Below, one piece after another: positions 1-64,000 of a stretch of 64,000 nucleotides of DNA. Source of the DNA: Phycisphaerales bacterium UBA7812 (GTDB lineage: Bacteria > Planctomycetota > Phycisphaerae > Phycisphaerales > UBA1924). Numbering within the stretch: position 1 is the stretch's first letter; the number at the start of each line of letters is the position of its first letter. The stretch spans positions 22,440 through 86,439 of the forward strand of contig DLBY01000030.1 of assembly GCA_002480345.1 (NCBI GenBank), read 5' to 3'. The notes below the pieces were generated by a model. The model worked only from the letters and a program-made list of their open reading frames with translations. It had not been told where the DNA came from and did no database searches. Position numbers and translations under genes: made by a program.

Positions 1-2
1 CG

Positions 3-1418
3 CTGCGACCCAGCCGGACGCCGACCGTCGCAACGAATCTCTGGGGTGAGCCCGTTCCGTCGGGCGAGGGTGCTCCACTCCTGGGCTGCCAGCGGGTGAG
101 CACGCACCTCTCCAACGCGTTCGATGACACCCAGTGGACCGCGCAGGCTGGCTTCGCGGAGCAGGAGATCATGGCGGCGTCGTACACGATCAGCGCCGCC
201 GATTTCCCGATCCGAATCGACACGATCCAGGGCCTTTTCGTCACCGCCCAGACGACGGTGACGACGACCACGCGCTACACCGTCTTCGTCTGGGAGGGCA
301 CGCCCCAGAGCGGCACGATCGTTGCACAGTTCTCCAGCGATGATATCATTCTGCCCAACCTGGTCATGCCGCCCGGCAACAACGCGACGCTCCTCGAGGT
401 CAGCGTCGACCCGGGTGATCCGGAACAGATCATCGTCCAGAACAACGGGACCGCGACCTATTCGATCGGCTTCCGCATCGACGAGCACAACAACCAGACG
501 CAGAACCCCTGCTTTGTTGCGCCGCCGTCATCCTCCAACGCGTTCCCCGCAACCGATACCAACGGGCTCAACAACCCGACGAACAACTGGCTGTTCGCGG
601 TCGATTGTGGGCTGTTGGGTTGCCGGGCGGGGTGGAGCCGGTTCAGCCAACTCGGGCTCTGCACCCCCTCGGGCGACTGGGCGCTCTCCGCGACCTACAC
701 GAGCCTCGCGTGCACGCCCGGCGTCGGCGCGTGCTGCCTGCCCGATGGCTCGTGCACGATCGACTCGGAGGGCAACTGCACCGCCAACGGCGGGACCTTC
801 CAGGGCGACGGCACGGTCTGCGAGGATGTCGTCTGCGAGATCCCGCCCCAGGCCTGCTGCTTCGAGTCCACGGGGGGGTGCCTGAATCTCGATCCGACGG
901 ACTGCCTCAACGCGGGCGGCGTGCCCGGCGGTGTCGGCACGACCTGCTCCACCACCGTCTGCTTCCCGGAGGGCGCGTGCTGCCTCCCCGACGGCTCCTG
1001 CGCCGACGGGCTGAGCCCCGAGGAGTGCGCCGCGCTCAACGGCACCTTCGAAGGGGACGGCACAACCTGCGCCTCGGTCGTCTGCCCCGAGCCCACGGGC
1101 TCGTGCTGCTTTCAGACCGGGTTCTGCCTCGAGCTCACCGAGGGTGACTGCGTCAACGCGGGCGGGTCATGGGGCGGCCCGGGGACCGATTGCACCGATG
1201 TCGATGGCGACGGCGAACCCGACGCGTGCCAGGGCGGGGGCTGCACCGACGCGGACCTCGCCGAGCCGTTCGGCGTGCTCGATCTCGCGGATATCACCGT
1301 GTTCATCGGCGCCTTCAACGCTCAGGATCCGATCGCGGACCTCGTCCCCCCGGCGGGCGTCTGGGACCTCGCGGACCTCTCCGCCTTCGTCGCGAGTTTC
1401 ATCGACGGCTGCCCATGA
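3..1418 (+). CDS. Secreted Cys-rich repeat protein ending in a 58-aa Cys-x55-Cys-Pro dockerin-like C-terminal module; probably 5'-truncated by the window edge
   Basis: ORF track gives 96..1418. The same frame has no stop back to nt 3 and keeps G/C-rich third positions. The residues after the GTG at 96 show no signal peptide, so the true start is probably upstream of the window. It contains four 41-42 aa six-Cys modules, then CTDADLAEPFGVLDLADI...FVASFIDGCP-stop. Confidence 0.7.
   Translation: MRPSRTPTVATNLWGEPVPSGEGAPLLGCQRVSTHLSNAFDDTQWTAQAGFAEQEIMAASYTISAADFPIRIDTIQGLFVTAQTTVTTTTRYTVFVWEGTPQSGTIVAQFSSDDIILPNLVMPPGNNATLLEVSVDPGDPEQIIVQNNGTATYSIGFRIDEHNNQTQNPCFVAPPSSSNAFPATDTNGLNNPTNNWLFAVDCGLLGCRAGWSRFSQLGLCTPSGDWALSATYTSLACTPGVGACCLPDGSCTIDSEGNCTANGGTFQGDGTVCEDVVCEIPPQACCFESTGGCLNLDPTDCLNAGGVPGGVGTTCSTTVCFPEGACCLPDGSCADGLSPEECAALNGTFEGDGTTCASVVCPEPTGSCCFQTGFCLELTEGDCVNAGGSWGGPGTDCTDVDGDGEPDACQGGGCTDADLAEPFGVLDLADITVFIGAFNAQDPIADLVPPAGVWDLADLSAFVASFIDGCP
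729..1229 (+). repeat. Four tandem 41-42 aa six-cysteine modules (CC-x5/6-C-x7/8-C-x13-C-x4-C) inside the CDS
   Basis: The modules are ACCLPDGSCTIDSEGNCTANGGTFQGDGTVCEDVVC, ACCFESTGGCLNLDPTDCLNAGGVPGGVGTTCSTTVC, ACCLPDGSCADGLSPEECAALNGTFEGDGTTCASVVC and SCCFQTGFCLELTEGDCVNAGGSWGGPGTDC... They start at aa 212, 253, 294 and 336 of the listed ORF. Confidence 0.85.
1242..1415 (+). repeat. C-terminal Cys-x55-Cys-Pro module, copy 1 (58 aa, two dockerin-like half repeats)
   Basis: CTDADLAEPFGVLDLADITVFIGAFNAQDPIADLVPPAGVWDLADLSAFVASFIDGCP-stop. It aligns position for position with the copies at 39100, 40186 and 59724. Confidence 0.85.
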
Positions 1419-1467
1419 GTTCCGAGCCCGGGAGGCGCGCGGAATCCCGCTGACCTATGCTGCGCGC

Positions 1468-2049
1468 ATGACCGATCCCAACGGCATGCTCGGGGAACTG
1501 CGCGCCGCGCAGCAGGCGCTCGATGACTTCGCGTCCGAGGCGATCGCGGCGAAGCTCGAGCGGATCGCGGATGATCTTGCCTCTTCGCTCCGCGCAGGCG
1601 GCAAGATCCTCGCGTGCGGGAACGGGGGCTCATCCGCCGACGCGATGCATTTCTGCGAGGAGCTCACCGGGAGATACCGGGACGACCGCCCGCCCTACGC
1701 CGCGATCTCCTGCACCGACCCCGGCCATATCACCTGCACCGCGAACGACTACGGCTTCGAGCATGTCTTTTCGCGTTGGATCCGCGGGCTCGGCCGACAG
1801 GGCGACGCGCTGATCGCGCTCTCGACGAGCGGCAACAGCCCCAACATCATCCGCGCAGTCGACTCGGCGAACGACCTGGGTTTGACGACCGTCTGCCTGC
1901 TGGGCAAGGGGGGCGGCGTGCTCCGGGGGCTCGGCACGCACGAGATCCTCGCGCCGGGAGAAACCTCGGACCGGATCCAGGAACTGCACATGCTCGCGCT
2001 CCACGCGCTGGTGCTCGGCATCGAGCGGCGACTCGCCAAACCCGCCTGA
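1468..2049 (+). CDS. gmhA: D-sedoheptulose-7-phosphate isomerase (SIS domain phosphoheptose isomerase)
   Basis: Internal ATG at 1468 of ORF 1144..2049. Motifs: GGKILACGNGGSSADAMHFCEEL, TANDYGFEHVFSR, ALSTSGNSPNII, SDRIQELHMLALH. Confidence 0.85.
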   Translation: MTDPNGMLGELRAAQQALDDFASEAIAAKLERIADDLASSLRAGGKILACGNGGSSADAMHFCEELTGRYRDDRPPYAAISCTDPGHITCTANDYGFEHVFSRWIRGLGRQGDALIALSTSGNSPNIIRAVDSANDLGLTTVCLLGKGGGVLRGLGTHEILAPGETSDRIQELHMLALHALVLGIERRLAKPA

Positions 2050-2065
2050 CGAGCACGAGCAGCGG

Positions 2066-2506
2066 TCACCGTGACCCGATTGCGACGGTAATCTCATCGG
2101 GGAGCAGGAGCGTCAACGGCGCGTAACCCGGATGATCCGGTAGGCTTGGAGCCGCGGCGCCGCGGGGCGCGGCCCGCTCGCAAGGCCCGCCCAAGAGCGG
2201 CGGCTCGGTCCGGCAGCGTGACGGCGTACGCCACACCAGGATCTCGCGCGGGGTCCCAAACGACACCTCGGAAGCTCTTGCCCCGATGAGATTCGGGCAC
2301 CGCCCGTCCACCCGGGGATGCGTCGCGGCGAGCGCGGCGCGGCACGCGTTGTGCCGGTTCCGGGCGTGCATCACCCAATCATCGATCGGATAGGTCGTCG
2401 CGAGATGGTCGAAGAGATCGTCGTTCGGAGAGGGCGTGGGCGCAGCCCAGACAACGCTGACCAGCATCAGCGTCGGCAAACCCGCGATCCTTCCCGCTCG
2501 CTGCAT
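2066..2506 (-). CDS. Hypothetical small secreted protein
   Basis: ATG start, signal-peptide-like N-terminus (MQRAGRIAGLPTLMLVSVVWAAP) and G/C-rich third codon positions. No family recognised. Confidence 0.35.
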   Translation of the reverse strand: MQRAGRIAGLPTLMLVSVVWAAPTPSPNDDLFDHLATTYPIDDWVMHARNRHNACRAALAATHPRVDGRCPNLIGARASEVSFGTPREILVWRTPSRCRTEPPLLGGPCERAAPRGAAAPSLPDHPGYAPLTLLLPDEITVAIGSR

Positions 2507-2784
2507 GATCGATCACATCCTCGTCAGCAGATCCGACATTCGATGCCCGACGACCAGCTGGCCCGTCGTGCCCTCCACGCAACGGACGATAGCCGGTTCT
2601 CTTTCGCAAACCCGCCGAGATCCGCGCGGATCATCCGGCCTCGACCTGTAGCATCTCAGATCGACCGCACCCGTCGGCTCCCCCTATCATCGCATGATCC
2701 GAACGCAGCGCGAACCGAGCGCCGCAGCGGGGCCTCCCGGGCCGCGAGTCGGAGCGAGAAGACCTCACGAAAGGAGCACACGCG

Positions 2785-4074
2785 ATGCCCTACTACACGA
2801 AACTCGGCACGATCCCGAAGAAACGGCATGTGCAATTCCGCCGCCCCGACGGCGCGCTGTATTCCGAGGAGGTCTTCGGGACCGAGGGCTTTGTCGGCCC
2901 GACCAGCACGCTCTACCACATCCATCCCCCGACGCAGGTGTCGGGTTGGCAGACGATGTACTCGACCAAGACCGAGTTCGTCGAGACCGATGTCATGCGG
3001 ATGCGCCACATCAAGACCCAGCCCGTCACCGCGGAGGGCGACGCGGTCACCGGACGCAAGGTCATCCTCGGCAACGCGGATGTCGAGATGAGCGTGTGCC
3101 AGCCCGCCGAGCAGATGGGCTACCACTTCAAGAACGGGCAAGGCGACGAGTGCTGGTTCGTCCACTACGGATCGGGCACGCTCTACACGATGTTCGGCAC
3201 GCTGAAGTTCGGAAAAAAGGACTACATCGTCATCCCCAAGGGCACGATCTACAAGGTCGAGTTTGACGAGTTGAGCGACGAGGACCGCCCCGAGGGTGTG
3301 AGCGCCGAGGACATGCCGCTCGCGAAATTCCTGGTCTTCGAGGTGATGAACACGAGCCACATCGGCCCACCCCCGCGGTATGTCTCCAAGACCACCGCCC
3401 AGTTCCTCGAGCACTCGCCCTACTGCGAGCGTGATCTTCGCACACCCGAGCTGCCCATGACCTTCGACGAGGCGGGCGAGTTCGAGGTCCGCATCAAGGC
3501 CCGCGACTGCGTCCACAGCTACACCTACCCCTACCACCCGCTCGATGTCGTAGGCTGGGACGGCTGCTACTACCCCTACTGCTTCAATGTTGACGACTTC
3601 GCGCCCATCACCGGCAAGCTCCACATGCCGCCCCCGATCCACCAGACCTTCGAGGCGCACAACTTCGTCATCTGCTCGTTCTGCCCCCGCATCCTCGACT
3701 TCCACCCCGACGCGATCCCCGTCCCCTACAACCACTCCAACCTCGATTCCGACGAGGTCCTCTATTATGTCGAGGGCAACTACAAAGCCCGACGCGGAAT
3801 CGAGTCCGGGTCGATCAGCCTGCACCCGCAGGGCATCCCCCACGGCCCTCATCCCGGGACCGTCGAGGCAAGCCTCGGCAAGACCGAGACCAACGAACTC
3901 GCGGTGATGTGCGACACCTTCCGCCCGCTCTATCCGACGAAGTTTGCGCTCGAGATCGACGACCCGGAGTACCCGGAGAGCTGGCGGTCCGACCACCACG
4001 CGCCGGGAGAGAAGCGGGCGGCGCAGATGCAGGACGCGGGCGCCAACGACGCTGTCACGAACACCTGGGACTGA
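2785..4074 (+). CDS. hmgA: Homogentisate 1,2-dioxygenase-like cupin protein
   Basis: 429 aa with GAAAGGAG upstream of the ATG. N-terminus MPYYTKLGTIPKKRHVQFR...EEVFGTEGFVGPTSTLYHIHPPT and C-terminal SLHPQGIPHGPHPG resemble the HmgA family from memory. No search was possible. Confidence 0.65.
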   Translation: MPYYTKLGTIPKKRHVQFRRPDGALYSEEVFGTEGFVGPTSTLYHIHPPTQVSGWQTMYSTKTEFVETDVMRMRHIKTQPVTAEGDAVTGRKVILGNADVEMSVCQPAEQMGYHFKNGQGDECWFVHYGSGTLYTMFGTLKFGKKDYIVIPKGTIYKVEFDELSDEDRPEGVSAEDMPLAKFLVFEVMNTSHIGPPPRYVSKTTAQFLEHSPYCERDLRTPELPMTFDEAGEFEVRIKARDCVHSYTYPYHPLDVVGWDGCYYPYCFNVDDFAPITGKLHMPPPIHQTFEAHNFVICSFCPRILDFHPDAIPVPYNHSNLDSDEVLYYVEGNYKARRGIESGSISLHPQGIPHGPHPGTVEASLGKTETNELAVMCDTFRPLYPTKFALEIDDPEYPESWRSDHHAPGEKRAAQMQDAGANDAVTNTWD

Positions 4075-4202
4075 CCCGCGTTCGGCCATGTCGCGGCGCT
4101 CGGATTCTTCACGCCCGCGCCGCGAAGGATCGCTCAGACCGCTGCGGAAACGCCCCGCGCGCGGTATCGTGCGCGGGTACCCACAAGCCAGGAGGTCCCA
4201 CG

Positions 4203-5453
4203 ATGCGACCGATCGCCACCGCTCTCGCAACTCTCGTCCTCGTCGCCCCGCTCACGCACGCCCAACTCACGCCGGCAGAGGAAGCCGCGGGTTGGCGCAT
4301 GCTCTTCGACGGCGAGACCTGGAACGGATGGCGCTCCTACCGGCAGGAGTCCCCACCCGCGAAGGGGTGGGCGATCGAGGACGGCACGCTGCATGTCCAG
4401 GGGGGCGGGGGCGACATCGTCACGGAGGAGGTGTTCGGGGACTTCGAGCTCAGCCTCGAGTTCAAGGTCAGCCGTCACGCGAACAGCGGGATCATCTACC
4501 GCGTTGACGAGAGCCTTGCCTATCCGTGGATGACGGGCCCCGAGTACCAGGTCCTCGACGACGAACGCCCCGAGGCGGACAACCGCCTGCACTCCGTCGG
4601 CGCGGTCTATGACCTCTACACCCCCGCGGAAGACAAGCCCACCAAGCCCGCGGGCGAATGGAACAAGGCCCGCATTCGCATCTCGGACGGCGTCGTCAAG
4701 CACTTCCTCAACGGCGCGAAAGTCGCCCAGTATGACATGCACTCCGACGAGTGGATGGCGAAAATCGCGGGAAGCAAGTTCCGGGACATGCAGGGCTTCG
4801 GCACCCAGCCCAGGGGGCGCATCGCCCTGCAGGACCACGGAGACGATGTCTGGTACCGCAATATCAAGATCCGTGATCTCAATGCACCGATGCCCAACGA
4901 GAAGGACCTGCTCCGCTCCGACGCCGCGGACAACTGGCTCGCGTGGTTCCCCATCGCGTCCGCCCCCAGGCCCATCTTCAGCACCACCGGCGATCCGGTC
5001 CTCCGGATTCAGGGCGAACCCAAAGGCTACCTCCGCACCACGGACACCTACGACGACTTCGTCCTCCGCCTCTCGTGGCGCTACCCGGAGCAAGCTGGCA
5101 ACTCCGGCGTCCTCCTCCGCACGATCGGGGAGGACAAGGTCTGGCCCAACTGCATCGAGGCCCAGCTCATGAGCGGGAACGCGGGAGACTTCGTGAATCT
5201 CTCAGACGGTTCCATGACCATGCCCCGAGCGGAGGGCCGCTTCGGCCGCAAGAGCCACAACGCGGAGAACCCGCTGGGCGAATGGAACACCTACGAAATC
5301 ATCGCCAAGGGCGGCGAGATCACGCTCTATGTGAACGGGGAAAAGCTGAACCACGCGACCGACTGCCCCACCCGCGCCGGCACCATCGCGCTGCAGTCCG
5401 AGGGGGTCCCGATCGAGTTCAAGGACATCCGCATTGCGCCCCTCGCCGATTGA
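4203..5453 (+). CDS. Secreted protein with two DUF1080 (3-keto-disaccharide hydrolase-like) domains
   Basis: Internal ATG at 4203 gives signal peptide MRPIATALATLVLVAPLTHAQ. There are two copies of the W..F.G....W....W..EDG.L...GGDI.T...F.DF.L..E......NSG pattern (WRMLFDGETWNGWRSY... and the second half ending QSEGVPIEFKDIRI). Confidence 0.8.
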   Translation: MRPIATALATLVLVAPLTHAQLTPAEEAAGWRMLFDGETWNGWRSYRQESPPAKGWAIEDGTLHVQGGGGDIVTEEVFGDFELSLEFKVSRHANSGIIYRVDESLAYPWMTGPEYQVLDDERPEADNRLHSVGAVYDLYTPAEDKPTKPAGEWNKARIRISDGVVKHFLNGAKVAQYDMHSDEWMAKIAGSKFRDMQGFGTQPRGRIALQDHGDDVWYRNIKIRDLNAPMPNEKDLLRSDAADNWLAWFPIASAPRPIFSTTGDPVLRIQGEPKGYLRTTDTYDDFVLRLSWRYPEQAGNSGVLLRTIGEDKVWPNCIEAQLMSGNAGDFVNLSDGSMTMPRAEGRFGRKSHNAENPLGEWNTYEIIAKGGEITLYVNGEKLNHATDCPTRAGTIALQSEGVPIEFKDIRIAPLAD

Positions 5454-5486
5454 GCGAGAAAGCGTCACGCGACCGCCCCGAAGAAA

Positions 5487-5559
5487 AGCCACCTGCCGGA
5501 CTCGAACCGGCGACATTCAGTTTACAAAACTGACGCTCTACCAACTGAGCTAAGGTGGC
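5487..5559 (-). tRNA. tRNA-Thr (anticodon TGT)
   Basis: Minus strand reads GCCACCTTAGCTCAGTTGGTAGAGCGTCAGTTTTGTAAACTGAATGTCGCCGGTTCGAGTCCGGCAGGTGGCT. It folds as a cloverleaf by hand with anticodon loop TTTGTAA. Confidence 0.9.
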
Positions 5560-5619
5560 GATCCGCAGAGTCTACCCGCCCCGAGCGGGATCGGCTCCGC
5601 GGCGAGCCGCTCAAAGCGG

Positions 5620-6474
5620 TCAATCGTCGTGGATCAGCGCCGTTCCAGCGGAACCCGCCTGCGCCGCCTCCCGACGGAGCCCCCCCGGCTCCGCACCGAG
5701 GATGTGGACCGCCCCGACCCCACGCGAGAGGTTTGCGAGCGCCCCCTCGATCTTCGGGATCATCCCGTCGACGATCACCCCGTCCGCGATCGCACCGCGG
5801 GCCTCGGTCGCGGTGAGCGTCGGAATCCGCGTCGACGGGTCGTCCTTGTCCCGGAGCACGCCGGGCACGCCCGTCATGAGGAAGAGGTGGTCAGCGCCGA
5901 GCGCCGCGGCGATCGCGGAGGCGACGGTATCCGCGTTGATGTTGTAGACCGGGCACACGCCGTCGTCGCCCGGCGCCGCGTCGATCCCCAGCGTGTTCAC
6001 AACCGGGGTGTATCCAGCGCCCAGCAGGGTCTCGAGCAGCCCGTGCTCGATTTTCTCGATATCACCGACGAGCCCGAAGTCGATGGGATCGGGGCCGCAC
6101 CCTGCCATCACGACAGGCGGACGACGCCTCGCGGTGACGAGCCCCGCGCTCACCCCGCTCACACCGACGGCGCTCAGCCCCTGCCCCATCGCCGCCGCGA
6201 CGACATCCACATTGCACTCACCCGCGAGGACCCGTTTCATGACATCCAGGGTCGCCGCGTCGGTCAGCCGACGCCCACCCACCTGCGTCCGCCGGAGCCC
6301 GAGCGATTGCGTGAGCGCGTTCGCCTGGGGGTTCCCCCCGTGGCAGAGCACGAAACGCCACCCCGACGCGACCAGGTCCGAGACCTCGCGCAGGACCGCG
6401 ACCAGCCGCGCGGTGTCCGCGACCACCTCGCCCCCGAACTTGAGCACGGCGATTGTCGTCTCGGATTTGCTCAT
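5620..6474 (-). CDS. argB: Acetylglutamate kinase
   Basis: Motifs: VLKFGGEVV, CHGGNPQ, VYNINADTVASAIAAAL, GMIPKIEGAL. The ATG at 6474 overlaps the argC stop (TGATG). An alternative GTG lies at 6483. Confidence 0.9.
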   Translation of the reverse strand: MSKSETTIAVLKFGGEVVADTARLVAVLREVSDLVASGWRFVLCHGGNPQANALTQSLGLRRTQVGGRRLTDAATLDVMKRVLAGECNVDVVAAAMGQGLSAVGVSGVSAGLVTARRRPPVVMAGCGPDPIDFGLVGDIEKIEHGLLETLLGAGYTPVVNTLGIDAAPGDDGVCPVYNINADTVASAIAAALGADHLFLMTGVPGVLRDKDDPSTRIPTLTATEARGAIADGVIVDGMIPKIEGALANLSRGVGAVHILGAEPGGLRREAAQAGSAGTALIHDD

Positions 6475-7565
6475 CAGGGCCACATCGCGGGGGCGTCGAT
6501 CCCCTCGCGCTCCGGGAGTCCCAGCATCAGGTTCATGGACTGGACCGCCTGGCCCGCCCCGCCCTTGACGAGATTATCGAGCGCCGTGTCGATCGCGAGT
6601 TGTCGCCCTCCCAGCCCATCGGGCTCGGAGATCACCCACGAGAGGTCGACCCACATGCTCCCTTTGATCGCGACGACCTCCGCCGTGCGCGAACCGGCGC
6701 CGTGGACGCGGACGAACGCCGAGTCCGAGTAGAACGAACGGAAGACCTCGTCGATCTGCTCGTCGGTAACCGAGTCCTCAAGCCTCACGAACGAAGTCGA
6801 GAGGATCCCCCTCGCGAGCGGCGCGCTGCGGGGCATGAAGTGCAGGGCGTAGTCCGTCTTCACACCGCCCCGCTCCATCGCCTCGCCCAAGATCCGCCGG
6901 ATCTCCGGGGTGTGCTGGTGATTGAGGTGCTTGTAGCTCTTCAGGTTGTTCACACGGATCGGGTGGTGCGTGCCCGCTTTCGCGTACGCGCCGCTCCCCG
7001 ACGATCCGGTCGACGCGACCACCTGCACCGGGCCCTTCAGCAGGCCCGCCTGCGCCAGGGGGACCAGGGCGAGCATGATCGTCGTCGCGAAACAGCCCGG
7101 CGAACTCACCCGGCGAGCCTGCGCAATCTCATCGCGGTACAGCTCCGGGAGCCCAAACTGCCATCGCCCATCGAGATGCTCGGGGTGCGGGTGGTCCTCG
7201 CCGTAATAGGTCTTGTAGTCCTCCACGCTGCGGAGGCGGAAATCGCCCGAGAGGTCGATCACCTTCGCGTCGAGCGGCTCGATCTCCGGCGCCAGCGTCG
7301 ACGAGACCTTGTGCGGGAGGCCCAGGAACACGACATCAACCCCGTCCGCCGCGTCCGCGAGCGGGATCTCCTCGAAGGTCAGCCCCGTGTCGGTCATGCT
7401 CAGGTGGACCGACTCGAGCGGCTGGCCCACCTGATCGATGCTGCTCACGCGGGCCAGCGCGACTGACGGGTGCGCGAGCAGCATGCGGATCAGCTCCGCG
7501 CCGCCGTACCCGGTCCCCCCCACCACCGCGGCCTTGAACTTTGACGGTTGATCAGGTCGTGTCAC
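6474..7565 (-). CDS. argC: N-acetyl-gamma-glutamyl-phosphate reductase
   Basis: Motifs: AAVVGGTGYGGAELIRML, active-site SSPGCFATT, DNLVKGGAGQAVQSMNLMLG. Confidence 0.9.
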   Translation of the reverse strand: MTRPDQPSKFKAAVVGGTGYGGAELIRMLLAHPSVALARVSSIDQVGQPLESVHLSMTDTGLTFEEIPLADAADGVDVVFLGLPHKVSSTLAPEIEPLDAKVIDLSGDFRLRSVEDYKTYYGEDHPHPEHLDGRWQFGLPELYRDEIAQARRVSSPGCFATTIMLALVPLAQAGLLKGPVQVVASTGSSGSGAYAKAGTHHPIRVNNLKSYKHLNHQHTPEIRRILGEAMERGGVKTDYALHFMPRSAPLARGILSTSFVRLEDSVTDEQIDEVFRSFYSDSAFVRVHGAGSRTAEVVAIKGSMWVDLSWVISEPDGLGGRQLAIDTALDNLVKGGAGQAVQSMNLMLGLPEREGIDAPAMWP

Positions 7566-7671
7566 GAAAATCCTCGATTCCCTGCAGCCTCTTGCTTACG
7601 ACCGCGAGCACGGCTTTCTATCAGGAGCCTAGGCGGGCACGCCGCAACCCCGTCTCCCCTGCATCGGTTGA

Positions 7672-8652
7672 TCAGCCCACGATCCTGCGTCGGCGCAGCG
7701 AATCGAGGATCACACGATCCACCGGCACCCCCGTGTCGAGCAGCATGTGGCGCATCCCGCGGGCCTTGCAGGTCTCCGCGATCCCGTCGATATGCCGTCG
7801 CAACCGAGCGCGGTACTGCTCGATCAACGCCGGAGAGATCGTGACCTCGCTCGCCCGTCCGGTCTCGATATCGGTCAGGCGGATGTCCCCCCGGATCCCG
7901 GTATCGATCTCCAACTCCGGGTCAAGCTCGCCCGGCGCGAGGATCTGCATGCAGCTGACATCGAACCCCTCGATCCCCGCGGCGCTCAGATACCGAAGGC
8001 CGGCGTCCACGCCCTCGGGGAAGAGGAAATCGCTGAGCACGACCAGCACACCCGTCCCCGATTTTGTGCGGACCACCCGCCGCATCGCGTCCGCGAACGG
8101 CTCGGGGCGAGCACCACCCTCGAGCGGCTCCGGATCCTCAAGCAGGAACGCCGTTAGGCGGTCGAGTTGCCCGCGCCCGCGCATCGGGGTGAGCCGGCGT
8201 GTCCGCCCGCGCCCGAACCGCTCGATCACGACGCGGTTCTGGTTGACCAGCCCGATGTAGCCCAGCGCCATCGCGAGGCGACGCGCGTAAGCCGCCTTCG
8301 ACGGCGCATCGATCTCCGCATTGCGGAACGCGCCGCCGTGCATGCTGGGGCTGTCGTCCAGGACGAGGTGGACCACGAGGTCCTCGTCCTCGCGGAAGAG
8401 CTTGACAAAGAAGCGGTCGAGCCTCGCAAAGACATTCCAGTCGATGTGCCTGAGGTCATCCCCCGGCGTGTACTCGCGGTAGTCATCGAACTCGACGGAT
8501 TGCCCCCGGCGCTTGGACCGGCGTTCGCCCGGGAGTTTGCCCGCGAACACCTTCCGGCTGAGCACATCGAGCCGGTCGAGGCGAGCCGCCAGCGCGGGAG
8601 GCAGCAGGTCCTCCATCGTCCGCGGGGTGTCGCTCGTCTGGATGATCCGCAT
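7672..8652 (-). CDS. DUF58 domain-containing protein (MoxR-associated VWA-like family)
   Basis: Internal ATG at 8652 (MRIIQTSD...). Motif: GERRSKRRGQSVEFDDYREYTPGDDLRHIDWNVFARLDRFFVKLFREDEDL. Confidence 0.8.
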   Translation of the reverse strand: MRIIQTSDTPRTMEDLLPPALAARLDRLDVLSRKVFAGKLPGERRSKRRGQSVEFDDYREYTPGDDLRHIDWNVFARLDRFFVKLFREDEDLVVHLVLDDSPSMHGGAFRNAEIDAPSKAAYARRLAMALGYIGLVNQNRVVIERFGRGRTRRLTPMRGRGQLDRLTAFLLEDPEPLEGGARPEPFADAMRRVVRTKSGTGVLVVLSDFLFPEGVDAGLRYLSAAGIEGFDVSCMQILAPGELDPELEIDTGIRGDIRLTDIETGRASEVTISPALIEQYRARLRRHIDGIAETCKARGMRHMLLDTGVPVDRVILDSLRRRRIVG

Positions 8653-8752
8653 GGGGGGACTCCGCTGCAGCCGACCGGACCTCCGCAGGGTACGCTGAGT
8701 TGAGCGGGACCCGCGGGACCCGCGGGGATCGAATCGGAAAGGAGCGTCCGTC

Positions 8753-9598
8753 GTGAACCAGACGCGTGTTCTGCCGCTGGCCCTCTTGTTGCTCATGAGT
8801 CTGAGTCCCTGGGCGGACGCACAGCCCGACTCCCCCGCCGCACTGCGACAGACCGTCGTGGAGCTGGAGGGACGCGTCGCGGCGCTGCGCGCCCAACTCG
8901 CGACCATCACCGCGGAGCGAGACCAGTTGCTCGCGGAGATCGCACGCCTCCGGGCAGCGATCATCCCCGGATCCGATCCGGCGGCGCCGAGACAAGAGCA
9001 AGCGAAACCGACCGATGGCGCACGCCCGAGCGTGCCCGTGTCCGCGCTGAGCCAGGACCCGCTCGCCTCCCCGGACGCGCTGTTTGTCGCGTTGCTGCTC
9101 GACTATCGGGAGCGATTCACGACCGACCCGACAGCGCCGAAGCTGCCCGAACCCGACGCGGTACGGGAATGGACCCGCGAGATGCGATCCGCCTACGAGG
9201 GTCCCACGACCTGGCTCGTCGCGATCGAGGCAATCGTCCGGGAGCAGAAGGACCGCGACCGGGCGGGCGGGCTGCGCGCGCTCGCGACCGTCTTGGACAC
9301 AGGGACCGGCACCCCGATCAGCAGGCCCGTGATGATCCCGGTTCCGAAACGGATGGAGGCCCGGTTCCCGGAGTCGGTCACGCCGGGTGAAACCCTTCAC
9401 GCGGAGCTACGCGTCAAGATGAACGCGACCCCCGTATTCCAGGCGTCACGCGAAACCGTGGGGCCTTTCGACTACCCGCCGTACATCGGGCCGTACGCCG
9501 GATTCGCGTACGAACTCGACATCGTCGGATTGCGGTTCTTGGACGATTCGGAGATCGACGCCTTGAAACAGCGACCGCGGGGCCCCGTCCGGCGATGA
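8753..9598 (+). CDS. Hypothetical secreted coiled-coil protein
   Basis: GTG start preceded by AAGGAG. Signal peptide MNQTRVLPLALLLLMSLSPWADA, then a heptad-like stretch LRQTVVELEGRVAALRAQLATITAERDQLLAEIARLRAA. Confidence 0.6.
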   Translation: MNQTRVLPLALLLLMSLSPWADAQPDSPAALRQTVVELEGRVAALRAQLATITAERDQLLAEIARLRAAIIPGSDPAAPRQEQAKPTDGARPSVPVSALSQDPLASPDALFVALLLDYRERFTTDPTAPKLPEPDAVREWTREMRSAYEGPTTWLVAIEAIVREQKDRDRAGGLRALATVLDTGTGTPISRPVMIPVPKRMEARFPESVTPGETLHAELRVKMNATPVFQASRETVGPFDYPPYIGPYAGFAYELDIVGLRFLDDSEIDALKQRPRGPVRR

Positions 9599-9622
9599 CC
9601 GATCAGAACGGTCTCCGATGGA

Positions 9623-10282
9623 TCAGTCTTCGAGTTCGTCCTCGTACGCCCAGACGGTGATCGGGAGGTCTCGAACCCCCCACTTGCGGGCGATCTCGTG
9701 CGTCGGGAAGAGGACATCGAGTCGATTGCCTTTGATGGCGCCGCCGCAATCCAGAACCGGCACGATCTCGCTGTCGGCGTAACCGGGCACGGTGATGATC
9801 GAGCCGTACGGCAGGATCCGCGTATCCGCCGCGACGAGACGCATCGCGTTGGTCCAGACGGAGTGGAGGGTCGCGGTCTGCCCGTCCGCCCACTTGCCGC
9901 ATGATCGCGCGTCGGGCGAGTACGCGGTGACTTTCATCCAGATCGTGCGCACGGGCACGACCCGGCGACCATCAAACCAGCGGACGGCGCTGTCCTCGAC
10001 AGGTACCGCCTCGGACAGGATGCGCTCGATTGCCTCCTCGGCCTCGCGTGCCTCGGATGCCGCCCGGGCCTGTTCGTCGATCAGCAGAGGATCAACGACG
10101 ACCGGCTGCGTCGACACCAGGCGCGACTCGGTCTGCACCAGAGGGGTGCGGACGGTACGCTCCTTGACGAGAACCGCGGACCAAGCGGTGACGCCGACCG
10201 CGGCGAGGGCGATGATCCCCCGCGCCGCGAATTGGGCGCATTGGATCCCGACCGGGATGTGTGCTGCTCTTTGACTATCCAC
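9623..10282 (-). CDS. 3D-domain (MltA/RlpA-like double-psi barrel) membrane-anchored protein
   Basis: C-terminus MKVTAYSPDARSCGKWADGQTA...ADTRILPYGSIITVPGYADSEIVPVLDCGGAIKGNRLDVLF is 3D-domain-like. Start refined to the GTG at 10282 (GGGAGG upstream, then TM helix GIIALAAVGVTAWSAVLV). The ORF upstream of this point has A/T-rich third positions. Confidence 0.7.
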   Translation of the reverse strand: MDSQRAAHIPVGIQCAQFAARGIIALAAVGVTAWSAVLVKERTVRTPLVQTESRLVSTQPVVVDPLLIDEQARAASEAREAEEAIERILSEAVPVEDSAVRWFDGRRVVPVRTIWMKVTAYSPDARSCGKWADGQTATLHSVWTNAMRLVAADTRILPYGSIITVPGYADSEIVPVLDCGGAIKGNRLDVLFPTHEIARKWGVRDLPITVWAYEDELED

Positions 10283-10543
10283 CGTGCCTCCCCGCACGGC
10301 CCGGGCCCGCCCTGAAGGTGCATGCCGGGTGTCCCACCACACCGGAACGCCAGAGCGGATCGCTCGGGTTACTCGAAACGGTATTCGCAATCGGAGGAAC
10401 AATCCCGCGAATCGCCCGATCTTTCTCGCCCGGCGCTGGATTGCAACGCATATGTCGGTCTGGCCGGGAGTTCCGGATCTTCCCCCCGAACGGTGGTGTC
10501 GCGGGTTCTCATTTCGTTCTCAGGATCGCAGGGAGCACGGATT

Positions 10544-11350
10544 TTGGGTGATTCAACTGTTCTCGCGGCGGTGCTGACGCTGGTTATCGGTCTTGTCGCG
10601 GGCGTCATCGGCGGCCTCGCAGGCATCGGCGGCTCGATTATCATGCTCCCCGCTTTGGGGGTGTTCTTCGGGTACCAAGACGCGACCAAGTCCGAACATC
10701 ACCTCTACATGGCCGCTGCGATGGTGGTGAACTCGGTCGTCGCGGTGTTCTCGACCCGGAAGCACCGGAAGGCGGGGGCGATCGAACCCCGCCTGACGAC
10801 CCGGCTGTGCCCCCCCATGTTCGCGGGGATCCTTGGGGGAGTCCTGCTCTCCAATGTCATGGAGGGCGGGACGCTCAAGCTTGCGCTGGTCGGCTTCCTC
10901 TGGCTCTACTGCGCGTATGCAATCATCACGACGGTGCGCAAGCTTCCCGAGCCGCACGAGGGCGAGATGCGGGCCGGTTGGGGGGTGATCGGCACGATCG
11001 GGGGCGGAACCGGTGTGCTGGCGGGTCTGCTCGGGATCGGGGGGGGCATCGTGATGGTCCCGCTGATGATCGTCGGGGCGAAGGTGCCGGTCCGGAAGGC
11101 GGTCGCAGCGAGCGCGTGGGTGATGCAGATCACGGCGCCCGCCGGCGCGATCGTCAAGTTGGCGACGCTCGACGAGCACGGACAGGAATGGAGCGAAGCG
11201 CTCTGGATCGCGATCCCCATGGCGGCGGGCGCGATGGTCGGTGCCACGATCGGAGCGGGGCTCACGCATTCGCTCAAGCTCCCGGTCCTGCGGATCGCGA
11301 TCGCGGTGGTGCTCGCGGGGGCGAGTTTCAAGCTCGCGGGCTTCTTTTGA
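10544..11350 (+). CDS. TauE/SafE family sulfite-exporter-like membrane protein
   Basis: Repeated GxxGGxxGxGGGxxxxP motifs (GVIGGLAGIGGSIIMLP and GVLAGLLGIGGGIVMVP) and about 8 hydrophobic helices. The start is uncertain: a TTG at 10544 is in frame, and the listed N-terminal extension from 10322 looks non-coding. Confidence 0.75.
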   Translation: MGDSTVLAAVLTLVIGLVAGVIGGLAGIGGSIIMLPALGVFFGYQDATKSEHHLYMAAAMVVNSVVAVFSTRKHRKAGAIEPRLTTRLCPPMFAGILGGVLLSNVMEGGTLKLALVGFLWLYCAYAIITTVRKLPEPHEGEMRAGWGVIGTIGGGTGVLAGLLGIGGGIVMVPLMIVGAKVPVRKAVAASAWVMQITAPAGAIVKLATLDEHGQEWSEALWIAIPMAAGAMVGATIGAGLTHSLKLPVLRIAIAVVLAGASFKLAGFF

Positions 11351-11473
11351 GCGAGAGCCCCGGATCCGGCGCGAACTGAAACGACCGGCTCCGCGTTACG
11401 AATGACTCGGGAGCGAAGCGGTCCGCGGCGTGCGCACGCCGGGACCTGCTCCACGGTCGATCGGAAGGAACCG

Positions 11474-12313
11474 ATGGGTCGAGACCTGCTCAATTTCGGC
11501 AAGACCGCGATCCTGATGGGTGCCCTGATGGGGCTATTCGTCGCGGTGGGCGGCATGTTCGGCGAGGGCTATCTGATCCCGGCGTTGCTCTTCGGCGGGG
11601 GGCTGAACCTCGTCGCGTTCTTCTTCAGCGACACGATCGCGATCAAATCGATGCGCGGGCGGGAGGTCACCGAGGAGAACGGGGGCGACCTCTACCGCAT
11701 GGTGGATCGCCTTCGGCAGCGGGCGGACCTGCCGATGCCCAGGCTGTACCTGACCCCGCACCAGGCGCCCAACGCGTTCGCGACGGGTCGGAGCCCGAAG
11801 CGGAGCGCCGTCGCGCTGACGCAGGGGGCGCTGGACCTGATGCAGCCGCACGAGCTCGAGGGTGTGATCGCGCACGAATTGGCGCACATCAAGCACCGGG
11901 ACACGCTGATCTCGACGATGGCGGGCGTGATGGCGGGCGTCCTGGCGTTTCTCGCCCAATGGGGGCTGTTTTTCGGCGGGGCGCGGGGGCGGAACCCGCT
12001 GGCGATGATCGCGGTGGTGATCCTCGGAGCGGTCGGTGCAGCGGTGCTCAAGGCGGCGATCAGCCGGAGCCGGGAATTCGCCGCGGACGCGGAGGGGGCG
12101 CGGATCGCGGGCTCACCCACTGGGCTGATGAGTGCGCTGGCGACGCTCGAGAACGCGAACCGGCGGATCCCGATGCGTGGGACGAACTCAGCGATGCACA
12201 ACCTGTTCATCGTCGAGCCGTTCGGGGGTGACACGCTGAGCAAGCTCTTCGCGACCCATCCCCCAACCGAGAAACGGCTCGCGGCGCTCCGGAAAGTCCG
12301 CGTCGAGGGTTGA
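11474..12313 (+). CDS. htpX: Zinc metalloprotease HtpX (M48 family)
   Basis: ATG at 11474 preceded by GGAAGGA. Contains the HEXXH motif HELAHIKHRD, TM helices, and C-terminal LFATHPPTEKRL. Confidence 0.9.
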   Translation: MGRDLLNFGKTAILMGALMGLFVAVGGMFGEGYLIPALLFGGGLNLVAFFFSDTIAIKSMRGREVTEENGGDLYRMVDRLRQRADLPMPRLYLTPHQAPNAFATGRSPKRSAVALTQGALDLMQPHELEGVIAHELAHIKHRDTLISTMAGVMAGVLAFLAQWGLFFGGARGRNPLAMIAVVILGAVGAAVLKAAISRSREFAADAEGARIAGSPTGLMSALATLENANRRIPMRGTNSAMHNLFIVEPFGGDTLSKLFATHPPTEKRLAALRKVRVEG

Positions 12314-12375
12314 TCCGAATCCGCCCAGCGTCTCGACAGCGTGCGCGGGGGAGGGCGGACGCGTACGATCGCGGC

Positions 12376-14454
12376 ATGGTGAAGATCACGCTGCCGGATG
12401 GATCGGTCAAGGAATTTCAGGGCCCGGTGACGGCGCTGGAGGTCGCGGAGTCGATCGGCTCGCGGCTGGCGAAGGCCGCCGTGGGCGCGAAGGTGGACGG
12501 GGCGCTGTCCGACCTTTCGACGCGGATCGAGCACGACGCGGCGGTCGCGATCGTGACCGAGAAGACGCGAGATGGTGAGGCGGATCCGGACGCGCTGTAC
12601 CTGTGCCGGCACTCCGCGGCGCATGTGATGGCGGAGGCGATCCAGCGGATCGTGCCCGGGGCACAGCTGGTCTATGGGCCGCCGCTGGAGAACGGGTTCT
12701 ACTACGACATCGCGTTCCCGGAGGACCGGCCCTTGCGCGAGGGGGATTTCGAGGCGATCGAGGCGGAGATGACCGCGATCGTCAAGGAGGACCGGGCCTT
12801 CACGCGGTACGAGATGCCGGCGGGCGAAGGGATGGCCAAGCTCGAGAGCGAGGGGAGCAAGTACAAGCTCGACAACGCGCAGCGGGCGATCGACGCGGGC
12901 AGCGACGAGTTGAGCTGGTACGCGACGGGCGAGCCGGGCACGGACTGGGAGGATCTCTGCCGGGGTCCTCATGTGCCCAGCACGGGGCGGATCGGGGCGA
13001 TCAAGGTGATGAGCCTCGCGTCCTCCTACTGGCACGGCGACGAGAACAGCGACCGTCTGACGCGTGTCTATGGGACGGCGTTCTTCAACAAGAAGGACCT
13101 GGACGCCCACCTGCACGCGCTGGAGGAAGCGAAGAAGCGGGACCACCGTGTGCTGGGCAAGCAACTCGACCTGTTCCACATCGACGACGAGGTGGGGCAG
13201 GGGCTGATCCTGTGGACGCCGCGTGGGTCGATCATCCGCAAGGAGCTGCAGGACTGGATCGGGGGCGAGCTGCGGAAGATGGGGTACACGGATGTGTTCT
13301 GCCCCCACATCGGCAAGCTCGGGCTGTACAAGACCTCGGGACACTTCCCCTACTACCAGGACAGCCAGTTCGTGCCGGTGATGGAGCGGCAGTTCATCGA
13401 GCAGGTGAGCGAGGAGGGCTGCTCGTGCGGCGACCTCTCGAACATGATGCGGGCGGGCGACATCGACGGGTATCTGCTCAAGCCGATGAACTGCCCGCAC
13501 CACATCAAGATCTACGCGAGTCGGCCGCGGTCGTACCGGGACCTGCCGATCCGCCTGAGCGAGTTCGGGACGGTGTACCGCTGGGAGCAGTCGGGCGAGT
13601 TGAACGGGCTGACGCGTGTGCGGTGCTTCACGGTGGACGATGCGCACCTGTTCTGCCGCGAGGACCAGGTCGCGGACGAGGTGATGGGCTGCCTGTCGCT
13701 GGTGAAGATCGCGCTGGACACGCTGGGGCTGACGGACTTCCGTGTGCGGGTGGGCCTTCGGGATCCGGACTCGAGCAAGTATGTGGGCGACCCCGCGGTG
13801 TGGGACCGCGCCGAGCAGGCCTGCCGCGACGCGGCGGCGAGCCTGGGCGGCAAGGTGACCGAGGAGCCGGGCGAGGCGGCGTTCTACGGGCCCAAGATCG
13901 ACTTCGTGGTCAAGGATGTCATCGGGCGCGAGTGGCAGCTCGGCACGGTGCAGGTGGATTACAACCTTCCCGAGCGGTTCGGGCTCGAGTATGTGGGCAG
14001 CGACAATAAGACGCACCGCCCGGTGATGATCCACCGCGCCCCGTTCGGCTCGATGGAGCGGTTCGTGGGCGTGCTGATCGAGCACTTCGCGGGCGCGTTC
14101 CCGCTGTGGCTCGCGCCGGAACAGGTGCGGGTGCTGCCGGTGAGCGAGAAGTCCAACGACTATGCACAGGCGCTGTGCGACAAGCTCGTCGCGCGGGGCG
14201 TGCGTGCGACGGTCGATCTGCACAACGATCGGGTGCAGGCGAAGATCAAGCACGCGGCCGGGATGAAGATCCCCTACTCCGCGATCGTCGGTCCGCGCGA
14301 CGAGGAGGCCGGCGAGGTGAATGTCCGCGCGTTCGGGATCAAGGACGCGCTGGGGTCGATGCCGGTTGACGACTTCGTGGACGCGATCGCGGACGAGATC
14401 GCCTGCAAGGGGAGCGAGCGGCTGACCGAGCGGTTCGAGACGGCGGGCGTTTGA
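12376..14454 (+). CDS. thrS: Threonine--tRNA ligase
   Basis: TGS domain MVKITLPDGSVKEF, second-additional-domain HSAAHVMAEA, class II core FGTVYRWEQSGELNGLTRVRCFTVDDAH and MIHRAPFGSMERF. Confidence 0.95.
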   Translation: MVKITLPDGSVKEFQGPVTALEVAESIGSRLAKAAVGAKVDGALSDLSTRIEHDAAVAIVTEKTRDGEADPDALYLCRHSAAHVMAEAIQRIVPGAQLVYGPPLENGFYYDIAFPEDRPLREGDFEAIEAEMTAIVKEDRAFTRYEMPAGEGMAKLESEGSKYKLDNAQRAIDAGSDELSWYATGEPGTDWEDLCRGPHVPSTGRIGAIKVMSLASSYWHGDENSDRLTRVYGTAFFNKKDLDAHLHALEEAKKRDHRVLGKQLDLFHIDDEVGQGLILWTPRGSIIRKELQDWIGGELRKMGYTDVFCPHIGKLGLYKTSGHFPYYQDSQFVPVMERQFIEQVSEEGCSCGDLSNMMRAGDIDGYLLKPMNCPHHIKIYASRPRSYRDLPIRLSEFGTVYRWEQSGELNGLTRVRCFTVDDAHLFCREDQVADEVMGCLSLVKIALDTLGLTDFRVRVGLRDPDSSKYVGDPAVWDRAEQACRDAAASLGGKVTEEPGEAAFYGPKIDFVVKDVIGREWQLGTVQVDYNLPERFGLEYVGSDNKTHRPVMIHRAPFGSMERFVGVLIEHFAGAFPLWLAPEQVRVLPVSEKSNDYAQALCDKLVARGVRATVDLHNDRVQAKIKHAAGMKIPYSAIVGPRDEEAGEVNVRAFGIKDALGSMPVDDFVDAIADEIACKGSERLTERFETAGV

Positions 14455-14592
14455 TGCGGAAGCGGGACGGGCAGGCGCCGCGCCCCCTGTGTCGGGGCGG
14501 ATGACGCTTGCTGATCCAGCATTTCGGTCCGGCTCGTTGCTTCGCAGCGGGTCGCGCTTCGGGATCGCGGGGGCGTGTGTTATGTTCTCGAC

Positions 14593-16353
14593 ATGTCGGA
14601 AGCCGAGGCGATCCTCTGGTTCGCGATGATGGCGCTGTTCAGCGGCGGGGCGTGTTATGTCGTCCGCGGGCTGATCGGCGAGGATGTGCGGATCGCGAGG
14701 CGGGCGGCGCGGCCTCCGAGCGATGGAGACATTGAGGAAGGGGCGCGTATCCCGCGCCGGCGGATCACCCGCTCGCTCGTTGCGCTGGGCGTCGGGTTGT
14801 GCTTGCTCGGCGCGGGGTCGTCCTGGGGCGCCCTGACGGTCCGCCGTTGGTTCTCGTGGAGCTCTGGCGGGTCCGCTGATCGGCTGGCGCTCGTGGTCGC
14901 GTCGGGGATGCTGCTTCCCTGCGTCGTGCTGCTCGGGATCGGGATCGTCGGGGATCGCGCCAAGGGGGGGAAGCGTTGCCCCGGGTGCTGGTACGACATG
15001 TCTGCTGGGGGCGACCGCTGCCCCGAATGTGGTCGGGACATCACGGGCCCGAGCGACCTGGTCCGCACCCGTCGTCGCAGGTGGCCCTTCGTGATGGCGG
15101 CGGTGCTGGTGCTCGGTGCTGTCTACGCGTGGCGGCACACCGCACGGATCCACCGTGCCGGTTGGCTCGGGGGCGTGCCGACAACGGCGCTCTCGCTGGG
15201 GTGGAAGTGGCTCCCGGACACCCTGATCGTAGACCAGCGCGTTGATGGTTCGCTGAGCAATCGGATTCAGTTCGAGCGGGCTGAACCGGTCGGCCTGTGG
15301 GCCTCGACGACGCGGGCGCTCTCGAACCCGCGCTCGCTGGACTTGCTCCCGAGAGCGATGCAACTGCGAGACGACATCGCGAGTGTTCGCGCCGAGTCGA
15401 TGGCGGTTTGGAGCGAAGCGGACTTCGCGTTGCCGCCCGACGGCGCGGAACGGCTGGGCACATTCATTCTCGGCTACCGGCCCGCGAATCAGCGCGAAAC
15501 ACAGATGCTCGATGCGCTTGTCTGGGGGAGGGGATTCACCGCCCCGGCGATCACGGCCGAACAACGGGACGAAATCCTCGAGCGGGTCGCGAACGGGGAA
15601 GCCGTGGATGGGGTAGCGTTGAGCCTCGCGGTCCGCACGGTCTGGGGTTCCATCGGTCCCGAGCCCGATTCGGGCGAGAGGCTGGAGACCGATCTTGCAC
15701 TCCGGGCAATTGAGCACCACCCGTTCCCGATCCGTGATGCCCGTCGTGGCATGCTGGCCTGGTTCGCGGTCGCGGCCGCTCGCGCGGATCCCGATGCGAT
15801 CCCGCGGCTGCATGACCTCACGGAGCATCCGTCTCCTTCCGTTCGGCTCACGGCGTTGAACGGGCTCGTGAACGACACCGGGTGGGAGCAAGACCTTTCG
15901 ATCCGGCTGCGGTCCGCCCTGGGCAACGCGGTGCGCGACCCGGTTCCGGAGATCAGCGCGTACGCGGCGCAGGTGTTGATGAGCCGCCGGACACATGACG
16001 AAGACGGGATTCGAGCGATCGTGGAAGCGATCCGGTCGAACCGCCCCGGTCGGGAGGGCCTGATTCCCAGCGGTCCTTCGAACGCGCAGATCCCGCTCGC
16101 GATCGAGGAGGCGGTGGTGGATGCGATCGCGGACCCGGACCCGGTGATGGCGGAGCGGGCGGCGGAGTACCTCCGCTTCCGTCTCTATGAGCACGACCCG
16201 GTGGCCCTCTCACTCGCGGCGCGGACAAGGGACCTGCTGGACGCGGGTGCCCTGAGTGATCCTGCGTTCAGTCAAATCCGGGGGGATCTTAGTTTTGCGA
16301 TCAACAGCGCCGTCCAGCGGACAACTCAATCGCCCCAAACGCCCGCCCCTTGA
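14593..16353 (+). CDS. Membrane protein with an embedded zinc-ribbon (CPGC-x11-CPEC) and C-terminal HEAT-like repeats
   Basis: ATG at 14593. Hydrophobic helices flank CPGCWYDMSAGGDRCPECG. Later HEAT-like segments are HPSPSVRLTALNGL, DPVPEISAYAAQVL and DPDPVMAERAAEYL. Confidence 0.55.
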   Translation: MSEAEAILWFAMMALFSGGACYVVRGLIGEDVRIARRAARPPSDGDIEEGARIPRRRITRSLVALGVGLCLLGAGSSWGALTVRRWFSWSSGGSADRLALVVASGMLLPCVVLLGIGIVGDRAKGGKRCPGCWYDMSAGGDRCPECGRDITGPSDLVRTRRRRWPFVMAAVLVLGAVYAWRHTARIHRAGWLGGVPTTALSLGWKWLPDTLIVDQRVDGSLSNRIQFERAEPVGLWASTTRALSNPRSLDLLPRAMQLRDDIASVRAESMAVWSEADFALPPDGAERLGTFILGYRPANQRETQMLDALVWGRGFTAPAITAEQRDEILERVANGEAVDGVALSLAVRTVWGSIGPEPDSGERLETDLALRAIEHHPFPIRDARRGMLAWFAVAAARADPDAIPRLHDLTEHPSPSVRLTALNGLVNDTGWEQDLSIRLRSALGNAVRDPVPEISAYAAQVLMSRRTHDEDGIRAIVEAIRSNRPGREGLIPSGPSNAQIPLAIEEAVVDAIADPDPVMAERAAEYLRFRLYEHDPVALSLAARTRDLLDAGALSDPAFSQIRGDLSFAINSAVQRTTQSPQTPAP

Positions 16354-16394
16354 CGAAACAAACGAGACAGCGACCGACGGGTCTTCGGTTCGTG

Positions 16395-16985
16395 TCAATC
16401 GGAGGGACGCTCCACAACGATCTCGATCGGTTCGCCGGGAGTGGTTTCTTCCGCGGGCACCAGTGGAAACCGGACTCTGATGATCGAGCCGGTCTCGCTC
16501 GCGGGCTGGCCTTCCGTGCCAGTGGTGAGATTCCCGGTGGAGATAAAGATCCCGGCCTGGGTGGAGCCCTCGCGGAAGACCTCGTTGATCTCTTGCGGGG
16601 TAATGACGCCCGAGGACGCGGTCGAGGTCGCGCGGACCCAGACCTGCCGGCTGCGGTTCCAACCGAAGACGAGCCAGCCCGGTGCTTCGAAATCAGACCG
16701 CGTGATTGTCACGCCGTGCGGCCATTCGAGCGGATCGACGAGCCGTCCCTCGCGCAGGTCGCGGGCGATGCGTTCGCGTTCGAGCGGGTCGTTGCCCGCG
16801 ATGAGTTCACCCAGCGCGTTGGCGCCGCCGGTCTCGCCCGCGCCCTGGCCGACGGGGCGGGCGTCCATCTTCTGGTTGCCGTAGGACAGGAAGATGATCG
16901 CGACGATGCCCGTGAGGACCGCGAAGGGGAGCAGGAGCCAGAGCGTGAGCAACAGGTTTTTCTTGCGGCCTTCGGCGCGTTGCAT
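16395..16985 (-). CDS. Hypothetical single-pass membrane protein
   Basis: ATG at 16985 (MQRAEGRKKNLLLTLWLLLPFAVLTGIVAIIFL) gives a basic N-terminus plus a TM helix. No family recognised. Confidence 0.5.
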   Translation of the reverse strand: MQRAEGRKKNLLLTLWLLLPFAVLTGIVAIIFLSYGNQKMDARPVGQGAGETGGANALGELIAGNDPLERERIARDLREGRLVDPLEWPHGVTITRSDFEAPGWLVFGWNRSRQVWVRATSTASSGVITPQEINEVFREGSTQAGIFISTGNLTTGTEGQPASETGSIIRVRFPLVPAEETTPGEPIEIVVERPSD

Positions 16986-17030
16986 GGCGAAGGGTAGCGC
17001 CGGTACCCCTCTTCGCATGCGCACAAAAGA

Positions 17031-17060
17031 GCCCGGGCGGAGGCCCGGGCTCTGAAAGGT
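17031..17060 (-). terminator. Intrinsic terminator downstream of sodA
   Basis: Minus strand reads AGAGCCCGGGC-CTCC-GCCCGGGCTCT followed by TTTTG. The stem is a perfect 11 bp. Confidence 0.8.
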
Positions 17061-17077
17061 TGCGGGTTGGCGCGGAG

Positions 17078-17698
17078 TTACTTCGCCGCTGCGAAGTTCT
17101 CGGCGACCTTGCTCCAGTTCACGACATTCCAGAACGCGGCGATGTAATCGGGACGCTTGTTCTGGTAGTTGAGGTAATAGGCGTGCTCCCAGACATCGAG
17201 GCCGAGGATGGGGGTATGGCCCTTCATGTACGGCGAGTCCTGGTTGGGTGTGGACCCGACATGCAGTTTGCCGTTTTCATCAAGACCGAGCCACGCCCAG
17301 CCGGAACCGAAGCGGTTGGCGGCGGCGTTGACGAACTCCTCCTTGAAGTTCTCGAACGAGCCGAACGCGGAGTTGATCGCGTCGGCGAGCTCGCCCTCGG
17401 GCGCTCCCCCCCCACCCTTGCCGGCGGGCGCCATGACCTGCCAGAAGAGGCTGTGGTTGGCGTGACCTCCCGCGTTGTTCCGCACCGCGGTCTGCTTGTC
17501 CTCGGGAATTTTGTCGATGTTGCGAAGAACCTCTTCGACGGGCTTGTCGGCCCAGTCGGTGCCCTCCAACGCGGCGTTCGCCTTGGAGACATACCCGGCG
17601 TGGTGCTTGCCGTGGTGGATTTCCATGGTCTTCGCATCGATGTGGGGCTCGAGCGCGTCTGTCGCGTAGGGGAGATCGGGGAGCGAAAAGGGCATCAT
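17078..17698 (-). CDS. sodA: Superoxide dismutase, Mn-type
   Basis: Start [11 protein letters not shown] at 17698. Motifs: [19 protein letters not shown] (Mn-type), [13 protein letters not shown]. Confidence 0.95.
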
Positions 17699-18279
17699 GG
17701 GCTCCTTCTTTGTTTGGGTTTCGGACGGTTTTGCGGTCTTTTCCTGTCGCCCGATCGGGTGACCGAGCCCTGAAAAAACACGCAAATTGTGGACAGATTG
17801 AGGACCGACCGCCCCGCCGGTTGCCGGCGAGGAGTGATCCATGTACGATGTCCGCTCGGCGCATCGTCCGGTGAGCGGTGCTGACCGATAACGAGCGTAG
17901 GTCTCGGTGCCGGGCAGGTCAATCGTCGGACGAATGACGAGTGGCGGATTGGAGTCGACGCGCGGCGGGGCAGTCATGGATGCACAGGAACGGGGTGGCT
18001 GAAGACCCGGACCGTTGTTTGGCGACACGGGATTTCGGAGCGCAAATTTGAATCATTCTTGAGTTGGAGGCGAAACAATCGGGCTGCGAATTCGTATTGG
18101 TATGGACCGGGATGCTGAAATACCTACCGCAGCCTGAACAACTCATACTCCGACCCGGCTTGACAGTCACTCGAGAGTCTCATTTCCCGGCCCCAAGCGG
18201 GCTGAGGAAAGCGGAACGGGCGCAGAAGCCCGAGCGGAAAGCGGATCCCGGACGGACCCGCGAGGAAGGTTGACCCACG

Positions 18280-19338
18280 ATGGTGAACGCACAGAAGCGC
18301 GCCCCCAGCCCGATCGAGCAGACCCAGCGCCGCGAGCGCGTCGGTGTCCGTTCGTCCACAACGGGCGGCGGGGCCGTGCGTCGTCTTTCTCACGAGGATG
18401 AGCGGCTGCTGAAGCAGATCCTCGCGAAGCCTCAGGATTACATCGACAGCGAGGTCTTCTATGAAGACGGCGCGGAGAAGTCGATTTATGACGAGGCCCC
18501 GGCGATCCAGCAGCCGGACACGACCTGGTACCACCCGGTGATGGACGATTACTCGGGCTCTCGCACGCGGAGCGTGAAGAGCAGCCAGCAGGTGATCCTC
18601 ACCGCCGCGGAAGAGCGGGTGCTCTTCCACCAGTTCAACTATGCGCGGCACCGGGTCCGTCTGCTGCAGGACGAGATCTGGTCGAACGCGGACAAGCAGC
18701 CCACGCCGGAGCAGGCCCAGGACATCCTGGGGTGGCACCGCCGGGCGGACCGGATCCGTGAGCAGATCGCGGAGACCAACCTGGCGCTGGTGCTCGCGAT
18801 GGCGAAACGGACGCGGATGAGCGAAGTGGACTTCGCGGACCTCGTGTCCGAGGGGAACATGGCGCTGCTCCGTGCGGTGGATAAGTTCGATGCGGGCCGC
18901 GGCTACAAGTTCTCCACCTATGCGTGCCGCGCGATCCTGAAGGCGTTCAGCCGTCAGGGGATGAAGCTCAGCAAGTATCGCCAGCGGTTCCCCACCGATT
19001 TCGATCCGAAGCTCGAGAAATCGAACTTCCTGGAGACGAAGCGGGCGACCTTCGAGAAGGACGCCGCGGAGGAGGTCCGGACAATTGTCATGGACAATCG
19101 CGCCGACCTCACCGAGGTCGAGCGGACCGTGATCGAGCACCGCTTCGGGCTCGAGAACAGCAACGCGGAAAAGCCCATGACGCTCGAGCAGGTCGGGCAG
19201 ATCATCGGCGTGACCAAAGAACGGGTGCGTCAGATCCAGAACAAGGCGATGGAGAAGATCCGGACCGAACTGGAGAGCAAATTCCTGGGCGAACCCCAGG
19301 AGAAAACACCCGAGGGCGAGGCAGCCGCGACCGCCTGA
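18280..19338 (+). CDS. RNA polymerase sigma-70 family factor (alternative sigma)
   Basis: Region 2: NLALVLAMAKR...DLVSEGNMALLRAVDKFDAGRGYKFSTYA. Region 4 helix-turn-helix: MTLEQVGQIIGVTKERVRQIQNKAMEKIR. Confidence 0.85.
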   Translation: MVNAQKRAPSPIEQTQRRERVGVRSSTTGGGAVRRLSHEDERLLKQILAKPQDYIDSEVFYEDGAEKSIYDEAPAIQQPDTTWYHPVMDDYSGSRTRSVKSSQQVILTAAEERVLFHQFNYARHRVRLLQDEIWSNADKQPTPEQAQDILGWHRRADRIREQIAETNLALVLAMAKRTRMSEVDFADLVSEGNMALLRAVDKFDAGRGYKFSTYACRAILKAFSRQGMKLSKYRQRFPTDFDPKLEKSNFLETKRATFEKDAAEEVRTIVMDNRADLTEVERTVIEHRFGLENSNAEKPMTLEQVGQIIGVTKERVRQIQNKAMEKIRTELESKFLGEPQEKTPEGEAAATA

Positions 19339-19392
19339 GATGGTCGTGCGCGGAGCTTTCTCCCTCTTGGGATTCTCTTCGTTTCTCTGAAA

Positions 19393-19445
19393 CGCCCCAC
19401 CGAGTCACTTGCGTGCCGCGAGTGTTCCGGCGGGGCGTTTTTTTG
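19393..19445 (+). terminator. Intrinsic terminator after the sigma-factor gene
   Basis: CGCCCCACCG ... CGGCGGGGCG stem with one mismatch and an inner CACTTGCG/CGCGAGTG helix, followed by a run of seven T. Confidence 0.6.
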
Positions 19446-19653
19446 TCTCCGGCGATTGGAGCCATTGCGCATTTCAAATGCAGGGCGGGGTGGTTTGCGG
19501 TCTGGAGGTCGCCGGGCTCGCTCCCCCTCGATTTCGCGGCCGAAACGCATCGGCACCGCTATTCTGTGCGTACAGCGATGACCAGCGGGAGGTGCGCAAC
19601 GCCCGCTGCGGCGACACGAGGGATGGCACGCGGGGGAATCCCGCGGGGGAGTT

Positions 19654-20814
19654 GTGACCGTGACGACTATTGACAGTGCCCCAGAGACGCAGAACCCGAC
19701 CGGGCATATCTCGTTCGTGACCGAGAAGAAGGACCCGCACGCGACGCGCTGGGGCGACTTCCTGAAGGCGACGATCGATTACGAGTCTTCCGACCTGATC
19801 ATCAAGACGGACCAGCCGCCCTCGCTGCGGATCAAGGGCTCGCTCAAGAAGCTGAACACCGAGCCCGTCACGATGGAGGATTGGAACACCATCCTCAACG
19901 AGATCCTCGACGAGCAGCAGATGGCGGACCTGAAGAAGTTCGGTTCGGTCGACTTCGCCTACGACTACGATGACAAGACGCGTTTCCGCGTGAACCTCTT
20001 CCAGGCGCGGGGTAAGATCTCCGTCGCCGCGCGTCGGATCACCTCGAACATTCTCCCCTTCGACAAACTCGGGCTTCCCCCGGTGATGAGCGAGATCTGC
20101 ATGCAGCCGCAGGGGATCGTGCTGCTCTGCGGCGTGACGGGTTCGGGCAAGTCGACGACGATCGCGTCGATGCTCGATTATGTCAACGAGCGCAAGAAGG
20201 TGCACATCCTGACGATCGAGGACCCGATCGAGTACATCTTCGAGGATAAGAAGGCGACGATCAACCAGCGTGAGATCGGCATCGACTGCCTGGACTTCAA
20301 GATCGCGCTGCGAGCGCTGGTGCGGGAGAACCCCGACATCGTGCTCGTGGGCGAGATGCGTGACCAGGAGACCTTCGAGGCGGCGCTGCACGCCGCGGAG
20401 ACGGGCCACCTCGTGTTCGGGACGATCCACGCGTCGAGCACGACGCAGACCTTCAGCCGTATCTACGGCCTGTTCGAGCAGGAAGAGGTCGAGCAGGTCC
20501 GCCGGATCTTGGCGTACCAGATGCGGGCGTTCGTCTACCAGAAACTGCTGCCGACGCTGCACGAGCACATCCACCGGATCCCCGCGGTCGAGATCCTGAT
20601 CAACAACGGTGTTGTCCGGAAAATGGTGCTGGAGGGGCGTGAGGGCGAGTTGCGCGAGTACCTCAAGAGCATCGAGGCTCGCCAGAGCGGGATGATCGAC
20701 TTCAACCAGGCGTTGGTCGATCTGGTGGAGGCGGAGATGATCCACCTCCGTGTCGCGATGGAAGCGACGCCGAACGCGGACGAACTGCAGATGCGGCTCA
20801 AGAAGCTCGCGTGA
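19654..20814 (+). CDS. pilT: Type IV pilus twitching-motility ATPase PilT/PilU family
   Basis: Walker A GVTGSGKST, Asp box LTIEDPIEYIF, Walker B DIVLVGEMRD, His box TGHLVFGTIHAS. GTG start. Confidence 0.9.
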   Translation: MTVTTIDSAPETQNPTGHISFVTEKKDPHATRWGDFLKATIDYESSDLIIKTDQPPSLRIKGSLKKLNTEPVTMEDWNTILNEILDEQQMADLKKFGSVDFAYDYDDKTRFRVNLFQARGKISVAARRITSNILPFDKLGLPPVMSEICMQPQGIVLLCGVTGSGKSTTIASMLDYVNERKKVHILTIEDPIEYIFEDKKATINQREIGIDCLDFKIALRALVRENPDIVLVGEMRDQETFEAALHAAETGHLVFGTIHASSTTQTFSRIYGLFEQEEVEQVRRILAYQMRAFVYQKLLPTLHEHIHRIPAVEILINNGVVRKMVLEGREGELREYLKSIEARQSGMIDFNQALVDLVEAEMIHLRVAMEATPNADELQMRLKKLA

Positions 20815-20928
20815 GCGGGCGGGTCCGACCACGGAGCACGCGGCTCGTGCTGATCGGGGTCCCCTTAGCCCTGCGGGATCGCCCGGGAAGGGCTATCCTC
20901 GCGTTCCGCGATCCGGACCTCCGTTCGC

Positions 20929-22662
20929 GTGCCAGAGGAACACACCGTGGCGATTGATCTCATTCAGACACTGCCGGTCTCGACCGGGCTCACGCTGCCT
21001 CCGGGCGGGGCGCCCCTCGTGCTCGCGCAGTCCGCGTTCGTGCTCGTTTCGTGGTGGAAGGTGCTGATCCTGCTTCTGCCGTTCCTTCTCTGGGGGAAGC
21101 TGGTCAGCGATGTGTTCGACAAGCACGCCGACCGCTTCCATCTCGGGCAGGAGAAATGGGGCGCCATCCACCTCTTCGTTGGTCTGCTCGCGGCGGCGGT
21201 CGCGTTCGGCATGCCGATCCCCGCATGGTGGGGTTTCCTGATCGGTTTCCTCGGCGCGGTGCTGATCCTGGGTGCCGATGTGCTGGTGTTCACGGCGATC
21301 GTGAACAAGGACGAACGCGTCCCCGACGAGCACAAGCTCAAGCTGGACATGTCCGCGATGGCGGAGGGCAGCGCCCGCCGGAAGGCGGCAAAGCAGGCCG
21401 CGACCGTTTCGCTCGGCATCCAGGGCCCGGATGGCACGGTGGCGCCGCCCAAGCAGGAGAGCCCGGAATACCAGGTCCGTGCGGAGGCGGAAGGCGTCTA
21501 CATCAAGGCGCGGGAGAACCGCGCGAGCCGGGTGGTCATCTCGGCCAAGCAGGGCGAGGGCTCGGGCGCGGAGTTCGTGATCGACGGCGTGCGCCACCCG
21601 GGTGAGACACTCTCGGCGCCGCAGGCAAAGGCGATCATCGACTTCTGGAAGGCCTGCGCCGGTCTCGATGTCAAGGATGTGCGCCGCCGGCTCGTCGGCG
21701 AGCTCACGATCGTCCGCGACGAGATCAAGAGCAAGGTGCGGCTGGTTTCGATCGGTCAGCAGGGCGGACTCCGATTGACCATGCAGTTCGACCCCGCCCA
21801 ATCCGTTCTGCGAAAGGTCGATGACCTCGGGTTGCTCCCGAACCAGAAGACGGTGCTCGAGGAGATGGTCAACAGCCCCGGCGGTGTTGTCGTCCTCGCG
21901 GGCCTCGCACAGGGCGGGCGCACGACGACGCTGTATTCCGTGACGCAGATGCACGACGCGTACACAAGCAATGTGCAGACCGTCGAGATCGAGCCTCTCG
22001 TTGAACTCGAGGGCATCCGGCAGATCAAGTTCGACCCGACAGGGGCGGACGAGTACTCGAAAGTCGTTCGATCGAATCTCCGGCGCGACCCGGATGTGCT
22101 GTCGGTCGCGGAGATCCCAGATCAGGCGACCGCGCAGGAGATCGCGAACGCGGACCTCGAGCGTTCTCGCGTCTACGCCTCGGTCACCGCGGATACCGCG
22201 ATGAACGCTGTCCGCCTCTGGGTGAAGGCGGTGGGCGACCCGGCTCTCGCGTCCAAGGGACTCAGGGGCGTCGTCGCGGAGCGTCTGATCCGCCACCTGT
22301 GCACGAATTGCCGCGTTCCCTACCAGCCGCCGCCCGAGCTGCTCAAGAAGCTGCAGCTCCCCTCCAAGATCCAGCAGCTGTACAAGAAGGGCGGGCAGGT
22401 CCTTGTCAAGAACAAGCCCGAGGTCTGCCCCGTCTGCAACGGCATCGGCTACGAGGCCCAGCTCGGGATCTTCGAGATCTACCCGATCGGTGCCGAGGAG
22501 CGGGCGTGCATCGCCAAGCAGGACTGGAACGGGCTCAAGACCGAAATGCGCAAGCGTCAGCTGCCCAGCATCCAGCAGGTCGCGCTGATGAAGGCCGCGG
22601 AGGGGCTCACGAGCATCGAAGAAGTCACCCGCCTCTCCGCGAAGCAGGCGGCGAAGAAGTGA
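20929..22662 (+). CDS. Membrane-anchored GspE/PilB-family protein with degenerate ATPase motifs (predicted pseudo-ATPase)
   Basis: The N-terminal ~125 aa carry 3-4 hydrophobic helices. The T2SS-E-like core retains the tetracysteine site CTNC...CPVC, but Walker A is AGLAQGGRTTT, the Asp box is TVEIEPLVE, Walker B is DPDVLSVAEIPD and the His box is ERSRVYASVTAD. Confidence 0.75.
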   Translation: MPEEHTVAIDLIQTLPVSTGLTLPPGGAPLVLAQSAFVLVSWWKVLILLLPFLLWGKLVSDVFDKHADRFHLGQEKWGAIHLFVGLLAAAVAFGMPIPAWWGFLIGFLGAVLILGADVLVFTAIVNKDERVPDEHKLKLDMSAMAEGSARRKAAKQAATVSLGIQGPDGTVAPPKQESPEYQVRAEAEGVYIKARENRASRVVISAKQGEGSGAEFVIDGVRHPGETLSAPQAKAIIDFWKACAGLDVKDVRRRLVGELTIVRDEIKSKVRLVSIGQQGGLRLTMQFDPAQSVLRKVDDLGLLPNQKTVLEEMVNSPGGVVVLAGLAQGGRTTTLYSVTQMHDAYTSNVQTVEIEPLVELEGIRQIKFDPTGADEYSKVVRSNLRRDPDVLSVAEIPDQATAQEIANADLERSRVYASVTADTAMNAVRLWVKAVGDPALASKGLRGVVAERLIRHLCTNCRVPYQPPPELLKKLQLPSKIQQLYKKGGQVLVKNKPEVCPVCNGIGYEAQLGIFEIYPIGAEERACIAKQDWNGLKTEMRKRQLPSIQQVALMKAAEGLTSIEEVTRLSAKQAAKK

Positions 22663-22804
22663 GTTCCGATCGCTCGCGATCCCGCGGGACCTCCGCACAA
22701 CGCGAGCGTCGGCTAGGAAGAGATTCGGTTGGGATGAGCATGCGTGCCCCCATCGAAACCAGCTCCCGCACCGAGCGGGCGCCGAGCACGGCCGGAGAAC
22801 GACG

Positions 22805-24562
22805 ATGATTGTGAAAATCCTCTGCCTGGTGCTGGTTCTGGCGATCACCTGGGTGTGGCTGAACCGCGGGTTCTTCAACGCGTTCATCCACATGCTGTGC
22901 ACGATCGCGGCGGGTGCGATCGCGTTCGCGTTCTGGGAGCCCTTCGCCTATCTGATCATGGGTTTCTCGCCCGACAGCGGGTTCCTGTCGTTCCTCGCCT
23001 ACATCGCGTGGGGCGCGGCGCTGCTCGTCCCGTTCGCGTTGGCGCTCATCGTCTTGCGATTCGCGACCGACGCGTTCCTGAAGAACAAGGTCAGCCCGAT
23101 CGGGGCGGTCGACTATCTGGGCGGCGCGATCTGCGGCGGCATCACCGCGATGATCACCGTCGGCATGCTGTTCATCGGGTACGGCTTCATGCCAGGCTCG
23201 GGCGGCGTGCGGCCCGTGGACTATTCCGCGGAGAGCGCGGGCATCGGATCGCTGCGTCGCGCGGGCGGGCTGTGGATCCCCGCGGAGAAGTTCACCGCGG
23301 CGTTCTACGGGCAGCTGTCCACGACCTCGCTGAGCACGGGCGAGCCGCTCGCGGAGTATTACCCCGATCTGGACATCACCGGATACGCGATCAACATCAG
23401 CGAAGCGGGCGGCAAGGCCCAGCCTTCTGTTCCCTATGACGCGATATCGATCAAGAAGACCTATTTCGTCGGCTCCCCGAACGGTTCACCCACCCGCGAA
23501 CTCCTGGTCGAGAATGCGCAGCCGGACGCGTTCGTGCAGCAGTACCAGGATCTCTCGGGCGAATCGGTGAGCACCGGTCGCCTGTTCGGGGTCGTCGTCG
23601 AGTTCGGCGAGCAGGCGAAGGAGCAGAACGGCCAGGTCATCATGGGCAACGGGCAGGCCCGCCTCCTCATGACCGGGCCCGATGGGAGCGAGGTCGCCCA
23701 TCCCGTGGCGATCATCTCGCAGGCCCGGTCGTCGGACGCCGAGTTGTACGGCCGGTTCATGTACGACAGTGAGGAACTGTTCGTCGCTTCGGTCGGCGGC
23801 GCGAGCCGAGCGACCATGGGCTTCGAGTTCGTCGTTCCGCAGGGATACGAGCCCGAGGCGATCGTCATCAAGAACACCCGGGTGATGCTCGACGAGACCG
23901 AGCAGAACTTCTCGGATCCGACCGCCCGGTTCGCGGCGTTGAACTCCGGCTCGCTCGTCGGAGGGTCCGCGGTGACGGATCTCGACCTCGACGATGTTTC
24001 AACCGTCGAGGTCGATCCGAACGCGGGGTTCCGCTCTCTCCGGCCGATCATCGTCTCGGAGCGGATCGGCTACAGCTTCGAGGTCCGCCAGAAGGGCTCG
24101 CTCGAGCTCAACGAGGAAAACGCGATCCTCCGGGGATCGCAGCAATTCAACCCGGGCGACCTGGACGCCCGCGGCCTCAACCAGAAGGTCACCGTTGACA
24201 GCTTCGCGACGGCGCCCGATGTGCAGATCGTCCGCGTGAATGTCAGCCGGGAGAGCCCCGCGAGCCTGCTGGGTCCCGCCGGTCGGCTCGCGAGCCGGGT
24301 GCTGCCGCCGCAGCTCATCGACACGAACAACCAGGCCTATCCCGCGGTGGGCTTCATCTACGAGGACAACAGCATCGTCGAGATCTCCTACGACCCCGCG
24401 AGTTCCATCCGCGGCCTCCAGCAGGTGCCGACGGTCAGCTCGTCGCGGAGTGATCAGAAGCTCGAGCTCGTGTTCCGGGTCTCCAAGGGCGTCGATATCC
24501 GCTACTTCTCGGTCGGCGGCAAGGTGATCGCGGAGTTCGATCCCCCGGTCGAGGTGCAGTGA
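22805..24562 (+). CDS. CvpA-like N-terminal membrane domain protein with a large uncharacterised C-terminal domain
   Basis: ATG start. Four hydrophobic helices fall in the first ~150 aa (MIVKILCLVLVLAITWVWL..., TIAAGAIAFAFWEPFAYLIMGF, YIAWGAALLVPFALALIVL, GGAICGGITAMITVGMLFIGYGF), followed by ~420 aa with no recognised motif. Confidence 0.6.
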   Translation: MIVKILCLVLVLAITWVWLNRGFFNAFIHMLCTIAAGAIAFAFWEPFAYLIMGFSPDSGFLSFLAYIAWGAALLVPFALALIVLRFATDAFLKNKVSPIGAVDYLGGAICGGITAMITVGMLFIGYGFMPGSGGVRPVDYSAESAGIGSLRRAGGLWIPAEKFTAAFYGQLSTTSLSTGEPLAEYYPDLDITGYAINISEAGGKAQPSVPYDAISIKKTYFVGSPNGSPTRELLVENAQPDAFVQQYQDLSGESVSTGRLFGVVVEFGEQAKEQNGQVIMGNGQARLLMTGPDGSEVAHPVAIISQARSSDAELYGRFMYDSEELFVASVGGASRATMGFEFVVPQGYEPEAIVIKNTRVMLDETEQNFSDPTARFAALNSGSLVGGSAVTDLDLDDVSTVEVDPNAGFRSLRPIIVSERIGYSFEVRQKGSLELNEENAILRGSQQFNPGDLDARGLNQKVTVDSFATAPDVQIVRVNVSRESPASLLGPAGRLASRVLPPQLIDTNNQAYPAVGFIYEDNSIVEISYDPASSIRGLQQVPTVSSSRSDQKLELVFRVSKGVDIRYFSVGGKVIAEFDPPVEVQ

Positions 24563-24618
24563 ACCACGCTCCGCGGCGCGGGTGAGCGCGCGGACCAAAG
24601 AGCCCTGCCGCTTGCACG

Positions 24619-24650
24619 AAAAAACCCCGGGGGTTGCCCCGGGGTTTTTC
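24619..24650. terminator. Bidirectional intrinsic terminator between the pilT-like operon and rplI
   Basis: AAAAACCCCGGGG-GTTG-CCCCGGGGTTTTT. The arms are perfect, with an A-run on one side and a T-run on the other. Confidence 0.85.
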
Positions 24651-24683
24651 ATTGCTGCTGCGACCGGTCCGATCCGTTCGGGC

Positions 24684-25247
24684 TTACTCCGCCGCGGCGG
24701 GTTCGCTTTCGGTCTTCTCGGCGGACTTGGGCTTCTCGATCAGGTTGCCCTCGTTGTCGAACTCCATTTCCTCGCGCTCGGTGTCAAGAGTGCGGTCCGC
24801 GACAACCCAGAGCTTGATGGTCGCCTCGAGGTCGGTGTCGAACTTGACGAGCACCTCGTAGGTGTCGACTCGCTTGATGGTCTGCGCCAGCCGCACCTCG
24901 CGGGCCTTGACCGCGAAGCCCAGCTCCGTGAGCGCCTCCGCGATGTCGTGCTGGGTGACCGAGCCGTACAGGTGGCCCTGATCGTTGCACGAGCGGGTGA
25001 GGGTGAGCTCGAGGCCCTCGAGCTTGCCGATGAGCTCCTCACGCTTCGCGCGGAGGGCGGCGAGGTCCTTCTCCGCTTGGGCCCGCTTCTCGGCGAGCTG
25101 GGCGAGGATCTCGTCGCTGGGCTCGGTCGCGAGGTCGCGCGGGAGAAGGTAGTTGCGGGCGTAGCCGATGCGGACATTGACCACATCGCCGACGATCCCG
25201 AGGTTGTCGACATTCTCGGTGAGCAGGAGCTTGATGGACTTGGCCAC
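24684..25247 (-). CDS. rplI: 50S ribosomal protein L9 (with acidic C-terminal extension)
   Basis: GTG at 25247 preceded by AAGGAGG. N-terminus KLLLTENVDNLGIVGDVVNVRIGYARNYLLPR. Confidence 0.9.
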   Translation of the reverse strand: MAKSIKLLLTENVDNLGIVGDVVNVRIGYARNYLLPRDLATEPSDEILAQLAEKRAQAEKDLAALRAKREELIGKLEGLELTLTRSCNDQGHLYGSVTQHDIAEALTELGFAVKAREVRLAQTIKRVDTYEVLVKFDTDLEATIKLWVVADRTLDTEREEMEFDNEGNLIEKPKSAEKTESEPAAAE

Positions 25248-25428
25248 GGTGGGCCTCCTTTCGCTGTCCTCCCGGCCCTGGAGGGGGCGGGGAGTTGAGG
25301 AGCCGATCAGCCTCGGCCCCAACGGCATGATGGGTGCGGGGAAGTGCCCGCGGGAGCCGAGTTTAGGCGGGGTTGGGGGTGGGATTCTCGGTTGGGGCTG
25401 GTGAAATTGGGGGAGTAGGCACTGGGCA

Positions 25429-25938
25429 TTAGGGGGAGGCAGTATCATTCGGAGGCTTCATCGATTTGACCCATTCAGTGGTGAATTTGGAGCCGGCTTC
25501 ATACACAATCAAGGAACCGTCATAGACCACCCAAATCTGATCTGAAAATCCGATATATTCTTCGAAATTGTGTGCAAAGAAATGGCCGCAGTATCCCATG
25601 CCACTTAGCGGGTACCCGGGCAACTGATACTCGTCATTGTTTAAATAGAGTTCGTTGAACGCACTGACGAGCCCTTGCACCCGCTCTCGAAATGCGTGGA
25701 ACGCAGAGGTATTCACGTCCTCATGGAACGACAGATAGTCTCGATTGGATCCCGCCAAACGCCAGCCACCGGCGTAGGCCCTCACAACGGAGTTCGGGTC
25801 TTTCATATTGACGGTCTCGCCGGTTATCCCACCCAGCGGATGACCCCAATGCTGCTTGAAAGCCTGTTGGAGTTCTCCGTCGTACCCCGAAAGGTGTGGC
25901 GTATGAAGCCAGCCATCGACTATGAGATATGACGACAT
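25429..25938 (-). CDS. Hypothetical protein; compositionally foreign low-GC ORF between ssb and rplI
   Basis: The 169-aa ORF spans the whole low-GC patch. Hand counts give 23/60 G+C for nt 25501-25560 and 32/60 for nt 25561-25620. A/T-ending codons (tat, ata, cat, aat, tta, aaa, ttt) are common, unlike the neighbouring genes. No signal peptide and no recognised motif. Confidence 0.7.
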   Translation of the reverse strand: MSSYLIVDGWLHTPHLSGYDGELQQAFKQHWGHPLGGITGETVNMKDPNSVVRAYAGGWRLAGSNRDYLSFHEDVNTSAFHAFRERVQGLVSAFNELYLNNDEYQLPGYPLSGMGYCGHFFAHNFEEYIGFSDQIWVVYDGSLIVYEAGSKFTTEWVKSMKPPNDTASP

Positions 25939-25950
25939 TGTTCTGTCCGA

Positions 25951-26454
25951 TCAGAACGGGATGTCGTCGGCGTCGATCGGAGTACCGCCGCCCCCGCCGC
26001 CGTAGTCACCACCGCCGCCTCCGCCGCCCTGGGAGTAGCCGCCTCCCCCACCGCCGCCGCCGGCGTTGGCGTAGGAGCCTCCGCCGCCGCCGCGGTTGCC
26101 GCCCCCGCCTCCGCCGCCCTGGCCCGAGTCGATGAACTGGAAGTTCTCGACGACGACGCGGAGTTTGGACTGCTTGGACCCGTCCTTGCCCTCCCACTGG
26201 TCGAGCTTGAGGCGGCCCTCGATGAAGACGGGGCGGCCCTTGGAGAGGTACTGGCTCATGACTTCGGCCGTGCGGCCCCAGGCCTCGCAGTCGACGAAGG
26301 TCGTTTCCTCGCGCTGCTCGCCCGACGAGGTCTTGTAGCGACGCCCCGTCGCGAGCCCGATATTGGCGACCGCCTGATTGCCCGAAGTGTGGCGCAGCTC
26401 GACATCCCGCGTCAGCCGCCCCATGAGAAGAACCTTGTTGTAATCACCCGCCAT
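25951..26454 (-). CDS. ssb: Single-stranded DNA-binding protein
   Basis: OB fold NKVLLMGRLTRDVELRHT...TTFVDCEAWGRTAEV, Gly-rich linker and C-terminal acidic tip DADDIPF. Confidence 0.95.
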   Translation of the reverse strand: MAGDYNKVLLMGRLTRDVELRHTSGNQAVANIGLATGRRYKTSSGEQREETTFVDCEAWGRTAEVMSQYLSKGRPVFIEGRLKLDQWEGKDGSKQSKLRVVVENFQFIDSGQGGGGGGGNRGGGGGSYANAGGGGGGGGYSQGGGGGGGDYGGGGGGTPIDADDIPF

Positions 26455-26588
26455 GGTGGAACGCTCCTTACCGGTCCGCGCGACGCGCCGGATTCCCCGG
26501 CCGCCCCGAACCGTACATGATCCTAGCAGAAGGAGCCGGGACTTCGCCCGGCTCCTCTCGATTCTACCGATTTTCGGACCCGGTGTGA

Positions 26589-27107
26589 TCAGTCCTCGTC
26601 GGACGAATCCCCGTCGTCGTCATCGGAGGCGTCCGAATCCGCGGCGCTCTCGTCGCTCGCCGACGCCTCCTCCTCGGGCTCCGGCGCGCCGAGACGGGCG
26701 CCGCTCTTCTTTTCGTTCTCGCCCGCGGCGGCCTTCTCGGCACGCAACTGGGCCTCGGCCGCGAGCCCGTCGCGGTCGTCGGCGGCGCGTGCCTGGTCCT
26801 CGCTCATGTGGTCGGCGCGGATGGTCATGAGGCGCATGATGTGCTCCGAGAGGTTGCACTCGCGCTCGATCCGCTCGATGCCCTCCGGGGGGCACGCGAT
26901 GTAGGCGAGGAGATAGACCCCCCGCTTCTGCTTCTCGATCTCGTAGGCGAGGCGACGCTCGTCCCACTTCTTGAGCGCGAGGATCTCCGCGCCGCCCTTG
27001 CCCAGGATCTCGCCGATGTGCTCGACGACGGCGTGCAGATTCGCTGCCTCACCCTGGCTGATGAGGAACATGCATTCGTAGATGCGGGTCTCTGTTGCGG
27101 TGGCCAT
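26589..27107 (-). CDS. rpsF: 30S ribosomal protein S6 with a long acidic C-terminal tail
   Basis: ATG at 27107 with GGAG 8 nt upstream. Motif YECMFLISQ...KKWDERRLAYEIEKQKRGVYLL. Tail ...EEEASASDESAADSDASDDDDGDSSDED. Confidence 0.9.
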   Translation of the reverse strand: MATATETRIYECMFLISQGEAANLHAVVEHIGEILGKGGAEILALKKWDERRLAYEIEKQKRGVYLLAYIACPPEGIERIERECNLSEHIMRLMTIRADHMSEDQARAADDRDGLAAEAQLRAEKAAAGENEKKSGARLGAPEPEEEASASDESAADSDASDDDDGDSSDED

Positions 27108-27161
27108 GGTCAACTCCAATCTCTGTTGCGGTGCGTTGCTTTGTGATGGTCGTGTGCCGGA

Positions 27162-27827
27162 TCAGGCGGTCCATCCCGGATGAACATCCGAGGGCGGTCC
27201 GCCGTCCTCGCCCGGGCGCTGGTCCGGATGCGTCTCGGGCTCGGGCGTCTTTGACGAGAGACGCTCGTTGAACGCGTTCATCGCCGCGTCCACGCCCTCG
27301 CCCAGAAGAGTCTCGACCGCTCTCGCGGCCTGAACGATCGAGGACTCGAACGCGGGCCACTCACCTTCCGTGACCCGGCTGAGCACCCAATCCGCCTGAT
27401 TCATGAGCTTCGGCTTCTCGCCGATGCCGACGCGGACGCGTGGGTAATCCGCGCCGCCCAGCACCCGGTCGATGTCCTTGAGCCCGTTGTGCCCCGCGGT
27501 CCCCCCCTTGGCGCGCACGCGGATGTGCCCGATAGGAAATGCGAGTTCATCGACCACCACGACGAGGTCCGCCGAAGGGTCGAGCTTGTAGAAGCGCACG
27601 GCCTCGCCCACGGATTGTCCCGAGCGGTTCATGTAGGTCGTGGGCTTCATGAGCAGGCACTTCTCGCCCGCGACGCGCGCCTCGACGCACGCCGCGTTGA
27701 ATCGGCTCTTGGGCGTCTCGCCGACCGCGTGGTCGCGAGCGAGCCGGTCCACGACAAGGAACCCGGCGTTGTGCCGGGTCTTGTCGTACTGGGGACCGGG
27801 GTTGCCAAGGCCGACAACGAGTTTCAC
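27162..27827 (-). CDS. pth: Peptidyl-tRNA hydrolase
   Basis: MKLVVGLGNPGPQYDKTRHNAGF, and GGTAGHNGLKDI. GTG start. Carries a Pro-rich C-terminal extension of about 35 aa. Confidence 0.9.
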   Translation of the reverse strand: MKLVVGLGNPGPQYDKTRHNAGFLVVDRLARDHAVGETPKSRFNAACVEARVAGEKCLLMKPTTYMNRSGQSVGEAVRFYKLDPSADLVVVVDELAFPIGHIRVRAKGGTAGHNGLKDIDRVLGGADYPRVRVGIGEKPKLMNQADWVLSRVTEGEWPAFESSIVQAARAVETLLGEGVDAAMNAFNERLSSKTPEPETHPDQRPGEDGGPPSDVHPGWTA

Positions 27828-27855
27828 GGGCTCACTCCCGAGTCGGGCGGGACGA

Positions 27856-28509
27856 TCAGTCCTCGCCTTCCTCGTCCTTCTTCTCGGTGATGACTTCCGG
27901 TGCCGCCTGGGCCTCCGCCTCGGCGGACTCGTCGGTCTCCTCTTCCAGTTCCTTCTGCTGGATGAGGTTCGCGACGACCGTGTCGGGATCGGTCAGCAGG
28001 ACCATCGTGTCCTTGGGCAGCTTGACCTCGCCCGCGTGGATCACATCACCGATGTCCATGTGGGAGACATCGACATCGATCTCTTCCGGGAGGTTGGTCA
28101 CGGTGCACTCGAGCTCGAGCTCGGTGATCGGGGTGAGAATCGAGGTGCGGGCCCGCTTCAGACCGGGCGCCTCGCCCACGAGACGGAGATGCACGCGGAC
28201 ATGCACCCGCTCGTCGAGGTCCACGCGAGCGAGGTCGCAGTGGACCACATTCGTGCCCAGATAATCGAACTGGAGGTCGCGGAGGAGCACCGTCTCGGTC
28301 TCCCCACCCTCGATGTTGAGCGTGTAGACCCGCTCGCCGTCCTCGATCAGCCGGAGGCTCTCCTTCGCGTCCAGCGTGATGGAGACAGGGTCCTGGCCGT
28401 GCCCGTACACCACGGCGGGCAGCCCGCCCTGCTCACGGATCCGGCGGCTGTACCGCGAGCCCGTCCGCTCGCGCTTCTTTGCCTGCAGCACAGGGGTTTC
28501 GTCGCTCAT
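27856..28509 (-). CDS. rplY: 50S ribosomal protein L25/general stress protein Ctc
   Basis: ATG at 28509. Motif ERTGSRYSRRIREQGGLPAVVYGHG and an acidic C-terminal tail. Confidence 0.85.
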   Translation of the reverse strand: MSDETPVLQAKKRERTGSRYSRRIREQGGLPAVVYGHGQDPVSITLDAKESLRLIEDGERVYTLNIEGGETETVLLRDLQFDYLGTNVVHCDLARVDLDERVHVRVHLRLVGEAPGLKRARTSILTPITELELECTVTNLPEEIDVDVSHMDIGDVIHAGEVKLPKDTMVLLTDPDTVVANLIQQKELEEETDESAEAEAQAAPEVITEKKDEEGED

Positions 28510-28595
28510 GATTCGGTTCCTTTCTCTTGCGATTCTCTCGTCTTTGGTGTTCGGAATTCGGAGTTCGGGCCGGCATCGCCGGCCCATCCGTGTTC

Positions 28596-29573
28596 TCAGC
28601 GTTTCATCTCCGCGCGTCGGAAGATCGCGCTCACCGAGCGGTCCTCGTGGATCCGCCGGATCGCATCGCCCAGGAGCGGGCCCACACTCAGTTCCACGAG
28701 CTTGTCACCGAGGGCCCGCTTCTTGTCGTCGGCAAGCGGGATCGTATCGGTCACGATGACCTTGGAGATCGGGGCGTCCGCGAGCCGCTCGGCACCGAGC
28801 CCGGCGAGAACGGGGTGCGTCGCCGCGACGATCACGCCCTTTGCGCCCTCGTCCATAACGAGCTGCGCCGCCTCGCAGACGGTGCCGCCCGTCGAGATCA
28901 TGTCATCGAACATGAGCACCGTCTTGCCCGCGACATCACCGATCAGGTTGCCCGTCTTGACTTCGGACCCACTCAGGCGCTGCTTGTTGATGATCGCCAG
29001 CCCGCCCCTGAGTTCCTGCGCCAGCCCCTCCGCGACCTTGACATTCCCGACATCCGGGCTCACGAGGCACAGGTCGCCCAGCTTGTCGCGGATCGATTCA
29101 AAGTAGTCGAGGAAGACCTCGGTCGCGGACAGGTGGTCCAGCGGAAGATCGAAGAACCCCTGGATCTGCGCCGCGTGCAGATCGATCGTGATCACCCGGT
29201 CCGCGCCGCTCGCGGTGATCATGTTCGCGACCAGCTTCGCGGTGATGGGCGTACGCCCCTCGCTCTTGCGGTCCTGCCGCGCGTAGCCGTAGTACGGGAT
29301 CACAAGAGTCATCCGCCTCGCCGACGCGCGGCGCAGGCAGTCGATGAAGATCAGCAACTCCATCAGGTTGTCGTTCACCGGTGCGCAGGTGGAGCTGATG
29401 ACGAAACAATCCCGCCCGCGAACATCCTCCTCGAGCTTGACGAGGAGTTCCCCGTCCGGGAAGACCTGGGTGCGCGCATCGCCCAGGGGAAGGCCCATGT
29501 GGCGGCACACCTTTTCGGCCAGCGGCTTGCTGTTCCGCCCCGCGAAGATCCGCATCCCGCGTGATTCGCCCAT
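28596..29573 (-). CDS. prs: Ribose-phosphate pyrophosphokinase
   Basis: Motifs: RIFAGRNSKPLAEKV, YYGYARQDRK, DLHAAQIQGFF, MFDDMISTGGT. The ATG lies 2 nt after the upstream gene's stop. Confidence 0.92.
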   Translation of the reverse strand: MGESRGMRIFAGRNSKPLAEKVCRHMGLPLGDARTQVFPDGELLVKLEEDVRGRDCFVISSTCAPVNDNLMELLIFIDCLRRASARRMTLVIPYYGYARQDRKSEGRTPITAKLVANMITASGADRVITIDLHAAQIQGFFDLPLDHLSATEVFLDYFESIRDKLGDLCLVSPDVGNVKVAEGLAQELRGGLAIINKQRLSGSEVKTGNLIGDVAGKTVLMFDDMISTGGTVCEAAQLVMDEGAKGVIVAATHPVLAGLGAERLADAPISKVIVTDTIPLADDKKRALGDKLVELSVGPLLGDAIRRIHEDRSVSAIFRRAEMKR

Positions 29574-29575
29574 GG

Positions 29576-30382
29576 TCAGCCTCCCTTTCCGCCGCTCGCG
29601 TCCGCGTGCCGGGCGCGGTAGATCGCGTCGACCTCCGCAAGGTGCCCGGGCGTGTTGATGCTGAGGATGTCCTCGGGGGGCACCGCGTCGATCACCTCGA
29701 CCCGCTCGCCCGCCCGCAGCAAAAGCTCGGGCACATCGGTGATGTAGTACTCGCCGCTCACCTCGTTTCGCTCGACCTTCTCGAGCGCAGAGAACAGGTG
29801 CGGAACGCTGAAGCAGTAGTAGCTCGGGTTCACCTCGCGGATCGCCAGTTCCGTCTCCGTCGCGTTCTTCTGTTCAACGATCCGGAGGAACGCGCCCGCA
29901 TCGTCGCGCACGATCCGCCCGTACCCAGTCGGATCGTCGATCACGCTCGTCGCGAGCGCCGCCGCGGCACCCGCGTCCCGATGCCGCGCCAGCAGCGTCC
30001 GGAGCGTCTCGGGACGGATCAGCGGCCCGTCCCCTGCGAGCACGAACGCGTCGTGCGGATCGCCCGAGCCGAGCACATCCTCGTACGCGTCGCGGGCGCA
30101 GGCGACCGCATGCCCCGTGCCGTGCTGCTCGCTCTGGACCGCGAATTCGACGGCGTCCCCGAACCCGCTCAGCGCGTCGCGGACGAGTTCCTGCTTGTAG
30201 CCCACCACCGCCACGACCCGCTCGCAACCCGCCTCGAGGCACGCGTCCACCACGGCGCAGACCATGGGCCGCCCGCCCACTTCGTGGCAGACCTTGGGCA
30301 GATCGCTCTGCATGCGCGTGCCTTTGCCCGCCGCGAGGACGATCGCCGAGAGACCCCGTTGTCCGTTGGTGCTGCCTGCCAT
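29576..30382 (-). CDS. GlmU-like N-terminal nucleotidyltransferase domain only (UDP-GlcNAc pyrophosphorylase-like; no left-handed beta-helix acetyltransferase domain)
   Basis: Contains LSAIVLAAGKGTRMQSDLPKVCHEVGGRPM and QSEQHGTGHAV. About 268 aa, ending just before prs. An alternative GTG start lies at 30391. Confidence 0.75.
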   Translation of the reverse strand: MAGSTNGQRGLSAIVLAAGKGTRMQSDLPKVCHEVGGRPMVCAVVDACLEAGCERVVAVVGYKQELVRDALSGFGDAVEFAVQSEQHGTGHAVACARDAYEDVLGSGDPHDAFVLAGDGPLIRPETLRTLLARHRDAGAAAALATSVIDDPTGYGRIVRDDAGAFLRIVEQKNATETELAIREVNPSYYCFSVPHLFSALEKVERNEVSGEYYITDVPELLLRAGERVEVIDAVPPEDILSINTPGHLAEVDAIYRARHADASGGKGG

Positions 30383-30412
30383 GCTCAGCACGGCTCAGCC
30401 CGCCGCGTCGAA

Positions 30413-30484
30413 TTTCCCCGCAAGGACTCGAACCTTGACTAGATGTACCAAAAACACCTGTGCTGCCAATTACACCACGGGGAA
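30413..30484 (-). tRNA. tRNA-Gln (anticodon TTG)
   Basis: Minus strand reads TTCCCCGTGGTGTAATTGGCAGCACAGGTGTTTTTGGTACATCTAGTCAAGGTTCGAGTCCTTGCGGGGAAA. It folds as a cloverleaf by hand with anticodon loop TTTTGGT. Confidence 0.85.
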
Positions 30485-30871
30485 GTCGTTTTCGGTGACG
30501 CGGGGGGCTGAGCCGACTCCTGCTTTCAAGGCCGACGAGAACGCCGGCGATGCATCCGAACCTGCTGCGCGGTCCGGACGACCCCACACCCGTCCGAGGG
30601 CGAGGCATCGCAGGAGCCGCGGCACGACGCGGGATCTCGGCACGCGCCGAGACCCGCTTGGAACAGCACCCCCCGCTGCCGCGTGGGTCCGATTCGAGAA
30701 CCGGTCCCCGCCGGGAAGCACCTGCCCACGCCTCGGGCCCGCCGCAGCCGCGACGAGACCGTCCGTCATGGGCGGTTCCGCATGAGCATCGAGTTTAGGT
30801 CGCCTGTCGGGACGGGACCAGCGGCCCGCTCCCCGGGACGGTCGATGCCCCAACCCGCTGCGACCCCCGCT

Positions 30872-31819
30872 TCAATCCCTCTTCAGGGGACGGGCGGTGG
30901 CGCGCGGACGCGCCTTGGGCCGTTCGGGCTCGGCCTGTTTCTGTTCGGGCTCCGGCTGGGCCTGGGCCTCCGCCTCTCGACTCGGCGGATCTTCGGACCC
31001 CACATCAGGGTCGTCCGCCTCGATCGCGTCCCGCCCGATCAGGTCGTAGCAGGTCGCGAGCAGCCCGACAAGCGGAAACCGGCTCTCCTGGAACGGGCTG
31101 GGCCCCAACCGACGCAGCAGCGGATGGCTGACCTCGGGAGGTTCCACCGGGACGCTCGGCATCGGCCCGCGCCTCGGCGCGCGCCAGAAACCCTGCACCG
31201 ACTGCTCGAGTGATGGCGCGGGCGTGTCGCTCAGGCCCGAGACATGCGCGGCGTAGACCGGCTGCGGGCCCGGCCCGAGGGTCGCCATCGCGCGCACATC
31301 GCGCAGCCCCTCGACGAGATGGTCACGCGGGATGCCCCTCAGTTCGAACACGAGGAACGGATCATCGGCAAGCTTCTCTCCGAGCAGCGCCGCGACACAC
31401 ACCGCGTGCTTGCACCAGGGCTTGTTCTCCTCCTTGCACGAGCACGAAAGCTCGATGTCTTCCTCGCTCGAAGGAAACAGGTGGAGCCCGATGGGAACGA
31501 ACACATCCTCGATGCTGGGGGGCAATTCGCCCGCGAGCAGCTTCGCCGCGTACCTCGACTGATCACCCAGCGCCTGGATGACCTGCGCCGCCTCCTCGTG
31601 CGAATACGCGGGGAGGCTGACCGAAGTCGCGTAGGGCCTGCTCCGCCGGCCCTGCACCGACGCTTCCGCTTTCCCGCCCTCGAAGCTGATCCGCCTTGTC
31701 TGCCCGCCGCGGGCGTACTCCAGACCCTCTTTCAGCGTCTCTCCGTCGGCCGCCTGCTCACAGATGCGCCAGAGCCTCTGCTCGGCCCACGCATCCGGAT
31801 CCCCTTCCTTGCGCTTCAT
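30872..31819 (-). CDS. SWIM zinc-finger protein (SNF2-associated)
   Basis: ATG at 31819. SWIM motif CSCKEENKPWCKHAVCVAALL. Sits immediately downstream of the SNF2 helicase gene on the same strand. Confidence 0.75.
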   Translation of the reverse strand: MKRKEGDPDAWAEQRLWRICEQAADGETLKEGLEYARGGQTRRISFEGGKAEASVQGRRSRPYATSVSLPAYSHEEAAQVIQALGDQSRYAAKLLAGELPPSIEDVFVPIGLHLFPSSEEDIELSCSCKEENKPWCKHAVCVAALLGEKLADDPFLVFELRGIPRDHLVEGLRDVRAMATLGPGPQPVYAAHVSGLSDTPAPSLEQSVQGFWRAPRRGPMPSVPVEPPEVSHPLLRRLGPSPFQESRFPLVGLLATCYDLIGRDAIEADDPDVGSEDPPSREAEAQAQPEPEQKQAEPERPKARPRATARPLKRD

Positions 31820-31938
31820 GCGCACGCCGCCGCGCACGCGCCTGGGGTTCTGGGGGAGCTTCGTCTCCCGGCGGTACGGGCCCTCGGGCTTGCCCGCCGC
31901 GCCGGTGGTCCCGGGCTTCTTGGCATCGTCCGCGGCGC

Positions 31939-34900
31939 TCAAATCTCGTCTCCGATCGCGTCGGCGCGCAGGGTCAGGATGTCGCGGAGCTGGCTGGTAT
32001 CGAGCTCGGTGAGCCAGCGCTCGCCGGCACCGATGATGTTCTCCGCGAGTTCGGTCTTCGCCTCGATCATCTCGTCGATCCGCTCCTCGAGCGTGCCCCG
32101 GACGACGAACTTGTGCACATGCACCGTGCGGGTCTGCCCGATCCGGTACGCACGGTCCGTCGCCTGGTTCTCCACAGCGGGGTTCCACCAGCGGTCGAAG
32201 TGGAACACATGCGTCGCGGCGGTGAGGTTCAGGCCCACGCCGCCCGCCTTCAGGCTCACGATGAGGATCGGGACATCACCCTGGGGGTTCTGGAATTCCT
32301 CGACCATCTTCTCGCGCGCTTTCTGCGGCGTCCCGCCGTGCAGGAAAAGCACGCCCCGCCCCAGGTGCTGGCGCAGCATCGCGGCGAGCAGATGCCCCAT
32401 CTGCCTGAACTGGGTGAAGATGAGGCAGCGTTCACCCTCGCTGAGCACCTCGTCGACCATCTCCATGAGGCGGGTGCACTTTCCGCTCCGCGAGGGGTTG
32501 GGCGCCCCGCCGCCCTCGCCCACGGTCTCCTTGAGCAGCTGCGCCGGGTGATTGCAGATCTGCTTGAGCTTGATCAGCGCCGCAAGGACGAGACCACGCC
32601 TGTGGATCCCCTCGCTCTCCTCCACCGCGTGCAGCATCCGGTTCACGCAGTTCTCGTACAGCTCCGCCTGCTCGCTGGTCAGGTGCGTGTATTCGCGCGT
32701 CTCCAGCTTCTCGGGGAGGTCGGCCGCGATCGTCGGGTCGGTCTTCGTGCGCCGCAGGATGAACGGGCGGACAAGCCCCCTGAGCTGCTCGCTACGGGTC
32801 TGATCGCGGTACCGCTCGATGGGCTGGCTGAACCGCTTCCGGAATTCCCCGCTCGACCCCAGGAAGCCGGGATTGAGAAACTCCATGATCGACCAGAGCT
32901 CGCTGAGGCGGTTCTCAACGGGCGTGCCCGTCAACGCGATCCGCTTGTCCGCGTTCAGCGAGCGGATCGCGACCGACTGCTTGGCCGCAGGGTTCTTGAT
33001 GAACTGCGCCTCGTCGACGACCAGCCGGCCCCAATGGACACGCTCGAGCAGCTCCCGGTCCCGGTTCGCGAGCGCGAATGTCGTGATCACACAGTCGTGC
33101 GAGCTCGCGGCCTCGACGAGCTCGTCGCCCTGCTTGCGGTCCAGCCCGTGGTGGACCAGCACCCGGAGGTCGGGCGCGAACCGCTGGGCCTCCTTGAGCC
33201 AGTTGCCGACGACCGACATCGGCACGACGAGCAGGGTCGGACGCACCGTCTCGCCCTGCCCTTTCGCGACCTCTCGCTCGTGGGTCAGCAGCGCGAGCAG
33301 TTGCACCGTCTTGCCGAGGCCCATGTCGTCCGCGAGGCAGCACCCGAACCCGAACTGCTCGAGGAACGCCATCCACGAGAGGCCCCGCGCTTGGTACGGC
33401 CGCAGCGTGCCTCGGAAATTGTCGGGCGCATCGATCTCGGGGAGCGTCGTCCGGACGGGGTTGCCCTGCTCGTCTTTCCCACCTCCGAGGATCGAGGACA
33501 CCCACCCCGTCGCCTCGACACCCAGCACATGGAGCCCGATCTTCTTCGCGTCGGCGCCGAAGGCCATGCGCAGCGCTTCGCCCAGCGCCATCTCCCCGCC
33601 GGGGTTGGTGCGGATGAACTCCACCGCGGCCTCGACATCCTCGGGGCGGATCTCCACCCACCGGCCATCGATGCGCACCAGCGGTTGCTTCTGCGATGCG
33701 AGCTGCTCGAACTCGTGGAGGCTCAGCGTCGTGCCGCCCACCGCGATATCCCACTGGTAGCCGACGAGCGAAGTGAGCCCGAGCCTGGGTGCCGCGGCGT
33801 CCGCCGAGCCTTCGGCGCCCTCGAAATCCATGTCCTCGCTCTCGATGCGGAGCCTCGCACCGAGACGCCCGACGGGTGAATCCCACCACGCCGGCGTTTC
33901 GACCGCGAACCCCGATTCGAGCAGGATGGGCTTGATCTCGCGGAGGAAGGTGTACGCCTCCTTGGTCTCGAGCAGCACCTCGATGGGCTCCGCTTCGTCG
34001 AGCGCCCGCTCGAGCGGCGGGCAGTACCGGCTGGCGCGCCCCAACTCCGCGAGCAGCAGCTCGGGAGGCGAATCGAGCTGCAGACCCTCCACGATCACGC
34101 TGTCCCGACCGAACGACCAGATATCCACCGCATCGACGACCACATGCTCGTTCTCGGTGTTCTGCAGATGGAGGCTCAGCGACCAGCGGACGCTGTCGGG
34201 CGGGGGACCGTCGACGCCCTCGAGCGCCTCTTCCAGAGGCTCGTTGAGCCGAAGCAGCAAACGCCAGGTCGTGCTCTGCCCCTGCTCCTCGAGCGATCCC
34301 ACCCAACGCCGGATCCGGCGCGTCATCTCCGAACGGGTGGGCTCCACGGCACGGACCGCGTGCTCCTCGCCAAGCAGCCCGCTGAGCCAGGCGATCTGCA
34401 CATCCGTCGGGTCGCGCCCGTCGATGGTGTCGGTCATCTCCTCGCGGATGAGCGTCGCCCGGCACGCGGTGTCGATGAACCCATCGAGCACGCTCTGGAT
34501 GATCGCCCATCCGTCATGCTCGCTGTCGTCGATCGCGGCGCGGGCCGCGGGGGGCATGAGCGCCGCGAGGGCGAGCACCCGTTCCTTGGTCGCCCCGTCG
34601 CCCAGCCAGGCCATCCAGCCTCCGCTCAGATCCGCCTGATCCTGGTAGAGCATGGGGAGGAATCGTTGCTGCGCGAGCAGGTGGTGCGCGAGGACCCCGA
34701 GTGTCGCGTAGAACTCGATCGTCTCCCCAACCACAACGCGGTCGCCCCCGCCCGCCTCGTTCTCGCGCTCGAGAAGGGCATCGAAGACCGCCCGGTACCG
34801 ATCGAAGGGCACCTCGACCGCATCGACCGTGACCTCGCGGAGCGTCAGCCCACCCCCGTTCTCATCGTCGGAGATCGGAGAGAGCGTTTCAGCGTCCAGC

Positions 34901-35178
34901 CCCGTTTCGAAGGCCAGTTGCTCACTCGGGAGCACACGCGACGCGCCGCCCTCCGCGGGGAGGAGGAGCCGAACACGACGGGAGCCGCCCGCCTGATCAC
35001 CGACAACGGAGGCCAGGCGATCCGCGCCGATCGAGAAGGCGTGTTCGTCCGATTCGCCCCCCCCACCCGCGGCCCTCAACGCACCCGCGGATTCGCCCCA
35101 GACGAGCACGGTTCGATCCGAAAAGCACGCGTGCAGCACGAGCGTGTCTGCTTGGAGCACCGCCCCGCTGTCGGTCAT
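31939..35178 (-). CDS. SNF2-family DEAD/DEAH-box helicase with a long N-terminal SNF2-associated region
   Basis: ATG at 35178 preceded by AAGGAGG. Motif I LADDMGLGKT, motif II VVDEAQFIKN, motif III LTGTPVENRL, C-terminal helicase lobe FSQF...LKAGGVGLNLTAATHVFHFDRWWNPAVENQATDRAYRIGQ. Confidence 0.9.
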   Translation of the reverse strand: MTDSGAVLQADTLVLHACFSDRTVLVWGESAGALRAAGGGGESDEHAFSIGADRLASVVGDQAGGSRRVRLLLPAEGGASRVLPSEQLAFETGLDAETLSPISDDENGGGLTLREVTVDAVEVPFDRYRAVFDALLERENEAGGGDRVVVGETIEFYATLGVLAHHLLAQQRFLPMLYQDQADLSGGWMAWLGDGATKERVLALAALMPPAARAAIDDSEHDGWAIIQSVLDGFIDTACRATLIREEMTDTIDGRDPTDVQIAWLSGLLGEEHAVRAVEPTRSEMTRRIRRWVGSLEEQGQSTTWRLLLRLNEPLEEALEGVDGPPPDSVRWSLSLHLQNTENEHVVVDAVDIWSFGRDSVIVEGLQLDSPPELLLAELGRASRYCPPLERALDEAEPIEVLLETKEAYTFLREIKPILLESGFAVETPAWWDSPVGRLGARLRIESEDMDFEGAEGSADAAAPRLGLTSLVGYQWDIAVGGTTLSLHEFEQLASQKQPLVRIDGRWVEIRPEDVEAAVEFIRTNPGGEMALGEALRMAFGADAKKIGLHVLGVEATGWVSSILGGGKDEQGNPVRTTLPEIDAPDNFRGTLRPYQARGLSWMAFLEQFGFGCCLADDMGLGKTVQLLALLTHEREVAKGQGETVRPTLLVVPMSVVGNWLKEAQRFAPDLRVLVHHGLDRKQGDELVEAASSHDCVITTFALANRDRELLERVHWGRLVVDEAQFIKNPAAKQSVAIRSLNADKRIALTGTPVENRLSELWSIMEFLNPGFLGSSGEFRKRFSQPIERYRDQTRSEQLRGLVRPFILRRTKTDPTIAADLPEKLETREYTHLTSEQAELYENCVNRMLHAVEESEGIHRRGLVLAALIKLKQICNHPAQLLKETVGEGGGAPNPSRSGKCTRLMEMVDEVLSEGERCLIFTQFRQMGHLLAAMLRQHLGRGVLFLHGGTPQKAREKMVEEFQNPQGDVPILIVSLKAGGVGLNLTAATHVFHFDRWWNPAVENQATDRAYRIGQTRTVHVHKFVVRGTLEERIDEMIEAKTELAENIIGAGERWLTELDTSQLRDILTLRADAIGDEI

Positions 35179-35299
35179 GCGTCGATCCCTCCTTGGTGCA
35201 CGATTCCCGAAGGCGTCCTTTCGGAGCGGGCCCGGACCCGCCCCCCGGGCCCGCCGTGCCCGTCTGCCGAGGCACCGGGAACGCGTCCCGGCGTTCAAA

Positions 35300-35372
35300 T
35301 AGGGGCGGAGGGACTCGAACCCCCGACCAATGGATTAAAAGTCCACTGCTCTACCGACTGAGCTACGCCCCC
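35300..35372 (-). tRNA. tRNA-Lys (anticodon TTT)
   Basis: Minus strand reads GGGGGCGTAGCTCAGTCGGTAGAGCAGTGGACTTTTAATCCATTGGTCGGGGGTTCGAGTCCCTCCGCCCCTA. Anticodon loop is CTTTTAA. Confidence 0.9.
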
Positions 35373-35424
35373 GGGGACCGGGACAATAGGACCTCCCCGG
35401 GCTCATCGCCCACTTTTCGATCGA

Positions 35425-37089
35425 TCAGGATTGCCGGTTTCGCGAGGGGACAAGCTTCGCGAACGCGAGGACCGCGATGCCCGCGAGCGCGAACGCGATC
35501 GCCGCGAAAACGACCAACCGCTCGACCCGCCCGAGGGTCTCGTCCACGAACTCCGTGCTCAGCCCGAGGACGGGCTCGATCCGCCTCGAGAGCTCGTCGG
35601 GCTCGGTTGCTGTTTGCATGCTCGCCAGCACCGTGTTGACCTCGGTCAACGCCGACTCCGCGGAGCGCAACGCTTCCGTGTACTCCGTGATGTCAAAGGG
35701 CCGGCCCGGCTCTGCCCCGGGGTCTTCCTCACCCCCGCTCTCCTGCGCGCGCGCGATCATCGACTCGACCGATTTCACGACGGTGTCCGCCGCGCCGAGC
35801 GTGGACTCGGTCGCTTCGAGCAGCGTCTGCCCTTCGACGACGATCGAGTTCGCGTCCGAGGTGACGGTCCGGATCGAATCGATGGTCGCCCTCGTCTCAT
35901 CCAGCAGCGCCTTGAGCGAGGCCTCGTTCTCGACGAGATCCCGGATCAACGCCTCGCGCTGCGCGCCGAGCTCTGTCGGGAGCGTTTCGGCAACGCTCGT
36001 CGCCCGGTCCGCGACGCGGACCGCCTCGTTCGTTGAGTCGATGAGCCCGGAGACCTCCGTCGTCGCCAGCGTGTCGAGCACGATCGCCTCGGCGCGCCAC
36101 TGGGCGAGGATCATCAGGCGGGGCGTCAACCAGACCGCGCGCTCCGCGGTGATGTTCGCCTCGCTCAATGATTCCGTCGCGTCATCGATCGGCACGAACG
36201 CGTTCAGGAACTTGCCCGGGAGGTTTGTGACCCCGCCGAAAATCCCCTCGAACGCTGTCCCGGTGCCGTACCCCGCGAAATCGGTGATCCGGACATACCA
36301 GATCTCCGTCTGCGTCCCGTTCGCCTGCCACCAGCGATCGATGATCGCCAGGAGGTCGGCGCGTTGCTTCTCGGTCATCACCTGGGCCGCGAGTGTCCAG
36401 GCGCTGTCCTTGATCACCCGGGCGCGTTCGCGGATCAGCGGGTGATCATCCGGGAACTGCTGCTCGGCGTGCGACTCCGCGGCGTACCACTGGAGCGTCA
36501 CCAGCACGAGCATGTCCAGCACCGCCTGCCTCGGGTTGTCCTCCACCGCGATGTCGTACACCGCCGTGACCCCATCGATCTTGTACTGGTGCGCCAGCCG
36601 GCGCTGGTGCGGATCCGTCCGATTCGATTTGATCGTGTCGCAGGCAGACGCGATCTCGTTGCGGTATTGGTCCGCGAACGAGCGGAGGCGGCTCCGGACC
36701 TGCTGGGTCGTGAGCTTGGGTTTGCTCGCCGCGTCCGCCGCGGCGGGGGGCGTCACCGTCTGCGCGCGCGCCTCCGCCGGAACCGGGACCGCAACGCCCT
36801 CCGCGTCGTTCGACGGTGAAGCCGCGACGATGTCTCCGCCGCCGCTGCTGCCTTCGGGAGGATCCGAGTCACGCGTCCCGTTCGGGGTCTCCGGTACCGT
36901 CGCGGGGCCGGTCTCCTCCAGCGGCCGATTGCCCCGCCCGTTCTCCGACTCCGCCTCCGATGCTGACTCGCTGAGCGTGGGTCCGGAAGTTCCCTCGTCA
37001 AAGACCCCGCAGCCACTCGTCACCGCGATCGTCCCGAACGCCAGCACCCCCAACAGAACAACAAACCGACTCGCGAGCCTCTGCAGCAT
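35425..37089 (-). CDS. Hypothetical lipoprotein-like protein with coiled-coil region and C-terminal TM anchor
   Basis: ATG at 37089 lies 7 nt after AGGAGG, which overlaps the waaA stop. N-terminus MLQRLASRFVVLLGVLAFGTIAVTSGC is lipobox-like. C-terminal helix is VVFAAIAFALAGIAVLAFAKLV. Confidence 0.6.
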   Translation of the reverse strand: MLQRLASRFVVLLGVLAFGTIAVTSGCGVFDEGTSGPTLSESASEAESENGRGNRPLEETGPATVPETPNGTRDSDPPEGSSGGGDIVAASPSNDAEGVAVPVPAEARAQTVTPPAAADAASKPKLTTQQVRSRLRSFADQYRNEIASACDTIKSNRTDPHQRRLAHQYKIDGVTAVYDIAVEDNPRQAVLDMLVLVTLQWYAAESHAEQQFPDDHPLIRERARVIKDSAWTLAAQVMTEKQRADLLAIIDRWWQANGTQTEIWYVRITDFAGYGTGTAFEGIFGGVTNLPGKFLNAFVPIDDATESLSEANITAERAVWLTPRLMILAQWRAEAIVLDTLATTEVSGLIDSTNEAVRVADRATSVAETLPTELGAQREALIRDLVENEASLKALLDETRATIDSIRTVTSDANSIVVEGQTLLEATESTLGAADTVVKSVESMIARAQESGGEEDPGAEPGRPFDITEYTEALRSAESALTEVNTVLASMQTATEPDELSRRIEPVLGLSTEFVDETLGRVERLVVFAAIAFALAGIAVLAFAKLVPSRNRQS

Positions 37090-37101
37090 GGGCGCCACCT
37101 C

Positions 37102-38409
37102 CTAACCAGAGCGTACGGCGCCGAGGGAACCGGGCGAGTCAGGGAGCGATTTCATGATCTCGGCGAGCAGCGCCGCGTGCTCGGCGCTCGCCCCCTGGTG
37201 CTCACGGATGCACCGGACTCCGGCGCGGGCCGTATCCAGCGCACGATCCGGGTCGTCGAGCAGCGCGCGGATTGTCGCCGCGAGATTCTCCCGCGTGGCG
37301 CGCACGATCCCCCCGCTTTCCTCGAACGAGCGAACGATCGATTCGAAATCACCCACCGCGGGCCCGATGATCGTCGGCTTGCCCAAACCGATCGGCTCGG
37401 TCGGATCCGACCCGTGCAGGTCCCCGAAACTTCGGCCCACCACGACGACATCCGCGAGCAGGTAGGCCGCGCCCAGTTCCCCGATCGTGTCGAGCAGAAA
37501 CCGGTCCGCCCGCGACGAGGGGGGACCGCAGGACTTTGTCTCCGTCCGGCGCACGCATCCGCGCATCGCCTGGGCGGCTTCCTCGAACCGTTCCGGCTTT
37601 CTGGGGGCGCACAGAAGCTGCACGCCCAGGGGCGCACACGCACGGTGGACGAGAGACTCCTCCCCCGGCCCCGTGCTTCCCGCGACCACAAGGGGAGCCG
37701 AGCGGTCGATCCCCATGTCCATCGCGAGTTGGTCCGCCTTGGCACGCAGCGATTCGTCCGCATGCCCCGCGTGCGCGTTGTCCCACTTCATCGACCCGGT
37801 GACGCGGATCCGCTCCGCCGGCACGCCCATCGCTCTGAATCGTTCCGCGTATCCCTCGTCCTGCACCGCCGCGACAGAAAGCGACGCGAAGCTGCGCCTG
37901 AAGAACCACCTGAACCTGCGGTAACCCCGGAAACTGCGGGCGCTCAGCCGCCCGTTGATCACCGCGACCGGCACGCCCCGCTCGCCGCATTGTGAGACGA
38001 AGTTGGGCCAGATCTCGAGTTCGACCAGCGCAACCAGATCGGGACGCACCGCATCGAGAAACCGGCGCACGGACCACGAAAAATCCAACGGATACCGAAC
38101 AACCTCGCAGGTCTGTCCGAACAGCGCACGGGCCCTCGCGAGGCCGGTATCGGTGGTCGTCGAGACGATGACCTCGCAGGACTCCCCCAGGATGGGCACG
38201 AGCGTCCGCAACGCGTTGACCTCGCCCACCGAGACCGCGTGCAGCACCACACGGGCGCGACGGTGCGCGAGAGGGCCCACCGCCGGGTCCCGTCGCAGCA
38301 TGCCTCCGACATGACCCAACCGCTCCCGCCACCCTTTCCTCTGCTTACGCAGCAGCACGGGCGAGGCGAGCACGGACGCGATCAGGTAAAGGACATCGAG
38401 CCTGTTCAT
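37102..38409 (-). CDS. waaA: 3-deoxy-D-manno-octulosonic acid (Kdo) transferase
   Basis: ATG at 38409. The HAVSVGEVNALRTLVPIL motif and glycosyltransferase C-terminal half (GGSF...GHNPLEP-like: GRSFGDLHGSDPTEPIGLGKPTIIGP) fit the family. Confidence 0.85.
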   Translation of the reverse strand: MNRLDVLYLIASVLASPVLLRKQRKGWRERLGHVGGMLRRDPAVGPLAHRRARVVLHAVSVGEVNALRTLVPILGESCEVIVSTTTDTGLARARALFGQTCEVVRYPLDFSWSVRRFLDAVRPDLVALVELEIWPNFVSQCGERGVPVAVINGRLSARSFRGYRRFRWFFRRSFASLSVAAVQDEGYAERFRAMGVPAERIRVTGSMKWDNAHAGHADESLRAKADQLAMDMGIDRSAPLVVAGSTGPGEESLVHRACAPLGVQLLCAPRKPERFEEAAQAMRGCVRRTETKSCGPPSSRADRFLLDTIGELGAAYLLADVVVVGRSFGDLHGSDPTEPIGLGKPTIIGPAVGDFESIVRSFEESGGIVRATRENLAATIRALLDDPDRALDTARAGVRCIREHQGASAEHAALLAEIMKSLPDSPGSLGAVRSG

Positions 38410-38502
38410 GGAGCGGGCCAAAGGTCTTGGACGACTGTTCCGAGCGCGGTACATTCCTCGATGGCGTGGAGCATGTGGCGCCGCCGCGTCGGGAAGGAAG
38501 TC

Positions 38503-39276
38503 ATGGTACGGCAGCAGACCACACGAATCGGGCTCGTCGCGGCCGCAGTCGCGAGCACGCTCACCCTGAGTTCACGCGTTGACGCGGGCAACCCGACGAG
38601 TCTCTCCGTCGGTCTCTACGCCGACCAGGGCGGGTTCCTGATCGGCCCGGGCGAGGTCGCGGGGTACGCGGTCGGGGAGACGGCACATCTGGTTCTGATC
38701 GCGGACTACGAGGGCGCCTACTTCGCGGAGATCCGTGCGGACCTGCTCGCGACAGGCGACACGGACGGCGCGACAGCACGCAACCCCGTTGTCGGCGACT
38801 GGAGCCTGCCGCTCGACACACCCCTCCCCGACGGGCCCGATCTCCTCGCCTTTCGGGGCTTCCAGTCCGCGTTGGTCGGGGGTCTCGATCTGAGCAACCC
38901 CGTCGTGATCGGAACATTCGAAGTCGAGTTCAACGGCGGGCCCGTCTTCATGGAATACGCGGTCCGCAGCGCCGACCCGGACACGCCGGACGAGGTCTTC
39001 GGCGTCGCACCCGACGACGGGATCTTCACCCTCCCGGATCTGTTCGGGCCCGAAGCGTTCGAATCCGTGCGACTCTTCGCGGGCGGGGGGCCCATCCCCT
39101 GCAACGACGCGGACCTCGAAAAGCCGTTCGGCGAACTCGATCTCAGCGATCTGAACGCGTTCGTGACCGCTTTCTCGCTGGGAGGTGATCGCGCGGACCT
39201 CGCGGACCCCGCGGGCGTGTTCGACCTCGCGGATATCCGGGCCTTCGTCGACGCCTTCCTCGCGGGGTGCCCCTGA
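38503..39276 (+). CDS. Secreted protein ending in the Cys-x55-Cys-Pro dockerin-like C-terminal module
   Basis: ATG at 38503 preceded by GGGAAGGAAG. Signal peptide MVRQQTTRIGLVAAAVASTLTLSSRVDA. C-terminus CNDADLEKPFGELDLSDL...FVDAFLAGCP-stop. Confidence 0.75.
   Translation: MVRQQTTRIGLVAAAVASTLTLSSRVDAGNPTSLSVGLYADQGGFLIGPGEVAGYAVGETAHLVLIADYEGAYFAEIRADLLATGDTDGATARNPVVGDWSLPLDTPLPDGPDLLAFRGFQSALVGGLDLSNPVVIGTFEVEFNGGPVFMEYAVRSADPDTPDEVFGVAPDDGIFTLPDLFGPEAFESVRLFAGGGPIPCNDADLEKPFGELDLSDLNAFVTAFSLGGDRADLADPAGVFDLADIRAFVDAFLAGCP
39100..39273 (+). repeat. C-terminal Cys-x55-Cys-Pro module, copy 2 (58 aa)
   Basis: CNDADLEKPFGELDLSDLNAFVTAFSLGGDRADLADPAGVFDLADIRAFVDAFLAGCP-stop. Confidence 0.85.
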
Positions 39277-39307
39277 CCGCGTCGGACGATCCTCGCGGGG
39301 CTGGGAA

Positions 39308-39381
39308 TGGGCGGGCCGGGACTCGAACCCGGGACCCTTCGCGTGTAAGGCGAACGCTCTGGCCAACTGAGCTACCCGCCC
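39308..39381 (-). tRNA. tRNA-Val (anticodon TAC)
   Basis: Minus strand reads GGGCGGGTAGCTCAGTTGGCCAGAGCGTTCGCCTTACACGCGAAGGGTCCCGGGTTCGAGTCCCGGCCCGCCCA. Anticodon loop is CTTACAC. Confidence 0.9.
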
Positions 39382-39510
39382 TCGGGTGTCGGCACGATAG
39401 CCCGCGTACGCGGATCTCGGACGCGAACCTTGACCCCGGCCGCCCGATGCGGTCCAATGACCGCTTCGGGTTCCAGCCGGACCCGCCCGCAACGCCGGAG
39501 GAGATGAACC

Positions 39511-40362
39511 GTGCGCACACCGATCGTCCTGACCGTGCTCTCGCTCGCGAGCGCCTCGTTCGCCCTGCCCGACGGGCTCGTCACCTTCAATGACGGAACC
39601 GGGGGCTGGGAAGGCTCTCAGGGCATCGGGGGGGTCGGCACCTTCGTCGATGAAAATGAGGGAAACCCGGCGCCGGGACTGCACACCGTCTTCAACGACT
39701 TTGGGATCACTTTCCGCAACAGCACGAATCCCGAATTCGTCCAGGATCTCTCACAAGTCTTCGGCTTCGCGTTCGGGATCGATACGAAGGTCAACGACAT
39801 CGCGTTTTTCGGCACCCCCGTTCCCCGTCCCTGGCTTCTTGAACTCCGCGATTTCGACGCGGGCCCCAATAGCGACCAATTCGCGAGCGTGTGGTACAAA
39901 TTCGCGGACATCAGCGCCGCGACCCACGGCGAGTGGACACGGTTCTTCGTGCAGGTCTCCGAGTCCGACTATGGGAGCATGCCCGCGGGCTGGCGTGGCG
40001 CCGGCGCCGAGGACCCCGTGACATTCGAGCCCATGTTGCCCGACGGAATTACCTTCGCGGATGTCATCGCGGGGTACGACCAGATCGTCGTGACAACCCT
40101 GGAGCCCGGGTTCTTCTTCGGATTTACCGATTTCGATGTGGTCGTCGACGACATCGCCCTGACCGTCAACACCGACATCGTCTCGTGCAACCCCGCGGAC
40201 CTCGCCGAACCGTTCGGCGTCACCGACCTCGCGGATATCCAGTGCTTCATCTTCTCGTTTACCAACGGGCTCGAACTCGCGGATTTCGCCGCACCGTTCG
40301 GCGTGCTCGATCTCGCGGATATCCAGGCCTTCGTCCAAGCCTTTGTGAACGGCTGCCCCTGA
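39511..40362 (+). CDS. Secreted protein ending in the Cys-x55-Cys-Pro dockerin-like C-terminal module
   Basis: GTG start. Signal peptide MRTPIVLTVLSLASASFALP. C-terminus CNPADLAEPFGVTDLADIQCFIFSF...FVQAFVNGCP-stop. Confidence 0.75.
   Translation: MRTPIVLTVLSLASASFALPDGLVTFNDGTGGWEGSQGIGGVGTFVDENEGNPAPGLHTVFNDFGITFRNSTNPEFVQDLSQVFGFAFGIDTKVNDIAFFGTPVPRPWLLELRDFDAGPNSDQFASVWYKFADISAATHGEWTRFFVQVSESDYGSMPAGWRGAGAEDPVTFEPMLPDGITFADVIAGYDQIVVTTLEPGFFFGFTDFDVVVDDIALTVNTDIVSCNPADLAEPFGVTDLADIQCFIFSFTNGLELADFAAPFGVLDLADIQAFVQAFVNGCP
40186..40359 (+). repeat. C-terminal Cys-x55-Cys-Pro module, copy 3 (58 aa)
   Basis: CNPADLAEPFGVTDLADIQCFIFSFTNGLELADFAAPFGVLDLADIQAFVQAFVNGCP-stop. nt 40294-40323 are identical to nt 1266-1295. 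Confidence 0.85.
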
Positions 40363-40373
40363 CGCCCACACGA

Positions 40374-40970
40374 TCAGGACCGGGAGAACAACCCGCGGCC
40401 CACGACCGCTTGCTCGTGCTCGAGGAGCCACTGCTTCGTCTGCAGCCCGCCTCCGTAGCCGCGCAGGCCCCGGGTGGACCCCACCTCACCGTCGTACGAG
40501 GCGTCCACCACGCGGTGGCACGGGATGAGAAGCGACACGCGGTTGCGACCCGACGCAAGCCCGACGGCGCGAGACGCGGTCGCCTTCCGTCCGAGTGACC
40601 GAGCGAGCCCGCCGTAGGTGGTGGTCTCTCCGAACGGGATCCGGCGCATCGCGTTCCAGACCTCGTGCTGAAAGCGTGTCCCGGGCGCACAAATCGGGAC
40701 GGAAAAGGCCCGCCTGCTGCCATCGAAGTACTCTCCGAGTTCCCGCTCGAGTCGGTCGAGCATCGAGGATCCCCCGTGGACGGTGTCGGCGACGAAGACA
40801 CCGCCGAAGTAGGACTCCAATTCCGCGAGTTCTCGCGCCCGCCGATCCGTATCGCCCAGTTCGAGGAGGCATACGCCGCCCGGCTCATGGGCCGTCAGGC
40901 CTGGCTCGACGATGCCCGCAAGGATCGGGCCGACCGGTGAGGAGAGATCGCGTCGGAGAAGCTGGGGCAC
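40374..40970 (-). CDS. ogt: Methylated-DNA--protein-cysteine methyltransferase
   Basis: Motifs: FQHEVWNAMRRIPFGETTTYGGLA, active site IPCHRVV. The start is uncertain: GTG at 40970 or GTG at 41024. Confidence 0.85.
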   Translation of the reverse strand: MPQLLRRDLSSPVGPILAGIVEPGLTAHEPGGVCLLELGDTDRRARELAELESYFGGVFVADTVHGGSSMLDRLERELGEYFDGSRRAFSVPICAPGTRFQHEVWNAMRRIPFGETTTYGGLARSLGRKATASRAVGLASGRNRVSLLIPCHRVVDASYDGEVGSTRGLRGYGGGLQTKQWLLEHEQAVVGRGLFSRS

Positions 40971-41044
40971 GCCTCGAAATGTAGCAGGTTTCGCGCCGGA
41001 GGCCCGTGCCGCTCGACTGCGCACCCCGGGGGTGCTCGCGTTCG

Positions 41045-42676
41045 TCAGGGCCGCGGCGCGATCTCGAACGCCCAGCCCGCTTCATAAATGCGCAGCGTTT
41101 GGGTCTTGCCGACGAACAGTTGGCTCTGCACCACCCCGCTCGGCCATTCCACGGTGATGCGACCAACCCCTCCCGCGTGGGCCCCGAGCCCGAAGTGAGC
41201 GGTCCGCTCGTTCTGCCCGAGGAAGCCGCTCCCGCCGTCGACCTCCCAGACGATCTGATGGTCGGGGCTCGCGAGATCGGGTGTGACGGTGATGAACGCA
41301 CCGATCCCGTCCCGATTCGATTGCCGACCAACAAGATCCACCCGCAGCGCCGCACGCGCGTTGCCGCCGTCGTTGCGGTAAAGGATCGGCGCGTCCATGT
41401 GGTTCGCGATGACGATGTCCAGGTCGCCGTCGTTGTCATAATCGAGATGAACAAGGCCGCGCCCCTGCAGGCGATCGATAATCCCCGCGGCTTCCGAGAT
41501 ATCGGTGAACACACCGTTGTCGTTGCGCCAGAGCACCGTGCGGTCGTCGAACCACCCCGCCCCGTTGTACCCGTTGGTGGCGATCAGGTCGAGATCACCG
41601 TCGTTGTCAAAGTCGAAGAACGAGGTCCCCCACCCCCACCGCGCGTCGCGTACCCCGGCCTCCTGGGTGACATCCGTGAACTGGCGGTCTCCGTCGTTGC
41701 GATACAGGCGATTCCACCCGCCGAACCCGGTCGGCGGTGCATCCGGATCCGCGGTGATATTCGAGATGAACCAGTCGATGTCCCCGTCGCTGTCGTAGTC
41801 CCCGAAGGTCGAGCCCATGCCGTTGAAGTCCGTGCCGACCCCCGCAGGGATCGTGCCGTCGGTGAAGGTCCCGTCGCCGTCGTTCCAGAAGAGCTGGCTC
41901 GTGTTAAAATCCGACGCGATCGCCAGATCGAGATGACCGTCGCGGTCCAGGTCGACAAAGCGCGGCGTGAATCGGAACGAAACAGATCCGCGGTAGATAT
42001 TCAAACCGGCCGCGACGGTGACATCTTCGAAGAACCCGGGAGCCGAGCCCCCGAGATTCCTGAACAACCTCGACTGGCAATTCGTCGCGAGCCTCCCCCA
42101 GTCGCAGGTCATCAGGTCGAGAAAGCCGTCCCGATCAAAGTCACCGAAGGTCGCGCCCTGACCGTTGCGAAAAGTCCCGTTCGCGAGTGCCGCCGCCCGC
42201 CCCGTCCCGGCGTCGGTAAAGAAGCCCGTCCCGTCGTTCAGGTAGAGATAGTTGCGAGTCCCCGAGCAGGTGGTCATGTAGAGATCAGCGTCACCGTCGT
42301 TGTCGATGTCCGCCGACACCACGCCGTTGGTCAGCGTCGGCGTCGTGAAGCCCGCCGCCTTCGTCCGCGCCTCGAAGGTCCCGTCGCCCTGATTTCGATA
42401 GAAGATGTCCGTGCCGTTGAGCCTCGTGAAGACCAGGTCGGTCCACCCGTCGCCGTCGAAGTCCGCCGCGGCGACCCCGCCTGTGAAAAACGAAGAACTC
42501 GCCAGGTCGACGATCAGGTCTGGTCGGGTCTGCGTGTGCCGGATCCCGGCAGCCGCCGCGACATCAATGAAGGTCTGGGCCGTCGCAACGCAAGAGGGAA
42601 GCGAAGCAAGCAGGGCCCCTGTCCCATACAGGATGCCCCGCCGATCGCGGTTCATTTGCCTCAGAGCGCAACACAT
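41045..42676 (-). CDS. CRTAC1-family protein (FG-GAP/VCBS repeats plus ASPIC/UnbV-like C-terminus)
   Basis: Repeated DxDGDGxxDL loops (FDGDGWTDLVF, DNDGDADLY, FDRDGFLDL, LDRDGHLDLAI, YDSDGDIDWF, FDNDGDLDLI, YDNDGDLDIVI). C-terminus RQSNRDGIGAFITV...GGSGFLGQNERTAHFGLG...ITVEWPSG. An alternative ATG lies at 42655 (MNRDRRGIL, Tat-like). Confidence 0.85.
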   Translation of the reverse strand: MCCALRQMNRDRRGILYGTGALLASLPSCVATAQTFIDVAAAAGIRHTQTRPDLIVDLASSSFFTGGVAAADFDGDGWTDLVFTRLNGTDIFYRNQGDGTFEARTKAAGFTTPTLTNGVVSADIDNDGDADLYMTTCSGTRNYLYLNDGTGFFTDAGTGRAAALANGTFRNGQGATFGDFDRDGFLDLMTCDWGRLATNCQSRLFRNLGGSAPGFFEDVTVAAGLNIYRGSVSFRFTPRFVDLDRDGHLDLAIASDFNTSQLFWNDGDGTFTDGTIPAGVGTDFNGMGSTFGDYDSDGDIDWFISNITADPDAPPTGFGGWNRLYRNDGDRQFTDVTQEAGVRDARWGWGTSFFDFDNDGDLDLIATNGYNGAGWFDDRTVLWRNDNGVFTDISEAAGIIDRLQGRGLVHLDYDNDGDLDIVIANHMDAPILYRNDGGNARAALRVDLVGRQSNRDGIGAFITVTPDLASPDHQIVWEVDGGSGFLGQNERTAHFGLGAHAGGVGRITVEWPSGVVQSQLFVGKTQTLRIYEAGWAFEIAPRP

Positions 42677-42937
42677 GCCTGAACTCCCTCATCCATGAAC
42701 AACCCCGAGACCGAGTCCGAACGCCCAACTCAGACCGATGACAACCCCGAGAACCCGATCAGAAATCGAATATCGAGCCAATCGTCCCAGTCTAGTCGAT
42801 CTCCTGTTCGATTCACACCCGTAACAGCATTGCGATGGTCCAGCTGTTGTGATACATCTTGAATAGCCCCCGGCGTGGGGGTTGAGGTTTATCTGTTTTT
42901 CCGCAGCGTCCCGCTGCACTCGTGAGGAGTTAGGATA

Positions 42938-43558
42938 ATGAGAGAGAAGCTCGCTCTTGCGTCGATCGCGCTCGCCACGGCGTCGCTGACCGCGTCCGCC
43001 GGTCTGCTCGCTAACGCCGGGTTCGAGGAGGACATTTTCGGCGACTTCCCGCCGATCTCCGGCTCGTGGGTTTCGTTCAGCGCTGACGGTGATCAGTTCG
43101 CCGGTGCTGATATCGCGTTCTCCAGTTCCGCGATGGCGCGGACGGGCGCACGGTCGATGGAACTCGGCCTGACCGTCGCGAACAGCTTCGCCGGCGCGTT
43201 CCAGGATGTTGGCGGCCTGTCCGCCGGTCAGGAGTGGACCTTCGGCGGTTGGCACAAGTCGCTCGGCGTCGCCGGTGGCACCGAGATTCGCATCGAATGG
43301 CGCGACTCGGTCAACGATGTCGAGATCAGCCGGACCGGCAACCTCGCGCCGACCGTCGGGAGCGATTGGGAAGAGTTCGCGCTGACCGACTTCGTCCCCG
43401 CCGGCGCCGATACCGCCCGCGTCGTCTACGCGATCCAGAGCTTCGGTGCAGGCATCGACCAGTCGGTGTTCGTGGACGATGTCTACTTCGTCCCCGCCCC
43501 GGGTGCCCTCGCCCTGCTCGGGCTCGGCGGACTGACCGCCACCCGTCGCCGCCGCTGA
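42938..43558 (+). CDS. PEP-CTERM sorting-domain protein with a CBM-like beta-sandwich N-domain
   Basis: Signal peptide MREKLALASIALATASLTASA. C-terminal VPAPGALALLGLGGLTATRRRR-stop shows the PEP-like motif, hydrophobic helix and Arg cluster. Confidence 0.8.
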   Translation: MREKLALASIALATASLTASAGLLANAGFEEDIFGDFPPISGSWVSFSADGDQFAGADIAFSSSAMARTGARSMELGLTVANSFAGAFQDVGGLSAGQEWTFGGWHKSLGVAGGTEIRIEWRDSVNDVEISRTGNLAPTVGSDWEEFALTDFVPAGADTARVVYAIQSFGAGIDQSVFVDDVYFVPAPGALALLGLGGLTATRRRR

Positions 43559-43586
43559 ACGCGACGACACTCCGTTTTCTGAAAAG

Positions 43587-43618
43587 AAAACGCCCCGGCT
43601 CAGGCCGGGGCGTTTTTT
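43587..43618. terminator. Bidirectional intrinsic terminator between the PEP-CTERM gene and serS
   Basis: AAAACGCCCCGGC-TCAG-GCCGGGGCGTTTT. Confidence 0.85.
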
Positions 43619-43639
43619 CGTTTCTGAGCACCGCGGGTC

Positions 43640-45049
43640 TCAGCCGATCCGCTCGATCCCGTTCATGTAGGGACGAAGCACCCGGGGCACGCTGACGGAC
43701 CCGTCCGCGTTCTGGTGGTTCTCGAGGATCGGGATCAGGATCCGCGGGCTCGCAGCAACCGTGTTGTTCAGAGAGTGGCAGAAGGTCGTCGCCCCCTGCC
43801 CCGCCTCACCACCGCCGCGATACCGCATATTCAGACGCCGGCACTGGTAGTCATACAACCGGCTCGCGGAGTGCGTCTCCCCGAACTCGCCCGATGGCAC
43901 GCCGTCCGCGTCGGGCTCGCCCCGCCCCGGCATCCAGCACTCGATGTCGATCATGTCCGCGTTCTTGACGCCCAGATCGCCCGTGCAGCACTGCAGCAGG
44001 CGGTACGGGAGTTCGAGGCTCTGCAGGAACGCCTCGACAAACCCGATCATCTTCCTGTGCCACTCCCGGCTCTCCGCCTCGTCGTTCTTGCAGATCACGA
44101 CCTGCTCGACCTTGTCGAACTGATGGATCCGGTACAACCCCGCGGTGTCCTTGCCCGCGGCCCCCGCCTCGCGCCGGAAGCAGGTCGAGACCGTGACATA
44201 CCGGATGGGAAGGCTCGCCTCATCGAGGATCTCGTCCTGGTGAAGGCCCATCAGCCCGACCTCACCTGTTCCCGTCAGGAACAGATCGTGACCGGAACCG
44301 CGGGCCGTCTCCTCGATGTGGTACGCCTGATCACGCCCCGCCGGGAAGAACCCCGTGCCGACCATCGCCTCTTCCTTCACGATCACCGGCACCGACATCG
44401 GGGTGAACCCGTTCGTGTCGGCCATGAAGTCGATCGCGTAGCGCAAGACCGCCTGGTGCAGTCGCATGCCCATCCCGGTGAGAACATACGAGCGAGTCCC
44501 CGCGAGCTTGACGCCGCGCGGGAAGTCGACCAGTCCGAGTCGATCGCACAGCTCGATATGCGTCAGAGGCTTGAACCCCCGGTTCTCGTGGAACGACTTG
44601 TCCGCGTCCCAGCCATCCGGCGACCAGCGACGGAGCTCGATATTGTCGTCCGCAGACTCCCCGACCGGGACATCCTCATCAGGCGGAAGAGGGACACTCA
44701 GCAGGATCTCGTCGAACTCCGGCTTGATCGCGTCGATCGTCTCCTGGAGAGACTGGATCTTCTCCTTCAACGCCGCGGGCGCGGCCTTGATCGCGTCCAC
44801 CTCCGCCTGGATCCGCGTCCGCTCGTCGCCCTCCGCCTTCTTGAGCTGCCCCATGAGCGGCCCGATCTTCGCACCGGTTTCCTTGGACAGCCTGTTCTGC
44901 TCGGCACGGAGCGACTCCTGCTCGCTCAGCGCCTCGCGCCGCTTGGTGTCCAGTTCGAGCAGCCGATCGATGTCCACCGCCATCTGCTTGCGCGCAGCAC
45001 CGGTGCGATAACGGTCGGGGTTCTCACGCAGGTCTTTCAGGTCGATCAT
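43640..45049 (-). CDS. serS: Serine--tRNA ligase
   Basis: ATG at 45049 (MIDLKDLRENPD), N-terminal coiled-coil arm, class II motifs FRREAGAAGKDTAGLYRIHQFDKVE and GETHSASRLYDYQ. Confidence 0.92.
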   Translation of the reverse strand: MIDLKDLRENPDRYRTGAARKQMAVDIDRLLELDTKRREALSEQESLRAEQNRLSKETGAKIGPLMGQLKKAEGDERTRIQAEVDAIKAAPAALKEKIQSLQETIDAIKPEFDEILLSVPLPPDEDVPVGESADDNIELRRWSPDGWDADKSFHENRGFKPLTHIELCDRLGLVDFPRGVKLAGTRSYVLTGMGMRLHQAVLRYAIDFMADTNGFTPMSVPVIVKEEAMVGTGFFPAGRDQAYHIEETARGSGHDLFLTGTGEVGLMGLHQDEILDEASLPIRYVTVSTCFRREAGAAGKDTAGLYRIHQFDKVEQVVICKNDEAESREWHRKMIGFVEAFLQSLELPYRLLQCCTGDLGVKNADMIDIECWMPGRGEPDADGVPSGEFGETHSASRLYDYQCRRLNMRYRGGGEAGQGATTFCHSLNNTVAASPRILIPILENHQNADGSVSVPRVLRPYMNGIERIG

Positions 45050-45175
45050 GGGACGGCAGTGTAAGAACCTCAACGCCGCGAATCCGGCCGCCACCCCGGC
45101 CCGATCATGCTCTTGAGGGGTTTTCTTTCGCCCACGGGAGCGTCAAGTGCGATCCCCCACCGATTCGGAGCACCC

Positions 45176-46168
45176 ATGAACGCCGCCATGCCTGTCTGCC
45201 TCGCCCTGTCCGCCGCCGCTGCGATCGCCGTCTCACCCATCCCGGACCGGCTCGCCCTCGTCCCCAACGAGATCGTGATCGGCTTCGACGAGCCCGACGC
45301 GGCAAAGGACTGGATCACCGTCAACGACAATGTCATGGGGGGCCGATCGGTCGGCGGGTTCACCGTTCAAGAGGGCCGGCTCGTCTTCGAGGGCGCCACC
45401 AACACCAACGGGGGCGGCTTCAGCTCCATCCGCACACGCACCGACAATCTCGACCTCGACGGCACCGACGGCATGCTCTACCGCGTCAAGGGCGACGGGC
45501 GGACCTACATCGCCGCCCTCCGGAACGGCGCGCGGGCCGGACGCTTCGACATCTCCTACTGGGCCGAGTTCGACACCACAGGCGAGTGGCAAACCGTCCG
45601 CATCCCGTTCGACGCGTTCGTCCCGACCTTCATGGGCCAGGACATCACCGGACGGGCCCCCGCGTTGCGGGCCGAGGACGCCGAGGGCGCAGCCTTCTAT
45701 ATCTACGACAAGAAGGACGGTCCATTCCGCCTCGAGATCGAGTGGATCGGGACCTATCGCGCCGACGATCAGGAAACCGAGGGGGGCGCGATGCCGAGCG
45801 AGCACGCCGCCTCACCCGCCACGCACGGAGATCGGGCAAGCCCCCCCTCACCGAGCGCCGAGTCGATTCGCACCTGGGCAACCGCGGTGCTTAGCGGCGC
45901 GATCGAGCGGGGCGTCCCCCGCTTCAACGCGGGCGATCCCGGCGCCTGCGCCGATCTCTACGAGATCGCGATCGCTTCGCTGATCACCAGCCCCGCGCCG
46001 CTGCCCGAAGACGCCCGAGCCCTGCTCGCCAGCGGCCTCCGCTCAGGACAAGCCGCCCAGTCCCACGAGGATCGCGCGTGGGCGTACCGCTACGCGATGG
46101 ACGCAGCGCTCGAACGCCTGATGCCGCGTATGGTCCATTCTCCTGACCGCTCCGCACGAGCAGACTGA
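45176..46168 (+). CDS. CIA30-domain (complex I intermediate-associated protein 30-like) secreted protein with an extra C-terminal helical domain
   Basis: ATG at 45176 gives signal peptide MNAAMPVCLALSAAAAIAVSP. Motifs: WITVNDNVMGGRSVGGF, NTNGGGFSSIRT, YRVKGDGRTYIAAL. Confidence 0.75.
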   Translation: MNAAMPVCLALSAAAAIAVSPIPDRLALVPNEIVIGFDEPDAAKDWITVNDNVMGGRSVGGFTVQEGRLVFEGATNTNGGGFSSIRTRTDNLDLDGTDGMLYRVKGDGRTYIAALRNGARAGRFDISYWAEFDTTGEWQTVRIPFDAFVPTFMGQDITGRAPALRAEDAEGAAFYIYDKKDGPFRLEIEWIGTYRADDQETEGGAMPSEHAASPATHGDRASPPSPSAESIRTWATAVLSGAIERGVPRFNAGDPGACADLYEIAIASLITSPAPLPEDARALLASGLRSGQAAQSHEDRAWAYRYAMDAALERLMPRMVHSPDRSARAD

Positions 46169-46223
46169 GCCGCTCGCCGGCTGCCGACGGCAGCGGTATC
46201 GCACGCCATACTCTGGAGTCAAC

Positions 46224-46592
46224 ATGCCCCCCGCCGCCAGTCCCCACAAGCCGACCGTGTCCTTCGCGATCGCGATGATCCTCCTCGGCGCTGCCATCTA
46301 TCTGCTCACGGGCATGGAGAGCCTGACCGCGCTCATCCCCGCCTTTGCCGGTCTTCCGATCCTCCTCTGCGGCCTGCTCGCCGCGAAAGCGAGGCGGCCC
46401 GCACTGATCGCGGCCCTGGTACTCTCGATTCTCGGATTTCTGGGCCCCTTGGGCAGGATCATCCCAACCGCCGCAAAGGGCGAACTCGCTTTGAATCCGG
46501 CATTCGCGAGCCAGCTTGTCTTTATGGGTCTCACCGGCATCCTCGCGGTCGTGCTGATCCTCGCGATCCGCCGGCCGACCCAGCCCGCGTGA
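46224..46592 (+). CDS. Small hypothetical membrane protein (about 4 TM helices)
   Basis: 122 aa, almost entirely hydrophobic helices (FAIAMILLGAAIYLL, LIPAFAGLPILLCGLLA, LIAALVLSILGFLGPL, LVFMGLTGILAVVLILAI). Confidence 0.6.
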   Translation: MPPAASPHKPTVSFAIAMILLGAAIYLLTGMESLTALIPAFAGLPILLCGLLAAKARRPALIAALVLSILGFLGPLGRIIPTAAKGELALNPAFASQLVFMGLTGILAVVLILAIRRPTQPA

Positions 46593-46663
46593 GACCCACA
46601 GACTGACGACGCGCCGGCAGTGTGCGAGTCATCCCGGGCCTGCCCCCCGCTAACCTGTTGGGC

Positions 46664-48085
46664 ATGGAGACCGTCTCAATCATTCTGGGGATTGCGCTGC
46701 TCGCATCGGTCGGCGCCGTGATCTGGCTCGCCCTTGGCAAAGCACGGGCCGCCGAAGCCGCCGCGACCGCTCGGGCCGAGGCCGACCAGGCCCGCCGCGA
46801 CGCGGATCTCGCCGAGTCCCGACGCACCGAGGATGTCGGCAAACTGGAGAACATCCAGCAGTCGCTACGGCAGCAACTCGATGAAGCGGACGCGTCCTCC
46901 CGTTCGCTCGAGTTGGAACTGAGCCGGGAACGGGAGCAGCGTGACGCCGACCGACGCCTGCACGCCGAGCGGGAGCAACGCCTCCGCGAAGAACAGACCC
47001 GCTTGCAGAACTGGCTCCGCGAGCGAGAGACCGAGCTCGCCGACAAGTTCGCGAAGCTCTCCAGCGAGGCGCTCGATGCGAACACCAAGCGGTTCATCGA
47101 ACAGGCGAAGGAGTCGTTCGCGCAGCAGATGAAACTCGCGGAGGGCGATCTCGACAAGCGCCGCCAGGCGGTCGACGCGATGGTGAAACCCATCGGCGAG
47201 ACGCTGGAGCGAACACAGGAACGACTCGCGAAGCTCAGCGAGCGTGTCGAGATGACCGCCGCCGCGAGCGAAGCCCTCCGCGACGAGACCGGCAAGCTCA
47301 CCCGCGCCCTCAGCCGCCCCGAGGTCCGGGGCCAGTACGGCGAGATCCAACTCCGCCGCGTCGCGGAGCTCGCGGGGATGACGAGCTACTGCGACTTCAC
47401 CGAGCAGACGAGCAGCCGCGACGGCGAGGGCACCCTCCATCGCCCCGACATGATCGTTAATCTGCCCAACGACCGCCGCATCGTTGTCGACGCGAAGACC
47501 AACACCTACGCCTATGTCGAAGCCGTCAACGCCCACACCGATGACGAGCGTCAGCGACACCTCGACAGATTCGCCAAGCATGTCGCGGACCAGGCCAAGA
47601 AGCTCGGGGACAAGAAATACTGGGACGCGATCGAGGGTACGAGCCCCGAGTTCGTCGTCATGTTCGTCCCGGGCGACCACTTCATCGACGCCGCGCTCCA
47701 GCGACAGCCCGATCTGATCGACACCGCCGCATCGCAGAATGTCATCCTCGCCAGCCCCGCGACACTCATCGGGCTGCTCCGCGCCGTCGCGGTCGGCTGG
47801 CGCGAACACGCGCTGACGGAGCAGGCCCGCGAACTCTTCGTCCTGGGCAAGGAACTCCACGAGCGCGCCGCCGTCGCGTTCTCTCACATCGAGAAGCTCG
47901 GCAGATCGCTGGAGCAAGCGACCAACCGCTACAACGACGCGGTCGGCTCCATCCAGACTCGCCTCGTCCCCACACTCCGACGGTTCGAGGACGCCGGTGC
48001 CAAGAGCGCCAAGGACACACCCGAACTCGCGGAAATCAACACCCTCCCGCGCGCAGGCCTCCCGGTGCCGGATGAACCGCGCTGA
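46664..48085 (+). CDS. rmuC: DNA recombination protein RmuC
   Basis: ATG at 46664, N-terminal TM helix, long coiled coil, then the RmuC nuclease-like core PDMIVNLPNDRRIVVDAKTNTYAY...FVVMFVPGDHF. Confidence 0.88.
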   Translation: METVSIILGIALLASVGAVIWLALGKARAAEAAATARAEADQARRDADLAESRRTEDVGKLENIQQSLRQQLDEADASSRSLELELSREREQRDADRRLHAEREQRLREEQTRLQNWLRERETELADKFAKLSSEALDANTKRFIEQAKESFAQQMKLAEGDLDKRRQAVDAMVKPIGETLERTQERLAKLSERVEMTAAASEALRDETGKLTRALSRPEVRGQYGEIQLRRVAELAGMTSYCDFTEQTSSRDGEGTLHRPDMIVNLPNDRRIVVDAKTNTYAYVEAVNAHTDDERQRHLDRFAKHVADQAKKLGDKKYWDAIEGTSPEFVVMFVPGDHFIDAALQRQPDLIDTAASQNVILASPATLIGLLRAVAVGWREHALTEQARELFVLGKELHERAAVAFSHIEKLGRSLEQATNRYNDAVGSIQTRLVPTLRRFEDAGAKSAKDTPELAEINTLPRAGLPVPDEPR

Positions 48086-48215
48086 ACGACGGGCTCCGAT
48101 TCGCTCTCCCTGCGGTGGGCACCCAGCGATCACGCCCGTATACTCCCCGCCGCGCCGCCCGGACCGACCGGCGGGCTTCGACCCATCACCATGTTCCCCA
48201 ACGAAGGAGCAAACA

Positions 48216-48665
48216 ATGGCATCCGTCGGTATCCATTGCCTCCTCGAACTCTACGGATGCCCCGTCGAACTCCTCGACGATCCGGGCTTCGTCACCCGGA
48301 CACTCAACAACGCCGCGGACCACGCCGGCGCGACCTGGCTCGGTGAACTGCACCACCGGTTCAATCCGTGCGGCGTCACCTGCGTGGGTCTCCTCGCGGA
48401 GAGCCATGTCTCGATCCACACCTGGCCCGAGGTGGGCTATGCCGCCGTGGATGTCTTCACCTGCGGCGACGCCGCGATGCCGGAAAAGGCCTGCCGGTTT
48501 ATCGCGCGAGAGTTCCGCGCCGCGCGGCACACGCTCGCCAAGATCCCCCGTGCCGCGGGGCTGACCTTCGACGAAACCGAGGGCGTGAACCCCGCCGATG
48601 CCCATATGGCCAGTTGCACCCTCGACCACGAGATTCTCGAGCCCGGCGTTGCGATCGATGCCTGA
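48216..48665 (+). CDS. speD: S-adenosylmethionine decarboxylase proenzyme (SpeH/class 1 type)
   Basis: GAAGGAG upstream of the ATG at 48216. Self-processing site context LLAESHVSIHTWPE, and DVFTCGD. Confidence 0.88.
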   Translation: MASVGIHCLLELYGCPVELLDDPGFVTRTLNNAADHAGATWLGELHHRFNPCGVTCVGLLAESHVSIHTWPEVGYAAVDVFTCGDAAMPEKACRFIAREFRAARHTLAKIPRAAGLTFDETEGVNPADAHMASCTLDHEILEPGVAIDA

Positions 48666-49599
48666 AGAACGCGATACTCCAAGCACGCGCATCAGGCTCG
48701 AAGAACCGATCACCCCCTTCGACACCTGCCGTCACGAGGTCTCTCGCGTCATCCTCGATGATCGCACGCCGTATCAGCACATGCAGATCGTCGAGTCCCC
48801 GACGATGGGCCGGGCGTTGATCCTCGACGGTCGCTGGCAATCCTCCACTAGCGACGCGCACATCTATCACGAGCCCCTCGTTCACGCGTCTTTCCTGCAT
48901 CACGCGATTGCGAACGAACGACAGGGGCCTAAATCTGTTCTCATCGCGGGCGGAGGCGATTGGCGCACCGCGCACGAAGCCCTGAAATGGGCGAGCGTCC
49001 GCCGCGTCGTTCTCGCTGAAATCGACGAGCGTGTCCTCGGGGCTTGCCGAACACACTTCCCGGAGTTCCACGCAGGGTGTGAAGACGACCCCCGTCTGGA
49101 GGTCGTCGTCGATGATGCCGCGAGCGTGCTCGAGACCGCGATGACCACCGAGCACGAACGCTTCGACATCATCATCGGCGATCTCTCCGATCCGATCGAT
49201 CACGGACCATCCGCCGAACTGTTCACGATCGAGGCCTACAAACGCGCCCGCTCGGCTCTCACACCCGGGGGCATATTCACCACGCAAGCAGGCGGAATCT
49301 CACCAGCCGAAGTCGGGCCGCACGCCCGAACTCGCGCGAAGCTACAGAGCGTCTTCGAGCGGGCGCTCACGCTGATCGCACCCGTCCAGATCTTCGGAAC
49401 CCCGCTCGGGATCGTGATCGCCAGCGATGCCCCCCTCGATCCGAATCCCGAGATCGAACGGGCCGCTCGGATCCTCACCGAGAACCGTGTGCACGACCTC
49501 CGTTATCTGGACGCGCAGACCTTCGCGCGATCGGCCTTTGCACCGCCCTATCTACAGGACGCGATCCGATGGGCCCAAGCCGCCACCGCGGGTCGCTGA
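48658..49599 (+). CDS. speE: Polyamine aminopropyltransferase (spermidine synthase)
   Basis: The ATG at 48658 overlaps the speD stop (ATGCCTGA). Motifs: YQHMQIVESPTMGRALILDG, YHEPLVH, VLIAGGGD, IIIGDLSDP. Confidence 0.85.
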   Translation: MPEERDTPSTRIRLEEPITPFDTCRHEVSRVILDDRTPYQHMQIVESPTMGRALILDGRWQSSTSDAHIYHEPLVHASFLHHAIANERQGPKSVLIAGGGDWRTAHEALKWASVRRVVLAEIDERVLGACRTHFPEFHAGCEDDPRLEVVVDDAASVLETAMTTEHERFDIIIGDLSDPIDHGPSAELFTIEAYKRARSALTPGGIFTTQAGGISPAEVGPHARTRAKLQSVFERALTLIAPVQIFGTPLGIVIASDAPLDPNPEIERAARILTENRVHDLRYLDAQTFARSAFAPPYLQDAIRWAQAATAGR

Positions 49600-49717
49600 G
49601 TCACTCGGACGCGCCAGCACCCCGTCTTCACAAGTCAAACACAGCCGCGCACACGAGCGGGGCTTCATCTGAGAGACCGTCCAACCGACAGCCTCGCGTG
49701 ACAGGGCGTCACTCGGC

Positions 49718-50353
49718 TCAGCGGTACCGCCTCACCACCGCCTTGACGATCCCCTGCACCTGGCAGAACTTGACGCGAATCGGCTCGAAATCCGGGTTCG
49801 CGGGCTGCAGGCGGATGTGATCCTCTTCCTTGTAGAAGGTCTTGAGCGTCGTGCTCCCATCCTCGAGCAGCGCAACCACGCGGTCACCGTTCCGCGCAAC
49901 CTGGGCCCGCTCGAGCAGGATGTAATCCCCGTCGAGAATGCCCTCGTCGCGCATGCTGTCGCCGTCCACGCACAGGGCGAAACTCGACTCGCCCGACTCG
50001 TCCCCCGTCGCGAGCACCTCGGAGAGATCGAGTTCCTCGTCATTCGCGACCTTCTCGATCGGATAGCCCGCCGCGATCTTGCCCACGAGCGGAAGCCGCA
50101 GCGGCCGGTCCTCATCCGGGACCGCGATCCCTTCAGCGATCGACAAAGAGCGAGCCTTGTTCCGCTCGCGGACGAGGGCGCCCTTTTTGATGAGCGCCTC
50201 GACGTGCTCGAACACCGTGACCTTGCTGACGCCGATCTCGTCGGCCAACTCCTGCATCGTCGGCGAATAGCCACGACGCACGCGAGAGTCGCGGATCAGC
50301 TTGAGAATCCTGAGCTGCTTCGGAGTGAGATTCATGGATTTGTTGGGTGTCAT
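49718..50353 (-). CDS. lexA: LexA repressor
   Basis: Winged-HTH LTPKQLRILKLIRDSRVRRGYSPTMQELADEIGVSKVTVFEHVEALIKKG. S24 peptidase domain with GDSMRDEGILDGDYILLE and LKTFY...RLQPANPDF. An alternative ATG lies at 50335. Confidence 0.92.
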   Translation of the reverse strand: MTPNKSMNLTPKQLRILKLIRDSRVRRGYSPTMQELADEIGVSKVTVFEHVEALIKKGALVRERNKARSLSIAEGIAVPDEDRPLRLPLVGKIAAGYPIEKVANDEELDLSEVLATGDESGESSFALCVDGDSMRDEGILDGDYILLERAQVARNGDRVVALLEDGSTTLKTFYKEEDHIRLQPANPDFEPIRVKFCQVQGIVKAVVRRYR

Positions 50354-51241
50354 GGCTCGATTCCTCTGTCCTGTGCTGGGTCGACGGGGCCGAACCGATC
50401 AACGGCAGTGCCCCCGCGAGTCTCTCTACCGGCCGCAACGAGCGGTCCATCCGGCGCCCCGTTACCCCGTCCATTCCCTCTTCCGCACGCAGTCTCAGCC
50501 GCGCTCGATTCAGTTGGTCCCGCTGCGACGCGAAGAGCCGCTCGGCAAGCACGATCAGTCCGAGTTCATGAGACGCCGCATTGTGGTCGCCCATGCTCTC
50601 CGACGCACCGGTCCCGGGCCGCGGTCGCGCATCGCCGGGTTCTTCAGGCGATTCCCTCCTCGCACGATCGCTCGAAAGAGACGAGTTCTCCACCCGGAAC
50701 GCGCCCGAACGATCCCCAAGCGACAGCCACGAACGGCGGAACGCCCCGCCGGGGCCGAGCGCGACCACGCATGCACCACCGCCGGACGCCGCTGACGAGA
50801 GGCCGTGCGACGCGTGCACGCCGGCTGGTCCGCTAAATCGACTCTTCATTCCGAGCAGGCCCATGGAGTCCTTTCCATCTGCTCACCATCTCGCCTCGCT
50901 AGGTGGCAGCCCCTCTCCCGGGTTGCCCAATCCTCGAAGCAAGCTTCGAACCACTGTCAGCCTGCGAACACTTCCGACGCCTCCGCGCCCGCGTCGTGCC
51001 AACCATCTCCCAAATCGCGTCCGCTGACGAGGGACCCTCCGGGAGGGAGCGCCACGCATGGAAGAGCGACGCCCCCTTCATGTTCTATCACATCATTCGA
51101 TCAGAAGCCCTCACAAAGTTCAACTTTTCGCAAAAATTGTTCGGAACTCGATCGGTTGTTATCAGCATCTCGTCAAGGAGACGCCACGGATCTGACGCGA
51201 AACAGGCCTGTTCAACCTCAGGAACGAGGCAACGCACCGGC

Positions 51242-52519
51242 TCAGCCTCCGCGCATCGTGAACAACGACCCACACCGCTCGATCTGCCCCCGTAACTCCA
51301 GCATGGTCAACGCCGTGCGGAGCCGCGGCGCCGGACAGCCAACCACGCCGAGCAGTGAATCAAACGAAAGGCCCGGCGCGGATCCAACACACGCGGCAAG
51401 AGCCGACATCACCTCCGATTCATCCCCGTTCTCAGCAGGTGCCCCGCCCTCCCCAAACAACGCTTTACCCGCCTGTCGCTGCACGCCGTTCTGTGACTCG
51501 GGGCCACCCGCGCCCGAAGCCTGATCTTCAGTGCGCCCCGGGTCTGCGTACCGAACCGCGTGCAAGCCATCGTGCGCAAATCGAGCGGGTGCCTCGAGCT
51601 GCGCCAGCACATCGCCGGGCTCGCTCACCAGGGCCCCACCCCCACGCTTCAGAAGGTCCAGAGACCCGGCGCTCGCCGCCGAATCGACCCGCCCCGGAAC
51701 CACCATCACCTCCCGCCCGTGCTCCTCCGCAGCGACAGCCGCCGTGATCAACGCCCCGCTCTTTCGTCCCGCCTCGATCACGACCACGCCCAGGCTGAGC
51801 CCGCTGATGATCCGATTCCGCGCCGGAAAATGTTCGCCCCGGGGCTCCGTCAGCATCGGCAACTCGCTCACAATCGCCCCGGCGTCCTCCGCGATGATCC
51901 GATCGAACAAGGCCCCGTTCTCGGGCGGATACACCCGACCCAGCCCGCACCCCTGCACCACGACCGTCCGCCCACCGCTCCGCAGACAGCCCCGGTGCGC
52001 CGCGGTGTCGATGCCACGCGCCCCGCCCGAAACGATCGTCAGACCACTCCGCCCCAGCACCCCCCCGAACCGCTCGGCTTGCTCGATCCCGTACTGCGAA
52101 CACCGCCGTGACCCGACGATCGCGACCGGGTACGCGTCCCGCGAGGGCTCCTGTTCGATCCCTCCAAATGAACCACGGATGAACAACAGCCGCGGCGCAT
52201 CGGGCAAGTCGGCGAGCAACATCGGATACCCCGGATCCCCGATCGCGACAGCGCGCACCCCCGCACGCGCCATGCGCTCACATTCCGCGTCTACCGCATC
52301 GCCAACTGTCGGGATACCCGCCCGCGCCTTCTCGCTCGTCACCCGCCCGATGCCGGGCACCGCGCACCACGCCGCGTGCGACGCCCCGAGGACCCGATCC
52401 GCCGAACCACCGAACGCGTCGAGCAATCGGCTCGCACGCACGGATCCGAGCCCGGGCAGCATCACCAGGGACAGCAACGCGCGCGCTCGCGGGGTCAGCG
52501 GATCAACGATCGCGGTCAT
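51242..52519 (-). CDS. dprA: DNA-processing protein DprA (Smf)
   Basis: Motifs: VAIVGSRRCSQYG, TIVSGGARGIDTAAHRG, VVQGCGLGRVYPPEN, FPARNRIISGLS, EAGRKSGALITA. Confidence 0.9.
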   Translation of the reverse strand: MTAIVDPLTPRARALLSLVMLPGLGSVRASRLLDAFGGSADRVLGASHAAWCAVPGIGRVTSEKARAGIPTVGDAVDAECERMARAGVRAVAIGDPGYPMLLADLPDAPRLLFIRGSFGGIEQEPSRDAYPVAIVGSRRCSQYGIEQAERFGGVLGRSGLTIVSGGARGIDTAAHRGCLRSGGRTVVVQGCGLGRVYPPENGALFDRIIAEDAGAIVSELPMLTEPRGEHFPARNRIISGLSLGVVVIEAGRKSGALITAAVAAEEHGREVMVVPGRVDSAASAGSLDLLKRGGGALVSEPGDVLAQLEAPARFAHDGLHAVRYADPGRTEDQASGAGGPESQNGVQRQAGKALFGEGGAPAENGDESEVMSALAACVGSAPGLSFDSLLGVVGCPAPRLRTALTMLELRGQIERCGSLFTMRGG

Positions 52520-52577
52520 GCCCCGAGTCTACAAACAAATCCCTGCTAGGCAAACACCACCGCGACGCGATCGCCCC

Positions 52578-52982
52578 TCAACGAACGCGTCGGTAGGCCG
52601 GGTCCTCGGTCTCCGAGTAGTCAACGACCCGGGCGACGATACCCAGCCGCTCCTGCTCATCCACGCGCGTAACCGCCCGCTGGGTAACGATCTGCTGGGG
52701 GTAGACCGCCGCCGGATTCGGGCGCCGCAGCGTGACGAAGACATCCGTCTGGTCCGCCGACTCGCGGGTCGCGTCGATCTCCAACGCCCAGCCGGGCGAG
52801 GGCAGCTCCGCAACCACCATGTGGAAGCCGTTCTCGGTATCGCTGCCGATCGGAGGCCCGCGGTAGGCCTCCGGCGCGACCTTGATCCCCGATGAACAAC
52901 CGGAGATCGCACCAATGCCCGCCGCCGCAACAATCGCGCCGCACCACCATCGCCGATTCGACCCCATGAATGCGCAAGTCAT
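52578..52982 (-). CDS. Hypothetical lipoprotein
   Basis: Signal peptide plus lipobox (AAAGIGAISGCSS). No family recognised. An alternative ATG lies at 52967. Confidence 0.55.
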   Translation of the reverse strand: MTCAFMGSNRRWWCGAIVAAAGIGAISGCSSGIKVAPEAYRGPPIGSDTENGFHMVVAELPSPGWALEIDATRESADQTDVFVTLRRPNPAAVYPQQIVTQRAVTRVDEQERLGIVARVVDYSETEDPAYRRVR

Positions 52983-53010
52983 CGGGGAGAGCCTACCGAC
53001 CGTGCGTCGA

Positions 53011-53409
53011 TCACGCCATCAGATCGATCATCCGTCCCAGGCCGTCGATCGCCCGCGTCGTTGCCGGCGGGTCGGGTGCAGCGTCGCCCCCACGCGCACA
53101 GACCGCTTGGGGCTCAACAGGCGGCACATCGCCGATCCGCGCAAGCGTCGGATCCCGCCCCGGTTCCGCCGATCCCTGCGCACCGGGCACGCAGGCTCGC
53201 TCCCCCGCCGCACCGGTCAGTTTTGGGAGATCGAAACCCCGATCCCGGACATTCTGTAGCCGCAGATACTCCGGAAACCGACGCGGCTGCAGAAAGACGG
53301 ACTCCACCCGCCGCCATGGCGAGCCAAAGAGCCCGATGGGTTGGATGCCTGTCTCCGACACGATGAGCGTCGGTGCACCACGCATGCCAGCGAGCGCGAA
53401 GTCAATCAA
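53011..53409 (-). CDS. Hypothetical protein (weak call)
   Basis: The ORF has G/C-rich third positions and sits upstream of the lipoprotein gene on the same strand. The listed start is TTG, with an internal ATG at 53385 (MRGAPTLIV...). No motif recognised. Confidence 0.3.
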   Translation of the reverse strand: MIDFALAGMRGAPTLIVSETGIQPIGLFGSPWRRVESVFLQPRRFPEYLRLQNVRDRGFDLPKLTGAAGERACVPGAQGSAEPGRDPTLARIGDVPPVEPQAVCARGGDAAPDPPATTRAIDGLGRMIDLMA

Positions 53410-53535
53410 GCCCGATAATTTCTGGGCTCTCTACCGGAGAGACGGGTCGATTCCAAAGAAGACGCCGACACGCGACATCACGCATCGCCGGATGTTGTGG
53501 GAAGTGAACACGCCCACGATGCGTAGAGTCCCCGC

Positions 53536-54666
53536 GTGCGTGTTGACGACCTCGATTTTCACCTCCCTTCCGAGCTGATCGCGGCCACCGCGGTGGAGCC
53601 CCGCGATCGCGCCCGCCTCTTGGTTGTCAGCCGGAGCGATCCGTCGCGCCTCGAGCACCGGATCGTGCGCGACCTGCCCGCTTTGCTCGACCCAGGTGAT
53701 CTGCTGGTCACGAACGATTCGCGGGTCGTGCCCGCTCGATTCCTCGCGATCAACACCGACACCGGGGGCAAGGCCGAGGGCCTCTGGCTCCGCGATGACG
53801 GACGCGATCCGGAGGGCCGGTTGGTCTGGAGTGCGCTGGTCAAGGCCAGACGGCACCGCGCCGGGCGCGTGCTGACGGTCCTCGATCGCGAACACCGGCC
53901 CTCAACGATCCGGCTGAAATTCCTCGGGCGCGACGAGACCGAGACCGGTGCATGGCGCCTCGCCGCCTGGGACGAATCGGACCCGGATGCTTCGACCCCG
54001 GGCATCCTCGACCGGGTGGGCCTCGCCCCACTCCCGCCCTACATCCGCCACGCGAGGCGCGACGCGGGGATGGACCAGGACCGCGATGACGACCGCGACC
54101 GGTACCAGACCGTCTACGCGACCGACGACGACGCACACCGCGCGCCGGGTGCGTCGGGCTCCGTCGCCGCCCCCACCGCCGGCCTGCACTTCACCCCCGA
54201 CCTTCTCGAACGACTCGAGGGCTGCGGCGTCGCGCGCACAAGCGTGACCCTCCATGTCGGGACGGGAACCTTCAAGACCGTCGAAGCGGACGATCTCGAC
54301 GATCACCCGATGCACGCGGAATGGTGCGCCATCCCCGACGCGGCGCGCGCCAGCATGCACGATGCGACGCGGGTCATCGCGGTCGGCACCACCGCCGCGC
54401 GCACGCTGGAGGCCTTCGCCGCGCTGCCACCAGGCGAGCCCGCTCCGGAGTGGCTCGAAACCGACCTTCTCATCCAGCCCGGGCACACCTGGCGCGCAAT
54501 GCAAGGCCTGATGACGAACTTCCACCTGCCCCGCTCAACGCTGCTGGCGCTCGTCGCCGCTCTCTTCCCGGAGGGCATCGAACGCGTCCGCGCGATCTAC
54601 GCCGAGGCGATCCGCGAGCGATACCGGTTCTTCAGCTTCGGAGACGCGATGCTGATCCTCCCCTGA
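53536..54666 (+). CDS. queA: S-adenosylmethionine:tRNA ribosyltransferase-isomerase
   Basis: Motifs: DDLDFHLPSELIAATAVEPRDRARLLV, APLPPYI, YQTVYA, VAAPTAGLHFT, LHVGTGTF, AVGTTAARTLE, LMTNFHLPRSTLL. Confidence 0.9.
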   Translation: MRVDDLDFHLPSELIAATAVEPRDRARLLVVSRSDPSRLEHRIVRDLPALLDPGDLLVTNDSRVVPARFLAINTDTGGKAEGLWLRDDGRDPEGRLVWSALVKARRHRAGRVLTVLDREHRPSTIRLKFLGRDETETGAWRLAAWDESDPDASTPGILDRVGLAPLPPYIRHARRDAGMDQDRDDDRDRYQTVYATDDDAHRAPGASGSVAAPTAGLHFTPDLLERLEGCGVARTSVTLHVGTGTFKTVEADDLDDHPMHAEWCAIPDAARASMHDATRVIAVGTTAARTLEAFAALPPGEPAPEWLETDLLIQPGHTWRAMQGLMTNFHLPRSTLLALVAALFPEGIERVRAIYAEAIRERYRFFSFGDAMLILP

Positions 54667-54745
54667 TGCGGATTCCCGTGGATTCTGCGCCGCGGAGCGG
54701 TCCCGCGCCGATAGATTCGGAGTTGCCGCCCGGGGTGCCGAACAC

Positions 54746-56320
54746 ATGCGTCTGACCGATCTCATCGTTGCCCTCCCGATCACGATCGCCCGGGGCGCCG
54801 CGGAAGGCGTCCGGATCACCGATCTGACCGAGGACAGCCGGACCGTGCTGCCCGGTTCGCTTTTCGTGGCGCGCCCAGGCCTCCGTTCCGACGGCACCGC
54901 GTTCGTGCCCGACGCGATCGAGGCGGGCGCCGTCGCGGTGCTTCTCCAGGCAACCACACCGGTCGACCGCGTCCCCGACGGGCCCGTGCTGCTGGTGTGC
55001 GACGATGTGCGCACCGTGACCGCCCATCTCGCCGAACGCATGCACGGGAGCCCGAGCAAGCGCCTCCTTCTCACCGGCGTGACCGGCACCAACGGGAAAT
55101 CGACCGTCGCCCACCTCGTGCACGGGCTGCTCAACCGCTGCGGGATCCGCTGCGGGCTCATCGGAACGGTGGGCGTCGACGACGGAAACGGGTTCGCACC
55201 CGCCTCGATGACCACGCCCCCCGCGATCGAGATCAGCCGCACGCTCGCGACGATGGTCGATGCGGGGTGCGATGCCGCGGTGATGGAGGTCTCGAGCCAT
55301 GCGCTCGACCAACGCCGGGCGGACGGGCTCGCTTTCGATTGCGCGGTCTTCACGAACATCACGGGCGATCACCAGGACTACCACCCCACCTTCGAGCACT
55401 ATCTCGCGTCCAAGCAGCGCCTGCTTGGCCTGCTCAACGACGAGGCCCCCGGGGTGCTGAACGCGGACGACCCACGCGTCGCGTCCAGCGCCCCGCGCAT
55501 CCGGAGCGGGCGGGCGGTGCTCTGCTCGAACGCGAGCGATGACAGCACCCGAGGGCGCACGGATTGGACCGTGGAACGCGGCGTCCCCTCCATCGAGGGT
55601 GAGTCTCTCAGGATCAGGCACGCTTCGGGGTACGAGATCGTGGGAACGATCCCGCTGATCGGCGCGTTCAACGCGATGAACGCCTGCCAGGCGATCGCCG
55701 CCGCGTGGACGATTCTCGACCGCGCGGGCGTTGACGAACGCGATCGCGCACACAGGCTGTCGGACGCCCTTTCGCTCGCGACCGCGCCCAAGGGCCGGCT
55801 CGAACCGGTTCATGCGCCGGGCGATGACCTCGCGGTGTTCGTGGACTACGCCCACACCGACGATGCGCTGGACCGGGTGCTCGCGACGCTCCGCGCGGTG
55901 ACGGACGCCGAACTGACCGCGGTCTTCGGCGCGGGGGGCGACCGCGACCGCGCGAAGCGCCCGCGGATGGGCGCCGCCGCGGCGCGCCACGCGGATCGCA
56001 TCGTGTTGACCAGCGACAACCCCCGCTCCGAGCCGCCCTCCGGGATCGTGGGCGAGATCATGGGCGGCATCCCCGCGGACGCCCGCGCGCGCACAGCGGT
56101 CCACATCGAACGGGCGCGTGCGATCCGTGAGGCGATCCTGACCGCCGCCCCGGGCGGTGCCGTCATCATCGCGGGCAAGGGGCACGAGACCGACCAGGTC
56201 TCCGCCGACGACGCGGGCCGCCCGGTGGTCGTTCGCTTCGTGGATCAAGAGGTCGCGCGGGCGGCGCTCGCGGCGAGACGCGACGCATGGCGAGTCCACG
56301 CGGCGGAGGGATCGGGATGA
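54746..56320 (+). CDS. murE: UDP-N-acetylmuramoyl-L-alanyl-D-glutamate--2,6-diaminopimelate ligase
   Basis: Motifs: TGVTGTNGKSTV, EVSSHAL, VFTNITGDHQDYH, DYAHTDDAL, TSDNPRSE. Confidence 0.92.
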   Translation: MRLTDLIVALPITIARGAAEGVRITDLTEDSRTVLPGSLFVARPGLRSDGTAFVPDAIEAGAVAVLLQATTPVDRVPDGPVLLVCDDVRTVTAHLAERMHGSPSKRLLLTGVTGTNGKSTVAHLVHGLLNRCGIRCGLIGTVGVDDGNGFAPASMTTPPAIEISRTLATMVDAGCDAAVMEVSSHALDQRRADGLAFDCAVFTNITGDHQDYHPTFEHYLASKQRLLGLLNDEAPGVLNADDPRVASSAPRIRSGRAVLCSNASDDSTRGRTDWTVERGVPSIEGESLRIRHASGYEIVGTIPLIGAFNAMNACQAIAAAWTILDRAGVDERDRAHRLSDALSLATAPKGRLEPVHAPGDDLAVFVDYAHTDDALDRVLATLRAVTDAELTAVFGAGGDRDRAKRPRMGAAAARHADRIVLTSDNPRSEPPSGIVGEIMGGIPADARARTAVHIERARAIREAILTAAPGGAVIIAGKGHETDQVSADDAGRPVVVRFVDQEVARAALAARRDAWRVHAAEGSG

Positions 56321-57780
56321 ACGGAATCGTGCGCGCAGCGGCGGACGGCACCGCGATGCTCGACCCCGCGGCCCTCGCTGCAGTGGCACGCGGCGAGTGG
56401 ATCGTCCCCGCTCCGTCCGCGCACATGCTCGGCGCGGCGATCGACTCCCGGCGGATCAAGACGGGCAACCTGTTCTTCGCGCTCCGGGGTGAGCGCACGG
56501 ATGGGCACCGCTTTCTGGAAGCCGCGCGTGATGCGGGCGCTGCCGCGGCGATCGTCGAGGACGCGACCGATCTGCCGCGTGGTCTGGGCGTCCTGCGCGT
56601 GCCGAGCGTGCGCGAGGCACTGCGGTCTCTCGCGATCGCGTACAGGCGAGACCTCGACGACCTCCAGATCATCGGGGTCACCGGATCCAACGGGAAGACC
56701 ACCGTGGTGCGACTGATCCACGCGGCCTTGTCCGGCGCTGGCTTTCGGGGAACGCACGCGCAGAAGAGCGAGAACAACGACCTCGGCGTGCCGCTGACGA
56801 TTCTGAACGCTTCTCCGACCGACGATTACCTCGTCTGCGAGATCGGCACCAACGCGCCTGGGGAGATCGCGGACCTCGCATCGCTCTCGCGCCCCAACAT
56901 CGGGGTCATCACCTCGATCGGGCGCGCGCACATCGAGCGTCTGGGCTCCGTTGCGGGCATCGCCGCGGAGAAGGCCCAACTCGTCCGAGCGGTCCCGGCG
57001 CACGGCGTCTCGATCGTCACCGCTGACTCGCCTGAACTCGATCACGAGCTTTCCGAAACGGGGGGAGGCGCGATCCCCAGCGCGGTCGTTCGGGTCGGTG
57101 TCTCGCCGCGTGCCGACCGGACCATCGACGCGATCGAGCCCGAATCGGGCGGCACACGGTTCCGGATCGGAGACCACCGCCCCTTCGTCCCCCTCCCGGG
57201 GACACACAACGCGATCAACGCGGGGCTCGCGCTGGTCGTCGCGGAGGCGTGCGGCGCGGATCCTGCACGAGCGGCGGCGGGGCTCGCGGGCGTCGTTCCG
57301 CCCTCGATGCGGCTCGAGCGTTCGGTCGTCGGGATCGGGGGTGGTTTGCTGACGCTGATCAACGATGCATACAACGCGAACCCTGAGTCGGCTCGGGCAG
57401 CGCTCGCGATGCTCGGCGCGGGCGAACTCGACCCCGCGGGGGGGGCGGGCGGCCAACCCCGGCGTGTCGCGATCCTGGGTGACATGCTCGAGATGGGCGA
57501 GCACACCGATGCGGTCCACCGCGAGGTGCTCGGATATGCTGCGGGACTCGACGGGGTCGATCTCGTCATGTGTATCGGTCCCGCGTTTGCGGCCGCGGCG
57601 AGGGGAACCGGCATCCGTGCCCTGCACTCCGACGACTGGACACCCGACGCGATCGAATCCTTACGCGACGGGGATGTGGTTCTGCTGAAGGGTTCCCGTG
57701 GGATGCGGCTCGAACGGCTGGTCGAGGCCCTCGGGGACGAACAACGCCGCGGCGCGGGATCGGCGGGCAAGGTAGGCTAA
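56317..57780 (+). CDS. murF: UDP-N-acetylmuramoyl-tripeptide--D-alanyl-D-alanine ligase
   Basis: The ATG at 56317 overlaps the murE stop (ATGA). Motifs: IGVTGSNGKTTV, NNDLGVPLT, LINDAYNANPES, GDMLEMG, LLKGSRGMRLE. Confidence 0.9.
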   Translation: MNGIVRAAADGTAMLDPAALAAVARGEWIVPAPSAHMLGAAIDSRRIKTGNLFFALRGERTDGHRFLEAARDAGAAAAIVEDATDLPRGLGVLRVPSVREALRSLAIAYRRDLDDLQIIGVTGSNGKTTVVRLIHAALSGAGFRGTHAQKSENNDLGVPLTILNASPTDDYLVCEIGTNAPGEIADLASLSRPNIGVITSIGRAHIERLGSVAGIAAEKAQLVRAVPAHGVSIVTADSPELDHELSETGGGAIPSAVVRVGVSPRADRTIDAIEPESGGTRFRIGDHRPFVPLPGTHNAINAGLALVVAEACGADPARAAAGLAGVVPPSMRLERSVVGIGGGLLTLINDAYNANPESARAALAMLGAGELDPAGGAGGQPRRVAILGDMLEMGEHTDAVHREVLGYAAGLDGVDLVMCIGPAFAAAARGTGIRALHSDDWTPDAIESLRDGDVVLLKGSRGMRLERLVEALGDEQRRGAGSAGKVG

Positions 57781-57837
57781 CGCGACGGCACCCCCACGGA
57801 CGGGCGGTCGCCCGACGATCAGGCACAGGACGCACGG

Positions 57838-59010
57838 ATGCTGTACTGGCTGGTGGACGCAACCCGGGGCTGGCTCGACGCGAACGGGCTGTACCGATTC
57901 GTGCGGGTGCTCGACCAGGTCGAGTTCCGCGCGTTCGCGGGGGCGCTGCTCGCCTTCCTGATGGTCCTCCTGGGCGGGCGTCCCGTCATCCGCTACCTGA
58001 CGGCGCTGAAGATCGGGGATTCGGGCTCGACCGATGCGGAGGCGCTCCGTGCCCACGCCGCGAACAAGGCGAACACCCCCACCATGGGCGGGATCCTGAT
58101 CTGCGGGGCGATCCTGATCGCGACGCTGCTGCTCGCCGACATCCGGCAGACGCATGTGCAGTTGGGCATCGTCGTGCTGGTCTGGCTCAGCACCCTCGGG
58201 GGCTTTGACGACTGGTTGAAACTCACCGCCCAGCGGCGCGGCACGGGTCGGCAAGGCCTGTTCGCGTGGGAGAAGCTGATCTTCCAGCTCGGGATCGGGG
58301 TCGTCGTGGGCTATTTCGGGTATGTCGCGGGGGACAACCCGCAGGTCGCCCAGGACCTTGCCCATGTGCTGAACCTCCCGTTCCAGCGGACCTTCGAGCC
58401 CGGCGGGCAGGGCGTGGCGCAGGGGCTGGTCTACTTCTCCCCCCCGGTCTACATCCTGATCGCAACGCTGATGGTCGCCGGGATGAGCAACGCGGTGAAC
58501 ATCACCGACGGCATGGACGGGCTCGCGGGCGGCCTGTCGACCTCCGCGGCGTTCGCGTTGATGGTGCTCGCGTTCGTCGCGGGGTCGGAGGGGTTCAGCC
58601 AGTACCTGCTCGTCCCGCATGTCGCGTTTGTTGACGAACTGGCGGTCGTCGCGGGCGCGATGGCGGGCGCCTGCCTGGGCTTCCTCTGGTGGAACGGGTC
58701 GCCCGCGCTCGTGTTCATGGGAGACACCGGGTCGCTCGCGCTGGGGGGGCTGATCGCCTACATCGCGATCGCGATCCGCCAGGAGGTGGTGACGCTGCTC
58801 ATCTGCGCGCCGTTCCTCGCGGAGATCGGTTCAGTCGTGCTGCAGGTGGGGTATTTCAAGGCGATGCGGGGGAAGCGGATCTTCCGCTGCGCCCCCTACC
58901 ACCATCACCTGCACCTGGGCGGCTGGACCGAGTCACAGGTGGTGACGCGGTTCTGGATCATCTCGATCCTGCTGGCACTCATCGGGATCGCGACCCTGAA
59001 ACTTCGGTGA
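57838..59010 (+). CDS. mraY: Phospho-N-acetylmuramoyl-pentapeptide-transferase
   Basis: Motifs: KANTPTMGGI, NAVNITDGMDGLA, FMGDTGSLALGG, APYHHHL. About 10 TM helices. Confidence 0.95.
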   Translation: MLYWLVDATRGWLDANGLYRFVRVLDQVEFRAFAGALLAFLMVLLGGRPVIRYLTALKIGDSGSTDAEALRAHAANKANTPTMGGILICGAILIATLLLADIRQTHVQLGIVVLVWLSTLGGFDDWLKLTAQRRGTGRQGLFAWEKLIFQLGIGVVVGYFGYVAGDNPQVAQDLAHVLNLPFQRTFEPGGQGVAQGLVYFSPPVYILIATLMVAGMSNAVNITDGMDGLAGGLSTSAAFALMVLAFVAGSEGFSQYLLVPHVAFVDELAVVAGAMAGACLGFLWWNGSPALVFMGDTGSLALGGLIAYIAIAIRQEVVTLLICAPFLAEIGSVVLQVGYFKAMRGKRIFRCAPYHHHLHLGGWTESQVVTRFWIISILLALIGIATLKLR

Positions 59011-59095
59011 TTCTTCCCGTAAGAATGCCTATTGAGCGGATGGCCCCGACGGCGGGGCCTTTGCCGGGATGATTTTGTCTTGGGAAAGGGATGTG

Positions 59096-59593
59096 ATGCA
59101 CGGGTTACGGAGTATGAGAGGCATTGCCGGGTCCAGCCTCGCGGCGCTCGCGGTCGGAATCGCGGGCTGCGGGAACACGGCGACGAATGTCGTGAACCAT
59201 GTCTCGGAGGAGGGCCCTCCGGCAGGAGTGGTCGTTGGGGAGCCGACCACGGTGGGATTCCGCGCCGATGCGCTCGGCGCGGCCCGTGATCTGCCGGTTC
59301 CGGTCGGGACGGACTCGATCAACGGCGCGATGGTCACCCTTTCAGGGACTCTGCACAAGGCGACCGCGGACTGGATCGTGATCGACGACACGAGCGCGGA
59401 TCAGAGGCACTGGATCCGCATCGAGAGCATCAACTGGATCCGCCAACCGATCCCCCAAGAGCCCGCGCCCTCGGCGGCCACGCCCGCCGGGCCCCATGCG
59501 GATGAGGGCGGCCAAGCCAGCGATGGCGGTCAGGGCGAGGCCGACCACGGCGGCACCGGCGACCATCATGATGACGGGTCGCACGGCGGCTGA
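59096..59593 (+). CDS. Hypothetical lipoprotein with a His/Asp/Gly-rich C-terminal tail
   Basis: ATG at 59096. Lipobox in MHGLRSMRGIAGSSLAALAVGIAGCGN. Tail is HADEGGQASDGGQGEADHGGTGDHHDDGSHGG-stop. Confidence 0.55.
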   Translation: MHGLRSMRGIAGSSLAALAVGIAGCGNTATNVVNHVSEEGPPAGVVVGEPTTVGFRADALGAARDLPVPVGTDSINGAMVTLSGTLHKATADWIVIDDTSADQRHWIRIESINWIRQPIPQEPAPSAATPAGPHADEGGQASDGGQGEADHGGTGDHHDDGSHGG

Positions 59594-59645
59594 TCGGAGC
59601 GTCTCGCGGCGTCGGCCCGCCCCTGAACGAGTTTCTTCGGGAACG

Positions 59646-59676
59646 AAAAAGGCCCGCGCCGGATGGCGCGGGCCTT
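59646..59676. terminator. Bidirectional intrinsic terminator
   Basis: AAAAAGGCCCGCGCC-GGAT-GGCGCGGGCCTT between the convergent genes ending at 59593 and 59721. Confidence 0.8.
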
Positions 59677-59720
59677 GTCTGTAACTTTGATCCGGGCAAC
59701 CGGCCCGGTGCGGCTCCCGA

Positions 59721-62378
59721 TTACGGGCAGCCCGCGGTGAACGCACCGACGAACGCGGTGATGTCGCTGAGGTCGAAGACCGTGTCACCGTTGATGTCCG
59801 CGATCGGATCCTGCGTGGTGAACGCCCCGACGAAGGTCGTGATGTCCTGCAGGTCGAGGACATCGAACGGCTCGGCGAGGTCAGCCGCGTTGCAGCCGCC
59901 CGCGATGAGCGCCAGGTCATCGGCGTCGACATCGCCGTCGTTGTCGAGGTCGCCCTCGCAGTAGGTGCTGCCGGTCCCGATGTTGGCGCTGAGCAGAGCC
60001 GCGTCGTCGGCGTCGACATCACCGTCGAAGTCCAGGTCGCCGAACTGGCTGTCGAGGATCGCGAGCACGACATCGCGGTCCGCCTCGTCGACGACGAGAT
60101 CGCCGTTCATGTCGGCCGACAGGTCCATGTTGACCGCCTGCTCGAGGTCGGACCAGTCGCCGTAGTTGTCCTGGACATACTGGATATCGTCGCAGTCGAC
60201 GACGCCGTCGGCGCCGACGGGGGCGTACCCGGGCGTGGTGCCGACATTGCCCGCGACATCGGCGACCGAGTCACCGGCGTCGTAGCTGCCGTTGAGCAGG
60301 GTGGTGCCGAAGAAGTTGCCGCCGAACGCGTTGTCCACAGCGGCGAAGCCCGCGGCGCGGTCGAGGGTGTCGTTGACGAGGACGAGGCCGTCCGCGGCGT
60401 AGCGGACATCGGCCATGGTGAAGTTGCCGTCGTTGTTGTGATCGCCCAGGATCTCGAAGGAGGCATCGCCCGAGCCCGTCCAGGCGGGCCCGCCGTTGCG
60501 GCTCTGCCAGGCGCGGACCATGTCGTCGATGTCGTTGATGTCGCGGTCGCCGTCACCGTCGAAGTCACCCGCGATCTTGTTGCGGAGGTTGAGGGGCGAG
60601 CCGTAGGTCAGCTGCGTCCCGTTCGCGGTGACATAGTGGTTGGCGGTGTTACCGTCGGTATAGGTCACGCCGATGGTGCGGAAGGGCACCCGCCCGGTCG
60701 CGGTGGTGTCGAAGCTGTCGAGCAGCGGGTTGCTGAAGACATTGTTCGGATCACCGAGGGTGAAGTTCTGGATGTTCTGGTTGAGGTCCGGGTTGCTGAT
60801 GATCGCGATGGGCTGCTGGCCGTCCGCGTCGAAGTCCGCGGGGACGCGGTCCGGAGCAGCAGTGAGCAGGAACTGCTGGGCGAGCAGCTCGCCCGGCATG
60901 AAGTCGCTCTCAAAGCCCGTCGGGACATCGACGAACGCGGCGATCGAGCGGCGGATGTTGTTCCAGTAGGCCGCCGCCGCGGGGTTCGCGGGCGCGGGGT
61001 TGCCCGCGAAGGGGTTCGGGCCCGTCTCGGAGGGGTCCCAGCCCCAGCCGCCCAGCTCGGCGGGCGCGTTGCGGGGGTCGCCGCGGAAGGTGAAGGCCGC
61101 CGGGCCGGTGATATTGTACCCGTCGGGCCCGCCGTCGATGATCGCCTCGAGCGTCGGGCGCGCCGCGACGGTGCCCCCCTTGATGTCGCTGACCACCGCG
61201 AGGCAGTCGAAGTCCTTATCGAACAGGTAGCCCCGGCTCACCAGGCGCTCGGCGCCGGTGTGCCCCACGCCCAGACGAGTGTTCTGCACCGTCGCGTCCA
61301 TGCGGCTCGACCCGCCCTTGTTGGAGGGCTGGTAGTCGGGGCCGACCAGGTCGTTGGCGCTGCTGGTGACGCGGAGACCGATGTTCTCGCCGCGCCCGAA
61401 GGAGGGGTCGAGCCCGATGCCGTTCATGAAGGCGTTGCGGGTGCCCGAGCCCGAGTCGCGGGTGATCTTGGTGAGGTTCTCGCCGTTGGCGCGGCGACCC
61501 GTCGCCGCGAGCTGGCGCAGGTCGCTCATCGCGATCTCCTGCAGGCCCACGCCGTAGTTGACGATCGCGGCGACCGGGACGATCGAGACCGCGAAGTCGT
61601 AGACCGTCTCACTGTTGGGGTTGCCGACATTCGCGTTCAGGCGGCTGAGGGGGCGGAGCTGGTTGCCGAAGTCGACGGGCACGCCAGCGGTGTCCACCGC
61701 GGGGCGGGGGTTGCCGCCGTAGCCCGCCGAAGAGGGCGCGTTGAGGGGGCTGACTTCACCGGGGACGATGCCGAACCAGGAGAGGGGGACATCGGAGGTG
61801 GAGAAGTCGATGTGGAGCCCCGCGCCGCTGCCGTCGCCCGTCACGCCGGGCTCGAACGAGCCGGGCACCGGGAGGAACGGCGCACCCGAGCGGTTCGCGG
61901 GGTTGCCCAGCCCCTGCAGGCTGCCCGCGATCACGAGGTCGAGGCGGTTCCAGATCGCGCCGTCCGCGAACGAGGAGTTGCCCCGATCGTCGTCGGTCGC
62001 GCCGTCCATGTCGGTGTCGAACTCATCTCCGTTCTCATCGAACGCGAGCGAGAAGGTGTCGAACTCCGCGATGCCGTTGCCCGACCCGGTGATGCGGTAG
62101 TGGAACAGCCACTGGGTGTCGTTGATGCCGGGCCCGTTGCCGCAGTCGAACGCGCCGCTCAGGCAGCCGCTCCCGTTGGGGGCGAGCTGGTCGGGGAAGA
62201 GGCTGGCGAAGATGCCGGCGCGCCCGTCGTTGTCGTAGTCGATGAAGTCGTTGGTGCTCGCGCCGCTGCGGAAGAACGACTCCTGCAGGGTCGCGCCCGA
62301 GCCGGTGATGATCAGCGGGTCGGCGGACGCGGCCGCGCCGCACGCGGCGACAAGGCACATGATGGACTTGGCGTTCAT
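59721..62378 (-). CDS. Large secreted PstS-like (PBP_like_2) substrate-binding protein fused to multiple dockerin/EF-hand-like loops and the Cys-x54-Cys-Pro C-terminal module
   Basis: ATG at 62378 with GGAGG 8 nt upstream. Signal peptide MNAKSIMCLVAACGAAASA. PBP-like motifs ITGSGATL, ITGSGNGIAEF, TRDSGSGTRNAF. Ca-loop-like DFDGDGDRDINDIDDM, GDHNNDGNFTMADV, DMNGDLVVDEADRD, DLDFDGDVDADDAALL, GDLDNDGDVDADDLALI. C-terminus CNAADLAEPFDVLDLQDI...FVGAFTAGCP-stop. Confidence 0.8.
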   Translation of the reverse strand: MNAKSIMCLVAACGAAASADPLIITGSGATLQESFFRSGASTNDFIDYDNDGRAGIFASLFPDQLAPNGSGCLSGAFDCGNGPGINDTQWLFHYRITGSGNGIAEFDTFSLAFDENGDEFDTDMDGATDDDRGNSSFADGAIWNRLDLVIAGSLQGLGNPANRSGAPFLPVPGSFEPGVTGDGSGAGLHIDFSTSDVPLSWFGIVPGEVSPLNAPSSAGYGGNPRPAVDTAGVPVDFGNQLRPLSRLNANVGNPNSETVYDFAVSIVPVAAIVNYGVGLQEIAMSDLRQLAATGRRANGENLTKITRDSGSGTRNAFMNGIGLDPSFGRGENIGLRVTSSANDLVGPDYQPSNKGGSSRMDATVQNTRLGVGHTGAERLVSRGYLFDKDFDCLAVVSDIKGGTVAARPTLEAIIDGGPDGYNITGPAAFTFRGDPRNAPAELGGWGWDPSETGPNPFAGNPAPANPAAAAYWNNIRRSIAAFVDVPTGFESDFMPGELLAQQFLLTAAPDRVPADFDADGQQPIAIISNPDLNQNIQNFTLGDPNNVFSNPLLDSFDTTATGRVPFRTIGVTYTDGNTANHYVTANGTQLTYGSPLNLRNKIAGDFDGDGDRDINDIDDMVRAWQSRNGGPAWTGSGDASFEILGDHNNDGNFTMADVRYAADGLVLVNDTLDRAAGFAAVDNAFGGNFFGTTLLNGSYDAGDSVADVAGNVGTTPGYAPVGADGVVDCDDIQYVQDNYGDWSDLEQAVNMDLSADMNGDLVVDEADRDVVLAILDSQFGDLDFDGDVDADDAALLSANIGTGSTYCEGDLDNDGDVDADDLALIAGGCNAADLAEPFDVLDLQDITTFVGAFTTQDPIADINGDTVFDLSDITAFVGAFTAGCP
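59724..59894 (-). repeat. C-terminal Cys-x54-Cys-Pro module, copy 4 (57 aa)
   Basis: CNAADLAEPFDVLDLQDITTFVGAFTTQDPIADINGDTVFDLSDITAFVGAFTAGCP-stop. Confidence 0.85.
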
Positions 62379-62523
62379 TTGTGAATCCTCCGTGGGTGTT
62401 CGATCTCGTGTCTCGTGGAACCGGAAAGCCGAGGCCCGGCGGACAGACCGATCGCGCTCGCGGGGAGGCCCCTGCCCCGCGCCGATCTCTCTTCGTGTCT
62501 CCCCCAACCGCGATGGAGGCGGG

Positions 62524-62556
62524 AAAAAACCCGACCCCGCTCTCGCGGGGTCGGGT
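62524..62556 (-). terminator. Intrinsic terminator downstream of the DUF1559 gene
   Basis: Minus strand reads ACCCGACCCCGC-GAGA-GCGGGGTCGGGT followed by TTTTTT. Confidence 0.85.
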
Positions 62557-62568
62557 CGGTGATCGTGA

Positions 62569-63660
62569 TCAGCCGCCGGCGCCGATGCGCTCCCACTCGT
62601 CGCGGGTGTAGACCGCGGTGTCGTTGGAGGTGCCCGTCCCGCCCGCGGGGGTGAGGCTGTAGAAGCGGTCGCCCCACTGCTGCTTCTGGAGGGTCTCCTC
62701 GAGTTCCGCGAGACTGACATGCCCGTCCACGAAGGAGAAGTTGCTCCGCCCGTTGTGCGCCCGCGAGACGATGTTCAGGTTGAACTCGTCCCGCGACAGC
62801 AGACCCGCGCCCTGCTCACGCATCTCCTCCTCGGTGAAGACTTCGGTCGGGAGGTAGTAGCGGAACGCCTTGCGGCCGCGCCCCTGCGCGTTCGGGACGT
62901 TATAGACGTTGGGGAGGTCGCCGAACGCGGCCTTGAAGGGCACGATCGGGCGGTGCGACTTGCTCTCGCCCTCGCCGCTCGAATTGCTCACATCCGCGAC
63001 GGAGCGCCACTCGAATCGGTCCTCCATCTCCGCGGCGAGGATGGTGTTCGACCCGCTGGTGATCTGGTCGACACGAACGAGCACATTGTTCCGCAGCCCC
63101 CACCCGTTCTGGATGTTCTGGAACTTGTTGCGGGGCATGATCGCGCCGTTGACGGTGAACGCGATGCGGGGCACCTGCCGGTCGGTCACGAGCGTCTGAT
63201 TCGACGGGTTCTGCCAGTCCTCCTGGTCGAACGGGTCGTTGGGGTTGTCGAAGGTGCGGGGCGCGCCGTTGTTGGTGGTCTTGGGGCTCTCGAAGGCGTC
63301 TTCGGGGACGGCGCCGCCGAACAGGAAGTAGGACCAGTGGGCGTACCCGTTGATGCCGTCGGGGTTGGACTCGACCTCGAGGGTCTGGCCCTCGGGGCGC
63401 CAGTTGAACCCGTCCGGGGTGGTCGGGTAGGTGTAGGCCGGGGGCAGATAGTCGCGGTTGGTCGCGCCGTAGACCGCGACGCCCTGCGAGATGTTGCGCG
63501 CGTTGGCGCCCGCCTTGAGGGCCTGGGCCGAGTTGCGGGCGGCGCCGAGCGCGGGGAGGAGGATCCCGATCAGCAGGGCGATGATCGCGATCACCACGAG
63601 CAGCTCGATGAGCGTGAAGCCCTGAGCGTTCCAGCGAGCCTTGTTCATGCTGTTCTCCAT
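62569..63660 (-). CDS. DUF1559 (H-X9-DG) protein with prepilin-type N-terminal cleavage/methylation domain
   Basis: N-terminus QGFTLIELLVVIAIIALLIGILLPALGAARNSAQ. C-terminal HNGRSNFSFVDGH matches the H-x9-DG pattern. Confidence 0.9.
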   Translation of the reverse strand: MENSMNKARWNAQGFTLIELLVVIAIIALLIGILLPALGAARNSAQALKAGANARNISQGVAVYGATNRDYLPPAYTYPTTPDGFNWRPEGQTLEVESNPDGINGYAHWSYFLFGGAVPEDAFESPKTTNNGAPRTFDNPNDPFDQEDWQNPSNQTLVTDRQVPRIAFTVNGAIMPRNKFQNIQNGWGLRNNVLVRVDQITSGSNTILAAEMEDRFEWRSVADVSNSSGEGESKSHRPIVPFKAAFGDLPNVYNVPNAQGRGRKAFRYYLPTEVFTEEEMREQGAGLLSRDEFNLNIVSRAHNGRSNFSFVDGHVSLAELEETLQKQQWGDRFYSLTPAGGTGTSNDTAVYTRDEWERIGAGG

Positions 63661-64000
63661 GCGAGAAAACGGTCCGTGTTCGTGCGCGCGGGGCGCTGGA
63701 AGACGACGGCTCCGCCGTCCCCCGGTTGTCAGCGGGTGGGCCGCATCAGGGCCCGCACGCCGAGACGACCTTGTCTCGACGCCGTCAAGTATCCGCGCAG
63801 AGGTGTGTGAAGTCGGTTTTGGATGGGTTCAATGCGCGCGAAGAATGCGCACAGCGCGATTCACCGTTTCTGAACAGAAAAAGGGCGCTCCGCAACGCGT
63901 TCGTCATCCGAGGCTTGCGGATGATCGAACCGGCATACTTGCGTCACGACGCAACCGAACGGCAACACCGTTGGTCGGGAGAACTTCCGGCTCACCCGCC

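Follow-up and report, generated by a model that had tools for sequence, protein, structure and literature searches.

We analysed three same-strand genes in a 64,000-nucleotide stretch of Phycisphaerales DNA (the whole stretch is called the window below) and found that they represent, in its Phycisphaerae version, an inner-membrane module of three genes that is present at least within Planctomycetota and brings together a PilT-clade ATPase (gene 1), an integral-membrane protein with the GspE/PilB fold and degenerate catalytic residues (gene 2), and a CvpA-like membrane protein (gene 3). The locus reveals a large conserved clade of integral-membrane PilB/GspE/PilT-family members, active as well as catalytically dead, which are persistently paired with PilT and a CvpA-domain protein, not with a platform protein, and show no linkage to pilus genes. 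PilB/GspE/PilT-family ATPases are understood to work on a PilC/GspF platform, and all the characterised ones are, to our knowledge, soluble and reach the membrane via partner proteins. If the three proteins form one machine, it would couple a secretion-superfamily motor to the envelope in a different way, and would offer a natural case of a motor turned into a pseudo-enzyme scaffold, in which active, intermediate and dead forms can be compared. The locus is also relevant to the cell envelope of planctomycetes, a subject in which the essential T2SS-like genes are still little understood (PMC10632474).

All three ORFs are present and have the GC1/2/3 pattern of coding sequence (GC3 0.87-0.91), and the layout proposed in an earlier note on this DNA, three co-directional genes between intrinsic terminators, was borne out, because the ORFs and both hairpins can be read in the sequence (Table 1). 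Prediction places a terminator-like site at 19420-19440, inside the hairpin region of the 5′ boundary, and another at 24635-24623 in the 3′ boundary, where the terminator is common to gene 3 (+) and rplI (-). The leader contains no sigma-70 consensus promoter that we could find, no Rfam family reaches threshold in it, and its conservation among relatives is poor, with the exception of GGGAG-N5-GTG. When the anti-phage defence models of PADLOC were applied, genes 2 and 3 had no match and gene 1 gave weak generic P-loop matches only.

Table 1. Features of the three-gene locus; coordinates are counted from the first letter of the window.
Feature	Coordinates	Strand	Evidence or details
5′ operon boundary: intrinsic terminator 3′ of sigma-70 gene	19390..19446	+	Hairpin AAACGCCCC...GGGGCGTTT, then TTTTT
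Leader/promoter region, ~200 nt	19447..19653	+	Shine-Dalgarno-like GGGGGAG 5′ of GTG start
Gene 1, predicted PilT-clade hexameric ATPase, 386 aa	19654..20814	+	TIGR01420, intact catalytic boxes
Gene 2, predicted integral-membrane GspE/PilB-fold pseudo-ATPase, 577 aa	20929..22662	+	PF00437, PilF alignment, AF2 model
Gene 3, CvpA-like four-TM domain and beta-rich C-terminal domain	22805..24562	+	Colicin_V, AF2 model
3′ operon boundary: bidirectional intrinsic terminator	24619..24650	.	Perfect hairpin AAAAACCCCGGGG-GTTG-CCCCGGGGTTTTT

By its sequence, gene 1 belongs to the PilT clade and is an ATPase with intact catalytic residues. It exceeds the family cutoff of TIGR01420 (pilT_fam; 389.4 bits against 319.1), gives bit scores of 289 with Aquifex PilT and 212 with PilU, and contains every motif that had been quoted for it as a canonical PilT/PilU-type ATPase (Walker A GVTGSGKS, Asp box TIEDPIEY, Walker B GEMRD and His box TGHLVFGTIH); these boxes are intact in 76-77 of 78 orthologs. 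It differs from the PilT retraction ATPase in one signature region, since the PilT-specific AIRNLIRE is absent and gene 1 reads VVRKMVLE; the form of its family is VVRK[YHFM][IV]LE, and the region was non-canonical in all seven triad-linked PilTs compared (7/7). The company of gene 1 is different as well: the usual PilT partners are pilB/pilC/pilU, whereas gene 1 shares its operon with genes for a GspE-like protein anchored in the membrane and a CvpA-like one.

Gene 2 was matched by PF00437 (136 bits, residues 193-568), falls far below the equivalog cutoffs of TIGR02533 / TIGR02538 (157.9 vs 630.25 bits and 128.5 vs 675.65 bits), and has 23-27% identity to PilB/GspE/PilF. Its AF2 model (pLDDT 88.9) was aligned by Foldseek to the PilB/PilF structures 5tsh, 5oiu and 5it5 with target-normalised TM-scores of 0.83-0.86, and its Cys4 zinc site (CTNC...CPVC) is kept in 120/121 close relatives and in distant loci, so that the suggested GspE/PilB architecture with a tetracysteine site is upheld. 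Gene 2 thus shares with PilB/GspE/PilF the N2E and CTE fold, the tetracysteine, the DPD of Walker B and a Glu at the catalytic position, but differs in having lost the residues of the other boxes. With Thermus PilF as the reference for the residue-level comparison, Walker A changes from GPTGSGKS to GLAQGGRT (catalytic Lys lost), the Asp box from TIEDPVEYE to TVEIEPLVE (D/E lost) and the His box from TGHLVIATLHT to ERSRVYASVTA (both histidines lost), and one arginine of the N2E RxPQDGR motif is missing. The earlier note had called all boxes degraded, which this alignment supports for Walker A, Asp and His but not for Walker B (DPDVLSVAEIPD), where the Glu is kept (AEIPD).

These losses extend well beyond the source genome. 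Among 121 close relatives, the position of the Walker A Lys is occupied by R in 114 and by K in none, the His-box His is found in no member, and Walker B has an invariant DPD with either E (98/121) or D (21/121) at the Glu position; in deeper branches and broader relatives, including loci L007-L009, the residue in place of the Lys is L, V, Q, M or I. A wider set was made up of the 150 best-scoring cluster representatives at 50% identity, each with at least 250 bits, and about 125 of them lack the Lys and the His box, yet keep Cys4 and the TM helices. On the basis of these alignments, gene 2 is predicted to be without the residues needed for catalysis throughout its family, and this family-wide fixation of the degeneracy is new here. 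Where the old motifs stood, the clade has new conserved ones (GRTTT, HDAYTSNVQT and ER[TS]RVY), which cluster round the former active site, and the core family shows little or no variation at G330, R331, T332 and T333. Losses fixed across the clade together with new conserved motifs indicate that gene 2 is kept by selection for a non-catalytic role. The loss of catalytic residues could also mean that gene 2 is a decaying, functionless, pseudogene-like paralog, but conservation effectively refutes this: relatives with a full-length intact frame occur in hundreds of species (358 GTDB species genomes contain relatives), they have 47-85% identity with dozens of invariant positions that include the new motifs and Cys4, the codon-position GC of gene 2 is as in expressed genes, and the AF2 fold is confident.

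A further difference concerns the N-terminus. GspE and PilB are soluble and bind GspL/PilM-type partners through an N-terminal domain of the N1E, GSPII or MshEN kind; gene 2 instead has three TM helices, at about 30-55, 79-97 and 103-125, followed by a linker, N2E and CTE, and a Pfam scan found no N-terminal domain in it, its first 125 residues being taken up by these helices. Of the three to four hydrophobic helices counted before, three were found, and the TM prediction was positive. Hydropathy and the positive-inside rule together predict that gene 2 is an N-out, three-TM protein whose ATPase-like domain lies in the cytoplasm.

Gene 3 had been described as a CvpA-like four-helix membrane domain followed by a long part without recognisable motif, and this description is sound. 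Four TM segments lie within residues 1-127, as in all members, and the AF2 model (pLDDT 88.2, pTM 0.80) has helices at 2-21, 23-42, 60-91 and 100-127. The score against Colicin_V (PF02674) is 26.9 bits, slightly below the cutoff of 29.3; the model matches all third genes tested, and those of orthologous loci reached 34.4, 34.4, 32.2 and 30.9 (above cutoff) or, in the others, 19.7-23.2. In its E. coli form, CvpA is a small membrane protein with its gene beside purF, and CvpA-type proteins have been tied to export and envelope homeostasis, although the function of CvpA has been unclear since the 1980s. Gene 3 differs from CvpA in standing in an operon with two secretion-type ATPase homologs, which makes the locus a concrete genetic handle on CvpA, and in adding a beta-rich C-terminal domain of ~450 aa, for which Foldseek against the PDB gave nothing at E<=1e-3 (TM<=0.15) and a profile search against PDB sequences gave 0 matches; domain, structure and profile searches revealed no enzymatic domain in gene 3. 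Going by the positive-inside rule only, the beta-rich domain is probably periplasmic, and the cytoplasmic loops of gene 3 are too short for insertion into a hexamer pore in the manner of PilC.

The co-conservation on which the proposed module depends was found: the triad recurs across many unrelated genomic contexts (e.g., L007, L008, L009 and L092), with genes 2 and 3 adjacent in 89/89 loci, PilT directly upstream of the pair in nearly every locus with upstream DNA, and intergenic gaps in relatives down to -4 to 22 bp. Without exception the third gene is CvpA-like, and in no case does it match T2SSF (PilC-like); no fusion of PilT or CvpA to gene 2 was seen among the extended relatives checked, which carry FHA or MshEN. 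Genes 2 and 3 make up the tighter unit, as the pair also occurs where no PilT is adjacent (L057, L084 and L091), and PilT may not be an obligate partner. These three loci would also suit an arrangement in which gene 1 is a general T4P/T2SS-like retraction ATPase for machinery elsewhere, the complex of genes 2 and 3 is unrelated to it, and the three genes are adjacent owing to shared regulation or inheritance; it would be in keeping with the pilin-like N_methyl gene of the window and with the full T4P sets and many T2SS-E paralogs that can occur elsewhere in planctomycetal genomes (PMC7397252; PMC10632474 supplement). We consider such a separate role for PilT distinctly unlikely, because PilT lies upstream nearly everywhere, active triads included, with 42-95% PilT identity and varied flanks, translational coupling is suggested by genes that overlap or nearly touch in several lineages, the triad-linked PilTs have their non-canonical signature region in common, and T4P and tad clusters were reported from freshwater Planctomycetes MAGs for some Planctomycetacia only and not for the Phycisphaerae of that survey (PMC6461901).

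The window was said to hold no pilin, platform, PilMNOPQ or secretin gene. A scan of 40 window proteins revealed no PilC, PilMNOPQ or secretin domains, and no pilus machinery lies within ~12 kb either side of the operon, but there is one prepilin-type N_methyl/DUF1559 gene at 62569-63660 (-), ~38 kb from the operon; the statement thus fails for the pilin and stands for the rest, and the label 'orphan' is apt for the neighbourhood and for the neighbourhood only. Nor do structural genes for pili or secretion regularly accompany the module in relatives; prepilin-like genes or motifs were found in 2 of 95 related loci. T4P, T2SS, Tad and Com systems have pilins, a PilC/GspF/TadBC platform, alignment proteins and a secretin, which are not co-located here, and gene 2 differs from PilB/GspE/PilF in having no PilC/GspF, pilin or secretin gene beside it; in the literature we found no described T2SS, T4P, Tad, Com or other system that matches this motor module, in agreement with the initial reading. 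The module might instead be an envelope-maintenance or transport device unrelated to filaments, whose periplasmic domain, moved by the ATPase, would act on the outer membrane, on peptidoglycan or on the uptake of macromolecules, in line with the missing systematic pilin linkage, the CvpA-like and never PilC-like third gene, the housekeeping neighbourhood round the module in Phycisphaerales, and the genes directly downstream in L007 (MurD) and L092 (PBP2). However, a peptidoglycan gene as neighbour in two of roughly ten independent contexts may be due to chance, every characterised PilT-clade ATPase that we know of acts on type IV filament systems, and gene 3 has no detected enzymatic domain, so that we hold this explanation to be very unlikely.

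A comparison with sister triads points to the origin of the module. In loci L090 and L095 the gene order is the same, a PilT-like gene followed by a catalytic TM-GspE-like gene and a gene for a CvpA-domain protein. The planctomycetal P0330 family has this gene order and a membrane region homologous to that of gene 2 (profile match from about position 60), but its N-terminus is signal-peptide-like, its four catalytic boxes are all canonical, and the CvpA partner in its triads is shorter (390-400 aa) with another C-terminal domain; among its short relatives, TM helices and canonical Walker A, Asp, Walker B and His boxes are present in 75/75. One member of this sister version with an intact membrane-anchored GspE-like ATPase is named Candidatus Brocadiia. 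In an intermediate, P0284, which stands in a triad at L094, the Walker A Lys is still there but the His box has gone. In a neighbour-joining tree, computed with no support values, the Lys-less proteins form one clade beside TM-bearing intact forms. The fully catalytic homologous triads suggest that the arrangement began as a two-ATPase module, and that the dead gene 2 is a lineage-specific derivative. The idea of gene 2 as a purpose-built platform substitute was set aside, because homologous triads carry a fully catalytic membrane-anchored GspE-like protein.

We propose an ancestral two-motor membrane module, whose PilB-like motor would have been turned into a scaffold for PilT in Phycisphaerae, a reading that we regard as evenly poised between right and wrong. 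In the ancestral machine, PilT and a PilB-like ATPase anchored in the membrane would have been opposed motors that worked together with a CvpA-like partner in the membrane; in Phycisphaerae, the PilB-like ATPase would have become a static, probably oligomeric membrane scaffold, which would form a trans-membrane complex with gene 3 and leave PilT as the sole ATP consumer. PilT would dock on or beside this scaffold, and its conformational cycle would be relayed by the membrane-spanning helices of gene 2 and of gene 3 to the beta domain in the periplasm, resulting in work of a pulling or retraction type. The substrate would be encoded elsewhere, and candidates are a fibre made of N_methyl/DUF1559 pilin-like proteins, which are abundant, or a component of the envelope. 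That the triad is a new class of envelope machine in Planctomycetota, in which an integral-membrane PilB/GspE ring works with PilT and a CvpA-type protein without PilC, alignment proteins or secretin, and that the ring in Phycisphaerae is a pseudo-enzyme stator by which the force of PilT crosses the inner membrane and reaches a novel beta-domain in the periplasm, seems to us possible rather than probable; if true, it would provide the first mechanistic role for the CvpA family.

The wording 'static scaffold' may be too strong for gene 2, because GRTTT, DPD and the Glu of Walker B are present in most of the core family, and nucleotide or ligand binding may therefore persist. Non-hydrolysing ATPase paralogs serve as regulators elsewhere, and gene 2 could likewise be a nucleotide- or ligand-binding switch without turnover, which would gate the activity or localisation of PilT and not act as a passive scaffold. 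The near-invariance of the remodelled P-loop (G330-T333), the invariant DPD, the E/D kept at the Glu position, the new motifs round the former active site and the preserved nucleotide-binding core fold are consistent with a switch, but the Walker A position is not R in deeper branches, and the Asp box, the His box and an arginine finger are lost, which makes nucleotide binding common to the whole Lys-less clade doubtful; we therefore see the switch as unlikely.

For the proposed PilT scaffold, a conceptual parallel may be drawn with the archaellum, in which FlaH, a degenerate RecA/KaiC-type ATPase, is the partner of the active FlaI and works with the FlaJ platform and archaellins. The likeness would consist in the pairing of an active hexameric secretion-superfamily ATPase with a non-hydrolysing ATPase-fold membrane partner; FlaH differs from gene 2 in being soluble and of the KaiC/RecA-like family, and no homology is implied. 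Across loci, PilT is more conserved than gene 2, and gene 2 more than gene 3, an order that matches the expectation for cytoplasmic, membrane and periplasm-exposed parts, respectively.

Gene 2, the middle member of the triad (gene 1, a PilT-like ATPase; gene 2, a membrane-anchored GspE/PilB-like protein; gene 3, a CvpA-like protein), contains a T2SSE domain (PF00437) at residues 193-568 and scores far under the GspE and PilB equivalog cutoffs. In a HMMER alignment to Thermus PilF, which provides the residue-level picture, its Walker A box reads GLAQGGRT (PilF: GPTGSGKS), the Asp box TVEIEPLVE (TIEDPVEYE), the Walker B box DPDVLSVAEIPD (DPDIIMVGEIRD), the His box ERSRVYASVTA (TGHLVIATLHT) and the N2E motif RRRLVGE (RLPQDGR), and both CxxC pairs are retained. 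The earlier note had described every catalytic box as degraded, which holds for the Walker A, Asp and His boxes but not for Walker B, where the Glu is kept. Its assignment of a GspE/PilB architecture with a tetracysteine site (the Cys4 zinc site) is upheld by the domain match, the CxxC pairs and the superposition of the fold on PilB, PilF and EpsE (target-normalised TM-score 0.83-0.86, identity 23-27%). The hydrophobic N-terminal helices that it had noticed number three: they are strong in hydropathy and lie at residues 42-69, 74-94 and 101-127 of the AF2 model (pLDDT 88.9), followed by a linker and the ATPase fold. K/R counts across the gene 2 family (N-terminus 0.0, loop 1-2 3.6, loop 2-3 0.0, post-TM3 8.2) predict an N-out, C-in protein whose ATPase-like domain is cytoplasmic, and a cytoplasmic loop is invariant (D64, K65, R69, F70, L72, W77, H81). 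Gene 2 thus has the fold and zinc site in common with GspE and PilB, but it fails their equivalog scores, does not have their soluble N-domain architecture and is without the Walker A Lys and the Asp and His boxes; the names GspE, PilB and TadA, under which it goes in source annotations, are not appropriate for it. Judged from its sequence, it is a membrane-anchored GspE-fold protein that would be unable to use the canonical catalytic mechanism.

At least 752 gene 2 relatives were found in a set of 5.8 billion proteins, the best 120 of which show 49-100% identity at 92-100% coverage, with the named ones belonging to Phycisphaerae/Planctomycetota. In a residue census of 121 family members, the Walker A Lys was present in none (Arg in 114) and the His-box His likewise in none, a new conserved motif, ER[TS]RVY, occupying that place; the Cys4 site was kept in 120 and the Walker B DPD was invariant. 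The losses of the Walker A Lys and the His-box His, claimed earlier together with that of the Walker B Glu, therefore persist under wider alignment, the Walker B Glu apart. When 1.84 billion cluster representatives were searched exhaustively with a profile, about 125 of the best 150 matches (each at least 250 bits) proved to be missing the Walker A Lys (L 37, R 26, V 18, Q 16, M 10, I 7), and these are without a His box, with Cys4 and with 1-4 N-terminal TM helices. GTDB species representatives contained relatives in 358 genomes; of the best 80, nearly all bear the label of a MAG from Phycisphaerales, Phycisphaerae or Planctomycetota. Because conservation is this strong, a pseudogene or decaying copy is ruled out; the pattern points to a protein that purifying selection maintains for a role distinct from ATP hydrolysis. 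The main rival explanation belongs here, namely that gene 2 works as a switch and can still bind a nucleotide or some other ligand; we regard it as unlikely, if worth keeping in mind.

A few of the representatives are TM-bearing with fully canonical catalytic boxes (P0330, P0331, P0304), and P0284 has kept the Walker A Lys and lost the His box. At one locus (L090), P0330 (599 aa) stands between a PilT-like protein (370 aa, 4-bp overlap) and a Colicin_V (CvpA domain, PF02674) protein of 390 aa, and P0381 occurs in an arrangement of the same type (L095); P0284 is flanked by a PilT-like gene on one side and a CvpA-only protein of 191 aa on the other (L094), and P0331 stands alone (L093). Each of the 75 short relatives of P0330 starts in the manner of a signal peptide, has TM segments in its N-terminal part and shows the Walker A, Asp, Walker B and His boxes in canonical form, and one member of this family is named Candidatus Brocadiia. 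In a rough NJ tree without support values, of which only the topology was used, the Lys-less proteins form one clade with P0284 at its base and the TM-bearing intact proteins as nearest neighbours. Other matches of the representative search include P0322 (969 aa), in which an FHA domain at the N-terminus and TM segments accompany a T2SSE ATPase that is fully canonical (it would be a membrane-anchored secretion ATPase, possibly under phosphothreonine-signalling control), and P0253, P0255, P0261 and about 40 others of about 1000 aa, tandem double-T2SSE proteins with MshEN and canonical motifs. The latter make up a clade of their own, with one member named Candidatus Moranbacteria. The extended relatives checked carry FHA or MshEN/tandem T2SSE, not PilT or CvpA, and no Rosetta-stone fusion supports an interaction.

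Gene 1 belongs to the PilT/PilU family (TIGR01420, 389 bits vs. a cutoff of 319) and is nearer PilT than PilU (Aquifex PilT 289 bits, PilU 212 bits). Its catalytic boxes are all intact, and its only oddity, the one point on which it differs from the PilT family, is the signature VVRKMVLE in place of AIRNLIRE; most orthologs with a readable motif show VVRK[YHF]ILE, and the triad-linked PilTs, all catalytically intact, have a non-canonical signature region in common. A Phycisphaeraceae MAG (L060) carries a second PilT-like gene after gene 3 (7227-8438, +), which is catalytically intact with another non-canonical signature, VVRAKIRD. Gene 3 matches Colicin_V at residues 5-131 with 26.9 bits, just below the cutoff of 29.3, and all seven third-gene products tested match this family, four of them above the cutoff. 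Its AF2 model (pLDDT 88.2, pTM 0.80) consists of a four-helix membrane bundle and then about 450 mostly beta residues without a Pfam match, in agreement with the earlier description of a CvpA-like four-helix membrane domain followed by a motif-less region. The likeness of gene 3 to CvpA is confined to residues 1-127, and the C-terminal parts of third-gene products past this domain have diverged. The beta region retrieved nothing from the PDB at E<=1e-3 with Foldseek (TM<=0.15) and no PDB sequence by profile search, so that neither gave a usable structural identity; by a rough application of the positive-inside rule it would be periplasmic. A divergent PilC/GspF was considered and rejected, because eight third-gene sequences gave no T2SSF (PF00482) signal even at E<=1 and because the model, made up of a four-helix bundle and beta domains, does not have the helical bundles of a PilC.

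The first three relative contexts have the same housekeeping flanks and are uninformative on linkage, so distant loci were used instead. In these, gene 3 is only 23-33% identical and the order PilT, gene 2-like, gene 3-like recurs among quite different neighbours: a prepilin-like gene upstream and MurD downstream (L007), IMPDH and biotin carboxylase (L008), an ECF sigma factor (L009) and, in Sedimentisphaerales, PBP2 (L092). In a tblastn census, genes 2 and 3 were adjacent in 89 of 89 loci and PilT lay directly upstream in nearly every locus with upstream DNA, the triad, whose conservation the earlier note had put up for testing, being the conserved unit. Exceptions are L057 and L084, where the gene 2-gene 3 pair sits amid peptidase genes, and L091, with no PilT nearby; the upstream PilT-like sequence of L063 is divergent or frameshifted, and L076, L079 and L086 have small insertions between triad genes. 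Identity to the window falls from PilT (72-95%) over gene 2 (47-74%) to gene 3 (29-65%), and gene gaps in relatives go down to -4, 3, 8 or 11 bp. Two loci of one MAG (CAYXFA01, contigs 76 and 70) agree in synteny, and both are 50-54% identical to gene 2 of the window, which suggests a mixed bin, not two copies.

We propose that an ancestral module comprised a membrane-anchored PilB-like motor, PilT and a CvpA-type membrane protein, and that in Phycisphaerae the PilB-like subunit may have turned into a scaffold. Together with gene 3 it would form a trans-membrane complex on which PilT acts as the only energy source left, with the invariant cytoplasmic loop of gene 2 as the candidate contact site; overall, we think this reading has about an even chance of being right. 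Of 95 loci, only 2 have prepilin-like genes. At L007, from a distant Planctomycetota MAG, DUF4465, an N_methyl/DUF1559 prepilin-like gene and an 85-aa ORF directly precede the triad on the same strand (1164-3321, +), and this is the only locus where a pilin-like gene may share the triad operon. In the window, a motif scan of every ORF revealed one prepilin-type gene, whose product matches N_methyl (30.2 bits vs. a cutoff of 21.2), shows weak DUF1559 similarity and has the N-terminus ...QGFTLIELLVVIAIIALLIGILLPAL.... The earlier statement that the window holds no pilin, platform, PilMNOPQ or secretin gene thus fails for the pilin but stands for the others, as PilC/GspF, PilMNOPQ and secretin domains were absent from the 40 window proteins scanned with Pfam. 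That PilT serves pili encoded elsewhere and is paired with genes 2 and 3 for regulation only might be read from this distant gene; set beside the census of linked loci, it seems improbable to us. Still less probable, we believe, is a module that serves the envelope and not a filament, which would fit the scarcity of prepilin-like genes.

Full-text literature searches yielded no account of the triad and none of PilB/GspE proteins integral to the membrane, and the earlier failure to match the arrangement to a described T2SS, T4P, Tad or Com system is sustained. Each component is familiar, but not their architecture, the anchoring in the membrane, the pseudo-enzyme state or the partnership. In Planctopirus limnophila, the operon Plim_0410-Plim_0401 (T2SS-E, PilT, T2SS-E, T2SS-F and six Planctomycetes-specific genes) is reported as essential, with its PilT gene Plim_0409 scored 'unclear' (PMC10632474 supplement); its gene set differs from that of the triad. 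Planctomycetia can carry full T4P sets (PMC7397252), and in a survey of freshwater Planctomycetes MAGs the only members for which T4P and tad clusters were noted are some Planctomycetacia; its Phycisphaerae are not among them (PMC6461901).

Coordinates of the triad and of other features in the window
Feature	Position	Strand	Remarks
SOD ORF	17078-18028	-	316 aa
Sigma-70 family gene	18280-19338	+	regions 2 and 4
5' intrinsic terminator	~19390-19446		hairpin and T-run, 3' of sigma-70 gene, before gene 1
Gene 1 ORF	19654-20814	+	co-directional with genes 2, 3
Gene 2 ORF	20929-22662	+	co-directional with genes 1, 3
Gene 3 ORF	22805-24562	+	co-directional with genes 1, 2
3' intrinsic terminator	24619-24650	bidirectional	perfect hairpin AAAAACCCCGGGG-GTTG-CCCCGGGGTTTTT, common to convergent rplI
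169-aa ORF	25429-25938	-	between rplI and ssb
DNA-processing cluster	46622-52519		~25 kb downstream of triad
RmuC	46622-48085	+	
LexA	49718-50353	-	
DprA	51242-52519	-	
999-aa ORF	59721-62720	-	adjoins prepilin-type gene; no Pfam match
Prepilin-type gene	62569-63660	-	~38 kb from triad

The three ORFs and both hairpins were read where the earlier note had placed an operon between two intrinsic terminators. Gene 1 starts with GTG, preceded by a Shine-Dalgarno-like GGGGGAG, and the codon-position G+C pattern of genes 1-3 is like that of the window's real genes (GC3 0.87-0.91; window G+C 66.7%). A regulatory RNA in the leader was considered and rejected: the leader shows little conservation, and an Rfam scan of it and of the intergenic regions gave no family at threshold. 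By Pfam, the triad is flanked by housekeeping genes (ThrRS, SOD, sigma-70 factor, L9, SSB, S6, Pth, L25, Prs), with an SNF2 helicase, mur genes, DprA, RmuC and LexA farther away; a defence system was rejected, as PADLOC returned nothing for genes 2 and 3 and the locus lies amid housekeeping genes. DprA is tied to natural transformation, for which other bacteria need PilT-driven pili. In most Phycisphaerales loci the sigma-70 gene (70-94% identity) is the immediate upstream neighbour of the triad; in distant lineages it is absent from this place. The 169-aa ORF has a G+C of 51.6% and a GC3 of 0.60 (neighbours 66-69% and 0.87), no Pfam match and no tblastn match in 95 related loci, and is probably a recent foreign insertion in a conserved ribosomal-protein cluster. 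In the SOD ORF, the Sod_Fe domains begin at residue 114 and orthologs measure 203-213 aa; the true start probably lies downstream of the listed GTG.

What the first reader, a model, noticed from the sequence alone, without database searches (positions are those of the whole stretch)
25429..25938. Compositionally foreign ORF sitting in the rpsR slot of the rpsF-ssb-rplI ribosomal operon
On the minus strand the order is rpsF (26589-27107), ssb (25951-26454), this 169-aa ORF (25429-25938), then rplI (24684-25247). In the classic arrangement (E. coli rpsF-priB-rpsR-rplI; rpsF-ssb-rpsR in many other bacteria) the gene after ssb/priB is rpsR (S18). No S18-like ORF exists anywhere in this window. The ORF starts only 12 nt after the ssb stop, so it is probably co-transcribed with highly expressed genes. 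Its composition differs sharply from the surrounding genome. Hand counts give 23/60 G+C for nt 25501-25560 and 32/60 for nt 25561-25620, whereas the flanks are visibly well above 60 percent. It uses many A/T-ending codons that are rare in the neighbours. The protein (MSSYLIVDGWLHTPHLSGYDG...YCGHFFAHNFEEYIGFSDQIWVVYDGSLIVYEAGSKF...) has no signal peptide, no TM helix and no motif I recognise. This looks like a recent horizontal insertion into, or replacement within, a core translation operon, which is an unusual landing site.
Basis: partly seen in the sequence, partly recalled or inferred. Interest (0 to 1): 0.65.

Follow-up and report, generated by a model that had tools for sequence, protein, structure and literature searches.

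The report
Fast-evolving orphan gene after ssb
The AT-rich gene between ssb and the ribosomal protein L9 gene is real. It did not replace the S18 gene and did not arrive recently: it is an old orphan protein family of unknown function, confined to one small clade.

Summary
ORF X (25429-25938, minus strand, 169 aa) starts 12 nt after ssb. It is the lowest-GC 510-bp stretch in the window (0.516 vs 0.667) and has the lowest GC3 (0.60 vs about 0.84-0.92). Its codon-adaptation index is 0.37, against 0.72 for the reference genes.

In all 68 Phycisphaerales species with linked ssb and rplI there is no rpsR between them (median gap about 200 bp), so nothing was replaced. X is not recent either. Only three other protein clusters among about 15 billion proteins are homologous (24-37% identity to X). 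All lie in the same rpsF-ssb-X-rplI position and all have the same low GC3 (0.59-0.68), although their third codon positions are saturated. Neighbouring proteins are 79-97% identical where X is 30%. The low GC is therefore a steady state of this locus.

rplI has its own conserved promoter-like box and leader hairpin, so X sits at a seam between transcription units. Unrelated genes occupy that seam in other relatives.

X is predicted to be an acidic, Trp-rich, ferredoxin-like alpha+beta protein. It matches no family library and has no significant structural neighbour. Only core residues are conserved. Function is unknown; a non-enzymatic binding role is my inference.

The parts
25429..25938 (-). 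ORF X: 169-aa acidic (pI 5.2), Trp-rich cytoplasmic protein and founding member of a four-cluster orphan family. GC 0.516, GC3 0.60.
25939..25950 (-). 12-nt ssb-X junction with no Shine-Dalgarno motif. L082 and L087 have 11-nt junctions. This suggests translational coupling or re-initiation after ssb.
25951..26454 (-). ssb (SSB with a Gly-rich linker and DDIPF tail), the upstream cistron.
   Evidence: PF00436, E 2e-32.
26589..27107 (-). rpsF (S6), first ribosomal gene of the L25-pth-rpsF-ssb cluster.
25369..25428 (-). C-rich, G-poor block directly after the X stop (C 32, G 6 of 60). The X-rplI spacer that contains it is 93% identical among WIN, L084 and L087. The block is recognisable in L082 and absent from X-less relatives. 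It travels with X.
25359..25368 (-). GCCTAAACTC: a -10-like TAnnnT box conserved upstream of rplI in most aligned Phycisphaerales loci. Putative promoter of rplI itself.
25293..25323 (-). rplI leader hairpin GUUGGGGCCG...CGGCUCCUCAACU. Of its 7 pairs, 3 show compensatory changes across 68 sequences.
25254..25270 (-). AGGACAGCGAAAGGAGG, a near-invariant leader block that contains the rplI Shine-Dalgarno sequence.
24684..25247 (-). rplI (L9), GTG start.
24623..24635 (-). Intrinsic terminator hairpin with a T-run after rplI.

Best explanation
X is a genuine protein-coding gene and the founding member of a tiny orphan family.

Origin (inferred). The family was gained once by the ancestor of a small uncultured Phycisphaerales clade. 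It was inserted just after the ssb stop codon, upstream of rplI's own promoter-like box and leader. That places it at the seam between the rpsF-ssb unit and rplI, not in a vacated rpsR position.

Expression (inferred). X is most likely expressed as the last cistron of the rpsF-ssb transcript by coupling to ssb translation. Its rare-codon, low-GC coding sequence should keep its output below that of SSB.

Evolution (shown). X has stayed in place while diverging at roughly the neutral rate. Its low GC3 is a locus-specific equilibrium, not a trace of recent arrival.

Protein. X is predicted to be a soluble, acidic, ferredoxin-like alpha+beta domain in which only core residues are conserved. I infer a non-enzymatic binding role. 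Its partner could be a cellular protein such as SSB, or a rapidly changing antagonist such as a phage protein.
For: Real gene:
- Intact, full-length, alignable ORFs occur in four lineages.
- dN/dS is 0.32 for the only unsaturated pair, L084 and L087.
- AF2 gave pLDDT 81 and pTM 0.79, and a second homologue gave the same topology.

Orphan family:
- Only 4 clusters were found among 1.84 billion representatives.
- A profile search added nothing.
- There were no hits in phage, plasmid, viral-contig or metagenome scans.

Same position in every carrier:
- All homologues lie in rpsF-ssb-X-rplI.

No rpsR in the slot across the order:
- 68 of 68 linked ssb-rplI loci lack it.

Single gain:
- A neighbour-joining tree of S6 plus SSB puts the four carriers in one clade that excludes X-less taxa, in 27 of 40 bootstraps.

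Rate:
- WIN vs L084: L25 79%, Pth 81%, S6 83%, SSB 97%, L9 90%, X 30%.
- WIN vs L087: X dN is 0.87, while two non-ribosomal neighbours have dS of 0.82-0.83.

Equilibrium composition:
- Third-position identity between X homologues is 0.29-0.41; the random expectation is 0.26.
- Every lineage nevertheless has GC3 of 0.59-0.68, against about 0.9 in the flanks.

Seam and separate rplI unit:
- A -10-like box, a covarying hairpin and the SD block are conserved across the order, including L002 where rplI is not downstream of ssb.

Binding rather than catalysis:
- The 20 invariant columns are hydrophobic or aromatic residues, Gly, Pro, Asn or Gln. None is charged, and none is His, Cys or Ser.
Against: - No expression data exist. 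Co-transcription and coupling are inferred from spacing and from the lack of a terminator-like site in a simple scan. In L084 the gene sits 148 nt after ssb with its own SD and a TTG start.
- For L084 vs L087, X's dS (1.47) is 7-12 times that of its ribosomal-gene flanks (0.12-0.20). This could instead mean that the X alleles are older than the flanks, that is, recombination.
- The ssb tree disagrees with the S6 tree by four-point sums.
- The clade test rests on 224 alignment columns and 68% bootstrap support, and it uses ssb, which adjoins X.
- The function is entirely inferential.
Confidence: 0.7

Rival explanations
1. One reading: a recent horizontal insertion that replaced rpsR inside a core ribosomal operon.
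For: The composition is strongly atypical. X is absent from 68 related species. No S18 gene is present in the window.
Against: No relative has rpsR in this slot. Syntenic homologues at 24-37% identity to X show that the gene is old. Synonymous sites are saturated, yet GC3 is equally low in every lineage. There are no flanking repeats or mobility genes, and the only nearby tRNA call is a probably spurious one about 1.2 kb away, beyond rplI and not adjacent to X.
Confidence: 0.04
2. X is a swappable cassette. Divergent alleles of X plus its C-rich tail are exchanged between related lineages by homologous recombination through the conserved ssb and rplI-leader flanks. The low GC reflects a separate allele pool or diversifying/balancing selection.
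For: The variable block has sharp edges, the ssb stop and the last few codons of X, and is bracketed by DNA that is 87-93% identical. For L084 vs L087, X has dN 0.47 and dS 1.47 while the flanks have dS of 0.12-0.20. The ssb topology conflicts with S6. WIN's X is closer to L082's (37%) than to L084's (30%), although S6 makes L082 the outgroup.
Against: No copy of the family was found outside this slot in about 15 billion proteins, phages, plasmids or viral contigs. The unrooted X tree matches the S6 tree by four-point sums. Strong GC3 constraint depresses dS in the ribosomal-gene flanks, so the excess may be an artefact. The carriers form one clade.
Confidence: 0.15
3. X is an SSB or replication accessory factor. 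It is made stoichiometrically coupled to SSB and binds SSB or ssDNA intermediates.
For: It lies directly after ssb in all four lineages, with an 11-12 nt junction in three of them. E. coli's rpsF operon similarly holds the replication gene priB (PMC3854524).
Against: The protein is acidic. X diverges at a near-neutral rate while SSB is 90-97% conserved, which is unusual for a partner of a conserved protein. X is absent from 68 related species with similar SSBs.
Confidence: 0.12
4. X is a spurious ORF in a non-coding, AT-richer spacer.
For: It matches no family, its codon usage is poor, and it lacks a Shine-Dalgarno sequence.
Against: A stop-free 169-codon frame has a chance of about 5e-4 at this composition (my estimate). 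The frame is kept in four lineages with in-frame indels only, dN/dS of 0.32 and confident fold predictions.
Confidence: 0.02

Closest known systems
Classic rpsF operon (rpsF-priB/ssb-rpsR-rplI)
   Same: It has the same neighbours, S6, SSB and L9. A non-ribosomal gene riding in this operon has precedent in priB and ssb (PMC3854524).
   Different: This whole order lacks rpsR at the locus. rplI carries its own promoter-like box and leader. No Rfam family, the S6:S18 leader included, matched at E <= 1 in 24000-29000.
Bacterial ORFans / taxonomically restricted genes
   Same: X is short, AT-richer than its genome, fast-evolving, and without homologues outside a narrow clade. Yu & Stoltzfus describe ORFans as shorter and AT-richer (PMC3514957).
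   Different: X is not strain-specific or transient. It has been held at one syntenic position through saturation of its own synonymous sites, it sits next to highly expressed core genes, and its low GC is at equilibrium.
Uncharacterised phage proteins and 'YubB ferredoxin-like domain' proteins in BFVD
   Same: Two independent models reproducibly hit the same entries (A0A8S5RZV6, A0A8S5U5X0, A0A6J5MH37). They share a beta-alpha-beta-beta-alpha-beta core.
   Different: All E-values exceed 1e-3, TM-scores are only 0.31-0.50, rmsd is 5-10 A and identity is 6-12%. There is no sequence-level link, and the targets have no known function.
Other occupants of the ssb-rplI seam in Phycisphaerales
   Same: They occupy the same insertion seam: a 4-oxalocrotonate tautomerase in L007, L014, L020 and L023, and a metallophosphoesterase in L051.
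   Different: They are unrelated proteins (hhalign probability 0.7% for X vs the tautomerase). They have native GC3 of 0.79-0.93.

Membership tests
Ribosomal protein S18 (rpsR) | Sequence match to the S18 family (Pfam Ribosomal_S18 model) | tested here: not met
   X had no Pfam hit at E <= 1, and none for any family member at E <= 10. tblastn with three S18 sequences found nothing in the window or in 88 loci.
Ribosomal protein S18 (rpsR) | Small (about 75 aa), basic, rRNA-binding protein | tested here: not met
   X is 169 aa with pI 5.2; its homologues have pI 4.1-5.9.
Recently acquired genomic islet | Atypical base composition and codon usage | tested here: met
   GC 0.516 vs 0.667, GC3 0.60 vs 0.84, CAI 0.37 vs 0.72.
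Recently acquired genomic islet | Absent from the closest relatives at the same locus | tested here: not met
   The closest contigs (L084, L087; L9 88-90% identical) and L082 carry a homologue at the same position.
Recently acquired genomic islet | Mobility hallmarks: flanking direct repeats, an integrase or transposase, or an adjacent tRNA | tested here: not met
   Only short chance repeats were found. No tRNA adjoins X. The neighbours are rpsF, ssb and rplI.
Recently acquired genomic islet | A donor pool detectable elsewhere | tested here: not met
   No homologue was found outside this slot.
Anti-phage defence, toxin-antitoxin or immunity proteins | Match to a known defence or immunity model | tested here: not met
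   PADLOC gave 0 hits for all five sequences.
Anti-phage defence, toxin-antitoxin or immunity proteins | An adjacent cognate toxin or effector gene | tested here: not met
   The neighbours in every locus are ssb and rplI.
Anti-phage defence, toxin-antitoxin or immunity proteins | Rapid or diversifying evolution | tested here: inconclusive
   X's dN is about equal to its neighbours' dS, but within X dN/dS is 0.32, and four sequences are too few for site models.
Tautomerase superfamily (the other occupant of this slot) | Profile similarity and an N-terminal catalytic Pro1 | tested here: not met
   hhalign probability is 0.7%. X starts MSSY, MGHY, MGYY or MGDY, with no Pro at position 2.
YubB-like ferredoxin-like domain | Significant structural superposition | tested here: inconclusive
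   The hits are reproducible but weak: TM 0.36-0.41, E 0.06-0.4. The PDB search gave nothing below E 0.086.
SSB-interacting proteins | Physical binding of the SSB C-terminal tail | not testable with these tools
   The only evidence is adjacency, plus the lack of a conserved basic residue outside the low-confidence C-terminal tail.

The most novel reading that the evidence does not exclude
X is a fast-evolving guard, decoy or inhibitor tied to SSB, for example acting against phage factors that target SSB or ssDNA. It would be hard-wired to ssb by translational coupling at the end of a core operon, which would make it a new kind of single-gene conflict module hidden in housekeeping context. Its conserved C-rich tail would control read-through toward rplI.
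Probability: 0.1. Interest if true: 0.65.

Novelty: new member of a known kind. Interest (0 to 1): 0.33.

Why it matters
This case shows that a sharp compositional anomaly next to core genes need not mean recent transfer. Here the low GC has persisted through complete turnover of synonymous sites. The locus is therefore a natural test of what maintains GC3 near 0.9 in GC-rich bacteria: codon selection, biased gene conversion, or something else.

The work also defines a new, structurally plausible protein family. Its strict linkage to ssb gives a concrete handle for experiments.

Finally, it corrects the expected operon layout for Phycisphaerales: rpsF-ssb, then rplI with its own leader, and no rpsR.

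Tried and rejected
- Family libraries (Pfam, NCBIfam, PADLOC) for X and for all homologues gave nothing; PHROGs gave only one non-significant match, phrog_8933, E 0.24.
- A PDB sequence-profile search gave only noise, E >= 0.49.
- Foldseek against the PDB gave a best E of 0.086 at TM 0.31, to RRM-like Cas7/Csm3 and ACT domains. I treated this as noise.
- tblastn against phages and plasmids, and scans of viral and metagenome contigs, produced no new relatives.
- I tested whether X derives from the tautomerase that fills the same slot elsewhere. It does not.
- I looked for target-site duplications or inverted repeats around X and found none.
- Rfam gave no family for the spacer or the leaders.
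- A literature search for YubB, DUF1281 and Api92 was uninformative.
- SNP comparison among near-identical contigs found too few differences to use.
- I first suspected that X had diverged faster than neutral. That was rejected for WIN vs L087 once two non-ribosomal neighbours gave dS of 0.82-0.83. It remains open for L084 vs L087.

Full report
**1. The observation**

On the minus strand the order is L25 (27856-28587), pth (27162-27827), rpsF (26589-27107), ssb (25951-26454), ORF X (25429-25938) and rplI (24684-25247). A hairpin with a T-run terminator follows at about 24623-24635.

X begins exactly 12 nt after the ssb stop.

| Measure | X | Comparison |
|---|---|---|
| GC, 510-bp windows | 0.516 | mean 0.667, sd 0.029; only stretch below 0.58 in 64 kb |
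| GC3 | 0.60 | 0.87-0.92 in ssb, rpsF, rplI; lowest of 71 candidate ORFs |
| CAI-like index | 0.37 | 0.72 +/- 0.06 in 28 reference genes |
| Rare codons | 21% | mean 6%, maximum 12% |

No S18-like sequence is in the window.

**2. The rpsR slot is natively empty**

A scan with the L9 protein returned 80 loci, nearly all titled Phycisphaerales, Phycisphaeraceae or Planctomycetota. L9 identity to the window was at most 79%.

In 68 of these loci ssb lies upstream of rplI in the order L25-pth-rpsF-ssb-rplI. The ssb-rplI gap has a median of about 200 bp, and no locus gave an S18 hit.

rpsF operons usually contain rpsR (PMC3854524), but this order does not follow that layout. Nothing was displaced by X.

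**3. X is a real gene with very few relatives, all in the same place**

An exhaustive HMMER search of 1.84 billion representatives found four clusters:

| Cluster | Identity to X (phmmer) | Loci |
|---|---|---|
| P0001 | 99% | L001 |
| P0002 | 35% | L082, L083 |
| P0003 | 30% | L084-L086 |
| P0004 | 29% | L087 |

A profile search added none. Metagenome, viral-contig, phage and plasmid searches also added none.

The sequences align over their full length. The 20 invariant positions are spread over all predicted secondary-structure elements.

Every homologue lies between ssb and rplI in rpsF-ssb-X-rplI. The ssb-X junction is 11-12 nt in WIN, L082 and L087. In L084 it is a 148-nt spacer, with a GAAGGAG Shine-Dalgarno sequence and a TTG start.

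**4. Age and rate of change**

Protein identity between the window and L084:

| Protein | Identity |
|---|---|
| L25 | 79% |
| Pth | 81% |
| S6 | 83% |
| SSB | 97% |
| L9 | 90% |
| X | 30% |

For WIN vs L087, two non-ribosomal neighbours (a CvpA-like gene and a T2SSE ATPase gene) have dS of 0.82-0.83 and dN of 0.18-0.28. X has dN of 0.87 with saturated dS. X therefore changes at about the neutral rate.

In the one unsaturated pair, L084 vs L087, X has dN 0.47 and dS 1.47, giving a ratio of 0.32. The protein is under purifying selection on average.

In that same pair the ribosomal-gene flanks have dS of only 0.12-0.20. Strong GC3 constraint on those flanks can explain much of this excess. An older allele history, that is recombination, cannot be excluded.

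A neighbour-joining tree of the S6 and SSB N-terminal domains (71 taxa, 224 columns) places the four carriers in one clade without X-less taxa, in 27 of 40 bootstraps. This is consistent with a single gain.

**5. Composition**

All homologues have GC of 0.53-0.57 and GC3 of 0.59-0.68. Their flanks have GC3 of 0.83-0.97.

Third-position identity between homologues is 0.29-0.41. The random expectation is 0.26. Synonymous sites have therefore turned over completely, yet each lineage sits at the same low value.

So the low GC is an equilibrium of this locus, not a relic of recent import. The cause is unknown. Candidates are:
- lack of codon selection;
- lack of GC-biased gene conversion, because the locus is too divergent to recombine;
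- selection for slow translation downstream of a highly expressed gene.

These candidates are my inferences.

**6. The seam between transcription units**

Aligning 146 nt spanning the rplI start (140 nt upstream plus the first 6 nt of the gene) from 68 sequences shows three conserved elements:
- a conserved GCCTAnnnTC box, which is -10-like (window 25359-25368);
- a hairpin GUUGGGGC..GCUCCUCAACU, with compensatory changes at three of its seven pairs;
- a near-invariant block AGGACAGCGAAAGGA that holds the Shine-Dalgarno sequence.

All three are present in L002, where rplI is not downstream of ssb. This suggests rplI is its own transcription unit, and X sits at the 3' end of the rpsF-ssb unit.

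Other relatives carry unrelated genes at the same seam:
- a 4-oxalocrotonate tautomerase in L007, L014, L020 and L023;
- a metallophosphoesterase in L051;
- unknown ORFs in L025 and L074.

The landing site is therefore permissive rather than unusual.

**7. A conserved tail**

The X-rplI spacer is 93% identical among WIN, L084 and L087. The rpsF-ssb and rplI-cvpA spacers are only 49-58% identical between WIN and those loci.

The first 60 nt after the X stop contain 32 C and 6 G. This block is recognisable in L082 and absent from X-less relatives.

It may be a Rho-utilisation-like site, the upstream part of the rplI promoter, or a binding site. This was not resolved.

**8. The protein**

AlphaFold2 gave pLDDT 81 and pTM 0.79 for X, and pLDDT 71 for P0004. 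Both models have the same topology: b1-a1-(a2)-b2-b3-a3-b4-b5-b6-a4. This is a ferredoxin-like core followed by a hairpin and a helix.

Foldseek against the PDB found nothing significant. BFVD gave weak but reproducible hits to uncharacterised phage proteins and to YubB ferredoxin-like domain proteins, with TM 0.31-0.50 and E above 1e-3.

The proteins are acidic (pI 4.1-5.9) and contain 5-7 Trp. Their GRAVY values are negative, consistent with soluble proteins.

No invariant residue is charged, and none is His, Cys or Ser. That argues for a scaffold or binding protein rather than an enzyme.

**9. Verdict**

The anomaly is real, but the 'recent insertion replacing rpsR' reading is not supported. 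X is an old, clade-restricted, fast-evolving orphan gene parked after ssb. Its function is unknown.

My preferred mechanism is a non-enzymatic binding protein co-expressed with SSB. This is an inference and should be treated as such.

Noticed in passing
window 25254-25368 (-); alignment A4 of 68 loci: A conserved rplI (L9) 5' region across Phycisphaerales. It has a -10-like GCCTAnnnTC box, a hairpin GUUGGGGC..GCUCCUCAACU with compensatory changes at 3 of 7 pairs and a variable apical insert, and then a near-invariant AGGACAGCGAAAGGA block. No Rfam family matches it. It may be an undescribed L9 leader.
   Followed up: partly
L007, L014, L020, L023, L051, L025, L074 (ssb-rplI gaps): The ssb-rplI seam holds unrelated accessory genes in other species: a 4-oxalocrotonate tautomerase (PF01361), a metallophosphoesterase (PF00149), a 637-aa ORF and a 302-aa ORF without Pfam hits. 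The seam is a recurrent insertion site.
   Followed up: partly
window 25369-25428 (-): A 60-nt C-rich, G-poor block (C 32, G 6) lies directly after the X stop. It lies within a spacer that is 93% identical among carriers, although other spacers are about 50% identical. In L084 and L087 it carries a 14-nt tandem duplication (TGCCCAGTGCCT..).
   Followed up: partly
ssb in window 25951-26454 vs L082, L084, L087: By four-point dN sums, ssb groups (WIN, L084) with (L082, L087), whereas S6 groups (L084, L087) and then WIN, with L082 outside. This may be recombination within or near ssb.
   Followed up: no
window 24106-24198 (-): ARAGORN calls a 93-nt tRNA-Leu(CAG) inside the 585-aa CvpA-like ORF (22805-24562, +). 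It is probably a false positive.
   Followed up: no
window 26455-26588 and 27108-27161 (-): No S6:S18 leader motif or any other Rfam family was found around rpsF at E <= 1. A sigma-70-like promoter match (ATCACA-17-TAGAAT) lies between rpsF and ssb at 26561-26589.
   Followed up: no
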